Shown piece by piece: positions 1 through 64,000 of a DNA stretch of 64,000 bases. The translations under genes were made by a program, and so were the position numbers. The DNA is from Scenedesmus sp. PABB004 (taxonomy: Eukaryota), in contig JABVCE010000012.1 of assembly GCA_014905635.1 (NCBI GenBank), positions 744,001-808,000 of the forward strand, read 5' to 3'. The notes beneath the pieces are model-generated. The model had not been told where the DNA came from and made no database searches. It was given only the letters and a program-made list of their open reading frames with translations. Numbering within the stretch: the first letter of the stretch is position 1; every line of letters begins with the position of its first letter.

Positions 1-3000
1 GCCGCCGGCCGCGCCGTCGCCCGCCGCCGCCGCCGTTGCGGGCGCGCAGGCGGCGGCGCCCGCGGCGGCGGGCGCGCCGCCGCCGCCGACCTCGCCGCGC
101 GGCGCGGCGGCGCAGGAGTGGGGCCGGCGCTCGCTCGTGGAGGGTCTGTTCTTCCCGCACTGCGAGGGCCTCGTCGCTGAGTCGCTCAGCGGCAGCGGGC
201 TGTACAGCAGCGGCGGCGGCGCGCCGCCGGGCGGCGGCGGCGGCGGCCATGCCGTGTTCAATAACGCCGGCAGCCTGTACGGCAGCCTGTACAACAGCAT
301 AAGCGCCAGCCTCGCCGGCAGCAGCCTCGGCAGCGGCGCTCTCTCGATGTACCAAGACGCGCGCAGCGTGTTTGGCGGCAGCAGCGCAGGCGCGGGCGCG
401 TGGAGCCCGCCGCCCGCGGCGCCGCCCGGCGGCGGCGGCGGCGGCGCGTCGCCGCCGCCGGCGCCGCACGGCCACGCGGCCGTGCCGCCCGCGGCGGCGT
501 GGTGCGTGCGCGGCTGCGTGCCGGCGGTCGTCGTCGCGCTGCATTACCACGTGCCCGCCTGCGCGGCGGCGGGCGCGGGCGCGGGCGCGGGTGCGGGCGC
601 GGGCGCGGCGCCGCCGCGCTTTGAGCTGCGCTGCGCGGGGCTCGTCACGTCGCTGGACGTGGCGGGCCGCGGCTGCCACGCGAGCGTCAAGGCGTACTGC
701 CTGGAGGCCGCGGAGCACCTGCCGCCCGCCTGGGCGGCCGCCGACCGGCAGCTTGCGGGGCTCGCGCCGGGCGAGCTCGGCGCCGTGCCGCGCGCGGTGC
801 CCGCGCTGCAGGGCGTCACGGGGTTTGTGCACCAGGTGGGGCGGGGCGGGGCGGGGCTCGGCCGCAGCGCCCGCGGCGGCGCGCGGGCCCGCGCGCGCGC
901 GGCGGCGGCGCGTGCGTCGCTGACCTCCGCCCGCTGCTCCGCCGCAGGCGCCCGCGTGCAGCAGCCCGAGGGCGGGGGACGGCGGCGGCGGCGCCGCCGC
1001 GCTGCAGGCGTGGCCGGTGCTGCTGCTGGGCGGCGCGCCGCTGGAGCCCGGCCGCGCGCTGCCGGCGGTGCAGCGCCCCAGCCTCAGCGTGAAGGCCTCG
1101 GCGCACCACCGCGACGGCGGCCGCGCGCAGCTGGTCAAGGCGGCTGTTGACTGCGAGCTGACGCCGGCCACGCTGTGGCTCACGGGCGGCCTCGCGGCGC
1201 GGCTGGGCAGCGTCGGCGCATTGCTGGCGCAGCCGCCGCGCGCCCCCGCCGCCGCTGGGCGCCAGCCGCCACCGGCGCCCGCGCCGCGCGTGGCCCCCGC
1301 GGCGCCCAACCCCTGGGCGGCGGCGGAGGGCGCGGCGAGCAGCGGTGCGGCTGGCGTGCGGCGGCAGGGAGTGGACGCGGTCATTGCTTCAATCATTGAA
1401 GAGCTGAACGACGCGCCGCCGCGCGCGCCTGCAGCGGCGAGCGCGCCCGCCCGGCTGCCAGAGCCGGCCGCGGCGCCGCCGCCGCCGCGGGTGCAGCCCG
1501 GCGCGGCGGCGCCGCCAAGCCTGGCGCTGCCACGGAGCCTCGTGGGCGCGGAGCTGTCGGCGGCCGTGCACCTCCCGCGCGCGTGCGTGGTGCTGCCGCT
1601 GCCGCAGCCGTCGGGTGCGGCGGCCGGCGAGAGCGGGAGGGGCTTCGTGGTGCTGGACCTTCACGGCGGCAGCAGCAGCAGCTCGAGCAGCGGCGGCAGC
1701 TTCGCCGCCGCCGGCCACCACGGCGGCAGGCACCACGCGCAGCAGCAGGGCGGCGGCGCGCTGCGCGCGGCGGCGGCCGCCGCCAGCAGCAAGGCGCTGC
1801 CGCTGATGCGGCTGTCGTCGCGGTCGCCGGGGGCCGGGGCGGCGGGCGGCGCGCCCGGCGCGGCGTGGCAGGCGCACGCGGCGCCGCCGCAGGGGCTGCT
1901 GCTGGAGGGCTGCCTCACGCGCGCCCGGGTGCTGTGGCTGACTGAGGCGCCCGGCAAGAAGGGCGGCGCCAAGGCCGGCAGCAGCGGCGGCGGCGGCGGC
2001 AGCGGCGGCGGCGGCAGCGGCGGCCTCGCGGCCGCCGCGGCCAAGGCGGCCGCCTCTGCGGCGGCGGCCGCGGCAGCCGGCGGCGGCAGCAAGCCCCTGC
2101 AGCCGCAGGGCTACAGCCTGACGCGGCTGCTGCGCAAGCAGCAGCCGCACGACGCCGCCAACGCCGGCGGCAGGCTCTCGGCCAGCTGCATTCTCGACGC
2201 CTGCCCGGCCGCCGCGCCCAAGGCGCCGCCCGGCGAGCTGCACCCGCCGCACGGCCTCCGGCCCGGCGCGGCGGAGATGGGCTTTGGCCCCGACGACGTC
2301 CCCTGGGGCGCGGCGGTGTTTGTGACAGTGTCGGTCGACCCCGCCGCGCGGCCGGCGCCGGGCGCGGCCGAGGCCGCGGCCGCGCTGGCGGCGGCACACG
2401 CCAAGGACCGCGGCGGCGAGGGCGAGGCCGACGGCGACGGCCTGTACGACGACGGCTGGCCCGCGCCGGGCTCGGCGTCCAGCAGCATGCACAGCCAGGC
2501 GAGCAGCGGCGGCTCGCTGCACCCGCCCGGCGGCGGCGGCGACCCGGGCGCCGCCGCCCGCGCGCCCGGCGGTGGCGGCGCCGCGGCGCTGGGCGTGTTG
2601 GGCTTCACGCAGCGCTGCCAGGAGGGCTCAGGCATCGTGGTGCACCTGCGCGCGCCGGCCGTGAGCGGCGTCACGAGCCGGGCCGAGCTGGTCGCGCTGC
2701 TGGAGTCGGCCGTCGCGCTGGCGGCGCCAAGCGCAGCGGGCGCGGCGGTCGCGGCGCCGGCGGCGGCGCGCGCGCGCCGGTGCACGCAGGTCGCGCTGCT
2801 GCTGCAGTGCCGGCTGCAGTGCTGCCTGCAGGCGGCGCCGGCGGCCAAGCCGGCGCACCGCGGCCACCACCACGCGCACCACCAGCAGCACCCGCCGCCC
2901 AGCGCGGCGCCACCTGGCGCGGCGCCGGCGGCCGGCGCCGCCGCGCCCGGCGGCCGTCCCAAGCCCCGGGCCTGGCGTCATTTGAGGTGGCGGCGGATGA

Positions 3001-6000
3001 GGTGATGCTGTTCCACGTGGCGGGCCTGGGCGGGCAGCCCTCTGCTGCCGCCACCGCCGTGTGCGTGCAGGGCCTGGCGCTCACGACGGCGCAGCCCGGC
3101 GCCGGCGGCCGGCTGTGCGCGCTGCTGCTCCCACGGCACAGCAAGACCACGGGCCCGCCCGGGCTGGAGGTGCTGAGCGTGGCGCCGGCGCCGGCGTGCG
3201 GCGGCGCCCGCGCGCCGGGCGGCGGCGGCGGCGGCGCGATCATGTCTGTGCTGCTGCGCGGCGCCACGCTGGCGGCCGACCCCGGCGGCCTCAGCATGGA
3301 CTGGGCGGCCGCGCTGGCCGAATTCATGGCGCCCGTCGCCGCCGCGGCGGCGGGGCCCGGCGCCGGCGACGTGCCCGCGCCCGCGCCTGCGCCCGCGGCG
3401 GCGCCCTCGGCGCCGGCCGCGCCCGCGCAGGCCGCGGGCCGGCAGCAGGCGCAGCGGCCGCCGCAGCAGGCGGCGCCGGCGGCGGCGGGGCAGCAGCTCG
3501 TCGTCAATCTCCAAGACTTTGCGCTGCGCTGCGAGCCGCGCAGCGGCGCGCCGCTGCGGCACAACAGCAGCCGCATGGCTGCGGCGCTCGTGCTCGAGGG
3601 CGCGCACTGGACGCGCAGCCCCGGGCCCGCCGCGCCGCAGCACGTGCTGCTGCACTCGCTCGGCTTCTACGTCGCCGCCGCCGCCGCGCGGCCGGGCGTG
3701 AGCAGCGCCGCGCTCGGCGGCCTGGGCGGCTGGGACGCGGCCGCGCCGGTGGACCTCCACGGGCTCAGCCTGTCGGCCGCGGGCTACCACTGCCTCGCCC
3801 AGGAGGGCGGCCTCGCGGTGCTGCTGCGCCCCGCGCCGGCGCACGGTGGCACGCTGTGAGCGCTGGGCCGCGGCGCGCGCGGCTGCCGCGGCGGCGTCTG
3901 CGCGGACGCCCCTTCACGCCCGCCGCCCGCCCGCCGCCCGCCCGCGCCCTCGCAGGGAGGTCGAGGTGCGCAACAGCCACCTCACCGGCAGCCTGCGCAA
4001 GGACACCGCCGCGCTCGCGGTGCAGCTGCTCAACCAGTGGGCGGCGCACGCGCTGCTGCGCAACCCCCCGCAGTTCAACACCAGCCCGCGCGCGAGCGGC
4101 GCGGGCGGGGCGCGCTACGCCGGTGGCAACGCGGCCGCACGCGGCGGCGCCGCGGCGGCAGCGCAGCACGGCGGCGCCGGCGGCGGCGGTGCGCCGCTGG
4201 AGCTGCCGGAGCTGCTGGGTGGCATCGATGAGGACGCATTCACCACCAGCCGGCTGAACAAGGCGGGCAGCGACGGCGGCCAGCCCCCAGGCGGGGCGGG
4301 CGGCGCCGCCGCAGCAGCAGCGCCGAGCAGCACCGCGGGCGGGCGCGCGGAGGCGCCCGCGGCGCCGGGGCAGGAGCAGCAGCAGCAACGGAAGCAGCAG
4401 CAGCCGCCGCAGCAGCAGAGCGGGCTGGAGTCGTCCGCCTTTCTCTCGGGCGGCTGGTTCCCGCACCCCACCCCCGACCCGGCCCTGCCGGCGCCCGGCG
4501 GCGCGGCCGGGGCTGGCGAGCGGGACGCGGGCGCAGCCGCCAGCGCGGGCGAGCCCGGCGGCCCCAGCGGCGGCAGCGAGGGCGCGGACGCGGGGGCCGG
4601 CGAGCAGCAGCGCCGCGCCGCGCCGCGCGACGCGGCGCCCGCGCGCGGCGGCGGCGGCGGCGGCGCCCCGGCGCCCCGGCGGCGCGGCCTCGCGGGCCTC
4701 CTGGACAGCCCCGACCGCGGCTGGGAGCCGTGTGTGAGCGGCCTGCGCCTGGCCGGCGACGGCGACGACAGCGATGCCGATGTCAACGCCGGTGCGAGCG
4801 CCGTCGTGGCGTCGCTGCTCGACGATCGCGTGCTCGCAGCGAGCGTCCTCGCGCTGCTGCCGCCGGGCGAGGCCGCCGCGGCGGCGGGCGGCGCGGTGCC
4901 GGGCCCCGTGCCGGTGCTGCTGGACGACTTTTTCGGCGGCGCCGGCGGCGCGCCGGGCGGCGACGACGACGGCGACGACGCAGGCAGCCCCGCCGGCAGC
5001 GAGGGAGATTACGACATCATCAGCCCCGCGCGGCGGCAGAGGCGGCGGCCGGCGCAGCGCGCGCGGCACGCGGCGCCACGGCGTCGGGCCCGGCGGCCGC
5101 CGAGCGCGGCGGCGGCGGCGAGGAGGCCGCGGCGGCGGGGGTCTGGTACGCTGCCGCCGGCGCGGCTGAGCCGGGCGGCGCGCCAGCGTCGCCGAACGCG
5201 GCGGTGGCGTCCGCTGCGGCGGTGCGCGCCGGCGGGCCCGCGGCGGCGCCGGACGCGCCGCCGCCGCCGCCGGGCGTGAGCGTGCAGGAGGACTACGTCG
5301 CCCCGCCCTCGCCCTCCCATCCGGGCGGCCTGCTGCTCGGCGGCGGCGACGGCGCGTCGCCCGCCGACGCGGCGGGCGACGCGGCGGGCGAGTCGGCCGC
5401 GCACCGCCGGCGCGGCTTTGTGTCGCCGTGGGCGCGCGTGCTGGCGCACCCGCTGTTTGCGCACCTGCTGCCGCTCGACCCCGGCGCGCCGCCGCCCGCG
5501 GCGCGGCTCGTGTGCACGGGGCTGTCGTCGATGTTTGTACTGCACGACCGCGGCGCGCCGCCGGGCGGGCAGCCCGGCGCGCCGCCCGGCCGCGGCGCGC
5601 GGCGGCGCGGCAGCGCGGCCGCGCGGCGCCGCGCGGCCGCCGGCAGCAGCGGCGGCCGGCTGGAGGTGGAGCTCGACGGCGTGGCGCTCGCGCTGGAGCT
5701 CTTCCCGCCGGGGCACTGCCACGTCAGCCGGCTCGCGCTCGCGGTGGGGTCGGTCGAGGTGCGCGACTGCCTCGGCGCCGCGGCGGCGGCCGCCGCGGCC
5801 GCGGCCGGCGGCGGCGCGGCCGGCGGCGTCGCGGCGGCCGCCGCGGCGGTGGCGTCCGCGGCGACGACCGCCGCGGCGGCCGCGGCCGCCGCGGCCGCGG
5901 CCGCGGGGCAGGGCCCGCGCCGCATGGCCGCGGCGGCCGCCGGCGCGGTGAGCAGCAGCCGCAGCGCGTCCGCCAAGGCCGGCGCGCCGCCGCGCGGCGC

Positions 6001-7046
6001 GGCGCGGCGCAGCGGCGGCGGGCGGAGCTGGTGCAAGGTGCTGTCGGTGCGGCGCCCCGGCACGCGCGGCGGCGCGCGCATCAGCAAGGGCGCCGGCGGC
6101 GGTAGCGCCGGCACCTCGCCCGCGAAGCCGCCGGGCGGCGGCGCGCCCGGCGGCGGGGGCGCCGCGGGCGCGCCGCCGCCGCCGGGCGCGGCGCTCGGCG
6201 GCCTGCTCGACGGCTGGCCCGCCGCCGCGCTCGCGCCCGACTCGCTGCTGCCCGCGGCCGCGGCGGTGCTCGAGACGGTCTGCCCCGACCCCGCCGGCGC
6301 GCCGGGCGTGGAGGAGTGCCGGCTCGGCGTCGCGCTGCTGCCGCTGCGGCTGCGGCTCACGCCTGACCTCATCGCGTTTCTGATCGCCTTTGCCGGCGCG
6401 GTCGGCGACGCCGTCGCGGCGGTCGAGAACCCGCTCGCGGCCGCGGCGGCAGAGGCGGCCGCCGCCGCGGCCGCCGCCGCCGCCGCGGCTGCGCCGCCGG
6501 GCTCGCCGCCGGGCGCGCCGCCGGGCTCGCCGCCCGGCGCGCCGCCGGGCGTGCCGCCGCCGTTCTTCCAGAAGGCGGTCGTGTGGGGCACGGGGCTCAG
6601 CATCGAGCACCGCCCGCGCCGCGTCGACGTCGCGGCGCTGCGCGACGGCGAGCTGCTGGAGCTGCTCAACCTCGTGCCCTGGGGCGGCGTGGACCTCGCG
6701 CTCACGCCGCTGCGCTTCACCGGCGTCGTCGGCTGGGACGGCCTCGCCGGCGCCGCGGCGCGCGCGTGGCTGGGCCACGTCGGCCGCACGCAGGCGCACA
6801 AGTTCCTCGCCGGCGTCGCGCCGATCCGGAGCGTGCTGCGCGCCGGCGGCGCCGTCGCGGCGCTGCTGGCGGGCCCCGCGGCGTCGCTGCAGGGCGCGCT
6901 CGGCGGCGCGGTCGCGGCGGCCAGCCGCGGCGGCGGCGGCGGCGGCGCCGGCGGCGCCGGCGGCGCGGGACTGCAGCAGCGCCTGCGCGCCGCCGCGTCG
7001 TCGGTGGCGGCCGCCAGCCGCGTGGCCGCGGGCGCCAACCGGCCGC

Positions 7047-7078
<32 letters not shown>

Positions 7079-7633
7079 GAGGCGCCCCCGCCGGGCCGCC
7101 GCGCCGCGCTGGCCGCGGCGCTGCAGGACAGCAGCGCCGCGTTTGCGCGGGCGCTGCTGTTCGAGGCGCTCGGGCTGGGCGCGGGCGTCGCGGCGGGCGC
7201 GGAGGCGGTGCTGGCGGGCGGCGCGCCGCTCGCGCTGCCGGCGGCGCCGCCGTCGGGCCTGGCCGACGGCCTGCGCGCCGCGGCGGGCGAGGTCTCGGGC
7301 GGCATCGCGGGCGCGGCCGAGGCGCTCACGCGCGGGCTGGGGCCGTCGGTGCGCAGCTTCCGGCCGAGCGAGGCCGCCAGCTGGCAGGCAGCGGCGGCCG
7401 GCGTGCTGCGCACCGCGCCGGCCGCCGCGGCGGCGCCCGCGCGCGGGCTCGCCGCCGCCGCACGCAGCGCGCTGCTCGGCGCGCAGAGCGCGGTCGGCGC
7501 GGCGCCCGCGCGGGCGCGTGAGGCTGCGGCGCCGCGGCCACCGGACGGCGCAGATGAGGGCGCGACGAGCGAAAGCGAGAGCCAGGGCGGCGAGGAGCGC
7601 GGGGGCAGCGACAGCGACAGCGAGGACGCGTGA
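1..7633 (+). CDS. ATG2: Autophagy-related protein 2 (ATG2), spliced, 5' end outside window
   Basis: The C-terminal block PPFFQKAVVWGTGLSIEHRPRRVDVAALRDGELLELLNLVPWGGVDLAL...GVVGW...HKFLAGVAPIRS matches the conserved plant ATG2 C-terminal region. A CAD-like segment (SLRKDTAALAVQLL) lies near 3990. Introns at ~836-947 and ~3856-3955. Apparent frameshifts near 2960 and 5030. Confidence 0.88.
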
Positions 7634-7911
7634 GGGCTGCCTGGCTGGCTGCGAGCGAGCGAGTGTGGCGTGGGGCTCCGTTGCTGCGGTTGCGGCGCCA
7701 CCTGGTGACGCAAGGCGTGCTCTCAGTTGTCCGCCGCAACCGCCGCCGCGCGCCGGCAGCGCGCACAGTGCAGCGGCAGTCGCGGACCAAGGCGTTGAGC
7801 ACTCGGAAGCATGCCCGCCAGCAGGTCTTGCAGCCCAGAAGCAAGTCTCGCCGCCAGTCACAGTGCTGGTGGTGCAGCAGGCGGCGCACGCACGCGCGCG
7901 CGCGCGCACGC

Positions 7912-8758
7912 TCACGGCCCGCCAGCGGCCGAGCCGCCGCGCGCCGCCACCGCCGCGGTCTCGCTGCTGTGCTGCTCGTCCAGGCGCGCGGCCATCTTGG
8001 CGAGCGTGTCGGAGAGCATCAGCGCAAACTGGCGCTGCATGCCCTCGACGGCGCGCTGGTGCGCGTCGGCCTGCGGCGCGGGCGGCAGCAGCCCAGGGGT
8101 GGGTGGCCGCCCGCGCGCGCCGGTCGGTGGGGCGCCAGCGCCGGGCGGGGCGGGCCGGGCGACGCGCGCGGCGGGCCGCCCGCACCTGGGCCGCGGCTGC
8201 CGCGGCCGCCGCGCTGCTGCGCGCCTCGGCCGCGGCGGCGGCCGCCCGGGCAGCGGCCAGCTCGCCCGCCAGCTCGGCGCAGCGCGCCTCCAGCTGCGCC
8301 GCGCGCGCCACTAGCTGCTCCTGCGCACGGCGGGCGGCGGGGATGGCGTGTGAGCTCGCGGCCAGCTGCTCCCGGGCAGGCGGGCTGCCGCCGGCGCTGG
8401 CTGGCCTGCGCAGCGGACGCCACGGTGGCGCGCCTGCGTGGTGCCGTGCTGCCGGGCGACGGACGCGCGGATGTCGGCGGCGTCCTCACGCGCCTGCGGG
8501 GGGAGCGCCGGCGGCGGCGCCGCGCGTCGGCAGGCGCGCCGGCGCGCACCCCGCGCCCCGCGCCGCGCTGCGCATCTGCTCGAGCGCGGCCTCCGCCGCC
8601 TCCGCGCGCTGCCGCCAGCCACGCTCCAGGCGGCGCGCGTCGGCGGCCTCAAATGTTTTCAGCGCCAGCAGGTTTCGCAGGCCGGCCAGCTCCACCTCCA
8701 GCCGCGCCGCCGCGCCGTCGTCGTTGGCGGCGGCGGGGGTCTTCGCCCGGGGAGGCAT
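7912..8758 (-). CDS. CCDC153/DRC12-like coiled-coil protein (4 exons)
   Basis: Spliced product MPPRAK...LEVELAGLRNLLALKT...AADIRASVARQHGTTQ|EQLVARAAQLE...MQRQFALMLSDTLAKMAARLD resembles the CCDC153 motifs 'DMTRQYK.MQEEL' and 'M..EF..ML.ETL.KM'. The first donor site is ambiguous. Confidence 0.6.
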
Positions 8759-9088
8759 CTCCCAGAGCTCGCGTCGCCAAAATCGCGTCGGCAGGGGCCG
8801 CCGCAGCCGCGGTCGCACTCAAGGGCGAGCCCGGGCTCGCCCGTCAATGTCGCGCCAACCTGAACCCGCGGCCGGTCGCGCGCGCCCGGTAATCGTTTAG
8901 CGTTAGATAAGGCAGGTAGAAGAATGCTTCGTCACGCGGGTCACGCCATCAAGCGCCCCGGCACTGCCACGCGCCGCTGCCGCCGAGCAGCAGCCGCTCT
9001 CAGACCCACCCGCCACCCCCTGCCCGCCCCAGCCCCAGACCCAGCCCCCAGCCTCCCGGCCCCCAGCCCCCAGCCTCGCGCCGTCGCG

Positions 9089-11514
9089 TCAGACGGCAGA
9101 GGCGCCGTTGGCCGGCTTGTCGCTGGGCGCCGCCGAGTCCGCTCGCGCCGGCGCGGCCGCCGCCTTGACGCTCGAGCGGCGGTGCGCCAGCGAGGCATGG
9201 CTGAAGAGCCGCGACGGCGCCTTGCCCTCCGACTCGAGCACCGCGCGGTTCTTGGCAAGCGCGGCGGGGAGCGCCTGGTTGCGCGACCGCATCGTTGACG
9301 CCAAATGCACGCGCGCGCCCGCCATCGCGCCGAGCTTGGGGTTGGACATGTGCCGCAGGCCGCGCGGCACGGCGATGCTGAACGTGCCAAACACGAGCCG
9401 GCACACGCTCTGCGGCGCGGCGGCGCGCGGCGCACGGCGCGGCGCGTGCGTGAGGCGGCGCGCGGCCCGTGAGCGCCCCGCCGCCCGCCGCCCGCCCCCC
9501 CCCCACCCCCCCCCCCCCACCCATTCTCCTGGGGCGCCGCCGCCGCCGCCGCCGCCGCACCTTGAAGCTCACGCGGTCCTCCTCCTCGCCGGGGCCGAGC
9601 GGCTCCGAAAAGTCGCTCGCGAGAGCGCGCCGCGCCGCCACGCGTCGGCGTCAGGCTCGGGCGCGCCCGCGCCGTTGTACGGCGGGATGGACAGCACGCG
9701 CAGGCAGAACTCGGCGGCGATGAGGTACAGCGCCATCGACCTGCGCGCGCGCGCGGTGGCGGCGGCGGCCGCAGACGCGGCGGCGGCGCGTTGGCGTGGC
9801 GCGGCCGACGAGGTGCGCCGCGCCGAGCGTCGACGACCGCAGCGGGGAGGCGGCGGCCGCGGCGGGAGGCGGCGGCGGCGGCGGCGCGCCTGAAGTAGCC
9901 GGGCAGCGCGGTGGAGGCGCTGCCGCAGGAGATCTTGAGCATCGCGTCCATGCTCCTGCAAGCGCGCGCGGCACGGCGCGGGCAGACCACGTGCGTGACG
10001 GCGCGGGCGAGCGCGCGCACCGGGCGTGCGCGCCGCGCCGCGCCGGCGCCGGGCGCCGCGGCGGCCGCCGGGCGCTGCGCGCCCGAGCGCCGCCAAAGGC
10101 GCGCGCGCGTCCGCCGCGCGCGCACCAGCAGAACACCGACACGTCGGTCTTGGCCTTGAGCAGGCTCAGCGTGTCCGGGTCCTGCGGCGGGCGCGCGGCG
10201 GCCGCGTCGGCCGCGTCGGCCGGGGCCCGCGCGCGGCGGCGCCCCGCTCCCCGCGCAGCAGCGCCGGCATCGGGCGCGGCGGCGGGTGCTGCGGCGGCGG
10301 CGGGTGCGGCGGGCGCGGGTGCGCGCCTGCTCGAAGCCGATGTATATGCCCAGCAGGTTGAGCAGGTACAGGTTGGCGGCCTGCCCGCTCGCGATGTTGA
10401 GCGGGCCGCGCGGGTCGGGGTTCTCCGCCGAGTCCAGCGCCAGCACGCCCTGCGCGCACGCGCGGGGCGGCGCGGGGCCGGGTGGTCGGCCGCGTCGGCG
10501 CGCCGCGTCTCTGCGCGCCGCCCGCGCGTCCCGGGCGCCGCCCGCGCGTCCCAGCCGCCGCCTGCGCTGCCGGCAGTAGTAGGTACCTTGAAGATTATGT
10601 AAAAGTAGGGCTCGTCCTTGTCGCGGCGCTCCACGACGTCGCCGGCCTTGAAGTGCCGCCACTCGCCGAGCTTGAGCACGTGGTGGAACTCGCGGCGCGT
10701 CATGCCGCAGCGGCGGTAAAACATGCGCCAGAGCATCTCGTCGTCGCCGTGCAGGCGCGGCTGCACCTCGTCGAGGATGAGCATCAGCATCGCCCACAGC
10801 TGCGCGGCGCGCGGCACGGCATGTGCACGGCGCGGCATGTGCGCGGTGCGTGTCGTGTGGCCAGCGCCCCGGCGGCCAGCGCCCCGGCGGCCAGCGCCCC
10901 CGCGGCCAGCGCCCCGGCGGCCAGCGCCGCCCCGCCCGCGCGCGCCGCGGCCGTGCGTTGAGGTCAGCCCCTGGCGCCCCGCGCGCGGCGCGGCCGTGCG
11001 TCGGGGCCAGCCAGCCCCTGCCCGGCGCGGCGCGGTGCGGCGGCGGCGGCTCACGTGCAGCGCGAGCGTGACGACGATGAAGCTCAGGCTGCCGACCATG
11101 AGGCGGTGGGGCGTGTAGTTCATGCCCCACACGGTGATGTCGGGGAAGTTGAGCGACACGTTGACGCCCAGGAAGATGTACGCGAGGATGAGCCAGAGGC
11201 GGATCATGATCAGGTCCGTCCTGCGAGCGAGCGCGGCCGGCCGCGCTCCGCCGGCGGCACTGCGCCGCGGGCGGGCGGAGGGCGCCGCGCCGCGCGGCGG
11301 CGAGCCGGGGCGCGCGGCGGCGCCCGGCGGCGCACCAGAGCGCGGAGGCCATGAAGCAGAGGCAGGAGAGCGTGCCATAGCTGCCGGTGCCGTACCAGAG
11401 GCCCTCGGGGCGCGCGGTGGGCGACTGCGCCGCCACCGCCACGAGCGGCAGCAGCGCCGCGATCACGCCCGACGCGTTTGCCGCCAGCCGCACGCGCTGC
11501 GCGGTCGTGCGCAT
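9089..11514 (-). CDS. Popeye-domain (POPDC-like) membrane protein with cNMP-binding-like fold (~8 exons)
   Basis: TM helices (CLCFMASALW|TDLIMIRLWLILAYIFLG; SLSFIVVTLALH|LWAMLMLILDE) are followed by LWRMFYRRCGMTRREFHHVLKLGEWRHFKAGDVV...FYIIFK|GVL...LKAKTDVSVFCW, the layout typical of Popeye-like proteins. Frameshift near 9615. Confidence 0.7.
10859..10928. repeat. Intronic 15-bp tandem repeat (GGCCAGCGCCCCGGC) x ~4.5
   Basis: Seen directly in an intron of the Popeye-like gene. Confidence 0.85.
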
Positions 11515-12191
11515 GGCTGGCGCTGACGACGGGCGCGCCGTGAGCAGGAGCACCCCGCTGCTCTCGAGCTGCTGCTCCTCCGCGCAGCTCGCGGTTCCGA
11601 GCGGCCCGCGGGCGGCAGTGAGCGACGCGAGCGAGCGGGAGGACACGATTTCGGTGGGCGCGGGGCGTGCGGGCCGGGCGGGCGCGCGGGGGCACGGGCT
11701 GCGCGGGCGTCGGTGCTGTCGCGGGGGCGCTGTGCGCGGCGCGCTGGCTTGGAGGTGCGGGGAAAGGCGGGGCGGAACACGAAGGACTGGTCGCGGCCAC
11801 AGAAGAACGGTGTCACCTGATGTTGTTGACGGCGGCGCGGCCAGTGACGCTCCGCCGGCGGCCAAATGCGCCGCCCTCCGCGGCCCGCCAGGCGTTCAGG
11901 GCAACGATCAACGCCGTTAGCCTCCACTGGCAGGCACGGCAGCGACCGGCGGCCGCCGCCGCGCCGCCGGCGTCGCGAGAAGTTCCCACGCGCAGCCGCC
12001 TGGCCAGGCCGGTGAAGAGTGGGGGCCCGAGCCGGCTCCACTCACCCGCCCCACCGCCCACGCACGCCCTGCTGTTGCACAAGCGCCCGGCGCCAATGCG
12101 GCCCCGCGCGGTCAGCTGTCTTCACGCACCGCGTGCTGGCGCATCACGTGGCCATCATAGCCCCCCGCGCCGTACACCTTCTACGAACGAG

Positions 12192-13227
12192 TCAGCTGTC
12201 TTCCAGCTCGCGCACCATGTGGTGCGCCAGCAGCCCGCCGGCGAGCAGCGCGCCGTAGAACGACGTCGGCACGCACTCGTCGAGCGCCCACGTGACCGCC
12301 GCGACGGCGCGGCGCGCGCGGCGCCCCCGGCCGGCCGCGGCGGGGCGCAGCACGTGGCGCTTCAGCAGGTGCTTCACGCCCCACACCGCGGCGCACGTGA
12401 AGGGCACGCGCGTCGCGAGGAAGAAACCGATTGAGTACCAGTTGCTGCGGCGCCGCGGGCGGCGCGGGCGGCGGACGTGCGGGGCGCCCGCCCGCGTCAG
12501 CGCCGTGCCAAGGGCGCGCGCGCGCCGCCCCGCAGCAGCGCCATGCCAAGGGCGCGCGCGCGCCGCCCGCAGCAGCGTGCGCCGCACCGCGTGATCTTGG
12601 TGCGCAGGCGCTGGCGGACAAAGTCCTCGATGATGTACACCGGCAGCATGAGGCTGTCCGCGGCGACGCTGTCGCGGCTCTGCGGCGCCCAGATCATGCG
12701 CCGCCCTGCGCGGGCGGCCGGCGCGGCGGGCGGTCGGCACGGCGCGGCGCGCGCGCGCGTGCTGCCGCCGCTGCTGCTCGCGCCGCCGCCTGGCGCCGCC
12801 GCTGCGGCCGCCGCGCCGGCGCGCACCAATGTCGCTGGCCGTGAAGTCCTTGTACTTTGAAATGACAAACGTGTTGACCTCCGCCAGCGACGCAGCGCGC
12901 AGCTTCTCGACGTGCCCCGGAACTCTGCCGGCGCGGTCGTGGCGGGCGGCATGGCGAGCGGGCGCGGGGCGGCGGCAGGCGGGCGCTGCCGCCGCGCGTC
13001 GAGCGCGGGCGCGGCGCGGCGCGCCGCCGGCGGCGCTCGACCAGCACTCGCCGCGGCGCACCCAGCAGCACGTCCGCGAGCCATGTGGCGCCGGCGCCGG
13101 TGGCGAGGAACTTGATGAGCTCCTCCTGCGAGGCGGCCGGCATGCCCCGTGCCACGCCGCCCGGTGCCTCGTTCACCGCGCTGGCGGCCGCGCCCGCGTC
13201 GCGCTGGCGCGAGCCGTGGTTGCCCAT
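12192..13227 (-). CDS. Hypothetical membrane protein (4 exons), possibly N-myristoylated
   Basis: Starts MGNHGS. Exons EELIKFLATGAGATWLADVLL | HVEKLRAASLAEVNTFVISKYKDF | MLPVYIIEDFVRQRLRTKIT | NWYSIGFFLATRVPF...FYGALLAGGLLAHH are joined by GT-AG introns. One frameshift in a G-run near 12915. Confidence 0.6.
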
Positions 13228-13655
13228 GCACGTTGCATGCACGTTCGTGGTAGGTGGGTGGTGGTCAGGAGGCCCCCGGCACAGCGCTCGCGGCCATGCG
13301 GGGGCGCCGGCACCCGGCGCGCCTGGCGCCGGCGGCGTCCGCTGCTGCTGCCGCTGTGCTGTGCTCGCCGGGTCGAGGAACCACCGCCGGCTGCTCGATG
13401 CGAGTCACGGTGAAGTGCACTGTGCGCGTGTGGGGCGCGCGTGGGGAGCGCCGATGACCTTTTCGCTCGGCGCGGCAGTCGGAGAGCTGGAGCGGTTGTG
13501 CCGCCGCCACCGCCAACCTCAGACAGGAGCGGCGACGCCTCACGCGGCCCCGCATCGCAGGACCGTCGCAGCGCCCACGCCGCAGCCGCCGCCGAACGGA
13601 GCGAGCCGGCGCCGGTCAAAGCTCGCGCCGCGCCAGCAGCGCGCGCCGCCGCCGC

Positions 13656-15763
13656 ATGGAGCTCCCCCAGCCGCCTGGTGCGGCGGCGCCGCAGCCGCCA
13701 GGCGCGGCGGCGCCGGCGGACGCGCCGGCGCGGCCGCTGCAGCCGCCGCCCGCGACCGCGCTGCGCAAGGGCGCCGGCGGGCGCCTCGCGTACGTGCACA
13801 CCCTCGCGGCGGCGGCGCCGCGTAGCAAGCTGGCGCCGCCGGGCGCGGCGTCGCGGCTGCCGCCCAACGTGCAGCCGTCGGCGCTGCAGCGCCACACGTG
13901 CGCGGCGCCGGGCGGCGGGCTGTCGGCCCGCCTGCTGCCGACGCCGGCCGCGGACGGCCTGGGCCTGGCCGGCACCGCGCCGCCGGCGCCGGACGAGCCG
14001 GGCGGCGGCGCTGCGGCGGGCGCCGGCGCGCCGCCCTGGCAGTTTGCGTTCACGCTCCTGCGCGCGCAGCACGTCGGGCCGAGCGGGCTGGCGGGCGTGC
14101 GCGAGCCGACGCGCCGCCTGGCGCGGGTGGCGATCGTGGACCGCGCGCGGCACCGCGTGCTGGGCAACGTCGCGACGCTGCCGGTTGCCGAGGTGCGCGG
14201 CCCGCGCGGCGGCGACCGGCCGGGCGCGTCGTGGCTGTGGGACGCGGCGCGGCCGCCGGCGCCGCCGGGCGGCCGCGCGCCGCGCCCATCCCGCCGGGCG
14301 CGCTCGCGGGCAGCGCGGCCGCGGCGGACGCGCGGCGCGCGCTGCTGCCGGCGCTCGGCGGCGGCGCCGGCATCGCCGCCAGCGGCGGCGCCAACTCGCT
14401 CGTCGTGCGCTGCGCGCGCGAGGCGGCCGACCCGGTGGCGGGCCTGCGGTCGCTGGACGGCAGCCGGCTGAGCCTGCTGGTCGAGCTGAACGTCGAGCAC
14501 CGCCTCGCCGCGGACGACGCCGCCGCGGCGCCCGACGCGGAGGCCAAGGTCCGGCGAGCTTGAGCCGCGCGGGGAGCTGGGGGCGCGAGCCACCTGCAGG
14601 CCGCGCGCGGGGCCTCTACGTGCACCCCCACCCTCACCCCCGCGCACAGGGCGTGGGCGTTGTGACGGAGCTGACCACCTGCTGGGGCATGGTCAGCCTG
14701 CAGCGCTGCGCGGAGCTCAGCCGGGCTATGACGATCGAGGTGCCGCTCTATTGCGGATCCCTGGACGAGCCGGTGAGCGGGGCGTGAGCAGGCGTGGGGC
14801 AGCTGGCTGACCAGGCGGCGGCGGCGCAGCACGCGGCGCAGGCCCGAGCCGCGCCACCACGCTGGCCGACCCGCCCCGGCATCCCTGCCGACAGGCCACG
14901 CTGGCGGCGGTGTGGGCGGCGGACCGCAGGCGCCACCCGATGCGCGCCCTGCTCACGCCGGCGCCGGCGCCGTGCCTCACCTTCTGCGTGGGCCCGCTGC
15001 CGGTGACGCCGGCGCTGCTGCCGCTCAGCCTCGTGCCGTCGACGCTCGTCGCCCCCCGAGAGCTGGCCTACCTGCTGGCCGCGGCGCGCCTGCTGCTGGA
15101 CGACGCGCTCGCTGGCGCGCCAGCTCCAGGCGACGCGGCGACGCCAGCGGGCGGTGCCGGCGGCGGCGGCGGAGTCGGCAGCGCGAGCTGCCTCGCGGCG
15201 GGCATGAGCCAGCCCGCGCTGGCGGCGCTCGGGCCGCTGCTCGACGACGAGCTGCTGCTCGCGGAGCTGCTCGCGCGCTGGTGGGGGCGCGTCCGCGCCT
15301 GGCGGCGGCCACGGACGAGGGTTGGTCCGGGCTGGCCGGCTGCGCGTGCGACGGCGGCGCGGGCGCGCCGGCGCGGCCGAGCCCTGCCGCGCTGGCGGCC
15401 GCGCTGCGCGCGAGCGTGCTGGAGGTCGCGCCACTCCTGCATGCCGCGAGCCTGCCCCGCCCGCACATGGCCAACTTTGTCGAGCACGCCGCGCACCGCG
15501 CGCGCGTCGCGGCCCGCTTCCTGCGCGGCGAGCCGCCCGCGCCCGGCGGTGGCGGCCTCGGCTGCGCGCCGGCGGCGCCGGACAGCACAGACGGCGCTCC
15601 GGCGGCGCCGGCGTGGCCGGCGGGGCTGCAGCAGCGCCACCCGGTGGAGCCGCTGAGCCTCACTGCGCTCGAGTGGCTGCACGCGCCGTTTGACGTCCGA
15701 GAGACGCGGGTGTGCGTCGGCGAGCAGCTGCGCGCTGCGTCGGCGGGGTGGAGCCGGTGCTGA
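13656..15763 (+). CDS. NPHP1: Nephrocystin-1 (NPHP1)-like ciliary transition-zone protein (C2 + NHD region)
   Basis: Motifs are colinear with NPHP1: FTLLRAQHV...RLARVAIVD...RVLGNVATL...WLW; LSLLVELNV; ELTTCW; IEVPLYCGS; LSLVPSTLV...ARLLLDDAL; QPALAALGPLLD; PLLHAASLP; LHAPFDVRE (cf. VHEPFDLSE). Introns at ~14549-14649 and 14773-14894. Frameshifts near 14275 and 15300. Confidence 0.75.
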
Positions 15764-16553
15764 CGCTGCAACGCGGCCGGCCGCGTTCCCGGGGACGCCC
15801 TGTCAGCAGGCCGCTCGCGACCGCACTGTCGCACCACGCAGCGAGTACGCGCAGCGGCCGCCGCCTGGCTTACACACACACTGCCCCGGCCCAGCCACCG
15901 ACCGCAAGCCGCAGGCGCCCGTCAGTTGATCACAGCTCGCGCGTCGGCACCTGCGGCGGGCGGCGGGCGGCGGGCGCGCGGGCGGGCGGCGGAGCGCCAC
16001 AGAGCCGCAGCTGCGGTGGCTCGTGAGCGGCGCGCGGCGGTGCGGCGAGGGCACACGCACACACACAGTGCGTGCGCCCGTGGCAACTCCTGCAGGGAGT
16101 CGAACCCACGGCGCGCGGCGCCCGCCGCCCAGGCGCGGCAGGCGCCGCGCGCCGGCCCCGACCAAGCGTGCGCCCAGCGCGCACGGGCGGCCGCGCTGGG
16201 CGCGCGCGGGGGCGCAGCAGTGATCAGGGCTACAGCGCCGCCGGGGTTCCCAGCCTGATCTCTCAGGCCGGTACTAGCCGCAGCCCAAACCGCATCACTT
16301 CCCAGATCTCACGGGATGGGGTGTTGCAGCGGTTGGTGACAGCCGTAGCCCTCGTGACGCGGCGGCGCGCGCGCCCGCGAGGGGGCGCGGCGCGCGCCGA
16401 GGTGTGTGTGTGTGTATGGGGGGGGGGGGGGGTGGGGGCGGGGCGCGAGGGCCGGCGGCGCGTGCAGGGCGCGGGGGCGCGGTGCGCGTGGCGCCCTCCC
16501 CTGCTGGCAGGCGGTCGCGGCGATGGCGGGGCGGCGGCGGGCGCGCCCGCCGC

Positions 16554-17765
16554 TCACGACTCGGGCAGCGCCGTGGCGGCGCTGCCGTCGGCCGCGTCGC
16601 TGCTCGTCGTGCCGTTCGCGGCGGCGCCGGCCAGCTGCGACGCGAGCAGGCGCAGCTTGGAGCGCCACTCGGGCTGCTGCTTGGGCCGGAACGGCTTGGG
16701 CCCCTCCGGCTCGCGCTGCCTGGCCTGCCGCTTGCGGCCGCGCTTGGCTGCCGGCGGCGCGCCGGCCGCTGCGCGCTTGCTGCCAGCGCCGGCGGCAGGG
16801 GCGGCGGCGGCGCGGCCGCCGCTGCTCTCGCCGCTGGTGCAGGGGCCGCCGTGATCGCTGCCCCCTGCCTGCTGCCGTTGCTGCTGCTGCTGCGGCTGCT
16901 GGCGCGCCGGGCCTGGCAGCGCAGCCACGTGCAGCAGCATCGGCGCCGCGCGCGGCGGCGAGCAGCCCCAGCTCCCGGCGCTGCTCGCCCCGCTGGCCGC
17001 CGAGCCGCTGGCGGCCTGGCCGGCCACGGTCGCGGCCCGCGCCATACTTGGCGACCAGCATGGCCTTGGTGCGCCGGACCGGCTCCTGGGGCGGCGGGGG
17101 CGGCATGGACGCCTGCGGCTGCGGCTGCTGCTCCTCCTGCGTCGCGGGACGCGCCGGCGCCTCCGCTGCCGCGCGCTCGGCCGCGGCCGCGCCGCCGCTG
17201 CCGCTGCCGCTCGGCGCCGCGCCGGCGCCGCGTCGCGCCGGCGGCGGGCTGGCCGGCTCCGGCAGGCCCAGCAGCTCCGCCACGGCGCGGTGCGTGCGCA
17301 GCGTCGCGCCGCAGGGGCTGAAGTAGAAGTTGTCGGTCGTGCGGCCCAGCCGGCCGTTGCGGCGGCTCGTGAGACGGCAGCGCACCGCCGCGCTCCAGCC
17401 CGCCGGCAGCTCGCCGCCTGCAGACGCGGCGGCGGCGGGCGCAGCTCGCGGCGGCCGAGCCGCCGCTGCCGCGGCGCGCCCCAGGCGGCGCGGCTCACCA
17501 CAGTGCTGGACGTAGGCGCGCAGGCGCTCCAGGGCGCGCTCTCCCTTGGCCGCCAGCTCCTCCTGCGCGGCGAGCGCGGCGCGCCGGCCGTGATGGCGGG
17601 CTGGGGGCCTGGCGCGGGCGCGCGGGCGCGGCGCACCTCGTCCGGCAAGCTGGCGTCCAGGCCGGCCAGGTCGAGCCCCGGCGCGGGCGCCCCGGCGCTC
17701 GGAGGCGGCGCGGGCGCCAGCGAGAGAATCGTGAAGGCGGCGGGCGCCGCTGCCGGCGACGCCAT
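16554..17765 (-). CDS. Methyl-CpG-binding domain (MBD) protein (3 exons)
   Basis: LERLRAYVQHC|GGELPAGWSAAVRCR...GRTTDNFYFSPCGATLRTHRAVAELLGL is an MBD signature. A basic NLS-like stretch (KRGRKR) lies in the C-terminus. Frameshift near 17040. Confidence 0.75.
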   Translation of the reverse strand: MASPAAAPAAFTILSLAPAPPPSAGAPAPGLDLAGLDASLPDEVRRARAPAPGPQPAITAGAPRSPRRRSWRPRESAPWSACAPTSSTVVSRAAWGAPRQRRLGRRELRPPPPRLQAASCRRAGARRCAAVSRAAATAGWAARPTTSTSAPAARRCARTAPWRSCWACRSRPARRRRDAAPARRRAAAAAAARPRPSARQRRRRRVPRRRRSSSRSRRRPCRPRRPRSRSGAPRPCWSPSMARAATVAGQAASGSAASGASSAGSWGCSPPRAAPMLLHVAALPGPARQQPQQQQQRQQAGGSDHGGPCTSGESSGGRAAAAPAAGAGSKRAAAGAPPAAKRGRKRQARQREPEGPKPFRPKQQPEWRSKLRLLASQLAGAAANGTTSSDAADGSAATALPES

Positions 17766-18437
17766 GGCTGCGGCAGAGCAGCGCCAGGCGAGAGAGAGGG
17801 ATGACGACTGGCGGGCGGGCGGGCGGGAGCAGCAGCAGCTTGAGTCTGCTCGTGCAAACCCCGCGCCGCCGCTTGGAGAAGCAGCCGTCTGGGGCGCCTG
17901 GACGGCGGCCAAGCCACGGCCGCGCTGCGAGCAGCACGCCGGCGCCGCCGCCGCGGAGAGGGCGGCGCCGAGGGGGTCGGCGCGCGGGGCCGGCGCGCTG
18001 CCCTCTCACACCGCTGCCTGCCGGCTGGCTCGGCTGCATCATCGCGGCGTGCGCGTCTGCCGCCGCGCGGCGCCCCCCCCCCCCCCCCCCCCCCCTCAGC
18101 AGCAGCGGCGTCACCCCGGCGGCGCCCACAACCCTGGCGCCTGCGCCCTCCGCGCCCGCGGCGAGCACGCCGGCCGCGACGACCGGCCGCGCCGTCGCCA
18201 GTGAGCGTCGGTAGGGGGGCGGCAGGCGGCTCTTGCCCCTTGACCCCACCGAGGGGGGCCAGTGCCTCGCGCGACGCAGCCGCTCGGCTTATGCCCCACG
18301 CTTCGCCCTCGGCCGCCGCACACGCGCCGCGCCCTCGCGCCCAGCCTTTCGCCCGCCCCGCGCGCGCCGGTGCTCCAATCGGCTGCGCCCCGCGCGCCCG
18401 CGCGCCCCTGCCCCGGCCGCACCGCGACGCCGCCGCC

Positions 18438-21400
18438 ATGACGGTGGCCGTCGTCACCACCACGGTCGCGCAGACCGTGGGCGGCGCGCCGGAGGAGGCG
18501 GCGCTGGCGCCGGGCACGGCGGACTGGGACCGCCACGTCCCCGCCGCCGCGGTCGACGCCAAGGACGCCGACACGCCCGACGCCTGGGTGCCGCGCGACC
18601 CGCGCATCCAGCGCCTCACGGGCCGCCACCCGCTCAACTGCGAGCCGCCGATGGGTGCGCAGCGCGTGCGCCGGCGCCGCGCGCGCGCTGCGGCCCGCAA
18701 GGTGTGGGCGGGGCTCATGGCCCGCCGCGCCGCCGCCGCAGACGCGCTCATGGCGAGCGGCTTCATCACGCCGCCCAGCCTGCACTACGTGCGCAACCAC
18801 GGCGCGGTGCCGAAGCTCGCGTGGGGCAGCCACACGGTCACGGTCAACGGCCTCGTCGCGGCGCCGCTCAAGCTGACGATGGACGAGCTCGTGTCGCTGC
18901 CGTCCGTCACGCTGCCCGTCACGCTCGTGTGCGCGGGCAACCGGCGCAAGGAGGAGAACATGCTCAAAAAGTCCATCGGCTTCAACTGGGGCCCCTGCGC
19001 CGTGTCCACGAGGTGCGGCGCGGCGCGCGGCGGCGGCAGGGGCGGCAGGGGCGCCGGCCGCGGCGGCGACCGCGGCGGCGGCGGCGGGGGCGGCGCCCGA
19101 CCCTCCGCCGCGCGCGCCGCGCAGCTACTGGACGGGCGTGCGCCTCGGCGACCTGCTGCGCCGCGCGGGCGTCGCGCCGGGGGCGGGGCACGTGAGCTTC
19201 CGCGGCCCCACCGGCGAGCTGCCCAAGGGCGACGACGGCAGCTACGGTGCGCCTCGCTTGCCCGCGCCGCGTGCCTCGCTCGCCCGCGCCGCGCGCGCCG
19301 CGCGCCCGCGCTCCCCCGCGCGCGCCTCCCCACGCCACGCCCGCCCCCTCGCCTCCCTCCCCCGCCACCCGCGACAGGCACGAGCCTCACGCTGCACTAC
19401 GCGCTGGACGACGCGAACGACGTGCTCGTCGCGTACAAGCAGAACGGGCGCTGGCTCACGCCCGACCACGGCTTCCCCGTCCGCATGATCATCCCCGGCT
19501 TCATCGGCGGCCGCATGGTCAAGTGGCTGGCCGAGATCAGCGTCACGCCCGGCGAGAGCGCCAACTTTTACCACTTCCACGACAACAGGTGAGCGCGGGC
19601 TTTTTGTTGAACGAGGGTTTGAAGGCAGGGTTTAACACGGCTTTGAACGTGGCTTCCAACTTGGCCTTGGCGTTGAACTCGGCCCGTGCGGCGAGCCGCG
19701 GCCGCGCACGGGGGAGGCGGGCGGCCGACCGACGCCGCGCGCGCGCGCCCGCGCCGCCGCAGGGTGATGCCGCCGCACGTGGACGAGGAGCTGGCCAAGA
19801 AGGAGGGTGAGTCACGCACAGCGCGCACGCGAGGCGGCGACGCAGCCGCGCGGCCCGCTGCCGCCGCGCGGCCGCGGCGCCCCCGCCTCGCTCGCTCGCG
19901 CACCCGCCGCTCCCTGCCTGAGCTCCCTGCCTGAGCTCTGCCGGCGCTCGATCCGAACCGACCAGGCTGGTGGTTCAAGCCCGACTTCATCATCAACGAG
20001 CTCAACATCAACTCCGCCGTGAGCCGGCCCTGGCACGACGAGGTGCTGCCGCTCGGCACCAACGCCGTGTACCCCATGCAGGGCTACGCCTACTCGGGTG
20101 CGCGCCCGGCCCCGGGCCCCGCGCGCGGCAACGCACGGCGCCGCCGCCGCGCTCACGCGCCCGCGCCCGCGCGCCGTGCTGCCAGGCGGGGGCCGCAAGA
20201 TCATCCGCGTGGAGGTGTCGCTCGACGGCGGGCTCCTCTGGCGCCAGGCCGAGATCACGCGCCACGAGACGCCCACGCCCGCGGGCAAGCACTGGTGCTG
20301 GATCTTCTGGCGCTTTGAGGTGTGCCGCGCCGCCGCCGCCGCCTGCTCGGGGTTGCGGCCCCGCCGCGGCCTCCCAGCGCCCACGCCAGCGCGTGCGGCA
20401 GCGCGGCGCAGGCGCCGACCCGCGCCCGCCCGCACGCCCGCGCCCGCGCGCGCGCGCGCGCCCGCAGGTGCAGACGGTCGAGTTTGCGCGCGCGTCCGAG
20501 GTGCTCGTGCGGGCGTGGGACAGCAGCATGAACACGCAGCCCTCCCACATCACCTGGAACCTCATGGGCATGATGAACAACTGCCACTTCCGCATCAAGG
20601 TCCACCAGCACGTCGACGCGCAGGTCCGCGGCGGGCGACGCGGCGGCACGGCGGCGCGGCGGCGCGCGGCCCGGGCGCTGCGCGGCGGCGGCGGCCTGCG
20701 GCGCGCGCGTGCGCGGGCCCGCACGGCCGGCCGGCACGCTGACAGACCCCGCGCCGCGCGCCGCGCGCAGGGCAACATGGGCCTGCGCTTCCAGCACCCC
20801 GCGCCGGTGCAGCCCGGCGAGCTCGGCACGCTCGGCTGGCGCGAGGAGGAGGCGCTCGCGCGCGCGGGCGCCGAGGCGGCCGCCGCGGCGCCGGCCGCCG
20901 CGGCCGCGGTCGCCGCCAAGGCGGCGCCGCCGGGCGGCGCCGCGCTGTACACCATGGAGGAGGTCGAGCGGCACGCGAGCGAGGAGAGCTGCTGGTTCGT
21001 GCACGAGGGCAAGGTGCGCGCGCGCGCGCCGCCGCCGCCGTGTGCCTCCTCTTGCGCGCTCATGTCGCGAGCGCCCTTGACTGAACCCCTGCTCACCCTA
21101 AACCCCGCCGCCCGTCTCTCCCTCCCCGTGCGGGGGTCAGGTGTATGACGCGACGCCCTTCCTGGAGGAGCACCCGGGCGGCGCCGAGAGCATCCTCATC
21201 AGCGCCGGCATGGACGCGACGGACGAGTTCAACTCCATCCATAGGTGCGCGGACGCTGCCTGCGTGTGTGTGTGTGTGTGTGTGTGTTTGTGTTTAGTGT
21301 GTGCGTGGGTGTGCACACTCGCAGCGGGCGCCGCCGCCCACGCGCCCGCGCGCCCGCGCGCCCGCGCGCCCGCGCCCGCCCGTCCCGCGCCCGCCCGCCG

Positions 21401-23091
21401 CGCAGCTCCAAGGCCAAGGGCATGCTCGCGCAGTACTACATCGGCGACCTCGTCACGCCCGAGCAGAAGGCCGCCGCGGTCGCGGCCGCGGCGGCCAAGC
21501 CCGCGATCGCGATCACCGCCAACGGCAGCGCGCCGCCCGCCGCGCCGGCGGCGGCGGCGTCCGCGCCGGCGGCTGGCGGCGAGCTCGTCGCGCTAGACCC
21601 GCGCAAGAAGATCGCGTTCAAGCTGGCCGAGGTGGTCGCGCTCTCCCACAACGTGCGGCGCTTCCGCTTCGCCCTGCAGTCGCCCGAGCACAAGGTGCGC
21701 GCCCGCGCGCTCGCCGCGTCCACGCGCCCGCCCGCGCCCCGCCCGCGCCCCGCCCGCGCGCCCGCGCTCGCCGCCGCTCACTCCCGCCCGCTCTCCCCTT
21801 CCCTGCCCTCCCCTGCCCGCCGCTGCCGCCCGTCGCCGGGCGCAGTTTGGGCTGCCCGTGGGGAAGCACGTGTTCCTGTACGCGACCATTGGCGGCGAGA
21901 CGGTCATGCGCGCGTACACGCCGACCAGCCAGGACGCCGACCTGGGGCACTTTGACCTGGTGGTCAAGATCTACCGGTGCGTGCTATTGTTGTTTTTGTT
22001 GTTACTGACAACAACTAGCTAGAGAGACTGGCCGCGGCGCCCGGCGCCGGCCCCGCGTTTCCCCGCGCCGACCGCCGGCCGCCGCGTGCGCGCGCCGCCG
22101 CAGGGCGAACGAGCACCCGCGCTTCCCCGAGGGCGGCAAGATGAGCCAGCACCTCGACAGCCTCTCGGTCGGCGACGCGGTGGAGGTGAAGGGCCCGGTC
22201 GGCCACTTTGTGTACCACGGCCGCGGCAGCTACAGCCTCAACCGCAAGCCCGCGACCGCGCGGTGCGCGAGCAGCGCACGGCGCGCGGCCCAGGCCCTGC
22301 GCGCGCTGCCGCCGCGCGCTGAGCGCTGACCCCGCCCCGGCCGCCGCGGCTCGGCACGCGCAGGCGCATCAGCCTCATCGCCGGCGGCACCGGCATCACG
22401 CCGTGCTGGCAGGTCATCCGCACCATCACGGAGGACCCGGAGGACGAGACCGAGGTGCGGCGCCGCGGCTTGCGCCGTTGCCGCGCCGCTCTGCGGCCTT
22501 CCCTGCGCCGCGGCCCTGCGCCGCCCTGCGCTGCCGGGGCGCTCACCGCGCGCTGCGCCGCGCCCCTGCGCCCCTGCCGCCGCGCCCCTGCCGCCGCGCC
22601 CAGGTGTCGCTGCTGTACGCCAACCAGTGCGAGGACGACATCCTGCTGCGCGAGGAGCTCGAGGCCGCGGCGGCGGCGCACCCCAACTTCAAGCTCTGGT
22701 ACACCCTCGACAGGTTGGTGGGGGCACACGGCACCGCGCCCGCGCGCGCGCCCGCACCGCCGGGGCACGACGAGGCCGGCGTGCGGGGCGGGCGCGGGAG
22801 GCGAAGCCTCTGCGCGCGGGGGCGGGGCCCGGCTCCGCCACGGCGCCGGCGCCGGCGCGCGCGCCCACGCGCCCACGCGCCCCCCCGCGCCGCGCGCCGC
22901 GCCGCAGGCCGCCCGCGGGCTGGGCGTACAGCGCGGGCTTCATCGACGAGGCGATGGTGCGCGAGCGCCTGCTGCCGGCGGGGCCGGGCGCGATCGTGGC
23001 GATGTGCGGCCCGCCGCCGATGATCAAGTTTGCGTGCGTGCCCAACCTCGAGAAGGCCGGCTACAGCGCGGAGCAGATGATCACGTTCTGA
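18438..23091 (+). CDS. NIA1: Assimilatory NAD(P)H nitrate reductase (16 exons)
   Basis: Moco domain ([49 protein letters not shown]), dimerisation domain (WNLMGMMNN), cytochrome b5 (FLEEHPGG), FAD (RAYTP, GGKMSQ) and NADH ([15 protein letters not shown]) domains. All 15 GT-AG introns are phase-compatible. Confidence 0.98.
21263..21288. repeat. (GT)n microsatellite in a nitrate reductase intron
   Basis: Seen directly. Confidence 0.9.
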
Positions 23092-23781
23092 TGGTGACGC
23101 GGACAGCGCACGCGCAGCTGCTGCTGGGGGAGCGAGTGCTGCTGCTGGCTGGACGTTGCTGTACAACCGTTTTACACAGAGAGAGCGAGAGAAGGATGCG
23201 GGCGGCACTGCCCATGCGCGCGCGCCGGCGAGCGCGCGCGCCCATGGTCCGCGCGTGCGTGCTGGACGGCACGCACGCACGCGGCACGTGCGACGGAACC
23301 CTCACGAACTTAATCCCCTTGTTTTGCGAGAGCCGCGCCCCCTCGTCCGTTGGGGGCGCGGCGAGCCTAGTGCCTAGGGCGCCGCTGCGCGCGCTGCGCG
23401 CTGCGCCGCCGAGATTATTCACCTAGGTAACACCGACGTCCGTTCCTCCTGCTGGGCGTTCCCCGCCAGCTTGCGCGGCCGCCCACGTCCCGACACACGA
23501 ACAAACGACAGATCGTGACCGCATCAGGTCCTTCTCGGGAAGGGACGACCCGACCACCGCCCGTGTCAGACAGACAGACAGACAGGATGGATGGCGTGCA
23601 CTGCACGGCGCATGTGCGTGCTCGGCCAATTGAACGTGTGATCCACCCGCATGGCGCGCAGTGCGTGCTGCCCCCCCCCCCCCAGTGCGCCCCGCAGTTG
23701 CCCCCCCCCCCACGCCTCAGCCAGCCTGCCAACGTTTCAACTGCACAAACAGAGCGGGACCGCCCGCCTCTGCAGCGGCCG

Positions 23782-24939
23782 TCACGCGGCCAGGAGGCAC
23801 GCCTGCAGCGGCGGCAGCGCCGGCAGCAGCAGGTCGGTCGCCGCGGCGCAGACGAGGCACAGCGTTGCAGCCGCGGTGGCGTGCAGCAGCGCGCCGAGCC
23901 GCAGCGGCGCGCCGCCCGCGCCGGCGCCGACGCCGAGCGGCGGCGCCAGACCGCCAGAATTGCCGCCGCCGCCGCCGCCGCCGTTGCCGCCGCGCTGGGA
24001 GCCAGCGAGCGACTTGAGGCGGCAGAAGACTTGCTTTTGGCTGAGCTCCCGCACGTAGAGCACGTAGAGGGGCAGCGCGAGCGCCCAGACGAGCAGCCAG
24101 AGCAGCAGCAGCGCGTCGGCCGCGCGGCCGCCGCCGCACGCGCCGCCGCCGCCGCCGTCCTCGCCCGCCAGCCCAGGGCCGAGCCGGCCCTCCGCGAGCA
24201 GCGCAGTGAGCGCGTCGACCGCGGCGTGCGCGCGCGCGCACAGCGCCGCCGCGCCGGGCGCGAGCGCGGGCGCCGCGAGCGCGCAGCCGACGCTGCGCCG
24301 CATCAGAGCGAACGTGGCCGCGACGTACGCGAACTGCAGCGGCGCCGCGCGCCGGAAGGGCAGCGGCCAGATGAGGCACTGGCCGCCGAGGATGAGCGCC
24401 GCCATCGCGAGCGCCTGCAGCACCGCCGCCTCGGCGCCCGCCCGCGCCGCCTTGCGCGCAAAGAAATAGCCCTGCATGTCGCCGGCGCTGCATACCGACA
24501 GGAAGACCACCATCCAGGCGCCCCGCGCGAGCCTGCGGAGGCCGCCGGGCGGGGCGTGTGGCGTGTGGGCGGCGCGCGCGAGGGGCGGCGTGCGCGCGAG
24601 GGGGCGGCCGCGCGCAGCGGGCCGCGCCGCGCCGCACCGCAGCGCGGTGATGAGCGCCTCGCGCGCGGCCAGGTAGGCCGCCGTGCGGTTGCGCGCGAGG
24701 TGCTGCTGCCAGAGGCTCGCCGCGAAGAAGGCGCCGCACGCCGCCTTGAGCGCGACCGCGGCGGGCCGGCTCGCCAGCGCGTCCGCGGCGTTCCAGCCGC
24801 TGTACAGGTTGGCGGTCGACATGACAAAGGAGAGGCGATCGATTGAGAGCAGTGCTTCTCTCACGTGCGGCTGCGCCCAGTACTCGCGCTCCGACGACGC
24901 CGGCCGCAGCGCGAGCGAGAGCGGGCTGATGCCCGGCAT
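23782..24939 (-). CDS. Hypothetical multi-pass membrane protein (true start probably upstream)
   Basis: Several hydrophobic helices (GAWMVVFLSVC, LAMAALILGGQCLIWPLPF, LLLLWLLVWALALPLYVLYVRE). One intron at ~24542-24637. Upstream Gly-rich sequence looks coding in a shifted frame. Confidence 0.6.
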   Translation of the reverse strand: MPGISPLSLALRPASSEREYWAQPHVREALLSIDRLSFVMSTANLYSGWNAADALASRPAAVALKAACGAFFAASLWQQHLARNRTAAYLAAREALITALRCGAARPAARGRPLARTPPLARAAHTPHAPPGGLRRLARGAWMVVFLSVCSAGDMQGYFFARKAARAGAEAAVLQALAMAALILGGQCLIWPLPFRRAAPLQFAYVAATFALMRRSVGCALAAPALAPGAAALCARAHAAVDALTALLAEGRLGPGLAGEDGGGGGACGGGRAADALLLLWLLVWALALPLYVLYVRELSQKQVFCRLKSLAGSQRGGNGGGGGGGNSGGLAPPLGVGAGAGGAPLRLGALLHATAAATLCLVCAAATDLLLPALPPLQACLLAA

Positions 24940-25542
24940 TGCTGCTGCCGCCGGCGTGGCGCGGAGCCGCTGCGGCGCCACCGCCGCCACCGCCACCACC
25001 GCCACCGTCAACGGCGCTGCTGCCGCCGCCGCCGGGCGGCGGCGCCGCCGCGTCCGGCGCAGGTGCGGCCGGCGGCGGCGCCGCAGTCGGCGCAGCGCCG
25101 GCCGACTGCGCCGCCGCAGCGGCTGCTGCCGCCGCCGGGCGGCGCCGCTGCGGGCCCTGCCCGGCCGCGATCGCGGGCCGGAGCAGCTGCTACCGCCTGA
25201 CCCTGCTGCTCTTCTGCTCCCTAGAGCGCGCCGCTGGCGCTAGCGCTGGTGGCGCTGCCGCCGCCGCTGCTGCAGCGCGCGAGCGCTTGCGGCGGCTGCG
25301 ACGGCTGCCGGTCGCATGCGGGAGCGCGGCCGCGGAGAATGAGGCAGCGGGCAGCGCACCTGGCAGACAGCCCCGGCGAGGCGGCGCGCCGCGGTGCTGC
25401 GCCGGGTGACGCGCCTGAAGCGCCGCCGCCGCCGGCGGACGCTTTTAATCGTTATCCCCGCACAGCCGATCGCGGCGAGCTCGCTGGTCATCCCCGCCAG
25501 CGCGCCCGGCAACGGCGCCGGCCGCACCGCGCGCGGCGGCGC

Positions 25543-27182
25543 ATGGCGCACCTCGCGTGCGGCGGCCGCACCGGGGCCGCGACGCGGCTGCAGCGCACCG
25601 CCACGCGGCTGGCCCCGCTGCTGCGGAGCTCTCGGTGCCACTGCATCAGCAGTGCGGGCAGCCAGGCGGCGGCGACGGGGCAGCAGCAGCAGCAGCGGGC
25701 GGCGCCGGCGCTCGCGCGGGGCGAGGTGCACGTCTGGTGGCTGCGCAGCGACCAGCTGAGCGCGGCGCAGGTTGAGCGCTGCGGCGCGCTGCTGTCGCCG
25801 GCGGACGCCGCCCACGTCGCGGGCGCGGCGGCGGAGCCGGACGTCGCGGCGGAGCGGCTGCTGGCACGCGCGCTGCTGCGGGCGGTGCTCGCGTCGTACC
25901 TGCCGGGCGCGACGCCGCAGCAGGTGCGGCGCAGCGGGGCCCCTCGGCGCGCTCGCGCGGCCCGGGCAGCTCGCCTGACGCCGCCCGGCCGGGGCCCCGC
26001 CGCCGCCGCCCGCAGCTCGAGTTTGGGCGCGGCGCGCACGGCAAGCCCCACCTGCTGCTCCCGGCGCAGCAGCTCGGCGGCGCCGCCGCGCAGGCGGGGC
26101 TGGCGGGCAGCGGGCTGCAGTTCAACCTTGCCCACACGCGCTCGCTGCTGGGTGCGCCGCGCGCGCAGCCGCACCGCGCCGCGCGCTCGCGCCGCGCGCA
26201 CGCCCCTGACGGGCGCGCCCCGCGCCGCGCGCGGCCAGGCTGCGCCGTGTGCCTGGGCGAGCCCGTGGGCCTGGACGTGGAGCTGGTGCGCCGCGCGGCG
26301 GCGAGCCGGCCCGGCGTGCTGCGCCTCGCGCGGCGGAGGTTCAGCGCCGAAGAGGCGGCGCTGCTCGAGGGTGCGTGAAGCGGCGCGGCGCGGCGCACTC
26401 TGGCCCCGCTCCGTCTGCGCCCCGCGACGCGCGAGCCGCACCCGCCGCAGGCGTGGCGGGCGACGAGGCGCGTCGCGCGCTGTTCATGTCCCTGTGGACG
26501 CTCAAGGAGGCTGTGGTTAAGGCCAAGGGCAGCGGCATCAACGCGCCGCCGGGGCTGCGGGGCTTCAGCATACGTGAGTTCGCGGGCGGCGGGGCCGCGG
26601 GCGCGGGGGCGCGGGGCGCGGGGCGGGCAAAGGCACGGGGGCGGCGCGGGCGGCGCTCACGCACCCGCCCCCACCCCTCCCTCGCGCCGCAGGCCTCGGC
26701 GTCGACCCGGCGCGGCTGGAGCGGCTGCTCGCGGCCGCGGACGCCCCGGGGCAGCCGCGGCGCGGCGGCGGCGAGGCTGCGGGGCCGCCGCTCGGCGGCC
26801 CGCACGCGGGCGACGGCGGCGCGCAGGCGGAGCTGCAGCAGGAGCTGCAGGTGGTGCACCACGCGCCTGACCCTCACGAGTATAGCGTGCTGCTGTGCAC
26901 ACCCACGCGCGAGCACTGCGCGGCCCTGTGCGTGCAGCGGCGTGCCGACCGCGCCGACGGCGGCGACGGCCTGCTCGGCGGGCCGCCGCAGCCGGGGGCC
27001 GAGCCGGCTGCGGCGGCGACGACGACGACGGCCGCAACAACGCCGCCGGGCGGGACTGGGGCGCGCACGCGCAGCCGCGCGTGCTGGCGGCGTCGCCGGA
27101 CTGGCACGGCGGCGGGCCCGGGCGGCTGGCGCTGCGCAGCCTCGACGCTGCGCCGCTGCTGGAGAGCTGGCTCACCGGGTAA
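25543..27182 (+). CDS. Sfp-type 4'-phosphopantetheinyl transferase, probably organelle-targeted (5 exons)
   Basis: Motifs GEVHVWW, ERLLARALLRAVLASY, GAHGKP, LQFNLAHT, VGLDVE, RRRFSAEE and LWTLKEAVVKAKGSGI. Arg/Ala/Ser-rich N-terminus. Confidence 0.92.
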
Positions 27183-27332
27183 ACGCGGCCGCGCCAGTTG
27201 CAACCCCCTGCGCGCTCAACGCCCGCCTCGCGGCGAGCGAGCGCGGCCCGCCGCCCAAACTGCCAGCGCCCGCCACGCGCCGTCGCGTCGCGCCGCCGGC
27301 CTGGCCGCGGGCCCGGGGCTAAACCCTGAGCC

Positions 27333-30300
27333 CTACATCTGCTGCAGGCCCAGCAGGTTGCGCAGGTACGCCGCCTTGGCCGCGTCGCCAGCGAGGGGGA
27401 GCCACTCGTAGAAAGGAACGGTCAGCGCCTGCCGCGCCGCGGGCGCAGCAGTGAGGCGGGCGGCGCCGGCGGCGGCGGCGCGGACGCGGCGTGCGGTGTT
27501 TTCAGAGCAGCCCGCCTGCACGCGCGCGCGCGCGACGCGCGCCGCACCTGCCAGCCGCACGCCTGCAGCAGCTGGATGCGCATCACCGCCTCGCCCAGCG
27601 GCTGCTGCTGGTGGGCGCAGAACGACGCCGCGTCAAAGACCTCCACGGCGACGCGCCTGCGGCGGCGGAGGCGCCGCCGTACGCGCGCGGGGTGGTGGTC
27701 GTGCGGGCGCGGCGCGGCGCGGCGGCGGCGCCTGCGCGGCCAGCGGGGCAGCCGCGGGGCTGCCGCCGCACCTGTCGGGCAGGGCCAGGCCCAGCGCCAG
27801 CAGGCCGTCCGGGCTGAGCAGGTTGAGTGTGTGCGGCACGCCGATGGCTGCCAGGTGCCGCGCGACGTCCTGGGGGGAGGGGGGGGGGCCGGGGCGGGAG
27901 CGGGGCGGGTCGGTTCGGGTTGGGTTCGGTCGAGCAGGCGCGCCGGCAGGCGCCGCGCGGCGCCACGGGGGCCCGGCCCGGCGCCGCACCTGCGTCAGCG
28001 GCGGCGGCGGCGCCGCGACCGCCGCCTCGAGCGCCGCGCGGTGTGCCTGCCACGCGGTGAGTATGAGCTGCGGCGGGATGGTGTGCCGCGCGCCGCCGTC
28101 GGCGGCCTTGGACACCAGCAGGTACGCCTGGCGGCGGCGGCGGAGCGCGGCGGGCGAGGCGCGGCGCGCCGTCGGCCGGCCGCAGGCGGGCCGCCGGCGC
28201 TGCGGTGCGCGGGCGCACGCCCCGCGCGCCCGACTGCGCCCGGCCGCGCGCCCGAGCCCGCCGCCGCCGCGCCTGGTAAAGCTGCGCGAGCGCGGCCGGC
28301 GGCATCGCGGCCGCGGCGCCCGGCTGCGCGAGCGCGGCGACCACGGCGTTCCAGGTCTCCGGCGCGAGGTCTTTGAAGAGGCCCAGACACCACAGCGCCG
28401 TCGCGAGCGCCGCGGGCTCGGCCTCGGCCACCTGCGCGGCGGCGGCGGCGGCGCGCAGGCAGGCGCGGGGCGGGCTCGCGTGACGCGCGGCGCGGCTACA
28501 GGGGGGGGGCTCTGCGCCGCTGCACCGCGACGCCGGCCACCTGTTTGCCGCGCACCTGGGGCGCGAGCTGCTGGCGCAGCAGGGCGAGCAGGGCCTTGGG
28601 CGGCGCGTACGCCAGCTTGGCGTAGCTCTGAGTGCGGCCAGGGCAGCGGGGGAGGCGCGGCGCGGTCGGCCGCGGGTCCGCGCGCGCGGCTGCGCCGCCC
28701 CTGCTCCCCCCCCCCCCCACAAACACACCCACCTGCAGCAGCGACACGATCGCGCCCGCCGCGAGGCGCGCCGCGCCCGGCTGGCCCAGGCGGCCGCAGA
28801 TGTGCTGCGCCGCCGCGTGCAGCAGCGTGACGCCGGGGTGGAACGTCAGCCGCGCGTACACCTGTGTGCGCGCACGTGGCGGCGGCGGCAGAGTGTGTCG
28901 CACGCGCGTGGCTGCCGGCCGAGCGGCGGGGCGGGCCCCACGCCGGGCGGCGCGCGCCCCCGCGTGCCTGGAGCAGCTCCACCAGTGCCGCGACGCTGAA
29001 GCTGGCCATGCTCGCGACCGCGAGCTCCGCCGCCGCGGCGAGCAGCTGCGGCCCCGGCGCCGCGCCGAGGGCGAGCAGCGCGGCGAGCAGGCGGGAGAGC
29101 GCCTCGGGCTGCAGGCTCGTCACGCTCGCCTCGGCGTGCTGCAGCACGGCTGCGCGGCGGGCGGCGGCGCGGGCGCGGGGGCGGGTTTGGCGGGCGGGCC
29201 CACTCTCGCGCGCGTGCCGGCGCGGGGCACGCAGCGACGGCGGCCCGCACGTCATCCACGGTGCGCACACACCTGCCAGCAGCGGCTGCGGCGGCGCGTG
29301 GCCAAACTGCGCAAACGCCCACATGGCCTTGGACAGCTGCTCGCCGGGCAGCGCAGCCAGCGCGCCGGCGAGCACCTGCGGCGGCCGCGGCGGCGGCCCC
29401 GGCGGCGCCCTCGGCGGCGGCGGCGGCGGGCGGGGGCGCGCGCGCGCGGCGGCGGCCGCGGGCGCGCGCGCGGCGCGGCGCGCCGCACCGCGACGACGGC
29501 GTCGAGCAGCGGCGACGGCGGGCGGTACTCCATGCGCGCGAAGGCCCACATCAAGTCGGCGGCCTGGCCGGGGGTGAAGAGCCCCAGGTTGCGGGCGAGC
29601 GCGTCGGCGGCGGCCTCGAGCAGGCGGCTTCCGGGGACGTAGCCGAGGCTCGCCATCGCCCACAGCGCCGTCGCGAGCTGCTCGGCGGTGAAGCCCGGCA
29701 GCCGCGCCAGCGCCTGGCCCGCGAGCGCGTCCAGGAAGGGAACGTCCGGCACGAGCGCCAGCTGCGGGGGACGAGGGGCGCGCGTGCCGCGCGCGGCGCG
29801 CGGCGGCGGTGGGCGGCGCGCCGAGCCGCGGCGGCGGGGAGGGCGGGAGGAGGGGCAGCTGTGCGGAGCGCGGGCGGCGGCGCGGCCCGGGCGGCGGCGC
29901 GCCGCGGCGCACCTGCGCGAGCGCCCAGGCGACCTCCGCGAGCTGCTTGGGTCCCATGCCGCCCGCGCGGCTGCGGCAGAGGCCCAGCAGGTCCTGCAGC
30001 GGCTGCGCCTGTGCCTCGACCGCCGTGCCGGCGGCCTGCAGCTGCCCGAGGCGGTGGAGGCAGAGCGCGATGTGCTCCGTGGTCAGGCCCATGCCCCGCT
30101 CCGACGCCAGCGCGAGGACCTCGCCCGGCGCGCCGGCGGCGGCGATGCGCACTGCAAAGTCCACCGCCGGCGGCGGCGCGGGCGGCGCCTGCTGCTGCGG
30201 CGGCGGCGCGCCCGCCAGCTGCTGCTGCTGCTGCAGGAGCATGCCGAGGCCGCCGCCCTGCTGCCCCGCCGCGAGCGCGCCGCCGCCGGGCGCGTGCGGC

Positions 30301-30766
30301 TGCTGGGGGGCCAGCAGCATGCCGCCGCCCAGGCCTGCAGCGCCGCTGGCGTTGAACACGGGCTGCTGCGCCACGCCGCCGGGCGCGGCCTGCCCCAGCG
30401 CCGCCAGCTGCATCGCGCCGCCGGCCCCCGGGAACTGCGCGGCGCCCTGCGCGGCTGCCAGGGCGCTGACGAGGGCCGACAGGCCCCGGCCCCCCTGCTG
30501 CTGCGGCGGCGCCTGCTGCAACTGCGCCGGCGCCGCCGTCGCCTGCTGGCCCAGCAGGGCAGGCGGCGCCAGCACCATACCAGCCGGCGCGCCGCCCGGC
30601 GCCTGCAGCATCCCACCCGAGACCACCAACATCTGTCCACCAGGCATGCTGGTGAGCACCTGCTGCGGCCCGGCGAGCACCAGCTGCGGCTGCACCTGGC
30701 CGTGCTGCTGCGCCTGCTGCTGCTGTTGCTGCTGCGCCTGCTGCTGCTGCTGCTGCTGCTGCTGCG

Positions 30767-30801
<35 letters not shown>

Positions 30802-31519
30802 GCCTGCTGCTGCTGCTGCGGCGGCGGCGGCTGCCCTCCGCCGCGACCGCCACCCCGGTCACCGTGACCGTCGCGGCCGTTCATGGCGTCCGCGCCAGTC
30901 TCCGGCCTGCTGCGCTTGCCGAGCATGCCGTGACTGCCGCCGCTGCCAGGCGCTTTGGCGTCCGCGCCGCCCCCGCCGCCGCCGCTGTTGCGCCGGCCGC
31001 CGCCGCCCGGACTGGCTGCGCCAGACGTGCGCATCATCGGGCGCGGGCCGGCGCCAGCTGTGGGCGTGCGGAGCCCCGCCGGTGGCGCCTGCAGCCCAGC
31101 TGCGCCCTCACCAGCTGCCTGCTGCTGGCGCGGCGGCTGCGACGGCGTGCCGCAGGGCCCGCGCAGGTCGAACGTCGACGTGGCCTGGCCGCCCGCAGGC
31201 CCTGGAGCGCCCGTGCTAGCCAGCTGCACGACTTGGCCGCCGCCCGAGCCTGGCCCCGGGACCAGCTGGGCCTGCACCAGCTGCTGCGGCTGCTGCTGGT
31301 ATGGCTGGGGCTGCTGGTACTGAGGCTGCAGCTGTGGCTGCTGCGGCTGCTGCAAGTATGGCGGCTGCTGCGGCTGCGGTTGCTGCTGGTACTGAGGCTG
31401 CAGCTGAGGCTGCAGCTGAGGCTGCAGCTGAGGCTGCTGCAGCTGCTGCTGTGGCTGCTGTTGGTACTGAGGCTGCTGCTGCGCCTGCTGTTGGTAGTGG
31501 GGCTGCTGCTGCGCCTGCA

Positions 31520-31553
<34 letters not shown>

Positions 31554-32548
31554 GTACTGCTGCTGTGCCGGCACAGGCAGCATGACCACTGGCTGCTGCT
31601 GCTGGTGCTGGTGCGGCACCGGCTGCAGGATCACAGCTCCGGGCGGCGGCTGCGGCTGGAACGGCGGCGCCTGCGCCGCCGGCAGCGGCGGCGGCGCCGC
31701 CGGCCGCTCCTGCCCCTGGCGGCGCATTGGCCCTGGCATCCCCCGCTGGCCTGGCCCCAGGCCATCCAGCGCCGGCCCCCGCTGCGGCGGCCCGTCGTCG
31801 CGCCAGTCGCCGGGCGGCGGGCCGCCACGCGGCCCCGGCCCCGGTCCCATGCCAGGCCCGCCCATGCCGTGCGGCGGCTCCGGCCTGCGCTGGGGCGGCG
31901 GCGGCGGCGGCTGCTGGTAGCCGGGCGGGGGCCCGCCGTACGGGCCCGGCTGCTGGAAGCTGCCTGGCGGACGGCAGGGGCGGCGGGGCACGCAAGTCGG
32001 GCAGGAGGGTGGTCAGGGGCAGCACGCGCGAACAAGCGACGCAGCGCGCTGCACACGGGCTGGCTCGGGGCCCGGGCTGCGCGCCGTCTCACCTCCTCTC
32101 TCGTTGAAGCTCGGCGGCGGCGGCGCCATCGGCCGCGGGCCCCCGGCTCCACGCGGCGCGGCTGCCTGCGGCCCAGGCCCCTTCATTGGGTGGGGTGGCG
32201 CCAGCCCGTTGGGCCGGTTGAGCGGCCCGGGGAAGCCGCCGCCGCTCGAGGGCGGCCCGCCAGGCCCCACCGGCCGCGGCCCGCCGGGCCCCATCGGTCG
32301 CGGGGCGCCAGGCCCCACCGGTCGCGGGCCGCCGCCGGGCGCCAGGGGCCCGCCGAACGGCGGCGGGCCGCCCCGCCCCGGGCCGCCGGGCGCCGGGGGC
32401 CCCCGAACGGCGGCGGGCCGCCCCGCCCCGGGCCGCCCCGCCCGGGGCCGCCGGGCGGGCGCATGTGGGGCCCCGGCGGCATGCCGGCGTGTGGCGGCGG
32501 GCCCATGTGCCGCCCGGGGCCCGGGCCCGGCCCTCGTCGGTCGTTCAT
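27333..32548 (-). CDS. OPR-repeat/RAP-domain RNA-binding protein with long Pro/Gly- and Gln-rich N-terminus
   Basis: Helical repeats (PKQLAEVAWALAQ, FTAEQLATALWAMASLGYVP, FTPGQAADLMWAFARMEYRP, EQLSKAMWAFAQFGH) and a C-terminal RAP-like domain (VAVEVFDAASF...LLQACGWQ|ALTVPFYEW). About 13 introns. Confidence 0.85.
30703..30820 (-). repeat. (CAG)n-rich poly-Gln coding tract
   Basis: Long CTG run on the + strand. A second Gln-rich block lies at ~31280-31610. Confidence 0.9.
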
Positions 32549-33455
32549 GCGTGCGGCGCCTCTGCGGGCGAGGCGGTTGCGGCGGCGGTTCAGCAAGGCA
32601 CGCGGTGTGCGCCCGCAGGCGTGGCTGCCACTGTTGGAGCTGTGATCGCCGGCGCCGCCGCCTGCCCGCGCTGGCTGCCGCGCGCGCAGCGGCCGCCAAG
32701 CGTGGCGCCGACGGCCGCGCACACGCGGGCACGCCGCCAGCGCCGCGGCCGTCCGTCCACCTACTTGGCTGCAGGCTCGCTACGGCGCCCGTGCCGGCGC
32801 CGCGGTGGCCGACGCCGGGGCGCGCGCTGCTGCTCGCTGGCGGCGCCGGCGCTGCCCAGCAGCTGCGGCGTCCGCGATCGCCCCTCCACGCATCAGTTCA
32901 CCGAGAACGTGCCCGTCCCGGGCGCCTGGGGCGCTGCGGCGGGCTGCTGGCACGCCGCGCGGGCAGAGGCGCGGCGGCGCGCCGCCGCTGCTGACCCGCG
33001 CGGCCGCGGGCGCCGTCTGCTGCTGGCGCTGCCGGGCTGGCGCTGACCTAGAGGGGGTCTGCTGGCGGTCCCGTGCCACGCACAGCGCCTGGAGGCGCCG
33101 CGGGGAGCGTGGGCCGCGCTTGGCGCGCTCGGAGCGGCGTTCAGCGCGTGGGGGCGCGCCCAGCGCGCGCGCGCGTGACGATCGGCTAGCTCGGCACGAT
33201 CTGGTAAGCCCGCCCGCGGCGGAGGGGGGGTGGGGCAGCCAGCGCGCGCAGGGGCTCAAGGATGTGACAAAAGGCTGCCCCGCTCCCCGCCCGCACGGCG
33301 GCGGCCCCGGAGCGCCCTGCGGCATCATCCCTGCACTCCACACCGCCGGTCACGGCCGCGCCCAGCGTCGCCACAGCCCCGTGCCCCCGTGCCCCCCGCC
33401 AGCAGCAGCAGCAGCAGCAGCAGGCCCACAGCTCCCCCAGCCCGGCCCGGCGCAC

Positions 33456-34163
33456 ATGGCGGACGCGGCGCCGCTGCCGGGCAAGGCCAAGACGCCGAGC
33501 GACTTCCTGAAGTCCATCCGCGGCAAGCCGGTGATCGTGAAGCTCAACAGCGGCGTCGACTACCGCGGTGCGCGGCGGCGCGCCGCGCGGCTGCCCCGCC
33601 GCGTGCAGCTGGCAGCAGGCGGCGCGGCAGGCAGAGCAGCAGCAGCAGCATTTTCGGCGGTAGCAGCAGCACCGGCGGACCGCGGCGGCAGCGGGCGCCG
33701 CGGCGCGAGCGCCGGCCGACCGCGCCGCCGCTGCTGCCGCCGCCGCCGCTGCTGCCGCCGCAGGCATCCTGGCGTGCCTGGACGGCTACATGAACATCGC
33801 GATGGAGCAGACCGAGGCGCGGCACGGGCGCGCGGCGCACGGGCGCGGCGCAGCAGCGGCTGGCCGCCGCAGCAGCTGGCCGCCGCGCGCTCGCCGCCGC
33901 GCCGACGCCGCCCGCCGCGCCGCGGCCGCCGCCGTGCCGCTGCTCCTGCTGCGCAGGAGTACGTCAACGGGCAGCTGAAGAACAAGTACGGCGACGCCTT
34001 CATCCGCGGCAACAACGGTGCGGGCAGGGCAGCGCGGACGCGGCCGCCGCGGCCTGCGGCGCGCGGCAGCGGCGGACGCGCCCAGCCGACGCGCCCAGCA
34101 GACTCACGACGTGCCGCGCCGCGCGCCGCAGTGCTGTACATCAGCACGGTCAAGCAGGCGTGA
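33456..34163 (+). CDS. LSM6: Sm-like protein LSm6 (4 exons)
   Basis: KTPSDFLKSIRGKPVIVKLNSGVDYRG|ILACLDGYMNIAMEQTE|EYVNGQLKNKYGDAFIRGNN|VLYIS is near-canonical LSm6. Intron 2 is GC-AG (33817-33956). Confidence 0.97.
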   Translation: MADAAPLPGKAKTPSDFLKSIRGKPVIVKLNSGVDYRGARRRAARLPRRVQLAAGGAAGRAAAAAFSAVAAAPADRGGSGRRGASAGRPRRRCCRRRRCCRRRHPGVPGRLHEHRDGADRGAARARGARARRSSGWPPQQLAAARSPPRRRRPPRRGRRRAAAPAAQEYVNGQLKNKYGDAFIRGNNGAGRAARTRPPRPAARGSGGRAQPTRPADSRRAAPRAAVLYISTVKQA

Positions 34164-34320
34164 GGCGTGAGGCGCGCCGGGGCGCCGCGGCGCGGGGGCG
34201 GCAGCTGGGGGCTGCCGCGGGCGGGGTGGGGTGCGCTGCTGCGGGGGCGGCAGCGCGCGTCGGAGCGAGCAGCCGGTCGCCCTAGTGAGGCTGGGAGCGC
34301 GGGCCACCGCTCGGCGCCGG

Positions 34321-34325
34321 TGTAA
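34321..34325 (+). promoter_or_regulatory. Putative UGUAA polyadenylation signal of LSM6
   Basis: TGTAA lies ~160 nt after the stop codon. UGUAA is the established chlorophyte poly(A) signal and is rare in this GC-rich DNA. Confidence 0.55.
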
Positions 34326-34733
34326 CGCGGACGCAGGACGAGCGTTAAACAGCGCCGCCGCGCCGCAGCCGCCGTGGCCGCGCGGTGCAGCTCCCCGAGT
34401 GAGCCTCACTCGTGCGCGAGCTGGTGCGCACGGCCGGCCTCGAGCGGCGCGTGGCAGATGTGAAAAGAAGGAGCCTGCCGCCACCTGCCCAGCTGGGTTT
34501 GCCCCCGCGTGCAGTGTGCCGCCCCGTCTGCTGTGCATTGGCTGTGGTCCGTTCGTTCGTTCGTGACCACGCGACCGCTACCCCCACGTATCTACGCAAG
34601 AGGCGACGGAAACGAGGGACTACGCAAGACTCTGCACCCCCGCCGCCGCCCCGTCCACACGCCGCACCCGCGCGGCTGGTTCGTTCGCCGGCGCCGCGCT
34701 CCCGGTCCGGGCCTCGGGCACTGCCGAGGCCGC

Positions 34734-36015
34734 TCAGCGGCCGGTCGTGACGCCCATGGGCGCCATGATCGGGGGCGAGCGCAGGCCCTGGCCGTTGGCC
34801 ATCGCGCCGAGGGTGGCGGGGCCGACGGCGTAGATGTAAAACTCGTACGATGCGCCGGGCGTGTAGGAGCTGTCCGTGAACTTGGTGCTCGTCACGCGCG
34901 CCGACTTGATGCGGTCGCCCGCGCTGTGCTTGCCGGCGGGGTACTGCGGAGCAAGGGAGGGAGGGGAACGGCAGGGGTGGGGCGGTCGGCGGCCGCGCGC
35001 GGCGCGCGGCGCGCTGCGGGGCGGCGGGGTGGGCGCGGCGGTGCGGTGCGTTCATTCAACGCACCACGTCGACGACGTACTGCGCGATGCAGTTGGCGGG
35101 CGTGGTCTGCGGCGCGTTCCACTCAATGGTCATCGTCGCGGTCGCGCCCTGGGCGAGCGCGCTGCCACGGCGGATGTTGAACACGGGGCCCGGCTGGCGG
35201 CACGACGGCGCGGCGGGCGCCGGCGCGGCGGTGAAGGGCTGCGAGCGCAGGCCCGCGCCGTTGCCGCCCGCGCCGAGCGCGGCGTTGCGGCCGTAGACGT
35301 AGAACACATACTGCTTGCCTGCGCGCGCGGGCGAGCGAGCGAGGCCGTCGGCCGCAGCGGCGCGGCGCGCCGGCGGCGCTCGGGCAACCGGCGGCGCGGC
35401 GGCGCGGCGCCGCACCGGGGATGAGGCCCTTGGCGGTGTACGTGCCCTCGGTGTGCGCCGGGCTCACGCTCACGGTGGCGCTGACGATGCGGTTGGTGGA
35501 GGCGCCGGTGTTGTAGACCTCGACGGCGTACTCGGAGATGCAGGAGTTGAGGCCGCCGGTCGGGCCGTCGACGGGGCGCGGCCAGGCGACGGTGATCTCG
35601 GAGTACGAGCCGGAGTTGGCGGTGCTGCGCAGGTTGATGGACTTGATGCCGCCCACGCGGAGCTTGGGGTCGCAGATCTGCAGCTGCGCCACGGTGCCCT
35701 GCGGGGCGCGGGTCACGTGCGCGTCGCGCGTGCGGCGGCGATCTGGTGGGCGCGCGCGCAGCGGCTGGCACGGCCGCGCGCCCGGCGCTGATCCGCGCGG
35801 CGCGCGTGCGGTCGCGCCCGGCGGCGCGGTGCGGGCGAGCCGGGGGACTGAGCGGAGGGGCGGGTCATCTGCATCACCGGCACGACCACCGCCCGCGCTG
35901 CGCGTGCCGCAAGCCAGCACACGGCCCGCCGCGATCGCAGCGCCGGGGCTGGCTTCCTCACCTGGGCGAGCACCAGCGCGGCCAGGACGGCCGTGAGGGC
36001 GGTGAGGCGGGCCAT
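34734..36015 (-). CDS. Secreted protein with two fibronectin type III-like repeats (4 exons, 266 aa)
   Basis: Signal peptide MARLTALTAVLAALVLAQ. Repeat 1: ITVAWPRP...CISEYAVEVY...KGLIPG|KQYVFYVYGRN...NGAGLRS. Repeat 2: MTIEWNAP...CIAQYVVDV|Y...YTPGASYEFYIYAVG...NGQGLRS. Exons 36015-35962, 35698-35416, 35318-35065 and 34943-34734 sum to an intact frame. Confidence 0.8.
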
Positions 36016-36869
36016 TGTGCGGTCGTCCGCGTGCGGCGCTGCGGCAGCGCGGGCGGTGTGCGCTGTGGGGCTGCGGGCGGGGCGGCGTGTGGCGGGTGCG
36101 ACGGCGCGGCGGCAGGAGCCGCGACGCGGCTGGCGCGGGAGGCGGAGCTGGGCCGGCAGCACCGTCAACCCACTGGTCACCCGGCGCCGCCAGGGCCCGC
36201 GTCGAGTCCCGCAGCGCGTGCAGTCCCGCAGCTCCGCGCGGGCGGCTGCCTGCTGGCAGGCGATGCGCCGCGGGGGCCGCGTGCGCCGCAGCGGCTGCCT
36301 AATCACGGCGCGGCACTGGCCCGGCTGACGCTGCGCCCGTGCGGGCTGCCGGCAGCGCCCCGCGTGCGCGCGCTGCCGGCCCCGCGGCGCCCAGGTGTCG
36401 GGGCACGCGTGGCGGCTGGGTGCGCGGCCTGCCAGCCTGCACGCGCTGGCGTTGGGAGGCCCGGCGCGGGCTGCCGGCAGCGCCCCGCGTGCGCGCGCTG
36501 CCGGCCCCGCGGCGCCCTGGTGTCGGGGCACGCGTGGCGGCTGGGTGCGCGGCCTGCCAGCCTGCACGCGCTGGCGTTGGGAGGCCCGGCGCGGGTTGGG
36601 AGCGCGGCCGCGGGCGGCCGGGCGCCAGCCGCGCCGCCGCGCGCCGGCGCGCGGACCGGCGCGGCCGCCGCCGACCTCGGCGCCCGGCGGCGCACCGGCG
36701 CGGTCGCGGCGCGAGCGTGTGGCGTCGCGCCCCGGCGCTGAGCGCGCGCCCGGGCTGCCCCGGGTGCCGGGAGGTCCCGGCCGTCAGCGCCCGGCCGGCA
36801 GCGGGTGCCGCGCGCTGGGGCTCAGCGCCCGGGTCACGATCGCGCCCCCGAGCCGCCTCCGCGCCCCGC
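35776..36869. repeat. Copy 1 of a ~1 kb inverted duplication (partner 46008-46973)
   Basis: The reverse complement matches 46008-46973 nearly base for base, including FN3 exon 1 and its upstream region. Confidence 0.93.
36341..36595. repeat. 125-bp tandem duplication inside inverted-repeat copy 1
   Basis: Units 36341-36465 and 36466-36590 differ at one seen position (CCCAGG vs CCCTGG). Copy 2 has a single unit. Confidence 0.92.
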
Positions 36870-37290
36870 CGCGCTCTCGGCTGCTGGGGGGGCTGGGCGC
36901 CCAGCCAGCTTCACGCGCGCGCTTCCCTCGCAACGGCGGCGCCGGCGGAGATGGCGGCAGCGGCGGCGGCGGCGGCTGGCGTGGACCGCTGCAGCGGCGG
37001 CGGCGAACGGCAGGCGCGCAGGCGGCGCGCGCAGCGCGGGCGTTTGAACCACTGCGCCGCGCGACGCTCGCCCTCCTCGCGGCTGCATGAGCGCCGCCGC
37101 GCAGCAGCGCTCCCCACACAGCACTGCCGCTCCCTGGGCCCTCCCAGCAGGCCAGGCGGCCTCGCTCGCGCGTCAGCACGCCGCGCCGCTGCTGCGCGCC
37201 ACCGCCGCACGGCGGCGCGCCGTCCTGCTCGCCATGGCCTCTCGCGCCCCTGCGTGATCACGAGCCGTGCAAGGGTGGTCGCGCGGCAGC

Positions 37291-38750
37291 ATGGGGACCT
37301 TTGAGGTGCGCGGCGGCGGCGCTGCCGCAGCGTGATGGCGCTCGAACGCTGCCCTGCCCACGCAGCACGCGCCCGTCGGCAGGGCCTGCGCTTCTTCGTG
37401 GACCTCGACGGCTGCGACGACGCCGTCCTCCCGCACCTGCGGGACGCCGTCGGTGCGCCGGCGGCGCGCGGCAGCAGCGGCGGAGCGTGCAGCAACCGCT
37501 CGCGGCGGCAGCAGCCGCCCGCTTGCGGCGTGCACAGCTCCCTCCTGCCGGCAGCATAGCCGGCCCCGCGCGGCGCGCGGCGCGCGGCCGCCGCGCGCTC
37601 GCCCAGCGCGCGCAGCGCGCCAGGCGCTGCGGCGCCCTGGCGCCCGCCTCCAGGGCCGCGGAGCTCTCACGCGCGCCGTCGCCGGGCCGCGCCCGTGACA
37701 CGCGCACGCAGGCCGGGAGGGCGGGCGGCTGGTGAGCGACGTGCACGACGCCAGCCACGCGGTGCTGCGCCACACGCAGCAGCCCGCGGCGCAGGCGGCG
37801 CAGGCGGCCGGCGCTGCGTGCGTCGCGCCGGAGTGGGTGCTGCTCTCGGCGACGCGGCAGCAGCTGCAGCCGCAGGTGCGGCAGCGCCGCGCGCCGCGCG
37901 CCGCGCGCCGCACGCGGGCAGGCCGCCGCGCGCGCGCGCGCGCCAGACGCGCCGCCCGCCTCGCCCCGCGCGTGCGGCCCGCCACCGCCGCGCGCAGACG
38001 GGCGGGCTGCACCCGGGCGCGGCCATCCCTGGCTTTGCCCAGCACGTGAAGCGCGTGACACTCAGCGGCATCACGGTGCGCCGCGCGTGCCGCTGCCGCC
38101 GCTGCGCGCCGCCCCGCCGAGCTCGCCGCGCCGAGCTCGCCCCGCCGCGCCGGCCGCGCGCGCGCGCGCAGGGCCTCGACCGCGCGCTTGTGTGCTACAG
38201 GGTGCGGTGCACCGGCGCGGCGTTCTCGCCCGACATGCCCTCGCGTCCACCAGCCACGTCATCGCCGCGCCCGCGGCGTGCGCGCCGGAGCCGTCCGTCA
38301 AGATCCAGCAGGCGGCCAAGTGCGGCCGCCCCCGCGCCGCGCCCGCGCCGCGGCGGGGGCGAGGGTCGAGCGCCGCGCGAGCGCCGCGCCCACGCCGCCG
38401 CCGCCGCGGGCCCGCCGCAGGTTTGGCCTGCACGTGGTGGGGAGCCAGTGGCTGGACGACTGCCTCGCCGCATGGGCGCACGTGCCTGAGGATCGCTACG
38501 CCCTGCACGTGCCTGGCGTGAGCCAGGCCTCGGCGGCGCGCCCGGCCGCCGGCCCGGCGCCCAGCCAGAACGGCGGCGCGCCGCCGCAGCCGCCCGCGGC
38601 GGCGCCGGGGCCCAGCCCCGAGCACGGCGGGGCGCTCGCGACGCCGTCGCTGCTGCCCAGCTCGGTGCAGTCGTCGCTGCTGCACCCGTCGCAGGCGCAG
38701 CCACCGGCGCCGCCGCAGCAGCACCACCACCTGCACTCGCAGCAGGTGAC

Positions 38751-38785
<35 letters not shown>

Positions 38786-41700
38786 TGGCGCAGCTGCCGG
38801 CGCTGACGCCGGTGCCGGAGGAGGCTGCCGCTGCAGACGCCGGCGGCGAGCACGACGGCAGCAGCGACAGCACCGTGGCCAGCGAGCCCGAGGACGGCAA
38901 GGGCGGCGACGCCGACTCGCAGGTGACGCCGCGCCGCTGGCTCACGGGCTTCTGTCGCTCGCTCGCTGACCCGCCCCGCGCCGCCGCCGCCGCCGCCCCG
39001 CCAGGAGGCGCCCCGCCCCGCGGCGCCAGCAGCAGCGGCAGCAGGCCCCGGCAGGGGCGCCGCCCTGGGCGTCGGCTCGCTGGCGGCAACGCTCGACGCC
39101 GCGGCAGCGCACGCGGCGGCCGAGCCAGGCGCGGTGCCGGCGACGCTGGCGCCGCCCGGCAGCGCGCTGGTGATGACGCTGGCGCCGCCCGGCAGCACGC
39201 TGGTGATGACGCTGGAGGCGGGGCCGCAGCCGGCCGCCAGCGAGCCGCCGGGCGGCAGCGCAGTCCCGGTGGCGCCGGCGCCTGGCGTGGTCGGCGGTGG
39301 CGGGAGCCCGGGGGCCGCTCCCGCCAGCCCCGCCAGCCCGCGGGCTGCCTCGCCGCCCGCGCCCGCCAGCCCCGGCGCCAGCGCGCCGGCCGCCAGCGAG
39401 AGCTGCGACCCGACCGAGGCGGGCGACGACGACGACGACGCGGGCGGCCACGAGGACAGCGCCCGGGGGGCGCTGACCTCGCCGCCGCCGGCCGGGCCGG
39501 CCCCAGCGGCGGCGGTGCCAGCGCGGGCGCCGAGGAGGCAGGCGAGGAGGCAGGCGAGGAGGTGGTGGACACGGAGGACGTGGAGGAGGCAATCACCCTG
39601 GTCAGCCAGGCGGCGGCCGCGCACGCCACGCCGGGCGGCGTCACGCCGGGCGGCGCCTCGCCGGTCGGGGCCACGCCGAGCGGCGCGACGCCTGGCGGCG
39701 CCATGCCGGGCGGCGGCACGCCGAGCGGCGTCACGCCGGGCGGCGCCACGCCGGGCGGCGCCTCGCCAGCGGTGCATCAGGCCTGCGGTGCCCAGGAGGT
39801 GCCTGCAGCGGCGACGCCCGCCCCGGCGGCCAGCCCCGCGCTGCCGGGCGAGGCGGCGGCGCCAGCGGCGGTCAGCCCCGCGCTGGGCGCTCGCGCCGAC
39901 CCGGCAGACACAGAGCAGCTCGAGGCCCCGGCGGGGGGCGGCAGCCCCGGCAGCGACGTGGCCGCCCCGGAGGCGGCGGCTGCGGAGCCCGCGGCGCTAG
40001 GGGCCGCACCCTCCGCGCGGCCCCGCGTGTCGTGGGCGGTGGGGCCGGCGCCGGCGCAGGGCGAGGAGGAGTCGGCCGCGCCGCCGGCGCTCGGCCAGCT
40101 GCGCGAGGCGGCGGCGGCCGGCGCAGGCGGCGTGCTGGGCGGCCTGCCGTCGGGGTCGCTCGCTGGCAGCCTTGACATCAAGGGCACAGAGTTCCAGGCC
40201 GGCGGAGGCATGACGCAGGCGGTGCGACGCACTGGCGCGCTCGCCCGGGGCGCCGCGGCGCCCGCGCTGCCGTTGCCTGCCGCGCGCGCACTCAGCGCCT
40301 GCGCCGCGCCGCGCTGCAGGTCGCGGCAGCTGACGTGGTCGTCGGCGACCTGCTTGCGGGGCTGGGCGGGTCGGACAACGACAGCGCTGGCGGCGGCGGC
40401 GGCGGTCACGGCGGCCTCATGGCCATGCTGGGCATGGCGCCGGCGGGCCGCGGGCCGGTGGCCAGCGGCAGCTCGCCCGCGGGCCTGGCCGCGGCGGCGG
40501 CAGCGCAGGGCGCCAGCGGCGGGGGCGTCTCCGGCGGCGGCGCGTCCGGGGGCAGCGCGGGCCAGCTGGGCGCCGCCGGCTTCAAGCTGCCCGGCCTCAG
40601 CCGGCGCGCGCGTGCGACGCCCACCCACGGCGCGGTCGGCCCCGACGCCGGCGCGCCCCCCGCGAGCGACGCGCCGGGCAGCGCGCCCGCTGCGCCGGCG
40701 AGCGGCGGGGCCCCCGCGCCCGCAGAGCACGCCGCCACGCCCGGCGCGGCGGCGGCCGCCGCCGCGAGCGGCGGCCGGCGGCGGCGGTCGTCTGGCAGCG
40801 CCGACATGGCCGCCGCCGCCGCGCGGCTGGCAGAGGGCCTCGTTCCCCACGCCGCGTCGCTACAAAGCACGCCGTCGCCCGCGGCGGGCGCCGAGGACGG
40901 CGCGGCCGCAGCGCCCAGGGACGGCTCGCCGGAGGCGGCCGGCGCGGCGCCCGCCGGCGGCAGGGGCCGGGGTCGTGGGCGCGGCCGGGGGCGCGGCCGG
41001 GGGCGCAAGCCGGCCTCCACCTCGCCGCGGGTGGCCGGTTTGGACCTCACGGAGCGGCAGCCGGAGGACGTGGCAGCGCAGCACCAGCGCGCGGCGCGGC
41101 TCGCGGCCGCGGCCGTGGCGAGCGAGGCGGGCAGCGAGGAGCCGCGGCGCGCGGGGCTGCTGGCGGCGCTCACGGCGGCCGGGCCAGGCGAGCGCAGGCC
41201 GCCGCGCGGCGGCAGCAGGAAGGGCAGCGAGGAGCCCACGCTCGAGCCGGAGCGCGAGGCGGCGCCGGCGGTGCAGCAGGCGGAGGCCGACGCCGCCCGG
41301 CCGGCTGCGCCGCCGGCGGCCACCCCGGCGCTGGTGGCCAAGCGCCGCAAGCGGCAGCAGGAGCACCAGGAGCAGCAGGAGGCGGCGCACGGCGGCCGGC
41401 AGCAGCGGCGGCGCGGCGCGCACCGCGGCCGGGCCGCGTCGGCGGAGCCGGACGCTGAGGTGGCTGAGCAGGCCGGTGACGGTGAGGCGGGCGAGGAGCA
41501 GCAGGCGGACGAGCAGGAGGCGCCCATGGACATCGACGATGCGGCGCACGAGGGCGCCGCCGAGCCTGCGCCGCCCGCAAAGCCATCGGGCCTTGGCGGC
41601 GGCCGGCGCAAGCGCGGCAGGGACTCGGCGGTGGCCGCGGCTGCGGCCCCCGCCGCAGCGGTGGAGGCGCCGGACGCGGCCGCCGTGCCCGCGCAGACGG

Positions 41701-43638
41701 GCGCAGCGCGCGGCAGGCGCAGCGCTGGCGCCGCTGCCACCCCGGCGGGCAGCGGGCCCGCGAGCGGCCGCAAGCGCGGCCGCGCGGCGGCGGAGCCCGC
41801 CGAGGAGGCAGCAGTGACGCCGGCGGCGGCAGCCGGCGGTGAGGCGCGCAGCGCCAAGCGCGGCCGCAAGTCGGTGACGTTCGCTGGGGAGACGCCGGCG
41901 GCCTCCGGCGAGGGCGGCGGCGAGGCGGCCGCCGCGCCCGCGGGGGAGACGCGTGGCGGCCGGCGCGGCCGCGCGTCCGGCCCGCCGACGCCTGCGGCGG
42001 CGGCGGGCGACGCTGCCGGCGGCGCAGCGGGGAGCGAGGCAGGGCCGAGCGAGCAGCCGGCGCCGTCAGCAAAGAAGGCCAAGGGCCTGCAGGGCGGCGT
42101 CGGGGCCCGGCGCGCCAGCAGGCGGCAGCAAGCCGAGGAGCAGCCGGCGGACGCGGACGAGCCCGGGCCGCCGGAGCAGCAGGAGGGAGCAGACGCGCCC
42201 GCCGGCGGCCGCAGGGCCAAGCAGCAGCAGCAGCAGCCCGCGCCGCAGCGGGGTCGCGGCCGGCCGCGCAAGCAGGCGGCGGAGGCGCAGGCAGAGGACA
42301 GGGAAGAGGAGGAGGGTGCGGCGGCGCAGGAGGCTGAGGCTGAGCCGCAGCCCGCCAAGGCGCGCGGGCGCCCGCCCAAGCGCGCCGCGGCAGCGGCGGA
42401 GGCCCAGGAGGCGCCCGCAGCGCCGGCGCGGCGCGGCAGCAAGCGGCAGCAGCCGGCCTCGCCGTCGGCGTCGGCCTCGGACGGCGAGGCGGCGGACGCG
42501 CAGGACGGCGACGGCGCCGCGGCGGGCGCGGCGGGCGACGTCGTTGTCGCCCTGAGCGGCATGCACAGCGATGCGCGCGCGCGCCACGCCGCCGCGCTGC
42601 GCCGCCTGCGCGTGCGCTGCCAGCCGACGAGCCACAGCTGGCAGCCCGGCACGAGCCACGTCGTGCTGCCGCGCCTGAAGCGCAGCGAGAAGACCCTCGC
42701 CGCGATGGCGGCCGGCGCGTGGCTGCTCGGTGAGGCCTGGCTCGACGGCAGCGCGGCGGCGGGGCAGCTGCTGGCGCCCGAGGTGCACGAGCTGGAGGAG
42801 TGCGAGGGCGGCGCCATCAGCGACGGTGCGCCGCCGCGGCCGCTGCTGCGGCGCAGCCGGCGGGAGCAGGGGCGCGAGCGGCACCCGGCGCGCCCGCGCC
42901 CACGCGCCGCCGCTGCCGCGCGCCGCGCCGCAGGCGCGCCGGCGCACTGGCGCACGCGGCGCGAGGCGCTGGAGGCGGCCGGCGCGGAGGGCGGCGGTGG
43001 CGCGGCTGGTGGGGGCACGGGCGCGTTTGAGGGCGTGCGGGCTGTCTTCTATGGCACCAGCGAGTCGCCGCCGCTCGACAGCCTCGCGCGCGTGCTCAAG
43101 GCCGGCGGCGGGCAGCTGCTCAAGCGCGGCCCGCCGTTTGCGCCCGTGCTGCCCGCGCCGCCGCCGGCGGCGGCGGCGGCCGCCGCGCGAAGGGCGGCGG
43201 CAAGGCGCGCGGGGGCGGCGCCGCGGCGGGCGCCGCAGCTGCCGCCGCGGCGGCCGCGGCCGCTGCGGCGGAGGGCCGCGCCAACCTTGCCATCATCGGG
43301 GCGGACAAGGCCGGCGACGCGGACGAGCGGTGCGCCTGCGCCGGCGCCGCGGCGCGGCGCCGCGCAGCGTCGGCCCCAGGAGGCCGACCCGCCGACCCGT
43401 CGCGCGCCGCGCCGCCGCGCGCGCGCCGCCGCGCAGGTGGGTGTCGTCGCTGCTGGAGGCGGGCGTGATGTGCGTCGCGCCGCAGTACCTCGTGGACTGG
43501 CTCGCGCACCCCTGGCAGCCGCTCGATGGCCACCGCCTCTTTGGCTGCGCGCTGCAGCCCGGCAGCGAGCTCGCAGGCCTCGAGGAGGGGCGGCGGCGCA
43601 TCGCCGGCGAGCAGCAGCAGGTGTCGGAGTCGTTTTGA
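37291..43638 (+). CDS. Four-BRCT DNA-damage scaffold protein (At4g02110/BCP1-like) with AT-hook motifs
   Basis: N-terminal BRCT pair (CVAPEWV; SHVIAA...KIQQAAK|FGLHVVGSQWLDDCLAAW). C-terminal tandem BRCT (SHVVLPRLKRSEKTLAAMAAGAWLL...APAHWR...GAFEGVRAVFYG...LDSLARVLKAGGG...CVAPQYLVDWL...LDGHRL). AT-hooks RGRGRPRK and RGRPPKR. Several frameshifts. Confidence 0.85.
39625..39768 (+). repeat. 15-bp coding repeat, (A/V/G)-T/S-P-G/S-G x ~9
   Basis: Translates as ATPGG VTPGG ASPVG ATPSG ATPGG AMPGG GTPSG VTPGG ATPGG ASP. Confidence 0.85.
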
Positions 43639-43958
43639 GACGCCGCGCGCGCGTCGAGCGGGCGGGGCTCGGGCTGGGGCCACTGGCGGCGGCGGCGGCG
43701 GTCGTTGCAACGCAGCCCGCCCCGCAGTCGGCAACTCACGCCCGCCTCGGCCGACCCGCGCGTGCAAGGGCAGGCCCCTGGACAGCGCGCGGCCGAGCGC
43801 TAGTGCAATCGCTCCGCCCCACCACTTATTCTCGCGGCGCCAGCGGCGCCGGCGTCGGCCAGCACCGCGCACACGACGCGCGCGGGCGCGCCCGTCTCAG
43901 CCCGTCTCGGCCCGCCTCAGCCCGCCAGCCATGGCCCGCTGAGCACGCGCCCGCCGCC

Positions 43959-45911
43959 TCACTTGCGGCCGAGCGCGGCGACCGCGGCCTTGTGGCCCTG
44001 CCCCACCGCGGCGACCTTGGCCTGGTGCGCGGCGGCGGCCTGCGCGACCGTGGCCTGCGCCGCGTCCACGGCGGCCTGGTGCGCGGCGGCGGCCTGCGCG
44101 ACGACGGCCTGCGCCGCATCAACCTTGGCCTGGTGCGCGGCCACGGCCTGCACTACCGCGGCCTGTGCCGCGTCCACGGCAGCCACGTGCGCGGCGGCGG
44201 CCTGCGCGAAGACGGCCTGCACCGCGGCGACCTTGGCCTGCACGGCGTCCGCAATGGCGGCGTGCACGCCGCCGCCGCCGGCGGGGCTGGCACCCTTGGC
44301 GGCCGGGGCGCTGGCCGCGCCGCCGGCCCCCTTGCCGACGCTGACGGCGGTGAAGGGCGCGCTCACGTCGACAGCGGTCTGCGCGAGCCTGGCGGCGCGG
44401 CGGCGGCGCGGGGCGTGCGAGCAGAGTCAGCGGCGGCGCGCCGCCTGCAGCCGCCCCCGCGCCCGGCGCGGCGACCGCCGCCGCGGCACCACAGAGGCGC
44501 GCACCTGCGGCCGGAGGCCCAGGGGTGGCTGCTGACCGCTGCCGCCGCGAACGGGTGGCTCAGGGCCCACAGGGCCAGGAGCGGGTGGCCCACGCCGAGC
44601 TTGCCGGCGGCGGGCGCGGGGCTCGCCGTGGGCGCGGGCGAGGGGCTGCCAGCGCCGGCGCCGCCGACGTTGACGGAGGTGCCGGGAGCGGTCACAGAGA
44701 CGGCGGGCGCGGGGCTCTCCTCGGGCGCGGGGCTCTCCTCGGGCGCGGGCGAGGGGCTGCCGGCGCCGCCGACGTTGACGGCGGTGCCGGGCGCGGTCAC
44801 GGAGACGCCCGGCGACGGGCTGCCAGCGCCGCCGACGTCGACGGCCGTGCCGGGCGCGCGCACGGAGACGGCGGGCGAGGGCTTGCCGCCGCTGGGGCAG
44901 CTGCCGGAGCGCGCGGCGGTGGGGATGTCACACTTGTTCAGCCTGCGGGGCGGCAGAGCAGCGCGCGGCGGCGTGTGGAGTCAGCAGACGGTCAGCAGAG
45001 CGCGGACCGGGAGGCGCGCGCGCTGCGAGCGCCGCGCGCAGCCAGCCGCCCAGCGCGCCCGGCCGGCGCACGCACACGTCTTGCACGCTGGCGCGCGTGA
45101 CGCCGGCGCCGCGGGCGAGCTGGCGCACGCGGCGCGGCGGGGCGGCGTGGGCGCGGCTCAGCGGGCGCGCGGGCTGCGCGCGCGCAGCGCGCGGCGGGCG
45201 CCGGGCTGGGGGCCTGACCGTCCCCAGGGGGGGGGGGGGGGGGGGCAGCGGCCGGCTCACCGCGTTCTGCTCGAGCCCGGACAGCGTGGCCTCCAGCACG
45301 TCAGCGTTGCACAGGCCTGCGCGCACGCGGCGGCGGCGGTCGGCGGGCTGAGGCCGCACGGACGCGGCGCGGCCCGGACCCCCCGCCGGCACGCCTCCGC
45401 CGCCGCCGGCTGGCGGCGCCGCGTGTGCGCGCGCGCGCTCACAGCCGGCGAGCTGGCCGGAGCCGGGGAAGTCCAGCAGGCCGTTCGCCGCCGAGCAGCA
45501 CGCCGCGGACGGGCCGCCCTGGCACGCCGACAGCTGCGAGAGCAGGCCGGTCTGGCCGATGGAGTTCACGCGGCGCTGGCACTCCTGGGAGGACGGCAGG
45601 CCCTGGGAGGTGGCGCCTGCGCGCGCACGCGCGCGCGCGTGCGGCCGGCCGCAGCGGAGCGGTCGCAGGAGGGCCGCCGCAGGAGGGCCGCCGCGGCCGC
45701 GCCGGGCGCCGGCGCGGGCCGCGCGGTCCCTTGGAGGCGCCGGGGACCGCAATGCGCGTACTGGGCGGCACGCCCGGCGCCCCGCGACTGCGGACGCGCC
45801 AGGCCGGCCCCGAGAGCGCCCGCCAACGCCAGGCGCCCTGCCCGCGCCGCTGGCGCGCTGATCACCTGCCAGCGCCGCGCAGACGAGCAAGATAAGCAGG
45901 AGGAGCTTCAT
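43959..45911 (-). CDS. Secreted eight-cysteine-motif (nsLTP/prolamin-like) protein with Ser/Pro-rich linker and His/Ala repeat tail (6 exons)
   Basis: Signal peptide MKLLLLILLVCAALAG. Spliced Cys pattern C-X18-C-X7-CC-X17-CLC-X34-C-X10-C, followed by SPSP/VSVTAPGTxVNV repeats, GRRLAQ and 18-aa repeats. All five GT-AG introns are phase-compatible. Confidence 0.8.
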
Positions 45912-46007
45912 GGCGGCGAGCGGGCGCGAGCGGGTGGCGCGCGGGGCGGGGACGGGCGGGTGCGGGCGCGCGCGGGCGGGGACGTGGCGAGAGGGCTGCT
46001 GGTCGCT

Positions 46008-46973
46008 GCGGGGCGCGGAGGCGGCTCGGGGGCGCGATCGTGACCCGGGCGCTGAGCCCCAGCGCGCGGCACCCGCTGCCGGCCGGGCGCTGACGGCCGG
46101 GACCTCCCGGCACCCGGGGCAGCCCGGGCGCGCGCTCAGCGCCGGGACGCGACGCCACACGCTCGCGCCGCGACCGCGCCGGTGCGCCGCCGGGCGCCGA
46201 GGTCGGCGGCGGCCGCGCCGGTCCGCGTGCCGGCGCGCGGCGGCGCTCCCGGCGGCCGGCCGCCCGCGGCCGCGCTCCCAACCCGCGCCGGGCCTCCCAA
46301 CGCCAGCGCGTGCAGGCTGGCAGGCCGCGCACCCAGCCGCCACGCGTGCCCCGACACCTGGGCGCCGCGGGGCCGGCAGCGCGCGCACGCGGGGCGCTGC
46401 CGGCAGCCCGCACGGGCGCAGCGTCAGCCGGGCCAGTGCCGCGCCGTGATTAGGCAGCCGCTGCGGCGCACGCGGCCCCCGCGGCGCATCGCCTGCCAGC
46501 AGGCAGCCGCCCGCGCGGAGCTGCGGGACTGCACGCGCTGCGGGACTCGACGCGGGCCCTGGCGGCGCCGGGTGACCAGTGGGTTGACGGTGCTGCCGGC
46601 CCAGCTCCGCCTCCCGCGCCAGCCGCGTCGCGGCTCCTGCCGCCGCGCCGTCGCACCCGCCACACGCCGCCCCGCCCGCAGCCGACAGCGCACACCGCCC
46701 GCGCCGCGCATCGCCGCACGCAGACCACCGCGCAATGGCCCGCCTCACCGCTCTCACGGCCGTCCTGGCCGCGCTGGTGCTCGCCCAGGTGAGGAAGCCA
46801 GCCCCGGCGCTGCGATCGCGGCCGGCCCTGCGCTGGCTTGGGGCGCGTGCAGCGCGGGCGGCGGTCGTGGCGGTGATGCAGATGACCGGCACCTCCGCTC
46901 AGCCCCCGGCTCGCCTGCACCGCGCCGCCGGGCGCGACCGCGCGCGCGCCGCGCGGCGCAGCGCCGGGCGCGC
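46008..46973. repeat. Copy 2 of the ~1 kb inverted duplication
   Basis: Reverse complement of 35776-36869, minus one 125-bp unit. Confidence 0.93.
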
Positions 46974-47097
46974 CGCCGGCTCCCCGAGCGCCGCCGGCGC
47001 GCCGCTGCCGCGGCCGCTGCCGCGCTCGCTCCGTCGCGCGCCGCAGTTCGCAACCGAACCGCCTGAACCGCCGCAACCGCCGCGACTCGATCGATAA
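46735..47097 (+). pseudogene. Truncated paralogue of the FN3 gene (signal-peptide exon plus chimeric intron)
   Basis: Exon encodes the same MARLTALTAVLAALVLAQ peptide followed by GTGAG. Intron-1 sequence joins intron-2-like sequence near 46970, so exon 2 is missing. Acceptor at 47046, stop at 47097. Confidence 0.7.
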
Positions 47098-47171
47098 TCC
47101 CGGCACGCCCCGGTGCCCAGCATCGCACTGCGGGCCCCTCAGTGATCGCGTCTCGCCCTTGACCTGCGCCC

Positions 47172-49901
47172 ATGGCCTCCCACGCGGCGCTGGTGGAGCT
47201 GGACGGCGGCGGGGCCCTCTTCAGCCCGCCAGCCACCGTGGGCCGCGCGGCGATGGCCGAGCTGGGATCCCCCAACTTTCCACTCCTCCCGTTCAACCCC
47301 AGCCCCGCGGCCGCGCCCGCCAGCGGCCGGCGCGGGCAGCTGCCCGCGCGCGCCCGGCCCGCGGGCTCGCCCCGGCCCGGGAGCGCGCCCGCGGGCCTGC
47401 GAGGCGCGCTGTGCGCGGCCCAGACCGAGCTTCCGGCCGGCGGCAGCGGCGGTACGGCAGCGCCCACGCCGGGCCGGGTCGCGCCGAGCCGCGCGCTCGC
47501 GCCGCCCGGTGCGGGCGCGGCCCCGCCGCCGGCGGCCTCGCTGGCCGTGCAGGACGCCACCTCCTGGCGAGGCAGGCCCAGCAGCGGCGGCCTGGCGCCG
47601 CCGCGGCCCGGGGGCGCCGGCGCAGCAGCAGCGCCCGCGCCGGCGGTGCACGACGATGCGGACGCCGCCCGCTCGACGGCGGCGGCGGCGCCGGCGAGCC
47701 TGGCACGCGGCGGCGGCGGCCCTGCGGGCGGCGGCCTCGCCGCCGCGCCGGCGCCGCGTGCCGACGACGGCAGCGGCGGCGGTATGCTTGCGCACACGCT
47801 GCACGGCCTCTTGGCCGCGACCTCCGCGGTCGCTGCGGCGGCGGCGGCGGCTGACGCGGGCGGCGCCGCCGCGCAGCGGCAGCCCTTCTCTGGCCTGGCG
47901 CCCGCGGCGCCGCCGCCCGGCCCGCCCGCGCCGTGGCCGCCGGGGGGCAGCCCCGCCGCGGCACGCAGCGCGCAGCTCTGGGCGGCCGCCGCCGCCGGTG
48001 CGGCGGCGGCCGCCGCCGCCGCGGGCCCCCAGGCGGCCGCGCAGGCGGCGGCGTGCATGATGGCGGCGGGCGCGGCGGCGCGGAGCGGCCAGCCAGGGCA
48101 GCAGGGCGGCAGCGGCGGCGCCGCGTTCCAGCTCGCGGGGTGGCAGCTCGCGCAGCTCGCGGCGGCCGCGGCGCCGCAGGCCATGGCCACGCCGCAGGGC
48201 GCGCCGGCGCGCGGCGGGCCGCGCCTGCCGCTCTATTGGCAGGACGAGGAGGAGGAGGGCTGGCCGCTCTCGCCCGACGCGGCGCGCCCCGGCTCGGCGC
48301 TGGCGCCGCGCTGGGCGCTCGGCACGCCCGCCGGCGGGCCGCCCGCCACCGCGGCCGGCGCGCCGGGCAGCGCCGACAGCCCCACGCTGTCCAGCTGCGG
48401 CCGCCTCGGCGCGCTGGGCGCGGGCAGCCAGGCGGCGCACAGCTGGCCGCCCGCGCCAGCCGGGGCAGTCAGCGGCGGCCCCGACGCGGTGGCGGTGCCC
48501 AAGCCCAAGCCCAAGCGGCGCAGCGGCAAACGCAAGCGCAGCTGCGGCCCGAGCGCGAGCGCACAGGGGGGCAAGGCGCCCGCGGCCGCCGCCGCGCCGG
48601 CCGCCGGCGCCCAGGCGCCGGTCGCTAAGCGCCCGCGCTCGAGCAAGGCGCAGCGGCAGCGCGCGCACCAGGAGCTGTCGGCGCAGGTGAAGCAGGAGCC
48701 GCAGGTGAAGCAGGAGTCGCAGCAGCAGGAGCAGGAGCAGGGCGAGCAGCAGCCCGGCAGCACCGCGCGTGCGGTTGCAGCGCTGCTTGAGGCGGCGTTC
48801 AGCCGCCACCACAGCGCCGACCGCCCGGGCGAGCCCACGGCGGCGGCGGCGGCGGCGGCGGCAGCTCCGGAGCCTGAGCAGGGGGGCGCGGCGGCTGCTG
48901 CGCCCGAGGCTGCGCTGCGGGCGCCCAAGGCGGAGCCTGCCGCGGCGAGCGGCGCGGACGCGCCCCTGGCCGCGTGCCCCTGCACGCTCGTGCCGCCCGC
49001 CGGGCCCTCGTCGCTGGCGCCGGCGGTGGCGGGCGGCGCCGCGGGGGACCCGACCGCGCAGCAGCGCTGCCGCCGGGCGTGGCGCTTGCGGCGGCGCTGC
49101 CGGGCTGCCCGACGCTGCCCGGCGGCGCGCGGCTGGCGGTGCTGACGTCGCAGCTGACGCTGCTGCGGGTCAAGTGCGGCGTGCAGGTGCGGCTGGGTTG
49201 CTGGCCAGCAGCCCATGGGCGTACGCGCGCTTGTCGCGCCGCGGGCTGTGTGACGACACGCGCTCTGCCGCCCCGCCCCGCCCCGCCCGGCCCAGGTGTC
49301 CGCGAGCTGCCTGCTGGAGGCCATGGCGCTGCACTGCAGCAACGAGGCCGCGGCGGCGGGCGGCCGCGCCGGCGCCGCGCGCGAGCTGGCCCCGCCCTGG
49401 GGCGGCCACGCGGCGCCGGCGGCCGCCGGCGGCGCGGCGGGCGAGGCGCTCGCGCTGCGCGTGCGGCGCAGCGCGCTCGGCAGCCTGCTGCTGCACTGGC
49501 AGCCCGCGGCGGGCTCGCACGACGGCGGGGTGTGCACGCTGAGCTTCCCCGCCGTGCTGCGCGGCGGCGCCGGCGACGACCTGGCGACCCTGCCCCTGCT
49601 GCCGCCGGCGCCGGCGGCGGCCGGCGACGGCGCGGCGCTGCAGCCCGCCTGGTGGCAGGTGCCCTACGGCCGCTGCGGCGGCGCTGCGCCAGGAGACGGC
49701 GGCGGCCTCGCGCGCAGCTTCGGCGTACTCTGGCCGGCCTGCCTCGCGCGCGTGCTGGCCGACCGCGGCGGCCCCGGCGCGGCGCGGCTGCTGGGCGCGC
49801 TGCGCGCCGCGCACGAGGCCTATGCAGCGGCGCTGCCGGGCCTGCCGCACGACCTGCGCGAGGCCACCGGCGCGGGCTGGCTGGCCGCGGCGGCGGAGTG
49901 A
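47172..49901 (+). CDS. Hypothetical low-complexity protein with NLS-like stretch
   Basis: Long Ala/Gly/Pro ORF containing PKPKPKRRSGKRKR. Intron at ~49187-49295. The last exon looks globular (SCLLEAMALHC...LLLHWQP...WWQVPYG). Frameshift near 49050. Confidence 0.55.
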
Positions 49902-49961
49902 CGGCATCACCCCGGTCGCGGCCACCCATGAAATTGCACCGCCGCTGCCACCGCCGCGCGG

Positions 49962-52672
49962 TCACGGCACAGCGCGCGCGCCGGCGCGGCGGCGCGGCCC
50001 CGCTGGCTCACCGCGCGGCGGCCGCGGCCTGTGCGGCGGCGCGTGGGGGCCCGCGGCGACGCGCGCCGCGAGCGCCGCGCGGTGGCGGCGGATGAGGGCG
50101 AGTGTGTCGTCGAGGGTGGTGTAGGCGTGACCCCGCGGCGCCTGCGCCTCAGGCAGCCACCGCCCGCCGGCGCTGCACCGCGCGCCGCCGCCAGCCGCTG
50201 CGCAGTCCGGGCGCGCAGCGGCCGCGCCGTCCCGCAACGGCAGCACGTCGCCACCGCCCGCCGCGAGCCCTGTGCGTGACAGCCTGCACCGGATGCGATG
50301 CAGGCCGTCGCCGATGAGGCTGTCGGCGGCGGCGCTGCGCACCAGGGACTCCCAGCCGGCACCGCTCGCTGCTCCGAGCGGCCCGCCGCCGAGCGCCAGG
50401 CCCCAGCCGCTGCCACACTGCAGCGGCGCCGGCTGGCCCGCGCAGCGCAGCAGGTCGGCCGACGCGGCGGCCAGGGCGGCGCGCAGCGCGGCCGCGCCGC
50501 CCGCGGTCAGCCCCGGCGGCGCTGCACCCTGCGCGGCGCCCTGCCCAAGGAAGTCTGCGTAGCGAGCCAGGGTGTCGCCGGCGCTGCACTGCTGCGGCGC
50601 AGGTGCCGGCGCGGGCGGAGCAGCCGCGGGTGCCTCCTCCGCTGGCCGTGCTGGCCCCGCCTCGGCCGCAGCCGGCGGCGCCGGCGCGCCGTGCCCGTTG
50701 GCGGCGGCCGGCGGCCCGCCTGGCTCCTCTCCACCCTGGATGCCGTTGCATGGAAGCGGCTCCGCGACAGGCGCCTGGCAGGGCATGCCAGGGAGCTCCA
50801 GCCACACGTCGCGTGCTGCGGCTGCTGCTCCTGGTGGTGGCGGCGTGGACGGTGATGCTGGCGCCAGGTCCTGCTGCGGCGTCGCCCGACCGCTGCCGCC
50901 AGCTGCTGCTGGAGCCATCGCCGCGCCGGGCTGCGGGAGGCTGAACCAGCCTGCGCCGTCGGCGGCAGCTGGTGTCGCTGGCTCCGCAAGAACTGGCCCT
51001 GGCAGGCTGAGCCAGCCGGCACCATCGGCTGGCTCAGGCAGTGCGCTGGCGCTGACACCTGCGCCGCCTGCCTCCTCTTGCGCTGCTGCCGGCAGCTCCA
51101 CCCAGCTGCACTCCACCGGCTGCGGCGGCCCCGACTCTGTTGTTGCGGCAGCGGCCGCCGCCGCGGTGGCAGCCTCGGGCAGGGGCATGCTGCGCCGGCC
51201 CGGGGCGGCCGCCTCGTCGCCAGCTGGCGGCGCCGCGGATCGCGGGCAGGCCGCCGGCTCCTGGGGGCGCTGCCGGGGCGCGGGCTGCTCTGGCGATGCA
51301 GCTGGGCGCGGCGTCTGCGCCGCCACCGCCTGCGCCGCGCCGGGCTGCTGCCCCGACGCCACAGTGCGCAGCAGCGCCTCCAGCTGACCCAGCAGCCTGA
51401 GCTGCTGCAGCGAGGCCGATAGCGCGCCCCAGCCGCCACCCGCGGCAACGCCGCTCACCCGCGGCCAGCACGCCTGCTGCCGCGGCGGCGCCGGCTCGCT
51501 GGGCAGGCCGCCGCCGTCCCACAGCAGGCGGCGCGCATCGTCGAATGCGACCTGCGTGGCCTTGTCATTGCCGCCCACCTGCAGCGCCACGGAGCGGCGC
51601 TGCCGTGGGGCGATTGGGCGCCCGCCGCCGCCCGTGTCGCGTGCCGCGTGCTGCCGGGCCTGCCGACGCAGCAGGTCGTTGAGGTCGCACGAGCTGGCCG
51701 CCGAGTGGCCGCTGGCCCTGGCTGCTGGCGCCGCCTCGTCAGCCTGCTGCCGCACCCTGTTCTGCCCGGGCTGACGTGCAGGCTGCTCCCGCAGCTGCGG
51801 CTGCCGCTGCGGCGGCTGCGGCTGCGGCGGCTGCTGCTGCGGCTGCTGCTGCGGCGGCTGCTGCTGCGGTGCCGCGGCCTTCGGCGGCGGCGAGCCGGGC
51901 ACGGCGGCTGGGGCGGGCGGGCGCCAGGCGCCCGCCAGCGGCGGGCCCTGGCTGGCACCGCTGTCACCACGCGTGCGGCCGGGGCCAGCGGCCGCCACCG
52001 CCGCGCCGCCGCGGCTGGGGGCGTGACTGCTTGACTGGTCGACCAGCGGTGGGGGCGGCCCCCGCGGGCTGCCCTCGCTGCTGCCGCTGCTGGAGCTGGG
52101 GCTGAGCACGCGCTGTGGCACGAGCGCGAGCGTAGCGAACAGCGCCTCAATCGCGTCTGCCGCCGTCTGCGGCGCCGGCGCTGGCGGCGGCCGGCGCTCG
52201 ACGCCAGCGGCGACGGCAGGCGCGCCACGCGGCGCCTGCGCCCCTGGCTGCGCCTGCGCCGGCGCGGGCGCGGCGGCGCCGGCGGCGCTGGCGACGCTGG
52301 CTGCGCTGAACTCCACACTCGCCGAGAGCAGCGAGTCGTCCGCCGACAGCAGCACGGCGGCCGCCTCGCCGTCGGAGAACAGCACCGACAGGGAGCTGCT
52401 GGAGAGGCCGGACAGCGAGTGCTCGGGTCCAGCATCCGCGGCCGGCGGCGGCGCCCGCACGCGCGGCGGCGGCGCCGCCTCCAGCTGCGACTTGCCGCGC
52501 GTGGCGGGCCGCGCGCCGGCACCTGCGGGGCGGCAGCGGGTTGGGGAGGAGGAGGGTGAGCAGCGCGCGTGGCGAGCGGGCCGGAAGGAGGCGGTGGCGC
52601 GAGCGGCGCAGCGAAGCGCGCACGCTCACCGGCCGGCGCCGCCGCGTCGCCGCGCGTGCTGGGCCGCTGCAT
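49962..52672 (-). CDS. Hypothetical low-complexity protein (2 exons)
   Basis: Exon 1 MQRPSTRGDAAAPAG|GTGAG is phase-compatible with the acceptor at ~52523, which leads into the 832-codon ORF. Repeated W-x-x-LP motifs; C-terminal YTTLDDTLALIRRHR. Confidence 0.55.
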
Positions 52673-53031
52673 CAGTCACTCATCCCTGGCGGCGCGCCCG
52701 CAGCGGCGGCATCGCCGGCCGCTGCGCCAGCTCCGCAGCGCGGCCGCCCGCGCGGTCAACGCAGTTGATTTGTTGGCCGCGCCTACCGCACGCATCGCCT
52801 CGACACCTCCTGCTGATGTGCGCGGTCCCTGGGGGCGCGGGCTTGCGACGCCGATGTGACAAATGCGCGCGCCGGGCGGGCGGACGCTACCGTGCTCGCC
52901 GCGGCGCCGCCGCGGCCTGCACACTGGGCGCCGCCGATCGCGGCCTTGCTGTGCCGAGCACCGTAGCGCACGTCGGCAGGCAGTGGCCCGCGGGCACCAC
53001 TCAGGCCACGAGCAGCAGCAGCGGCGGGGAG

Positions 53032-55083
53032 ATGCGGTTGGCGCCGCCGCTCGCCGGCGGTGCGTGGCGGGGAGCGCCGGCCCCTGCTGCACAGGTGAGG
53101 CTCGCGGGAAGCTCCACGCGAGCGCGGAACGCTCGCGGCAACCGCCGCCAACCGCCGCCGCCCGCCGCGCGCGGCTGCTGCTGCGGCAGCGGCGCTGCCG
53201 CGCGCGCGCCGCCGCCGCCGCACCGCCCAGGGCGGCGGCCCAGGTGGACGCCGCGTCCACCAGCGCGCCCAGCGCCAGCGACCGCGAGCTGCGCGTGTTC
53301 TACCGCACCACCTGGCCCACCGCCAAGCTGCACGGCAGCCTGCAGGGCGGCGCGTGGCGGGACTTCCCGCTCGCCAAGGTGCGGCCAGCCCCTGAGGCTG
53401 CGCCGCCGCCTGATGCTGTCTGCTGCTGCTGGTGCCGCCGATGCAGGCACGCCGCCGCCGCCGCCGCCGCAGATCAACGACGCGCCCAGCAAGTGGCTCT
53501 CCGCGACGATACCGCTCGCCCCCGGCGCGCCCGCCGACGCGCCGCTGCTGGAGTTTGTGGTCACCGACGGCGGCGCCAACTGGGACAAGCCCGCCGCGGG
53601 TGCGCCCGGCGCCGCAGCGCCGCGCAGCGGCGGCGGCCGCGCGGCCGCCGGATGCGGCGCGCGCCGTGCCGTGCCGCGCCGTGCCCGCCCGCACGCCGCG
53701 CCGCGCCGCGCCCGCCCCCACGCGCGGCCGCAGGCGGCAACTACACCATCACGGCGCCCGGGCGCTACGCGCTGCGCCGCGGCGCGCTGAGCGCGCTGCG
53801 CGAGGGCCCGCCGCCGGTGATGGTCGTGAGCGACCTGGACGGCACCATGGTCGGCGACGACACAGCCACCGGTGCGCGCCGCCGCCGCCGCACGGCGGCG
53901 GCAGCGCGCCGGGGGTGCCGCGCGGGCGGCCCGAGCGCGCGCTGCCGGCCCAGCGCCGCCGCCGCCGCCGCCGCCGCCGCGCAGCCGAGTTCAAGGAGTG
54001 GTGGGAGGGCGAGGCGCTGCTGCGGGGCGGCGTGCTGGTCTACAACACCGGCAGGCGCGGCGCGCCGCGATGGCCGCCCGCCCCGCCCCGCCCCGCCCTG
54101 CCCCGCCCAGCCCGCCGCGCAGCGCCGTCGCGCTCACACGCCGCGCCGCCGCGCCGCCGCGCCGCCGCCCGCACGCCGCCGCGGCACAGGGCGCTGGCGA
54201 GCTTTGAGGCGCTGCTCGCCGACAAGTCGGCCGTGCTCGCGCACCCGGACGTGCTCATCAGCGCGGTGGGGACCAAGATCTACAACTTCAGCGCCGCCCG
54301 CGGCTGGCAGGAGGACCGCGGCTGGGCCGCGCAGCTCGACCAGGACTGGCGCGTCGACGCCGTGCGCGAGGCGGCGTACGCGGCGCTCGCAAAGGCGCGG
54401 CGCGCCGCCGCCGCGCGCTCGCCGCCGCCGCCGCCGAGCGCTCGCCGCCGCCGCGCGCGGCCCACGGGGCGCGCGCCGCGCCACTCCGCGCCTGCGCGCA
54501 CCGCGCTGCAGGTCGGGAAGGAGTGCATGCACTTCCGGCCGCCGGACGAGCAGAACGAGCACAAGATCACGTGCGGCGTCGCCGTCGCCGCGCTGCCGGG
54601 CGTGGTCGGCGGCATCGAGGCCGCGCTGCGCGGCGCGGGCGTGCGCGCCAACATCATCACCAGCGGCACGGGTGCGCCGTGCGCGCTCCCCGCCCCCGCG
54701 CGCGCGGCCCGACGCGCCGCGCAGCGCGCGCCCCACACCCGCGCGCCGCCGCCCCGGCCCGGCCGCTGGCAGGTGACTGGCGGTTCATGGACCTGGTGCC
54801 CGCGCGCGCGGGGAAGCTGCAGGCGCTGGAGTACGTGCGCGCGGCGCGGGGCTTCCCGCTGAGCGCGACGGTCGCGTGCGGCGACAGCGGCAACGACATA
54901 CTCATGCTCTCCGGCGCCAACCTCGCCATCGTCGTCGGCAACGCGCAGCCCGACCTGCTCGACTGGCTGGCGGGGCACGTGGGCGAGCCGTCGCCGCTGC
55001 CCGGCCGCGACCGCCTGCACCGCGCGGCCGCGGCCGAGGCGCGCGGCATCCTCGAGGGGCTGGCGTACTTCGGACTGAAGTGA
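53032..55083 (+). CDS. Sucrose-phosphate-phosphatase-family HAD hydrolase with N-terminal carbohydrate-binding-like module
   Basis: HAD-IIB motifs VVSDLDGTMVG, VYNTGR, PDVLISAVGTKIY, EQNEHKIT, AGKLQAL, VACGDSGNDILM and VGNAQ. N-terminal module VFYRTTW...LHGS...W...LEFVVTDGGANWD...GNY. The start is uncertain (alternative ATG at 52863). Confidence 0.88.
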
Positions 55084-55398
55084 CGCGCTCGATCACTTCA
55101 CCTGGACTGGCTCTGTGAGGCTGCGGCAGGCTGCCGCCGACCTGCCGGCCGCAGAGCGCGCGGACGGACCTGCGGCGGCGCCTGGCCGGACGCGGCGGCG
55201 CGGCGGCGCTGCAACGACAAGCTCGCCCGACGCATCCCCGCCACACACTCGCACCCACGCGCCACCATCCGCGCTGCCACCGCGCCCGCGCGCCCCACGG
55301 CCGCCCGAGCCGTCGCGATCGCCTCGCCCGCTGCTGCCGCGCGCATTGGGCGGCGCTGCGGCGCGCCGGAGCCTGACTCCGCTGGTCCTGCGGGAGGC

Positions 55399-57090
55399 AT
55401 GCGGAGCGCCCAGCTGGCGCGCCAGCTGCTGGGCGGGCTGGCGCGGCGGCGGCAGCAGCAGCAGCCCGCCGGCCGGCTGCTGCTGGCGCCCCTGGCCGCC
55501 GCCGCGACCCCCGGCCGCGCCTACCAGGCCGCCGCGGACGCAGCCGCCTCCCAGGACGCCGGCGCGCCCGCGGGCAGCGCCGGCGCCGGCGCAGCGGGCG
55601 GCGGCAGCGCCGGCGCAGCGGGCGGCGGCGGCGCAGCGGCGGCTGGCGCCGCGGCGTGGGCGCCCGCGCACGGCCTGCCGCCGCCGGACATTTACAGCGT
55701 GCGCGTGACGGTCAAGGCGCACGACCTCAAGTTCGTCAAGCTCGCGAGCACCGCGATCCGGGACCTGCTGCTCGTCAACTTTGCGCCCAAGAGCCGCGCC
55801 GCCGTGCCGGCCGAGTGGCGCAAGGACTCGCCGCTGCCGCACGTGCAGCTGGTGCGCCGTCGGCGCGGCGCGGCGCGCAGCCCGGCAGCGCCCGCCCGCG
55901 CCGCGCGCGCCGGCGCCGTTTGCGTGCACCCCTCGCGCGCCCACCGCCCCGCCGCGCCCGCCCCGCGCCGCGCGCAGGCGCTGCCGGTCGGCGACGCGGC
56001 GCTGCCGATCCGGCGCAGCCACTGGACGGTCATACGCGGCCCGCACGTGCACAAGACCAGCCGCGAGCAGTTTGCGCGCACGACGCACGCGCGCGTCATC
56101 GCCGCGGCGACGAACAACCTCTCCGAGCTCACCTGGTTCCTGGACAGCCTGAAGCTCTACAAGTTTGTCGGCGTGGAGCTCGTCGTGCGCGTGGGCAGCA
56201 GCAGCTACCTGCTGCCGACGAGCGAGGCCGCGCGCGACGCCGCCGACGCGCCGCTGCTCGCGGGCCACCGCGCGCGCTTCGCGCACCTCTTTGGCGCGGC
56301 CGCGCCCAGCGCCGGCGGCGGCGGCGGCGGCGCGCCGGCGGGCGGCGAGCCCGGCGCGGGGGAGCTGCAGGCGTCGCTCGCGGGCCTGCGCGGCGCGCTG
56401 CAGGACGGCCTGCTGCAGCAGCGGCTGCGGCTGGAGGCGTCGCCAAGCTTTGCGCGCTGGCGCGAGGGCGCGGGCGGCGCGGCGGCGGCCGCCGCGGCCG
56501 CGGCCTCGGCGCCGCCGGCCGCGTCCGCCGCGGCGCCGGCGCCGGCGCTGCAGGACGCGGTCGCGGCGCAGGTCGCGCGCAGCGGGCTCGCGGCGCCGGG
56601 CGGCGCGGCGCCCGGCGGCGGCGCGGGCGCCGGGCGGGAGGGCGCGCTGCTCGCGGCGCTCGACCGCGCGCTGCTGGGGCTGAAGCTGGACGTGCTGGAC
56701 CGCGCGCGTCTCCTTCCTTACCTCATGGCCTTTGTGCAGCCCGGCGGGCCGCCGGCGGCGGCGGCGGAGTGGATGCACCGCGCGCTCGCGTACGGCCGCG
56801 CGCGGCAGGCGCAGCTCGAGGCGAGCGGCGCCGCAGCGGCGCTGTCGGGCTACGCGCAGCTCGGCCAGGCGGGCCGCGCGGCGGCGCTCATGGCGCTGCA
56901 GTCCTGGTGGGCCGCGGCCGACGGCGGCGCGCGGCGCGCGCTCGCGCTGCCGGGCGCGGAGCAGCTGGACGCGATGCTGCCGGCGCAGCCCAAGGAGCAG
57001 CAGCGGCGCGGCGGCGGCGGCGAGGGCGGCGGCGGCAAGGGCCGGGAGCCGGCCGGCGGCGAGCCGGCTGAGCCGCGCGACGAGCCGTGA
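55399..57090 (+). CDS. RPS10: Mitochondrial ribosomal protein uS10m with long C-terminal extension
   Basis: VRVTVKAHDLKFV...LPIRRSHWTVIRGPHVHKTSREQF...GVELVV. Arg-rich presequence. One intron at ~55853-55977. Confidence 0.88.
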   Translation: MRSAQLARQLLGGLARRRQQQQPAGRLLLAPLAAAATPGRAYQAAADAAASQDAGAPAGSAGAGAAGGGSAGAAGGGGAAAAGAAAWAPAHGLPPPDIYSVRVTVKAHDLKFVKLASTAIRDLLLVNFAPKSRAAVPAEWRKDSPLPHVQLVRRRRGAARSPAAPARAARAGAVCVHPSRAHRPAAPAPRRAQALPVGDAALPIRRSHWTVIRGPHVHKTSREQFARTTHARVIAAATNNLSELTWFLDSLKLYKFVGVELVVRVGSSSYLLPTSEAARDAADAPLLAGHRARFAHLFGAAAPSAGGGGGGAPAGGEPGAGELQASLAGLRGALQDGLLQQRLRLEASPSFARWREGAGGAAAAAAAAASAPPAASAAAPAPALQDAVAAQVARSGLAAPGGAAPGGGAGAGREGALLAALDRALLGLKLDVLDRARLLPYLMAFVQPGGPPAAAAEWMHRALAYGRARQAQLEASGAAAALSGYAQLGQAGRAAALMALQSWWAAADGGARRALALPGAEQLDAMLPAQPKEQQRRGGGGEGGGGKGREPAGGEPAEPRDEP

Positions 57091-57166
57091 GCGGGTAACG
57101 CGCTCGAGCGTGTTGCAGCCCGCGCCGCCGCTGCGTCGCGCACGTCCCCCGCGTTCACTCGCTTGC

Positions 57167-58080
57167 TCACTCGTCGTCGCTGTCCGAGTCGCTGTCCTCG
57201 TACGTCACCACGCGCCGGTTGTTGATCTGCTGCAGCGGCGGCAGCCCGTCGTCGCTGCTGCTGTCGCCGTCGTCGTCGCCGCTGCCGCCTCGTTGCTGGC
57301 CGCCGCCGCTGCTGCCGCCTGCTGCCGCTGCTGCTGCCGCTGCTGCCTCTGCTGCCTCTGCGCCCAGCGCGCCGCCCGCACGGCCGTCCGCGCCGCTGCC
57401 GCCCCGGGCGTCCGACGGCGGTAGGCCAGGCGCGCCGCCGCCAGCCGCTGCCGCTGCCGCTGCCGCTGCCGCTGCTGCTGCAGCCGCTGCTGCTGCTGGT
57501 GTGCTCGCCGCAAACTCGGGGGGCCTGCGGGGGCAGCAGTCGCAGCGGCGCGGCGCCGGCGTGCGCCTCGGTGGCAGACGCAGCCTGGCCGCCGCTGAAC
57601 GCCGCTGGCCGCCGCTCGCGCGCTGGCCGCCGGCGGGCGCGCGCGTGCGCGTCAGGTCGCACCACACGCCGGGCATCTTCTTGAGCTGCTTGATGTGCTC
57701 ATCGTACAGCACCGCCGCGATGGTCCCCGTCACGCGCGACCCCGCGTCGGCGCCGGCCTCCGCGCTCGCGTCGATGATGAGGAAGCCGCCCCGGCGCACC
57801 CAGAGCTTGCGGTTGAACTTGGCGGGCATTAGGCACAGCGTCGCGGCGCCGCAGGGGTACTCCACCTGCCGGGCACGGCCGCGGCGGCGGCAGCGGCGGC
57901 GCGCTCGGCACGGCGGCTCGCGGCGGCCGCGGCGGCGCGCCGCGGCGCGCCGGCGCGCGTCACCTCCACGATGTTGCCGCCCCGCGCGCCCAGGGCGCGC
58001 ACGATGGCCTGCCCCGGCCCCGGGGGCGCCACCTCCTGCGCCGTGGCGCCCTGCGTGACGTGCTTGCGGCGCTGGCTCAT
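57167..58080 (-). CDS. EIF1AD: EIF1AD-like RNA-binding protein (3 exons)
   Basis: MSQRRKHV...ARGGNIVE|V...LCLMPAKFNRKLWVRRGGFLII...HIKQLKKMPGVW|PPEF...DDGLPPLQQINNRR. Confidence 0.92.
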
Positions 58081-58388
58081 GCTGGAGGTGGAGCGCGGAC
58101 TGTGGGGGCGGCCTGGGAGCGCGGAGCGGCCCCTCATCGGGGGGCGGAACCGCGAGCAACATAACTCTTCGCTCAACCGACGCCGCTAGAGCCCCTCCCG
58201 CCCGGCCAGCGGTCGCACCTGGACGCCCTTGGTCAGTCCCACCCACGTCTCGCCCAGCGCGGCCCCCCGCACGCGCGTTCGCAGGCCGGCGCCGCCGGCG
58301 ACAGCGCGGCGCACAGCAGCTCGCGTCCCGGCCGCGCAGCGAGCCGCCCGCCGGTTTTTTCCCAGCCCGCCCGCTGCGCGCGTTTGCC

Positions 58389-58930
58389 ATGTCGTGGTGG
58401 CCCTTTGGCGGCGGCGCCAAGCCCGCGCTGCCACCGGCTGCGCCGGGCGGCAGCGCTGCGGCCGCTGCTGCTGGCGACGCGGCGGCCAAGCCCAAGAAGA
58501 AGATCTGCTGCGCCTGCCCCGACACCAAGGTGCGCGCGGCACGGGCCGGGGGCGGGCGGCGGCGAGCGTGCCGACGCCACGGCGCTGACGCCGCTGCCGC
58601 GCGCCCGCAGCGCTTGCGGGACGAGTGCATCGCCACGCACGGTGCGCGCGGCGGCACGGCGGCTGCGCGCGGCGCTGCCGCGCGGCGGTGGGGCCGCGGC
58701 GCGGCGCTTGTCGGCCGCGAGGGCCCGCGCGCCGCTCGCGCTGCGACTCCCGTCCCGACGCGCAGGCGAGGAGGAGCCCTACTGCAAGGCGCTGATCGAG
58801 GCCCACCTGGCGTGCCTGCGGCTAGAGGGCTTCAACGTGCGCGCGCAGCGCACGCCGAGGCGTGCGTGGTGGTCGCGCTGGCGGCGAGCGCCCACCCGCG
58901 CCCGCCCGCTTGCCCGCCGCGCAGGTGTGA
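58389..58930 (+). CDS. COX17: Cytochrome c oxidase copper chaperone COX17 (4 exons)
   Basis: KPKKKICCACPDTK|RLRDECIATH|GEEEPYCKALIEAHLACLRLEGFN|V*. Confidence 0.97.
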
Positions 58931-59495
58931 GGAGCGCGGCCGAGGTGCGGGGACGTCGGCGGCGGCGGCGGCGGCGGCGGTCGGGTAATTGCTCGAGCCG
59001 GCGGCCGACCACGCGCGGCTCTGCGCCGCCGCTGCGCCCCGCGCCCGCGCGCCGCCGCTCGGCAGCTCGTGCTGCTGCCCGCCCTGCCCGACACGCACAC
59101 TGCCGCGCCAGCAAACTCGGCCAGCCTCCCCGGACCTGTGGTGCTGCCGCCTGTGCACCTCGGCAGCAGCAGCAGCCCGCGTGCGGCCCGTCCCGCCCGC
59201 GGCCGGCGCGCCACCACCTCCTGGGCGTGAGCCCGTGCTTGCGGCGGGCGCGCAGAGCGGGTGCGAGCGCGCCGGGAGGCGACGGCCGCGATGCGAGCCC
59301 TCTGCAGCCCGCCCCGCGCCCGCAACGCCTCGCCCGGCGCGGCCATTGCGGCGGTGTGCCACGCCGGTCACGCACACGCGGCGCCCGCGACGCACGCGGC
59401 GGGGCGGGGCAGATCTGGGCGCCGCGAGCGGCGGCAGCAGCGCAGCAGCGGCAGCGACCCGCCCGCCGGCCGCCGCGGCGCCGCAGGGGGCCAAG

Positions 59496-61111
<1,616 letters not shown>

Positions 61112-61351
61112 TAATCGCGGCGGCGGCGGCGGGGCGTCGTGCGCCGGCGCTGGTGACGAGCGAGCGATTGGGGTCCAGCGTCCGCGCCGCCCCGCCCGGC
61201 ACTGCATCGCGCACGGCGCCCGCAGAACGAGCGCCCGGGCAGCGCAGCGGGTAGCAGAGGGTGTGGCAGCAGCACCGCGCTGCTGCTGCCGCTGACCGTC
61301 TGCTCCGCCCGCTCGCCATTCCCTAGCCACTAGCTCGCCACGGCCTGCGCC

Positions 61352-63004
61352 ATGACGAGACCGGAGGACAAGATAAAACGCCTCACGGAGGCGGTCGTGC
61401 GCCTGCGGCGGCAGGCGGCGGCGCTCGAGCTCGACGCGTCGTTCCACTCGTTCAAGCACGCCTACCTGCAGGTAAGCACCTCGTGCCGGGGACATGGCGG
61501 CGGGCGTTTTTGCGCCAGGCCGGCCGCGCGCCGCGCCGCGCCGCTGCTGCCGCGCCGCGGCGCTGCTGCCGCGGTGCGCCGCCACCCAGCCGCGGCGCTG
61601 CCGCTGCTGCCGCGGCGCCGCCAGGCCCTCTTGCAGTGGACCAGCGTCCGCACGGCGGTCGTGGCGGAGCAGGGCGGCTGCGTGCTCGCGGAGCAGGACG
61701 AGCTGGCGCTCGCGCTGCGCGCGCTGGAGCTGGGCGACGGCGCCGCGGCGCGGGAGGCGGCGGCCGGCGTCGCCGCCGGCGCCGCTGGCGCGGGGCCGCG
61801 GGGCGCGCCGAGCAGCGCGGGCGTGGATGAGCCGATCGACCCCACGCACGCGCCGTTTGCGCTGTTTGTGGAGATGACCTCGCCGGGCTACCCGCAGCCG
61901 CCGTACGCCTTGGACCCGACCGTCACCGCCGCGCAGGCGTGCGCGGTCCACCGCGCTGGCGTGGCCGAGCTCGCCACCGCGCTGCGCGCGCTCGAGCCGG
62001 ACGCCTGCGGCGGCGCGCCCGCGGCGGGCTCCACGGCGGCCGCGGCGTCGGCGGCGCGGCTGCGGGCGGCGGTGCGGCACGTGATGGTGCTGCCGATGGT
62101 GCTGTGCGACGGCGCGGTGCGGCGGCCCGACCTGGTGCTGAGCATGTGAGCGCGCCCGGGCGCAGGCGGGCGGGCGCGGGTGCAGCGGCGCAGGGGCGCC
62201 CCGGCCTGGCCCGGCCGCCCGCCCGCCCGCCTGACGCCGCCCGCCCGCCGCCGCGGCCGCCGCCCGCGACTGCGCCTGCCCCCGCGCGCCAGGTGCCTGC
62301 TCAACGTGGAGACCGGCGAGCAGCTGACCGGCGCGGAGCAGCTGGAGCGGCACGCCGCGATCCTCCCGCAGCTGCAGCTCGGACAGGCGCAGCGCCGGCG
62401 CATCGCCGCCAGCCAGCGCGTTTACAGCGAGCTGCGCGCCCCGATCGTGTCGGAGCTGCGCAGGCTGCAGGGCGAGCACGCGCCGGCGTCGCCGCGCTCC
62501 GCCGCGCCCGCCGGCGCGCCGCCCGCGCCGGACGGCTGCGGCGGCGGCGCGGCGTCGGGCGGCAGCAGCGAGAGCGCGCGCAGCGGCGGCGCGGGCGGCG
62601 CCGCCGCCGCCGACGGCGACGCGGGCATGCCCCGCCCCTTCGCGCACCGCGGCCAGCTGCACGCGGCGGCGTGGCGGCAGCGCCGCATCCGGCTGCTGCT
62701 GCACAAGGAGGCGATGCTGCGGTTTGTGCAGGCGATGTTTGTGTTTGGCTGTCTGACGTGGCGCCAGCTCGCCGCGCTGCTCGTGCTCAACGCACCCTAC
62801 ATGCCGAGCGGGCAGCTGATCGCGGTCATACTGGCGGAGCAGGTCGCCGCGGCGCAGGCGCGCGACGACGCCGTCGCGGAGGTCGCGCTGCGCAACGAGC
62901 TGCTGCGCCCCCAGGCCGACGCGCCGCCGCTGCAGCTGCTGCGCAACGGCGGCGTCAGCAAGCGGCCGCACGCCGCGCCGGCGGCACGCCGCCGCGGCGC
63001 CTGA
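61352..63004 (+). CDS. Hypothetical helical protein resembling the C-terminal part of green-algal bZIP-associated proteins (3 exons)
   Basis: N-terminal heptad-like stretch (IKRLTEAVVRLRRQAAALE), then LNVETGE...LQLGQAQRRRI...LTWRQLAALLVLNAPYMP. Introns at ~61472-61625 and ~62146-62292. Confidence 0.55.
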
Positions 63005-64000
63005 GCGGCGCGGCGGCTGCGCAGGCCTCTTTGCACCGCGCCGGCGGGCAGCACCGCGTGCACTGCGTGCTTTTCAAAGTTTTCAGAGTTGTGCTGCGTG
63101 CTCTCTGAGCATTGCGTGTTCAACGGCGCGAACGCTGCCGTCATTGATTGCGCGCCCACTCGGTGGTGGGTGCGCCAGAGGCACTGTTGGCAGCACTGTG
63201 TTGGCGGTGGCGTCTTGTGGCACAGGCGCGCGGCGCGCCAGCACCACCAACCCAGCACCAATCGACCATCATCCATCCACCGGCGGCCGGCAGCGCGTTT
63301 TGAACCCTGAGCCTCTGTGAGCGCGGGGGACCGATCGGTGTGATGCCCGCTGCAGCGGCGCATCCATGGTGCGAGGTCGATCTCTTGAGTGAGGATGATC
63401 CGGAATCGTTGGTTGAGGGTGGAGGAGACCCCTCCTCCAAATCGCGGTTGCGCACGTGGTGTGGACTGGCCTGGCGTGGCGAGGAGTCTGTCGTGGGCAT
63501 TGACTGTGTGTGTGGTGTGCGTCGGGCGGCTGCGGCCAACAATTGTTTGGCTGCGAACTGAGCTGAGCTGCCGACTGGGCCGCGCGGGCCCCCGCCCGGC
63601 GCCGGGCGGGGCGCCGGCGGAAGGCTGCAGAGGAAGGCGGCGCCGCCTGGGTGGGCCGCACGGGCCTGCGCTGCTGCTGGCCAGGGCGCGCGGCCAGAGC
63701 GCGGCGCGCCACGGCGGGGACAGCGGGCGCTGTGCGCGGTGCCGGCGAGGGGTGCGAGGGTTGCGAAGCGCTGCGGCGCCGCGATGGGAAGGTCACCAGT
63801 GCAATACGTTTACTTCAGTTCTTGGGGGCACGCGGAGTTGCCCCGAGCAGCTCCGTCACCGGCGGTGGTCTCAGAGAGAGCCCGAACTGCATAAAAGATG
63901 CATGAAAACAGCCACCGATGCCAAGGGAAGCTGGTTGGGTGCGAGCCAGGGGCAGAAGTTGAGGAGGGTCTCAGATCGCAGACCGCAGCACAGCTCAGCA

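Follow-up and report, generated by a model that had tools for sequence, protein, structure and literature searches.

The segment at positions 43959 to 45911 of the window (the whole 64-kb stretch of Scenedesmus sp. PABB004 DNA analysed here) raises the question of whether it holds a real gene for a secreted eight-cysteine-motif (8CM) protein, and whether such a protein belongs with the nsLTPs of plants. The source DNA is about 80% GC. According to the first-pass annotation, exon joining gives a leader followed by C-X18-C-X7-CC-X17-CXC-X34-C-X10-C. We recover this spacing exactly in a six-exon model on the minus strand, and the annotated limits 43959..45911 are exactly its TGA (43959-43961) and its ATG (45909-45911). 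The joined exons form a 1188-nt CDS, in frame, for a predicted protein of 395 aa with the N-terminus MKLLLLILLVCAALAG. All five introns have GT..AG borders, and the CDS carries the coding-type signature GC3>GC1>GC2 (GC3 0.95 versus GC2 0.63). The elements of the model and the repeats within its last two exons are the following:

Exon 1, 45866..45911, minus strand: ATG in the context GCCGCCATGA, the hydrophobic leader MKLLLLILLVCAALA and base 1 of codon 16
Intron 1, 45617..45865, minus strand: 249 nt, GTGATC...GCGCAG
Exon 2, 45443..45616, minus strand: Cys1-Cys4 (C28, C47, C55, C56) and T, base 1 of the Cys5 codon
Intron 2, 45317..45442, minus strand: 126 nt, GTGAGC...GCGCAG; phase 1, within the Cys5 codon
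Exon 3, 45261..45316, minus strand: rest of Cys5, Leu and Cys6 (CLC), then NADVLEATLSGLEQNA
Intron 3, 45120..45260, minus strand: 141 nt, with a 19-base homopolymer inside
Exon 4, 45076..45119, minus strand: 44 nt, LARGAGVTRASVQD and two bases
Intron 4, 44943..45075, minus strand: 133 nt, GTGCGT...CCGCAG
Exon 5, 44505..44942, minus strand: Cys7 (C111) and Cys8 (C122), then an Ala/Pro/Gly/Ser-rich linker
Tandem repeats of 63 and 105 nt, 44611-44892, in exon 5
Three VSVxAPGTxVxV modules, 44834-44869, 44771-44806 and 44666-44701, minus strand: in the exon 5 linker
Three HP(L/F/W) motifs, 44519-44587, minus strand: in the exon 5 linker
Intron 5, 44389..44504, minus strand: 116 nt, GTGCGC...GCCAG; predicted only
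Exon 6 (predicted), 43959..44388, minus strand: a degenerate module TAVDVSAPFTAVSV, a Gly/Ala spacer, 18-residue repeats and TGA
Period-54 repeat, 44006-44240, in exon 6: about 4.4 copies of an 18-residue Ala/Val/Gln/His unit

In the spliced protein, cysteines stand at 28, 47, 55, 56, 74, 76, 111 and 122, which gives C-X18-C-X7-CC-X17-CLC-X34-C-X10-C, and introns 2, 3 and 4 fall between C4 and C7. As had been annotated, the CXC is split by an intron: intron 2 divides the Cys5 codon as T/GC, with CTG TGC next. The unspliced six-frame translation of the 64 kb contains no match to the strict 8CM pattern, which allows neither an extra Cys nor a stop; the spliced model matches it. The motif is therefore invisible in ORF lists and appears only upon splicing, in agreement with the first-pass annotation. 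The domain covers residues 20-126 (about 105 residues) and has a pI of 5.05, that is, it is not basic. It follows the hydrophobic leader MKLLLLILLVCAALA, read straight from the sequence and presumed to be a signal peptide; relatives have a similar leader immediately before the domain. The product, of about 35 kDa when mature and with no membrane span, is thus predicted to be secreted.

Relatives were found with exon 2 alone, which gave 21 phmmer matches at E<=0.001 against 1.84 billion proteins, none of them from Chlamydomonas. The best match, P0001, is a transcript ORF of Flechtneria rotunda (E 4.9e-18, 77% identity), and the spliced protein is 65% identical to it over 130 aligned columns. 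P0009 and P0015 proved to be spurious, as both are long, made of repeats and lack the cysteine pattern, and P0021, an odd repeat protein, was left out. The organisms represented are Flechtneria, Monoraphidium minutum, Haematococcus lacustris and Tetraselmis striata, the last with P0003, which matches exon 2 in three stretches (phmmer E 3.7e-10). A profile search that scored 8000 word-sharing candidates gave at least eight proteins, at least four of them from Haematococcus lacustris, and did not recover P0010 and P0013, which were part of the query. Residues 17-120 of P0010, used as query in a word-index protein search, returned only P0010 itself; exon 2 gave 595 pattern matches in metagenome contigs, none of which was confirmed, and no usable match in the ESM Atlas. 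All but one of the eight cysteine columns are invariant, and the remaining one is occupied in nine of ten domain segments; over 13 alignment rows, Cys1-4 are invariant and Cys5 and Cys6 nearly so.

The same relatives bear on the splice junctions. Across junctions 1/2 to 4/5 the spliced protein is colinear with P0001 and with five of seven further aligned relatives (P0010, P0013, P0014, P0005 and P0017); of the remaining two, P0019 ends shortly past CLC and P0008 includes the intron. P0008, an ORF on another organism's contig, reads through an insertion at the site of intron 2 (..AGCE....SGLCNAD), and the position of this intron is therefore conserved. In the alignment, the exon 1/2 join ..ALAG/ATSQGLPSS corresponds to ..SGVTGQGIPSS in P0001, and the exon 4 block to LARSSGVTRASTQT in P0001, with counterparts in P0005, P0010, P0013, P0014 and P0017. 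A family HMM of 104 positions, built without any window sequence, matches the spliced protein with 120.6 bits (E 1.1e-36) over HMM positions 2-104, compared to 66.4 bits in three pieces for the unspliced ORF. The window has 616 further ORFs of at least 40 aa, and the HMM matches none of these. The proposed junctions outscore all alternative GT-AG combinations at up to 36 nt (two for intron 2, three for intron 3 and nine for intron 4); for intron 4 the family profile gives 122.3 bits versus at most 109.5 for the nine alternatives. The homopolymer of intron 3 reads as G19 on the plus strand, at 45227-45245.

The predicted exon 5/6 join, ..SGRR/LAQ.., can be compared with ..IGRRLSMV in P0001 and ..GGRRRLAD in P0013. 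Exon 6 has GC3 0.95, GC2 0.61 and GC1 0.87, and its ORF has no Met, so that a gene start of its own is impossible there. A tail like that of exon 6 is found in none of the aligned relatives. TGTAA is the poly(A) signal of Chlamydomonas; the window has seven, none of them from 34839 to 55692 and hence none near the 3' end of the gene, which is uninformative. The family HMM matches this locus only, so the 64 kb hold no second copy of the gene, and the remaining tblastn rows in the window are Ala/Pro-rich low-complexity matches.

Beyond the chlorophytes, the question becomes whether the domain belongs with plant LTPs. The LTP_2/Tryp_alpha_amyl profile check proposed in the first-pass annotation was run on 12 relatives and came out in part: PF00234 or PF14368 was the top Pfam match in seven of them (E 0.0016-0.98), but none reached a curated cut-off, with PF00234 at 14.1-19.1 bits versus 21.7 (5 of 12) and PF14368 at 10-17.2 bits versus 22 (5 of 12). 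Isolated domains matched PF00234 in five of ten cases, below threshold (best E 3.2e-4), and the window's own exon pieces, exons 5 and 6 included, matched no Pfam family. When PDB sequences were searched with family profiles up to E<=10, no LTP came up, the full profile matching low-complexity tails only and the domain-only profile nothing at all; exon 6 had one irrelevant PDB match (E 0.21). With the P0001 domain, the best ESM Atlas match (score 0.75) was a Chlorophyta cluster that has PF00234 in 79% of its members, and we take it as a lead only.

For the structural comparison we used the AlphaFold models of two relatives whose identity to the window's protein is 65% and 41%. In both, the domain is modelled with a pLDDT of about 88-90 and is all-helical with the same helices; the predicted fold of the closest relatives is a compact four- to five-helix bundle. 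The AlphaFold/Foldseek check that had also been suggested accordingly yielded, for these two relatives, a confident helical domain and nsLTP1 rows (5 of 7 for the P0001 model), but only at E >=3.8 for both models. VIA-align matched the P0001 model to nsLTP2 1tuk (Z 4.1, rmsd 2.9, 60/67 residues), DIR1 (Z 3.9, 65/77 residues), nsLTP 5tvi (Z 3.9), and a 2S albumin and a lentil LTP (both Z 3.6); rice nsLTP1 gave Z 4.3, rmsd 3.1 and 71/91. Among 48,161 chains, prolamin-superfamily entries make up five of the top 13 for the first model and seven of the top 50 for the second. LTP-superfamily matches overall range over Z 3.0-4.3 and rmsd 2.9-4.3; Z is at most 4.3 throughout, a level that unrelated helical proteins (a mitoribosomal protein and Not1 MIF4G, for example) reach as well, while the aligned identity of prolamin-superfamily rows (15-28%) is above that of most unrelated rows.

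Taken together, sub-threshold Pfam matches and recurrent structural matches give the domain its only family-level resemblance, a weak one, to the nsLTP/prolamin superfamily. The eight-Cys order agrees with the assignment to the nsLTP/prolamin 8CM scaffold; the Pfam scores stay below cut-off, and the recurrent structural matches have Z values of only about 4. We place the protein in a chlorophyte family at the edge of this superfamily (PF00234/PF14368); the link to plant LTPs is probably real but weak, and the present data do not decisively strengthen it.

Among land-plant nsLTPs (types I, II, D and G; DIR1), the likeness lies in the eight-Cys order, the compact all-helical domain (in the models of relatives) and predicted secretion, and the best small-domain structural matches are nsLTP2 1tuk, DIR1 2rkn and nsLTP1 1rzl/2alg, at Z about 4 only. 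The differences are a mature mass of about 35 kDa versus 7-10 kDa, an acidic domain, and introns within the motif instead of past C8. Unlike type G nsLTPs, the protein has no GPI-type hydrophobic C-terminus visible by eye (the six-exon product ends in ...KAAVAALGRK and P0001 in ...LIGRRLSMV), and a reading as GPI-anchored LTPG was set aside. Multi-8CM proteins (prasinophyte OtLTP1/2 and P0003 of Tetraselmis striata) share the domain family and Pro-rich spacers, but have three to five tandem domains versus one here, and those of Tetraselmis add a transmembrane stretch and a cytosolic tail that the window's protein lacks. HyPRPs run from a Pro-rich N-terminal part to a C-terminal 8CM; the order here is reversed, which places the protein outside their definition.

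The linker after the domain, annotated earlier as Ser/Pro-rich, is indeed present as an Ala/Pro/Gly/Ser-rich stretch (Ala 20.5%, Pro 17.3%, Gly 15.0%, Ser 14.2%) with 11 SP and 10 AP dipeptides. The same VSVxAPGTxVxV modules, along with (K/G)HP(L/I)L motifs, also occur in P0001, P0010 and P0013. The tail is 42% Ala, and two thirds of the whole protein is low-complexity repeat. An amphipathic-helix reading of the 18-residue tail repeat was dropped because its hydrophobic moment is merely 0.06-0.20.

The closest described proteins are algal. Green-algal nsLTPs were reported to have extended 8CM spacing, a larger mass and an 8CM region interrupted by several introns; in their group AII, the C1-C2 and C6-C7 intervals are longer and the X of CXC is Leu (Huang et al. 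2023, BMC Plant Biol 23:21, PMC9832785). The window's gene is like group AII, as described in the relevant sections of that paper, in X18 between C1 and C2, X34 between C6 and C7, CLC, and three introns within the 8CM; with the green-algal lineage at large it shares a signal peptide (presumed here) before the 8CM, larger mass, an acidic domain, 8CM-flanking sequence and partial Pfam recognition, the Pfam LTP_2 model having recognised about half of the published algal set. The first-pass annotation had framed the gene by a fold long regarded as a land-plant innovation, little-studied algal members and an atypical spacing; as a claim of novelty this framing finds no support, since algal proteins with extended spacing, CLC and intra-8CM introns were published in 2023 and the spacing matches the description of group AII. 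The central claim, nsLTP-like proteins in green algae, is thus already in print, and the gene adds a member to a known green-algal LTP-like group rather than a new kind of protein, because that family was described in PMC9832785.

Its fit to group AII is by description only, because C2-X7-CC lies outside the survey's search range (Xn = 8-50) and the relatives' accessions KAI8471788.1, KAL6764709.1 and KAL6763687.1 are absent from its supplementary Table 1, which lists 29 accessions, none of them among our matches. The survey reports no gene for Haematococcus lacustris, where we find the relatives counted above, and its relevant sections make no mention of VSVxAPGTxVxV modules, HPLL motifs or 18-residue repeats. 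CrLTP1 and CrLTP2 of Chlamydomonas reinhardtii (group AI in the same source) are likewise algal 8CM proteins that are secreted, have a Pro-rich flank, are encoded with five introns and are proposed as carriers of aliphatic wall precursors, and CrLTP2 binds C20-C24 fatty acids in vitro (PMC9832785). They differ in an extension between C2 and C3, Pro/Ser in CXC and an N-terminal flank, and form two adjacent copies in Chlamydomonas, versus one copy here in 64 kb.

What would such a protein do? We consider it likely that this real chlorophyte gene of the green-algal nsLTP lineage encodes a secreted, wall-held LTP-like lipid carrier of 395 aa. In nsLTPs, the disulfides that surround the hydrophobic cavity pair C2 with C3, C4 with C7, and both C1 and C8 with C5/C6. 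Four such disulfides would hold the helices of the window's protein around a hydrophobic pocket, which may take up a long aliphatic chain, by analogy with CrLTP2 and its C20-C24 fatty acids. The C-terminal two thirds (linker modules, HPLL-type motifs and Ala/Val/Gln tail) would retain the carrier within the cell wall or at its surface, where it could pass on lipid-derived wall precursors instead of diffusing off.

Three other explanations have to be weighed against a wall-held carrier. That there is no gene at all, and that the pattern comes from the choice of splice sites in 80% GC DNA with most frames open, is suggested by the 408 stop-free stretches of at least 100 aa in the window, the abundance of GT and AG, and the absence of the protein from the protein collections searched. 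Against this, exon 2 alone reaches E 4.9e-18 among 1.84 billion proteins, the spliced product shares 65% identity with an ORF from another alga's transcript and scores 120.6 bits with the family profile, the proposed junctions are the top-scoring ones, and GC3 is 0.95 versus a GC2 of 0.63. For exons 1-5, homology, profile and junction scores and GC3 refute the idea, and as a whole we regard it as scarcely credible; by these sequence comparisons the locus is a real nuclear chlorophyte gene, with junctions supported through exon 5 and exon 6 predicted. A convergent eight-Cys pattern, in which a chlorophyte-specific disulfide-rich helical fold has another extracellular role and is no homologue of plant nsLTPs, seems very unlikely. 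It would account for the lack of any significant sequence or structure match to an LTP, Pfam matches that all stay below cut-off, PDB profile searches without LTP, and a Z of at most 4.3 tied with unrelated helical proteins; the X18, X7 and X34 spacings, longer than or outside the usual land-plant nsLTP values, also count for it. Yet the complete order C, C, CC, CXC, C, C is kept across the family, the sub-threshold Pfam matches in 7 of 12 relatives fall on two LTP-clan families instead of being scattered, and prolamin-superfamily rows recur with each of two independent models (five among the first 13 rows, seven among the first 50).

More can be said for a true but distant 8CM/prolamin member that serves chiefly as a structural or protective wall protein, although we find this, too, rather unlikely. 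As in HyPRPs, 2S albumins or inhibitors, the Cys domain would then form a stable knob that withstands proteases, carried by a glycosylated wall polymer rich in repeats. Such a role would suit a protein of which two thirds is low-complexity repeat; the better Pfam match, PF00234, spans inhibitors and seed-storage proteins besides LTPs, 2S albumins are among the structural matches, and the repeat modules and HPLL motifs are kept in relatives and are therefore themselves under selection. However, the sole tested algal relative-by-description binds long-chain fatty acids, and the Leu of CXC, present here, faces the cavity in lipid-binding types (both in PMC9832785). The best-covered structural matches are lipid binders as well (nsLTP2 60/67, DIR1 65/77), and the domain order, from 8CM to Pro-rich, is the opposite of that in HyPRPs.

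The gene offers a well-supported example of an LTP-like eight-Cys gene in an extreme-GC chlorophyte, in which ORF lists are of no help and the motif emerges only post-splicing. It is further evidence for an 8CM scaffold older than land plants, and extends the family to Haematococcus lacustris, for which the 2023 survey gave none (PMC9832785). A more specific proposal, which we hold to be quite unlikely, is that the window's gene and its relatives in Flechtneria and Monoraphidium, together with the contig protein P0013, form a subfamily of wall-tethered carriers of aliphatic precursors, built as an LTP-like domain followed by VSVxAPGTxVxV modules and (K/G)HPLL motifs, that the 2023 screen missed because of the C2-X7-CC spacing. 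If so, the subfamily would supply long-chain precursors for a resistant lipid polymer (an algaenan-type layer) in chlorophycean walls. It would then be an algal functional counterpart of the LTPG/type C nsLTPs of cuticle and sporopollenin, and this job would predate land plants. The conserved C-terminal modules provide a testable handle on possible retention in algal walls.

The 8CM gene is read on the minus strand as six exons.

Exons of the eight-cysteine-motif (8CM) gene, placed by minus-strand reading and location of the splice junctions
45911-45866, minus strand, exon 1
45616-45443, minus strand, exon 2
45316-45261, minus strand, exon 3
45119-45076, minus strand, exon 4
44942-44505, minus strand, exon 5
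44388-43959, minus strand, exon 6

All five introns (249, 126, 141, 133 and 116 nt, in order; GC 82-89%) run from GT to AG. Intron 3 contains a homopolymer run of 19 G at 45227-45245, read as C19 on the gene strand. The spliced coding sequence of 1188 nt (GC3 0.95, GC2 0.63) is translated into a 395-aa protein with the N-terminus MKLLLLILLVCAALAG, in which cysteines 28, 47, 55, 56, 74, 76, 111 and 122, downstream of the leader, form the motif C-X18-C-X7-CC-X17-CLC-X34-C-X10-C. This is exactly the spacing written down in a first-pass annotation made from the sequence alone, and the CXC is split by an intron as described there, since intron 2 interrupts the fifth cysteine codon as T|GC. The annotation had also stated that no ORF displays the motif; indeed, none of the six translated frames of the unspliced window matches the strict eight-cysteine pattern, which only the spliced product fits. 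Because introns 1-3 have lengths that are multiples of three and contain no in-frame stops, a 656-aa ORF (44928-46898, minus strand) spans exons 1-4 together with their introns.

The 57 residues of exon 2, used as the sole phmmer query against 1.84 billion representative sequences, returned 21 matches at E<=0.001. The top match, P0001 (E 4.9e-18, 77% identity), is a complete ORF from a Flechtneria rotunda transcriptome; others come from Monoraphidium minutum, Haematococcus lacustris, Tetraselmis striata and further contig proteins. Two of the 21, P0009 and P0015, are unrelated repeat proteins and were set aside as spurious. The spliced protein is colinear with the relatives P0001, P0010, P0013, P0014, P0005 and P0017 over all junctions from exon 1/2 to exon 4/5 (for example QLAGC|LCNADV, EQNA|LARGAGVTRAS and VQDV|LNKC), with 65% identity to P0001 over 130 columns. 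In P0008, an ORF from another organism's contig, an insertion falls precisely at C|LC, so the position of intron 2 is conserved. Furthermore, a family HMM built from the domains of ten relatives, window sequence excluded, matched the spliced protein in a single piece (120.6 bits, E 1.1e-36, HMM positions 2-104 of 104), compared with 66.4 bits in three pieces for the unspliced ORF, and had no match among the remaining 616 ORFs of the window. When every GT-AG alternative within 36 nt was scored by bits, the modelled junctions were best, at 122.3 bits, for intron 2 (at most 65.5 for 2 alternatives), intron 3 (at most 89.1 for 3) and intron 4 (at most 109.5 for 9). Taken together, colinear relatives, HMM score and best-scoring junctions make exons 1-5 well supported at the sequence level. 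Exon 6 is predicted on weaker grounds: its splice sites are canonical and keep the frame, its composition is GC3 0.95 and GC2 0.61, its ORF has no Met, it carries one further copy of the exon-5 module, and the exon 5/6 join (..GRR|L..) resembles ..GRRLSMV in P0001 and ..GRRRLAD in P0013.

The conserved core of the family is the cysteines. Among 12 relatives, PF00234 (Tryp_alpha_amyl) was found in five and PF14368 (LTP_2) in five, one or both in seven and as the top Pfam match every time, at 10-19.1 bits against curated cut-offs of 21.7 and 22, respectively, which none of the 12 reached. With isolated domains, PF00234 matched five of ten (best E 3.2e-4) and LTP_2 three of ten. The window's own exon pieces matched no Pfam family, and family profile searches of PDB sequences found no LTP.

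AlphaFold2 was run on P0001 (13-row alignment) and on P0014, an H. lacustris relative. The P0001 model (pLDDT about 88-90 over residues 30-125) has predicted helices at 31-41, 43-53, 59-69, 84-96, 98-102 and 107-116 and a disordered tail; P0014 is predicted with the same helices (mean pLDDT 78). Foldseek returned nothing at E <3.8 for either model; among its matches, all at E >=3.8, plant nsLTP1 accounted for five of seven with P0001, and 35 were obtained with P0014, including 1bwo, 2alg and 1rzl. In VIA-align comparisons with 48,161 chains the highest Z was 4.3, a value that rice nsLTP1 reached (rmsd 3.1, 71/91 residues).

VIA-align matches to the P0001 model
Rank 4, wheat nsLTP2 (1tuk), Z 4.1, rmsd 2.9, 60/67 residues
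Rank 6, DIR1 (2rkn), Z 3.9
Rank 8, nsLTP (5tvi), Z 3.9
Rank 12, Ber e 1 2S albumin, Z 3.6
Rank 13, lentil LTP, Z 3.6

With the P0014 model, 1tuk ranked 2 and seven prolamin-superfamily entries fell in the top 50. Unrelated helical proteins equalled the nsLTP-superfamily Z scores.

The first-pass proposal of a Ser/Pro-rich linker is borne out by residues 126-252 (Ala 20.5%, Pro 17.3%, Gly 15.0%, Ser 14.2%; 11 SP and 10 AP dipeptides), which contain VSVxAPGTxVxV modules and HP(L/F/W) motifs, three of each (window 44519-44869); in the DNA of this region there are tandem repeats of 63- and 105-nt period. Because such modules, with (K/G)HP(L/I)L motifs, recur C-terminal to the domain in P0001, P0010 and P0013, the linker architecture is conserved in the subfamily; neither modules nor HP motifs match a Pfam family. 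The exon 6 product (residues 253-395) is 42% Ala and includes an 18-residue unit (54-nt period) repeated about 4.4 times, with a low hydrophobic moment (0.06-0.20). This tail is absent from all relatives aligned and has no Pfam or PDB sequence match. The predicted mature protein is about 35 kDa with a pI of 8.2, the domain alone 10.7 kDa with a pI of 5.05.

For the view that green algae lack nsLTPs, Edstam et al. continue to be cited in reviews (PMC10215178, available portion). This picture has changed because Huang et al. 2023 (PMC9832785, cited throughout from its available portion) described 29 nsLTP genes in 13 green algae; their 8CM has extended spacing and is interrupted by several introns, and the proteins are heavier and have a lower pI. 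Of the two groups that they distinguish, AII is marked by Leu in the CXC and by longer C1-C2 and C6-C7 intervals; CrLTP2 of Chlamydomonas reinhardtii binds C20-C24 fatty acids and is expressed in late zygotes. Compared by description only, the window's protein agrees with group AII on every point that could be compared. Since the survey's pattern search (Xn = 8-50) would miss the C2-X7-CC of this family, and the retrieved relatives' accessions are absent from its table as available, the subfamily may correspond to AII or to a sister group that the survey does not list. The survey gives H. lacustris no nsLTP genes, whereas four family entries from this species were retrieved here (P0014, P0035, P0036 and P0037). 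Full-text literature searches returned no primary paper on algal nsLTPs beyond Huang et al. 2023. The window gene is an additional member of this published green-algal nsLTP-like lineage (PMC9832785, available portion), so that the first-pass interpretation was right in substance and overstated its novelty; the protein has a conserved C-terminal architecture and a lineage-specific Ala-rich tail.

The gene, its junctions through exon 5, its family membership and a conserved eight-cysteine domain, helical in the relatives' models, are established, and the notion that there is no gene at all, to which we attach next to no credence, is already refuted for exons 1-5. For the nsLTP/prolamin scaffold named at first pass, cysteine order, Pfam tendency and recurrent structural matches speak in favour; against it, all Pfam scores are sub-threshold and Z does not exceed 4.3. 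That an unrelated fold acquired the cysteine pattern by convergence nevertheless seems improbable to us, and distant homology to the nsLTP/prolamin superfamily is the best reading of sequences and models, because one small superfamily recurs in two models and the Pfam pattern and cysteine order point the same way.

Under distant homology, and by analogy with nsLTPs and CrLTP2, the protein would be secreted, its four disulfides would surround a hydrophobic pocket that binds long aliphatic chains, and the repeat-rich C-terminal part would keep it in the wall. The carrier step derives from that analogy; an 8CM wall protein with a structural or protective role and no carrier function is rather unlikely, though of the rival readings we give it the most weight.

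Several relatives are built differently. P0003, P0024 and P0025 (Tetraselmis striata), P0002, P0004 and P0016 have three to five tandem eight-cysteine domains with Pro-rich spacers, followed in the Tetraselmis multi-domain proteins by a membrane-span-like hydrophobic stretch and a short tail. P0005 (309 aa) carries its domain C-terminally, preceded by roughly 100 aa that contain Cys and by a stretch rich in Pro and Ala, a HyPRP-like order that reverses that of the window's protein; its eighth Cys lies away from the usual place. In H. lacustris, P0036 has an apparent retained intron after CCDR, and the start of P0037 lies within the domain.

Open frames are uninformative in this 64-kb window, because it holds 408 stop-free stretches of at least 100 aa; G+C is 74-84% in each 2-kb bin. 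Of 19 long ORFs whose GC3 and GC2 are coding-like, four have Pfam matches. The identities of these four point to a eukaryotic source and, taken with the relatives of the 8CM protein, to a chlorophyte green alga.

Window ORFs with Pfam matches
4232-7630, plus strand, ATG2 (E 1.5e-33)
17844-19589, plus strand, molybdopterin oxidoreductase domain (E 5.5e-37)
53414-54859, plus strand, sucrose-phosphate phosphatase (E 2.7e-11)
55084-57087, plus strand, ribosomal protein S10/S20e (E 1.2e-09)

A convergent neighbour gene (about 40176-43638, plus strand), one piece of which has weak matches to BRCT (E 0.011) and AT-hook (E 0.061), both below threshold, has a final coding stretch that ends in a TGA near 43636-43638, about 320 nt from the stop codon of the 8CM gene.
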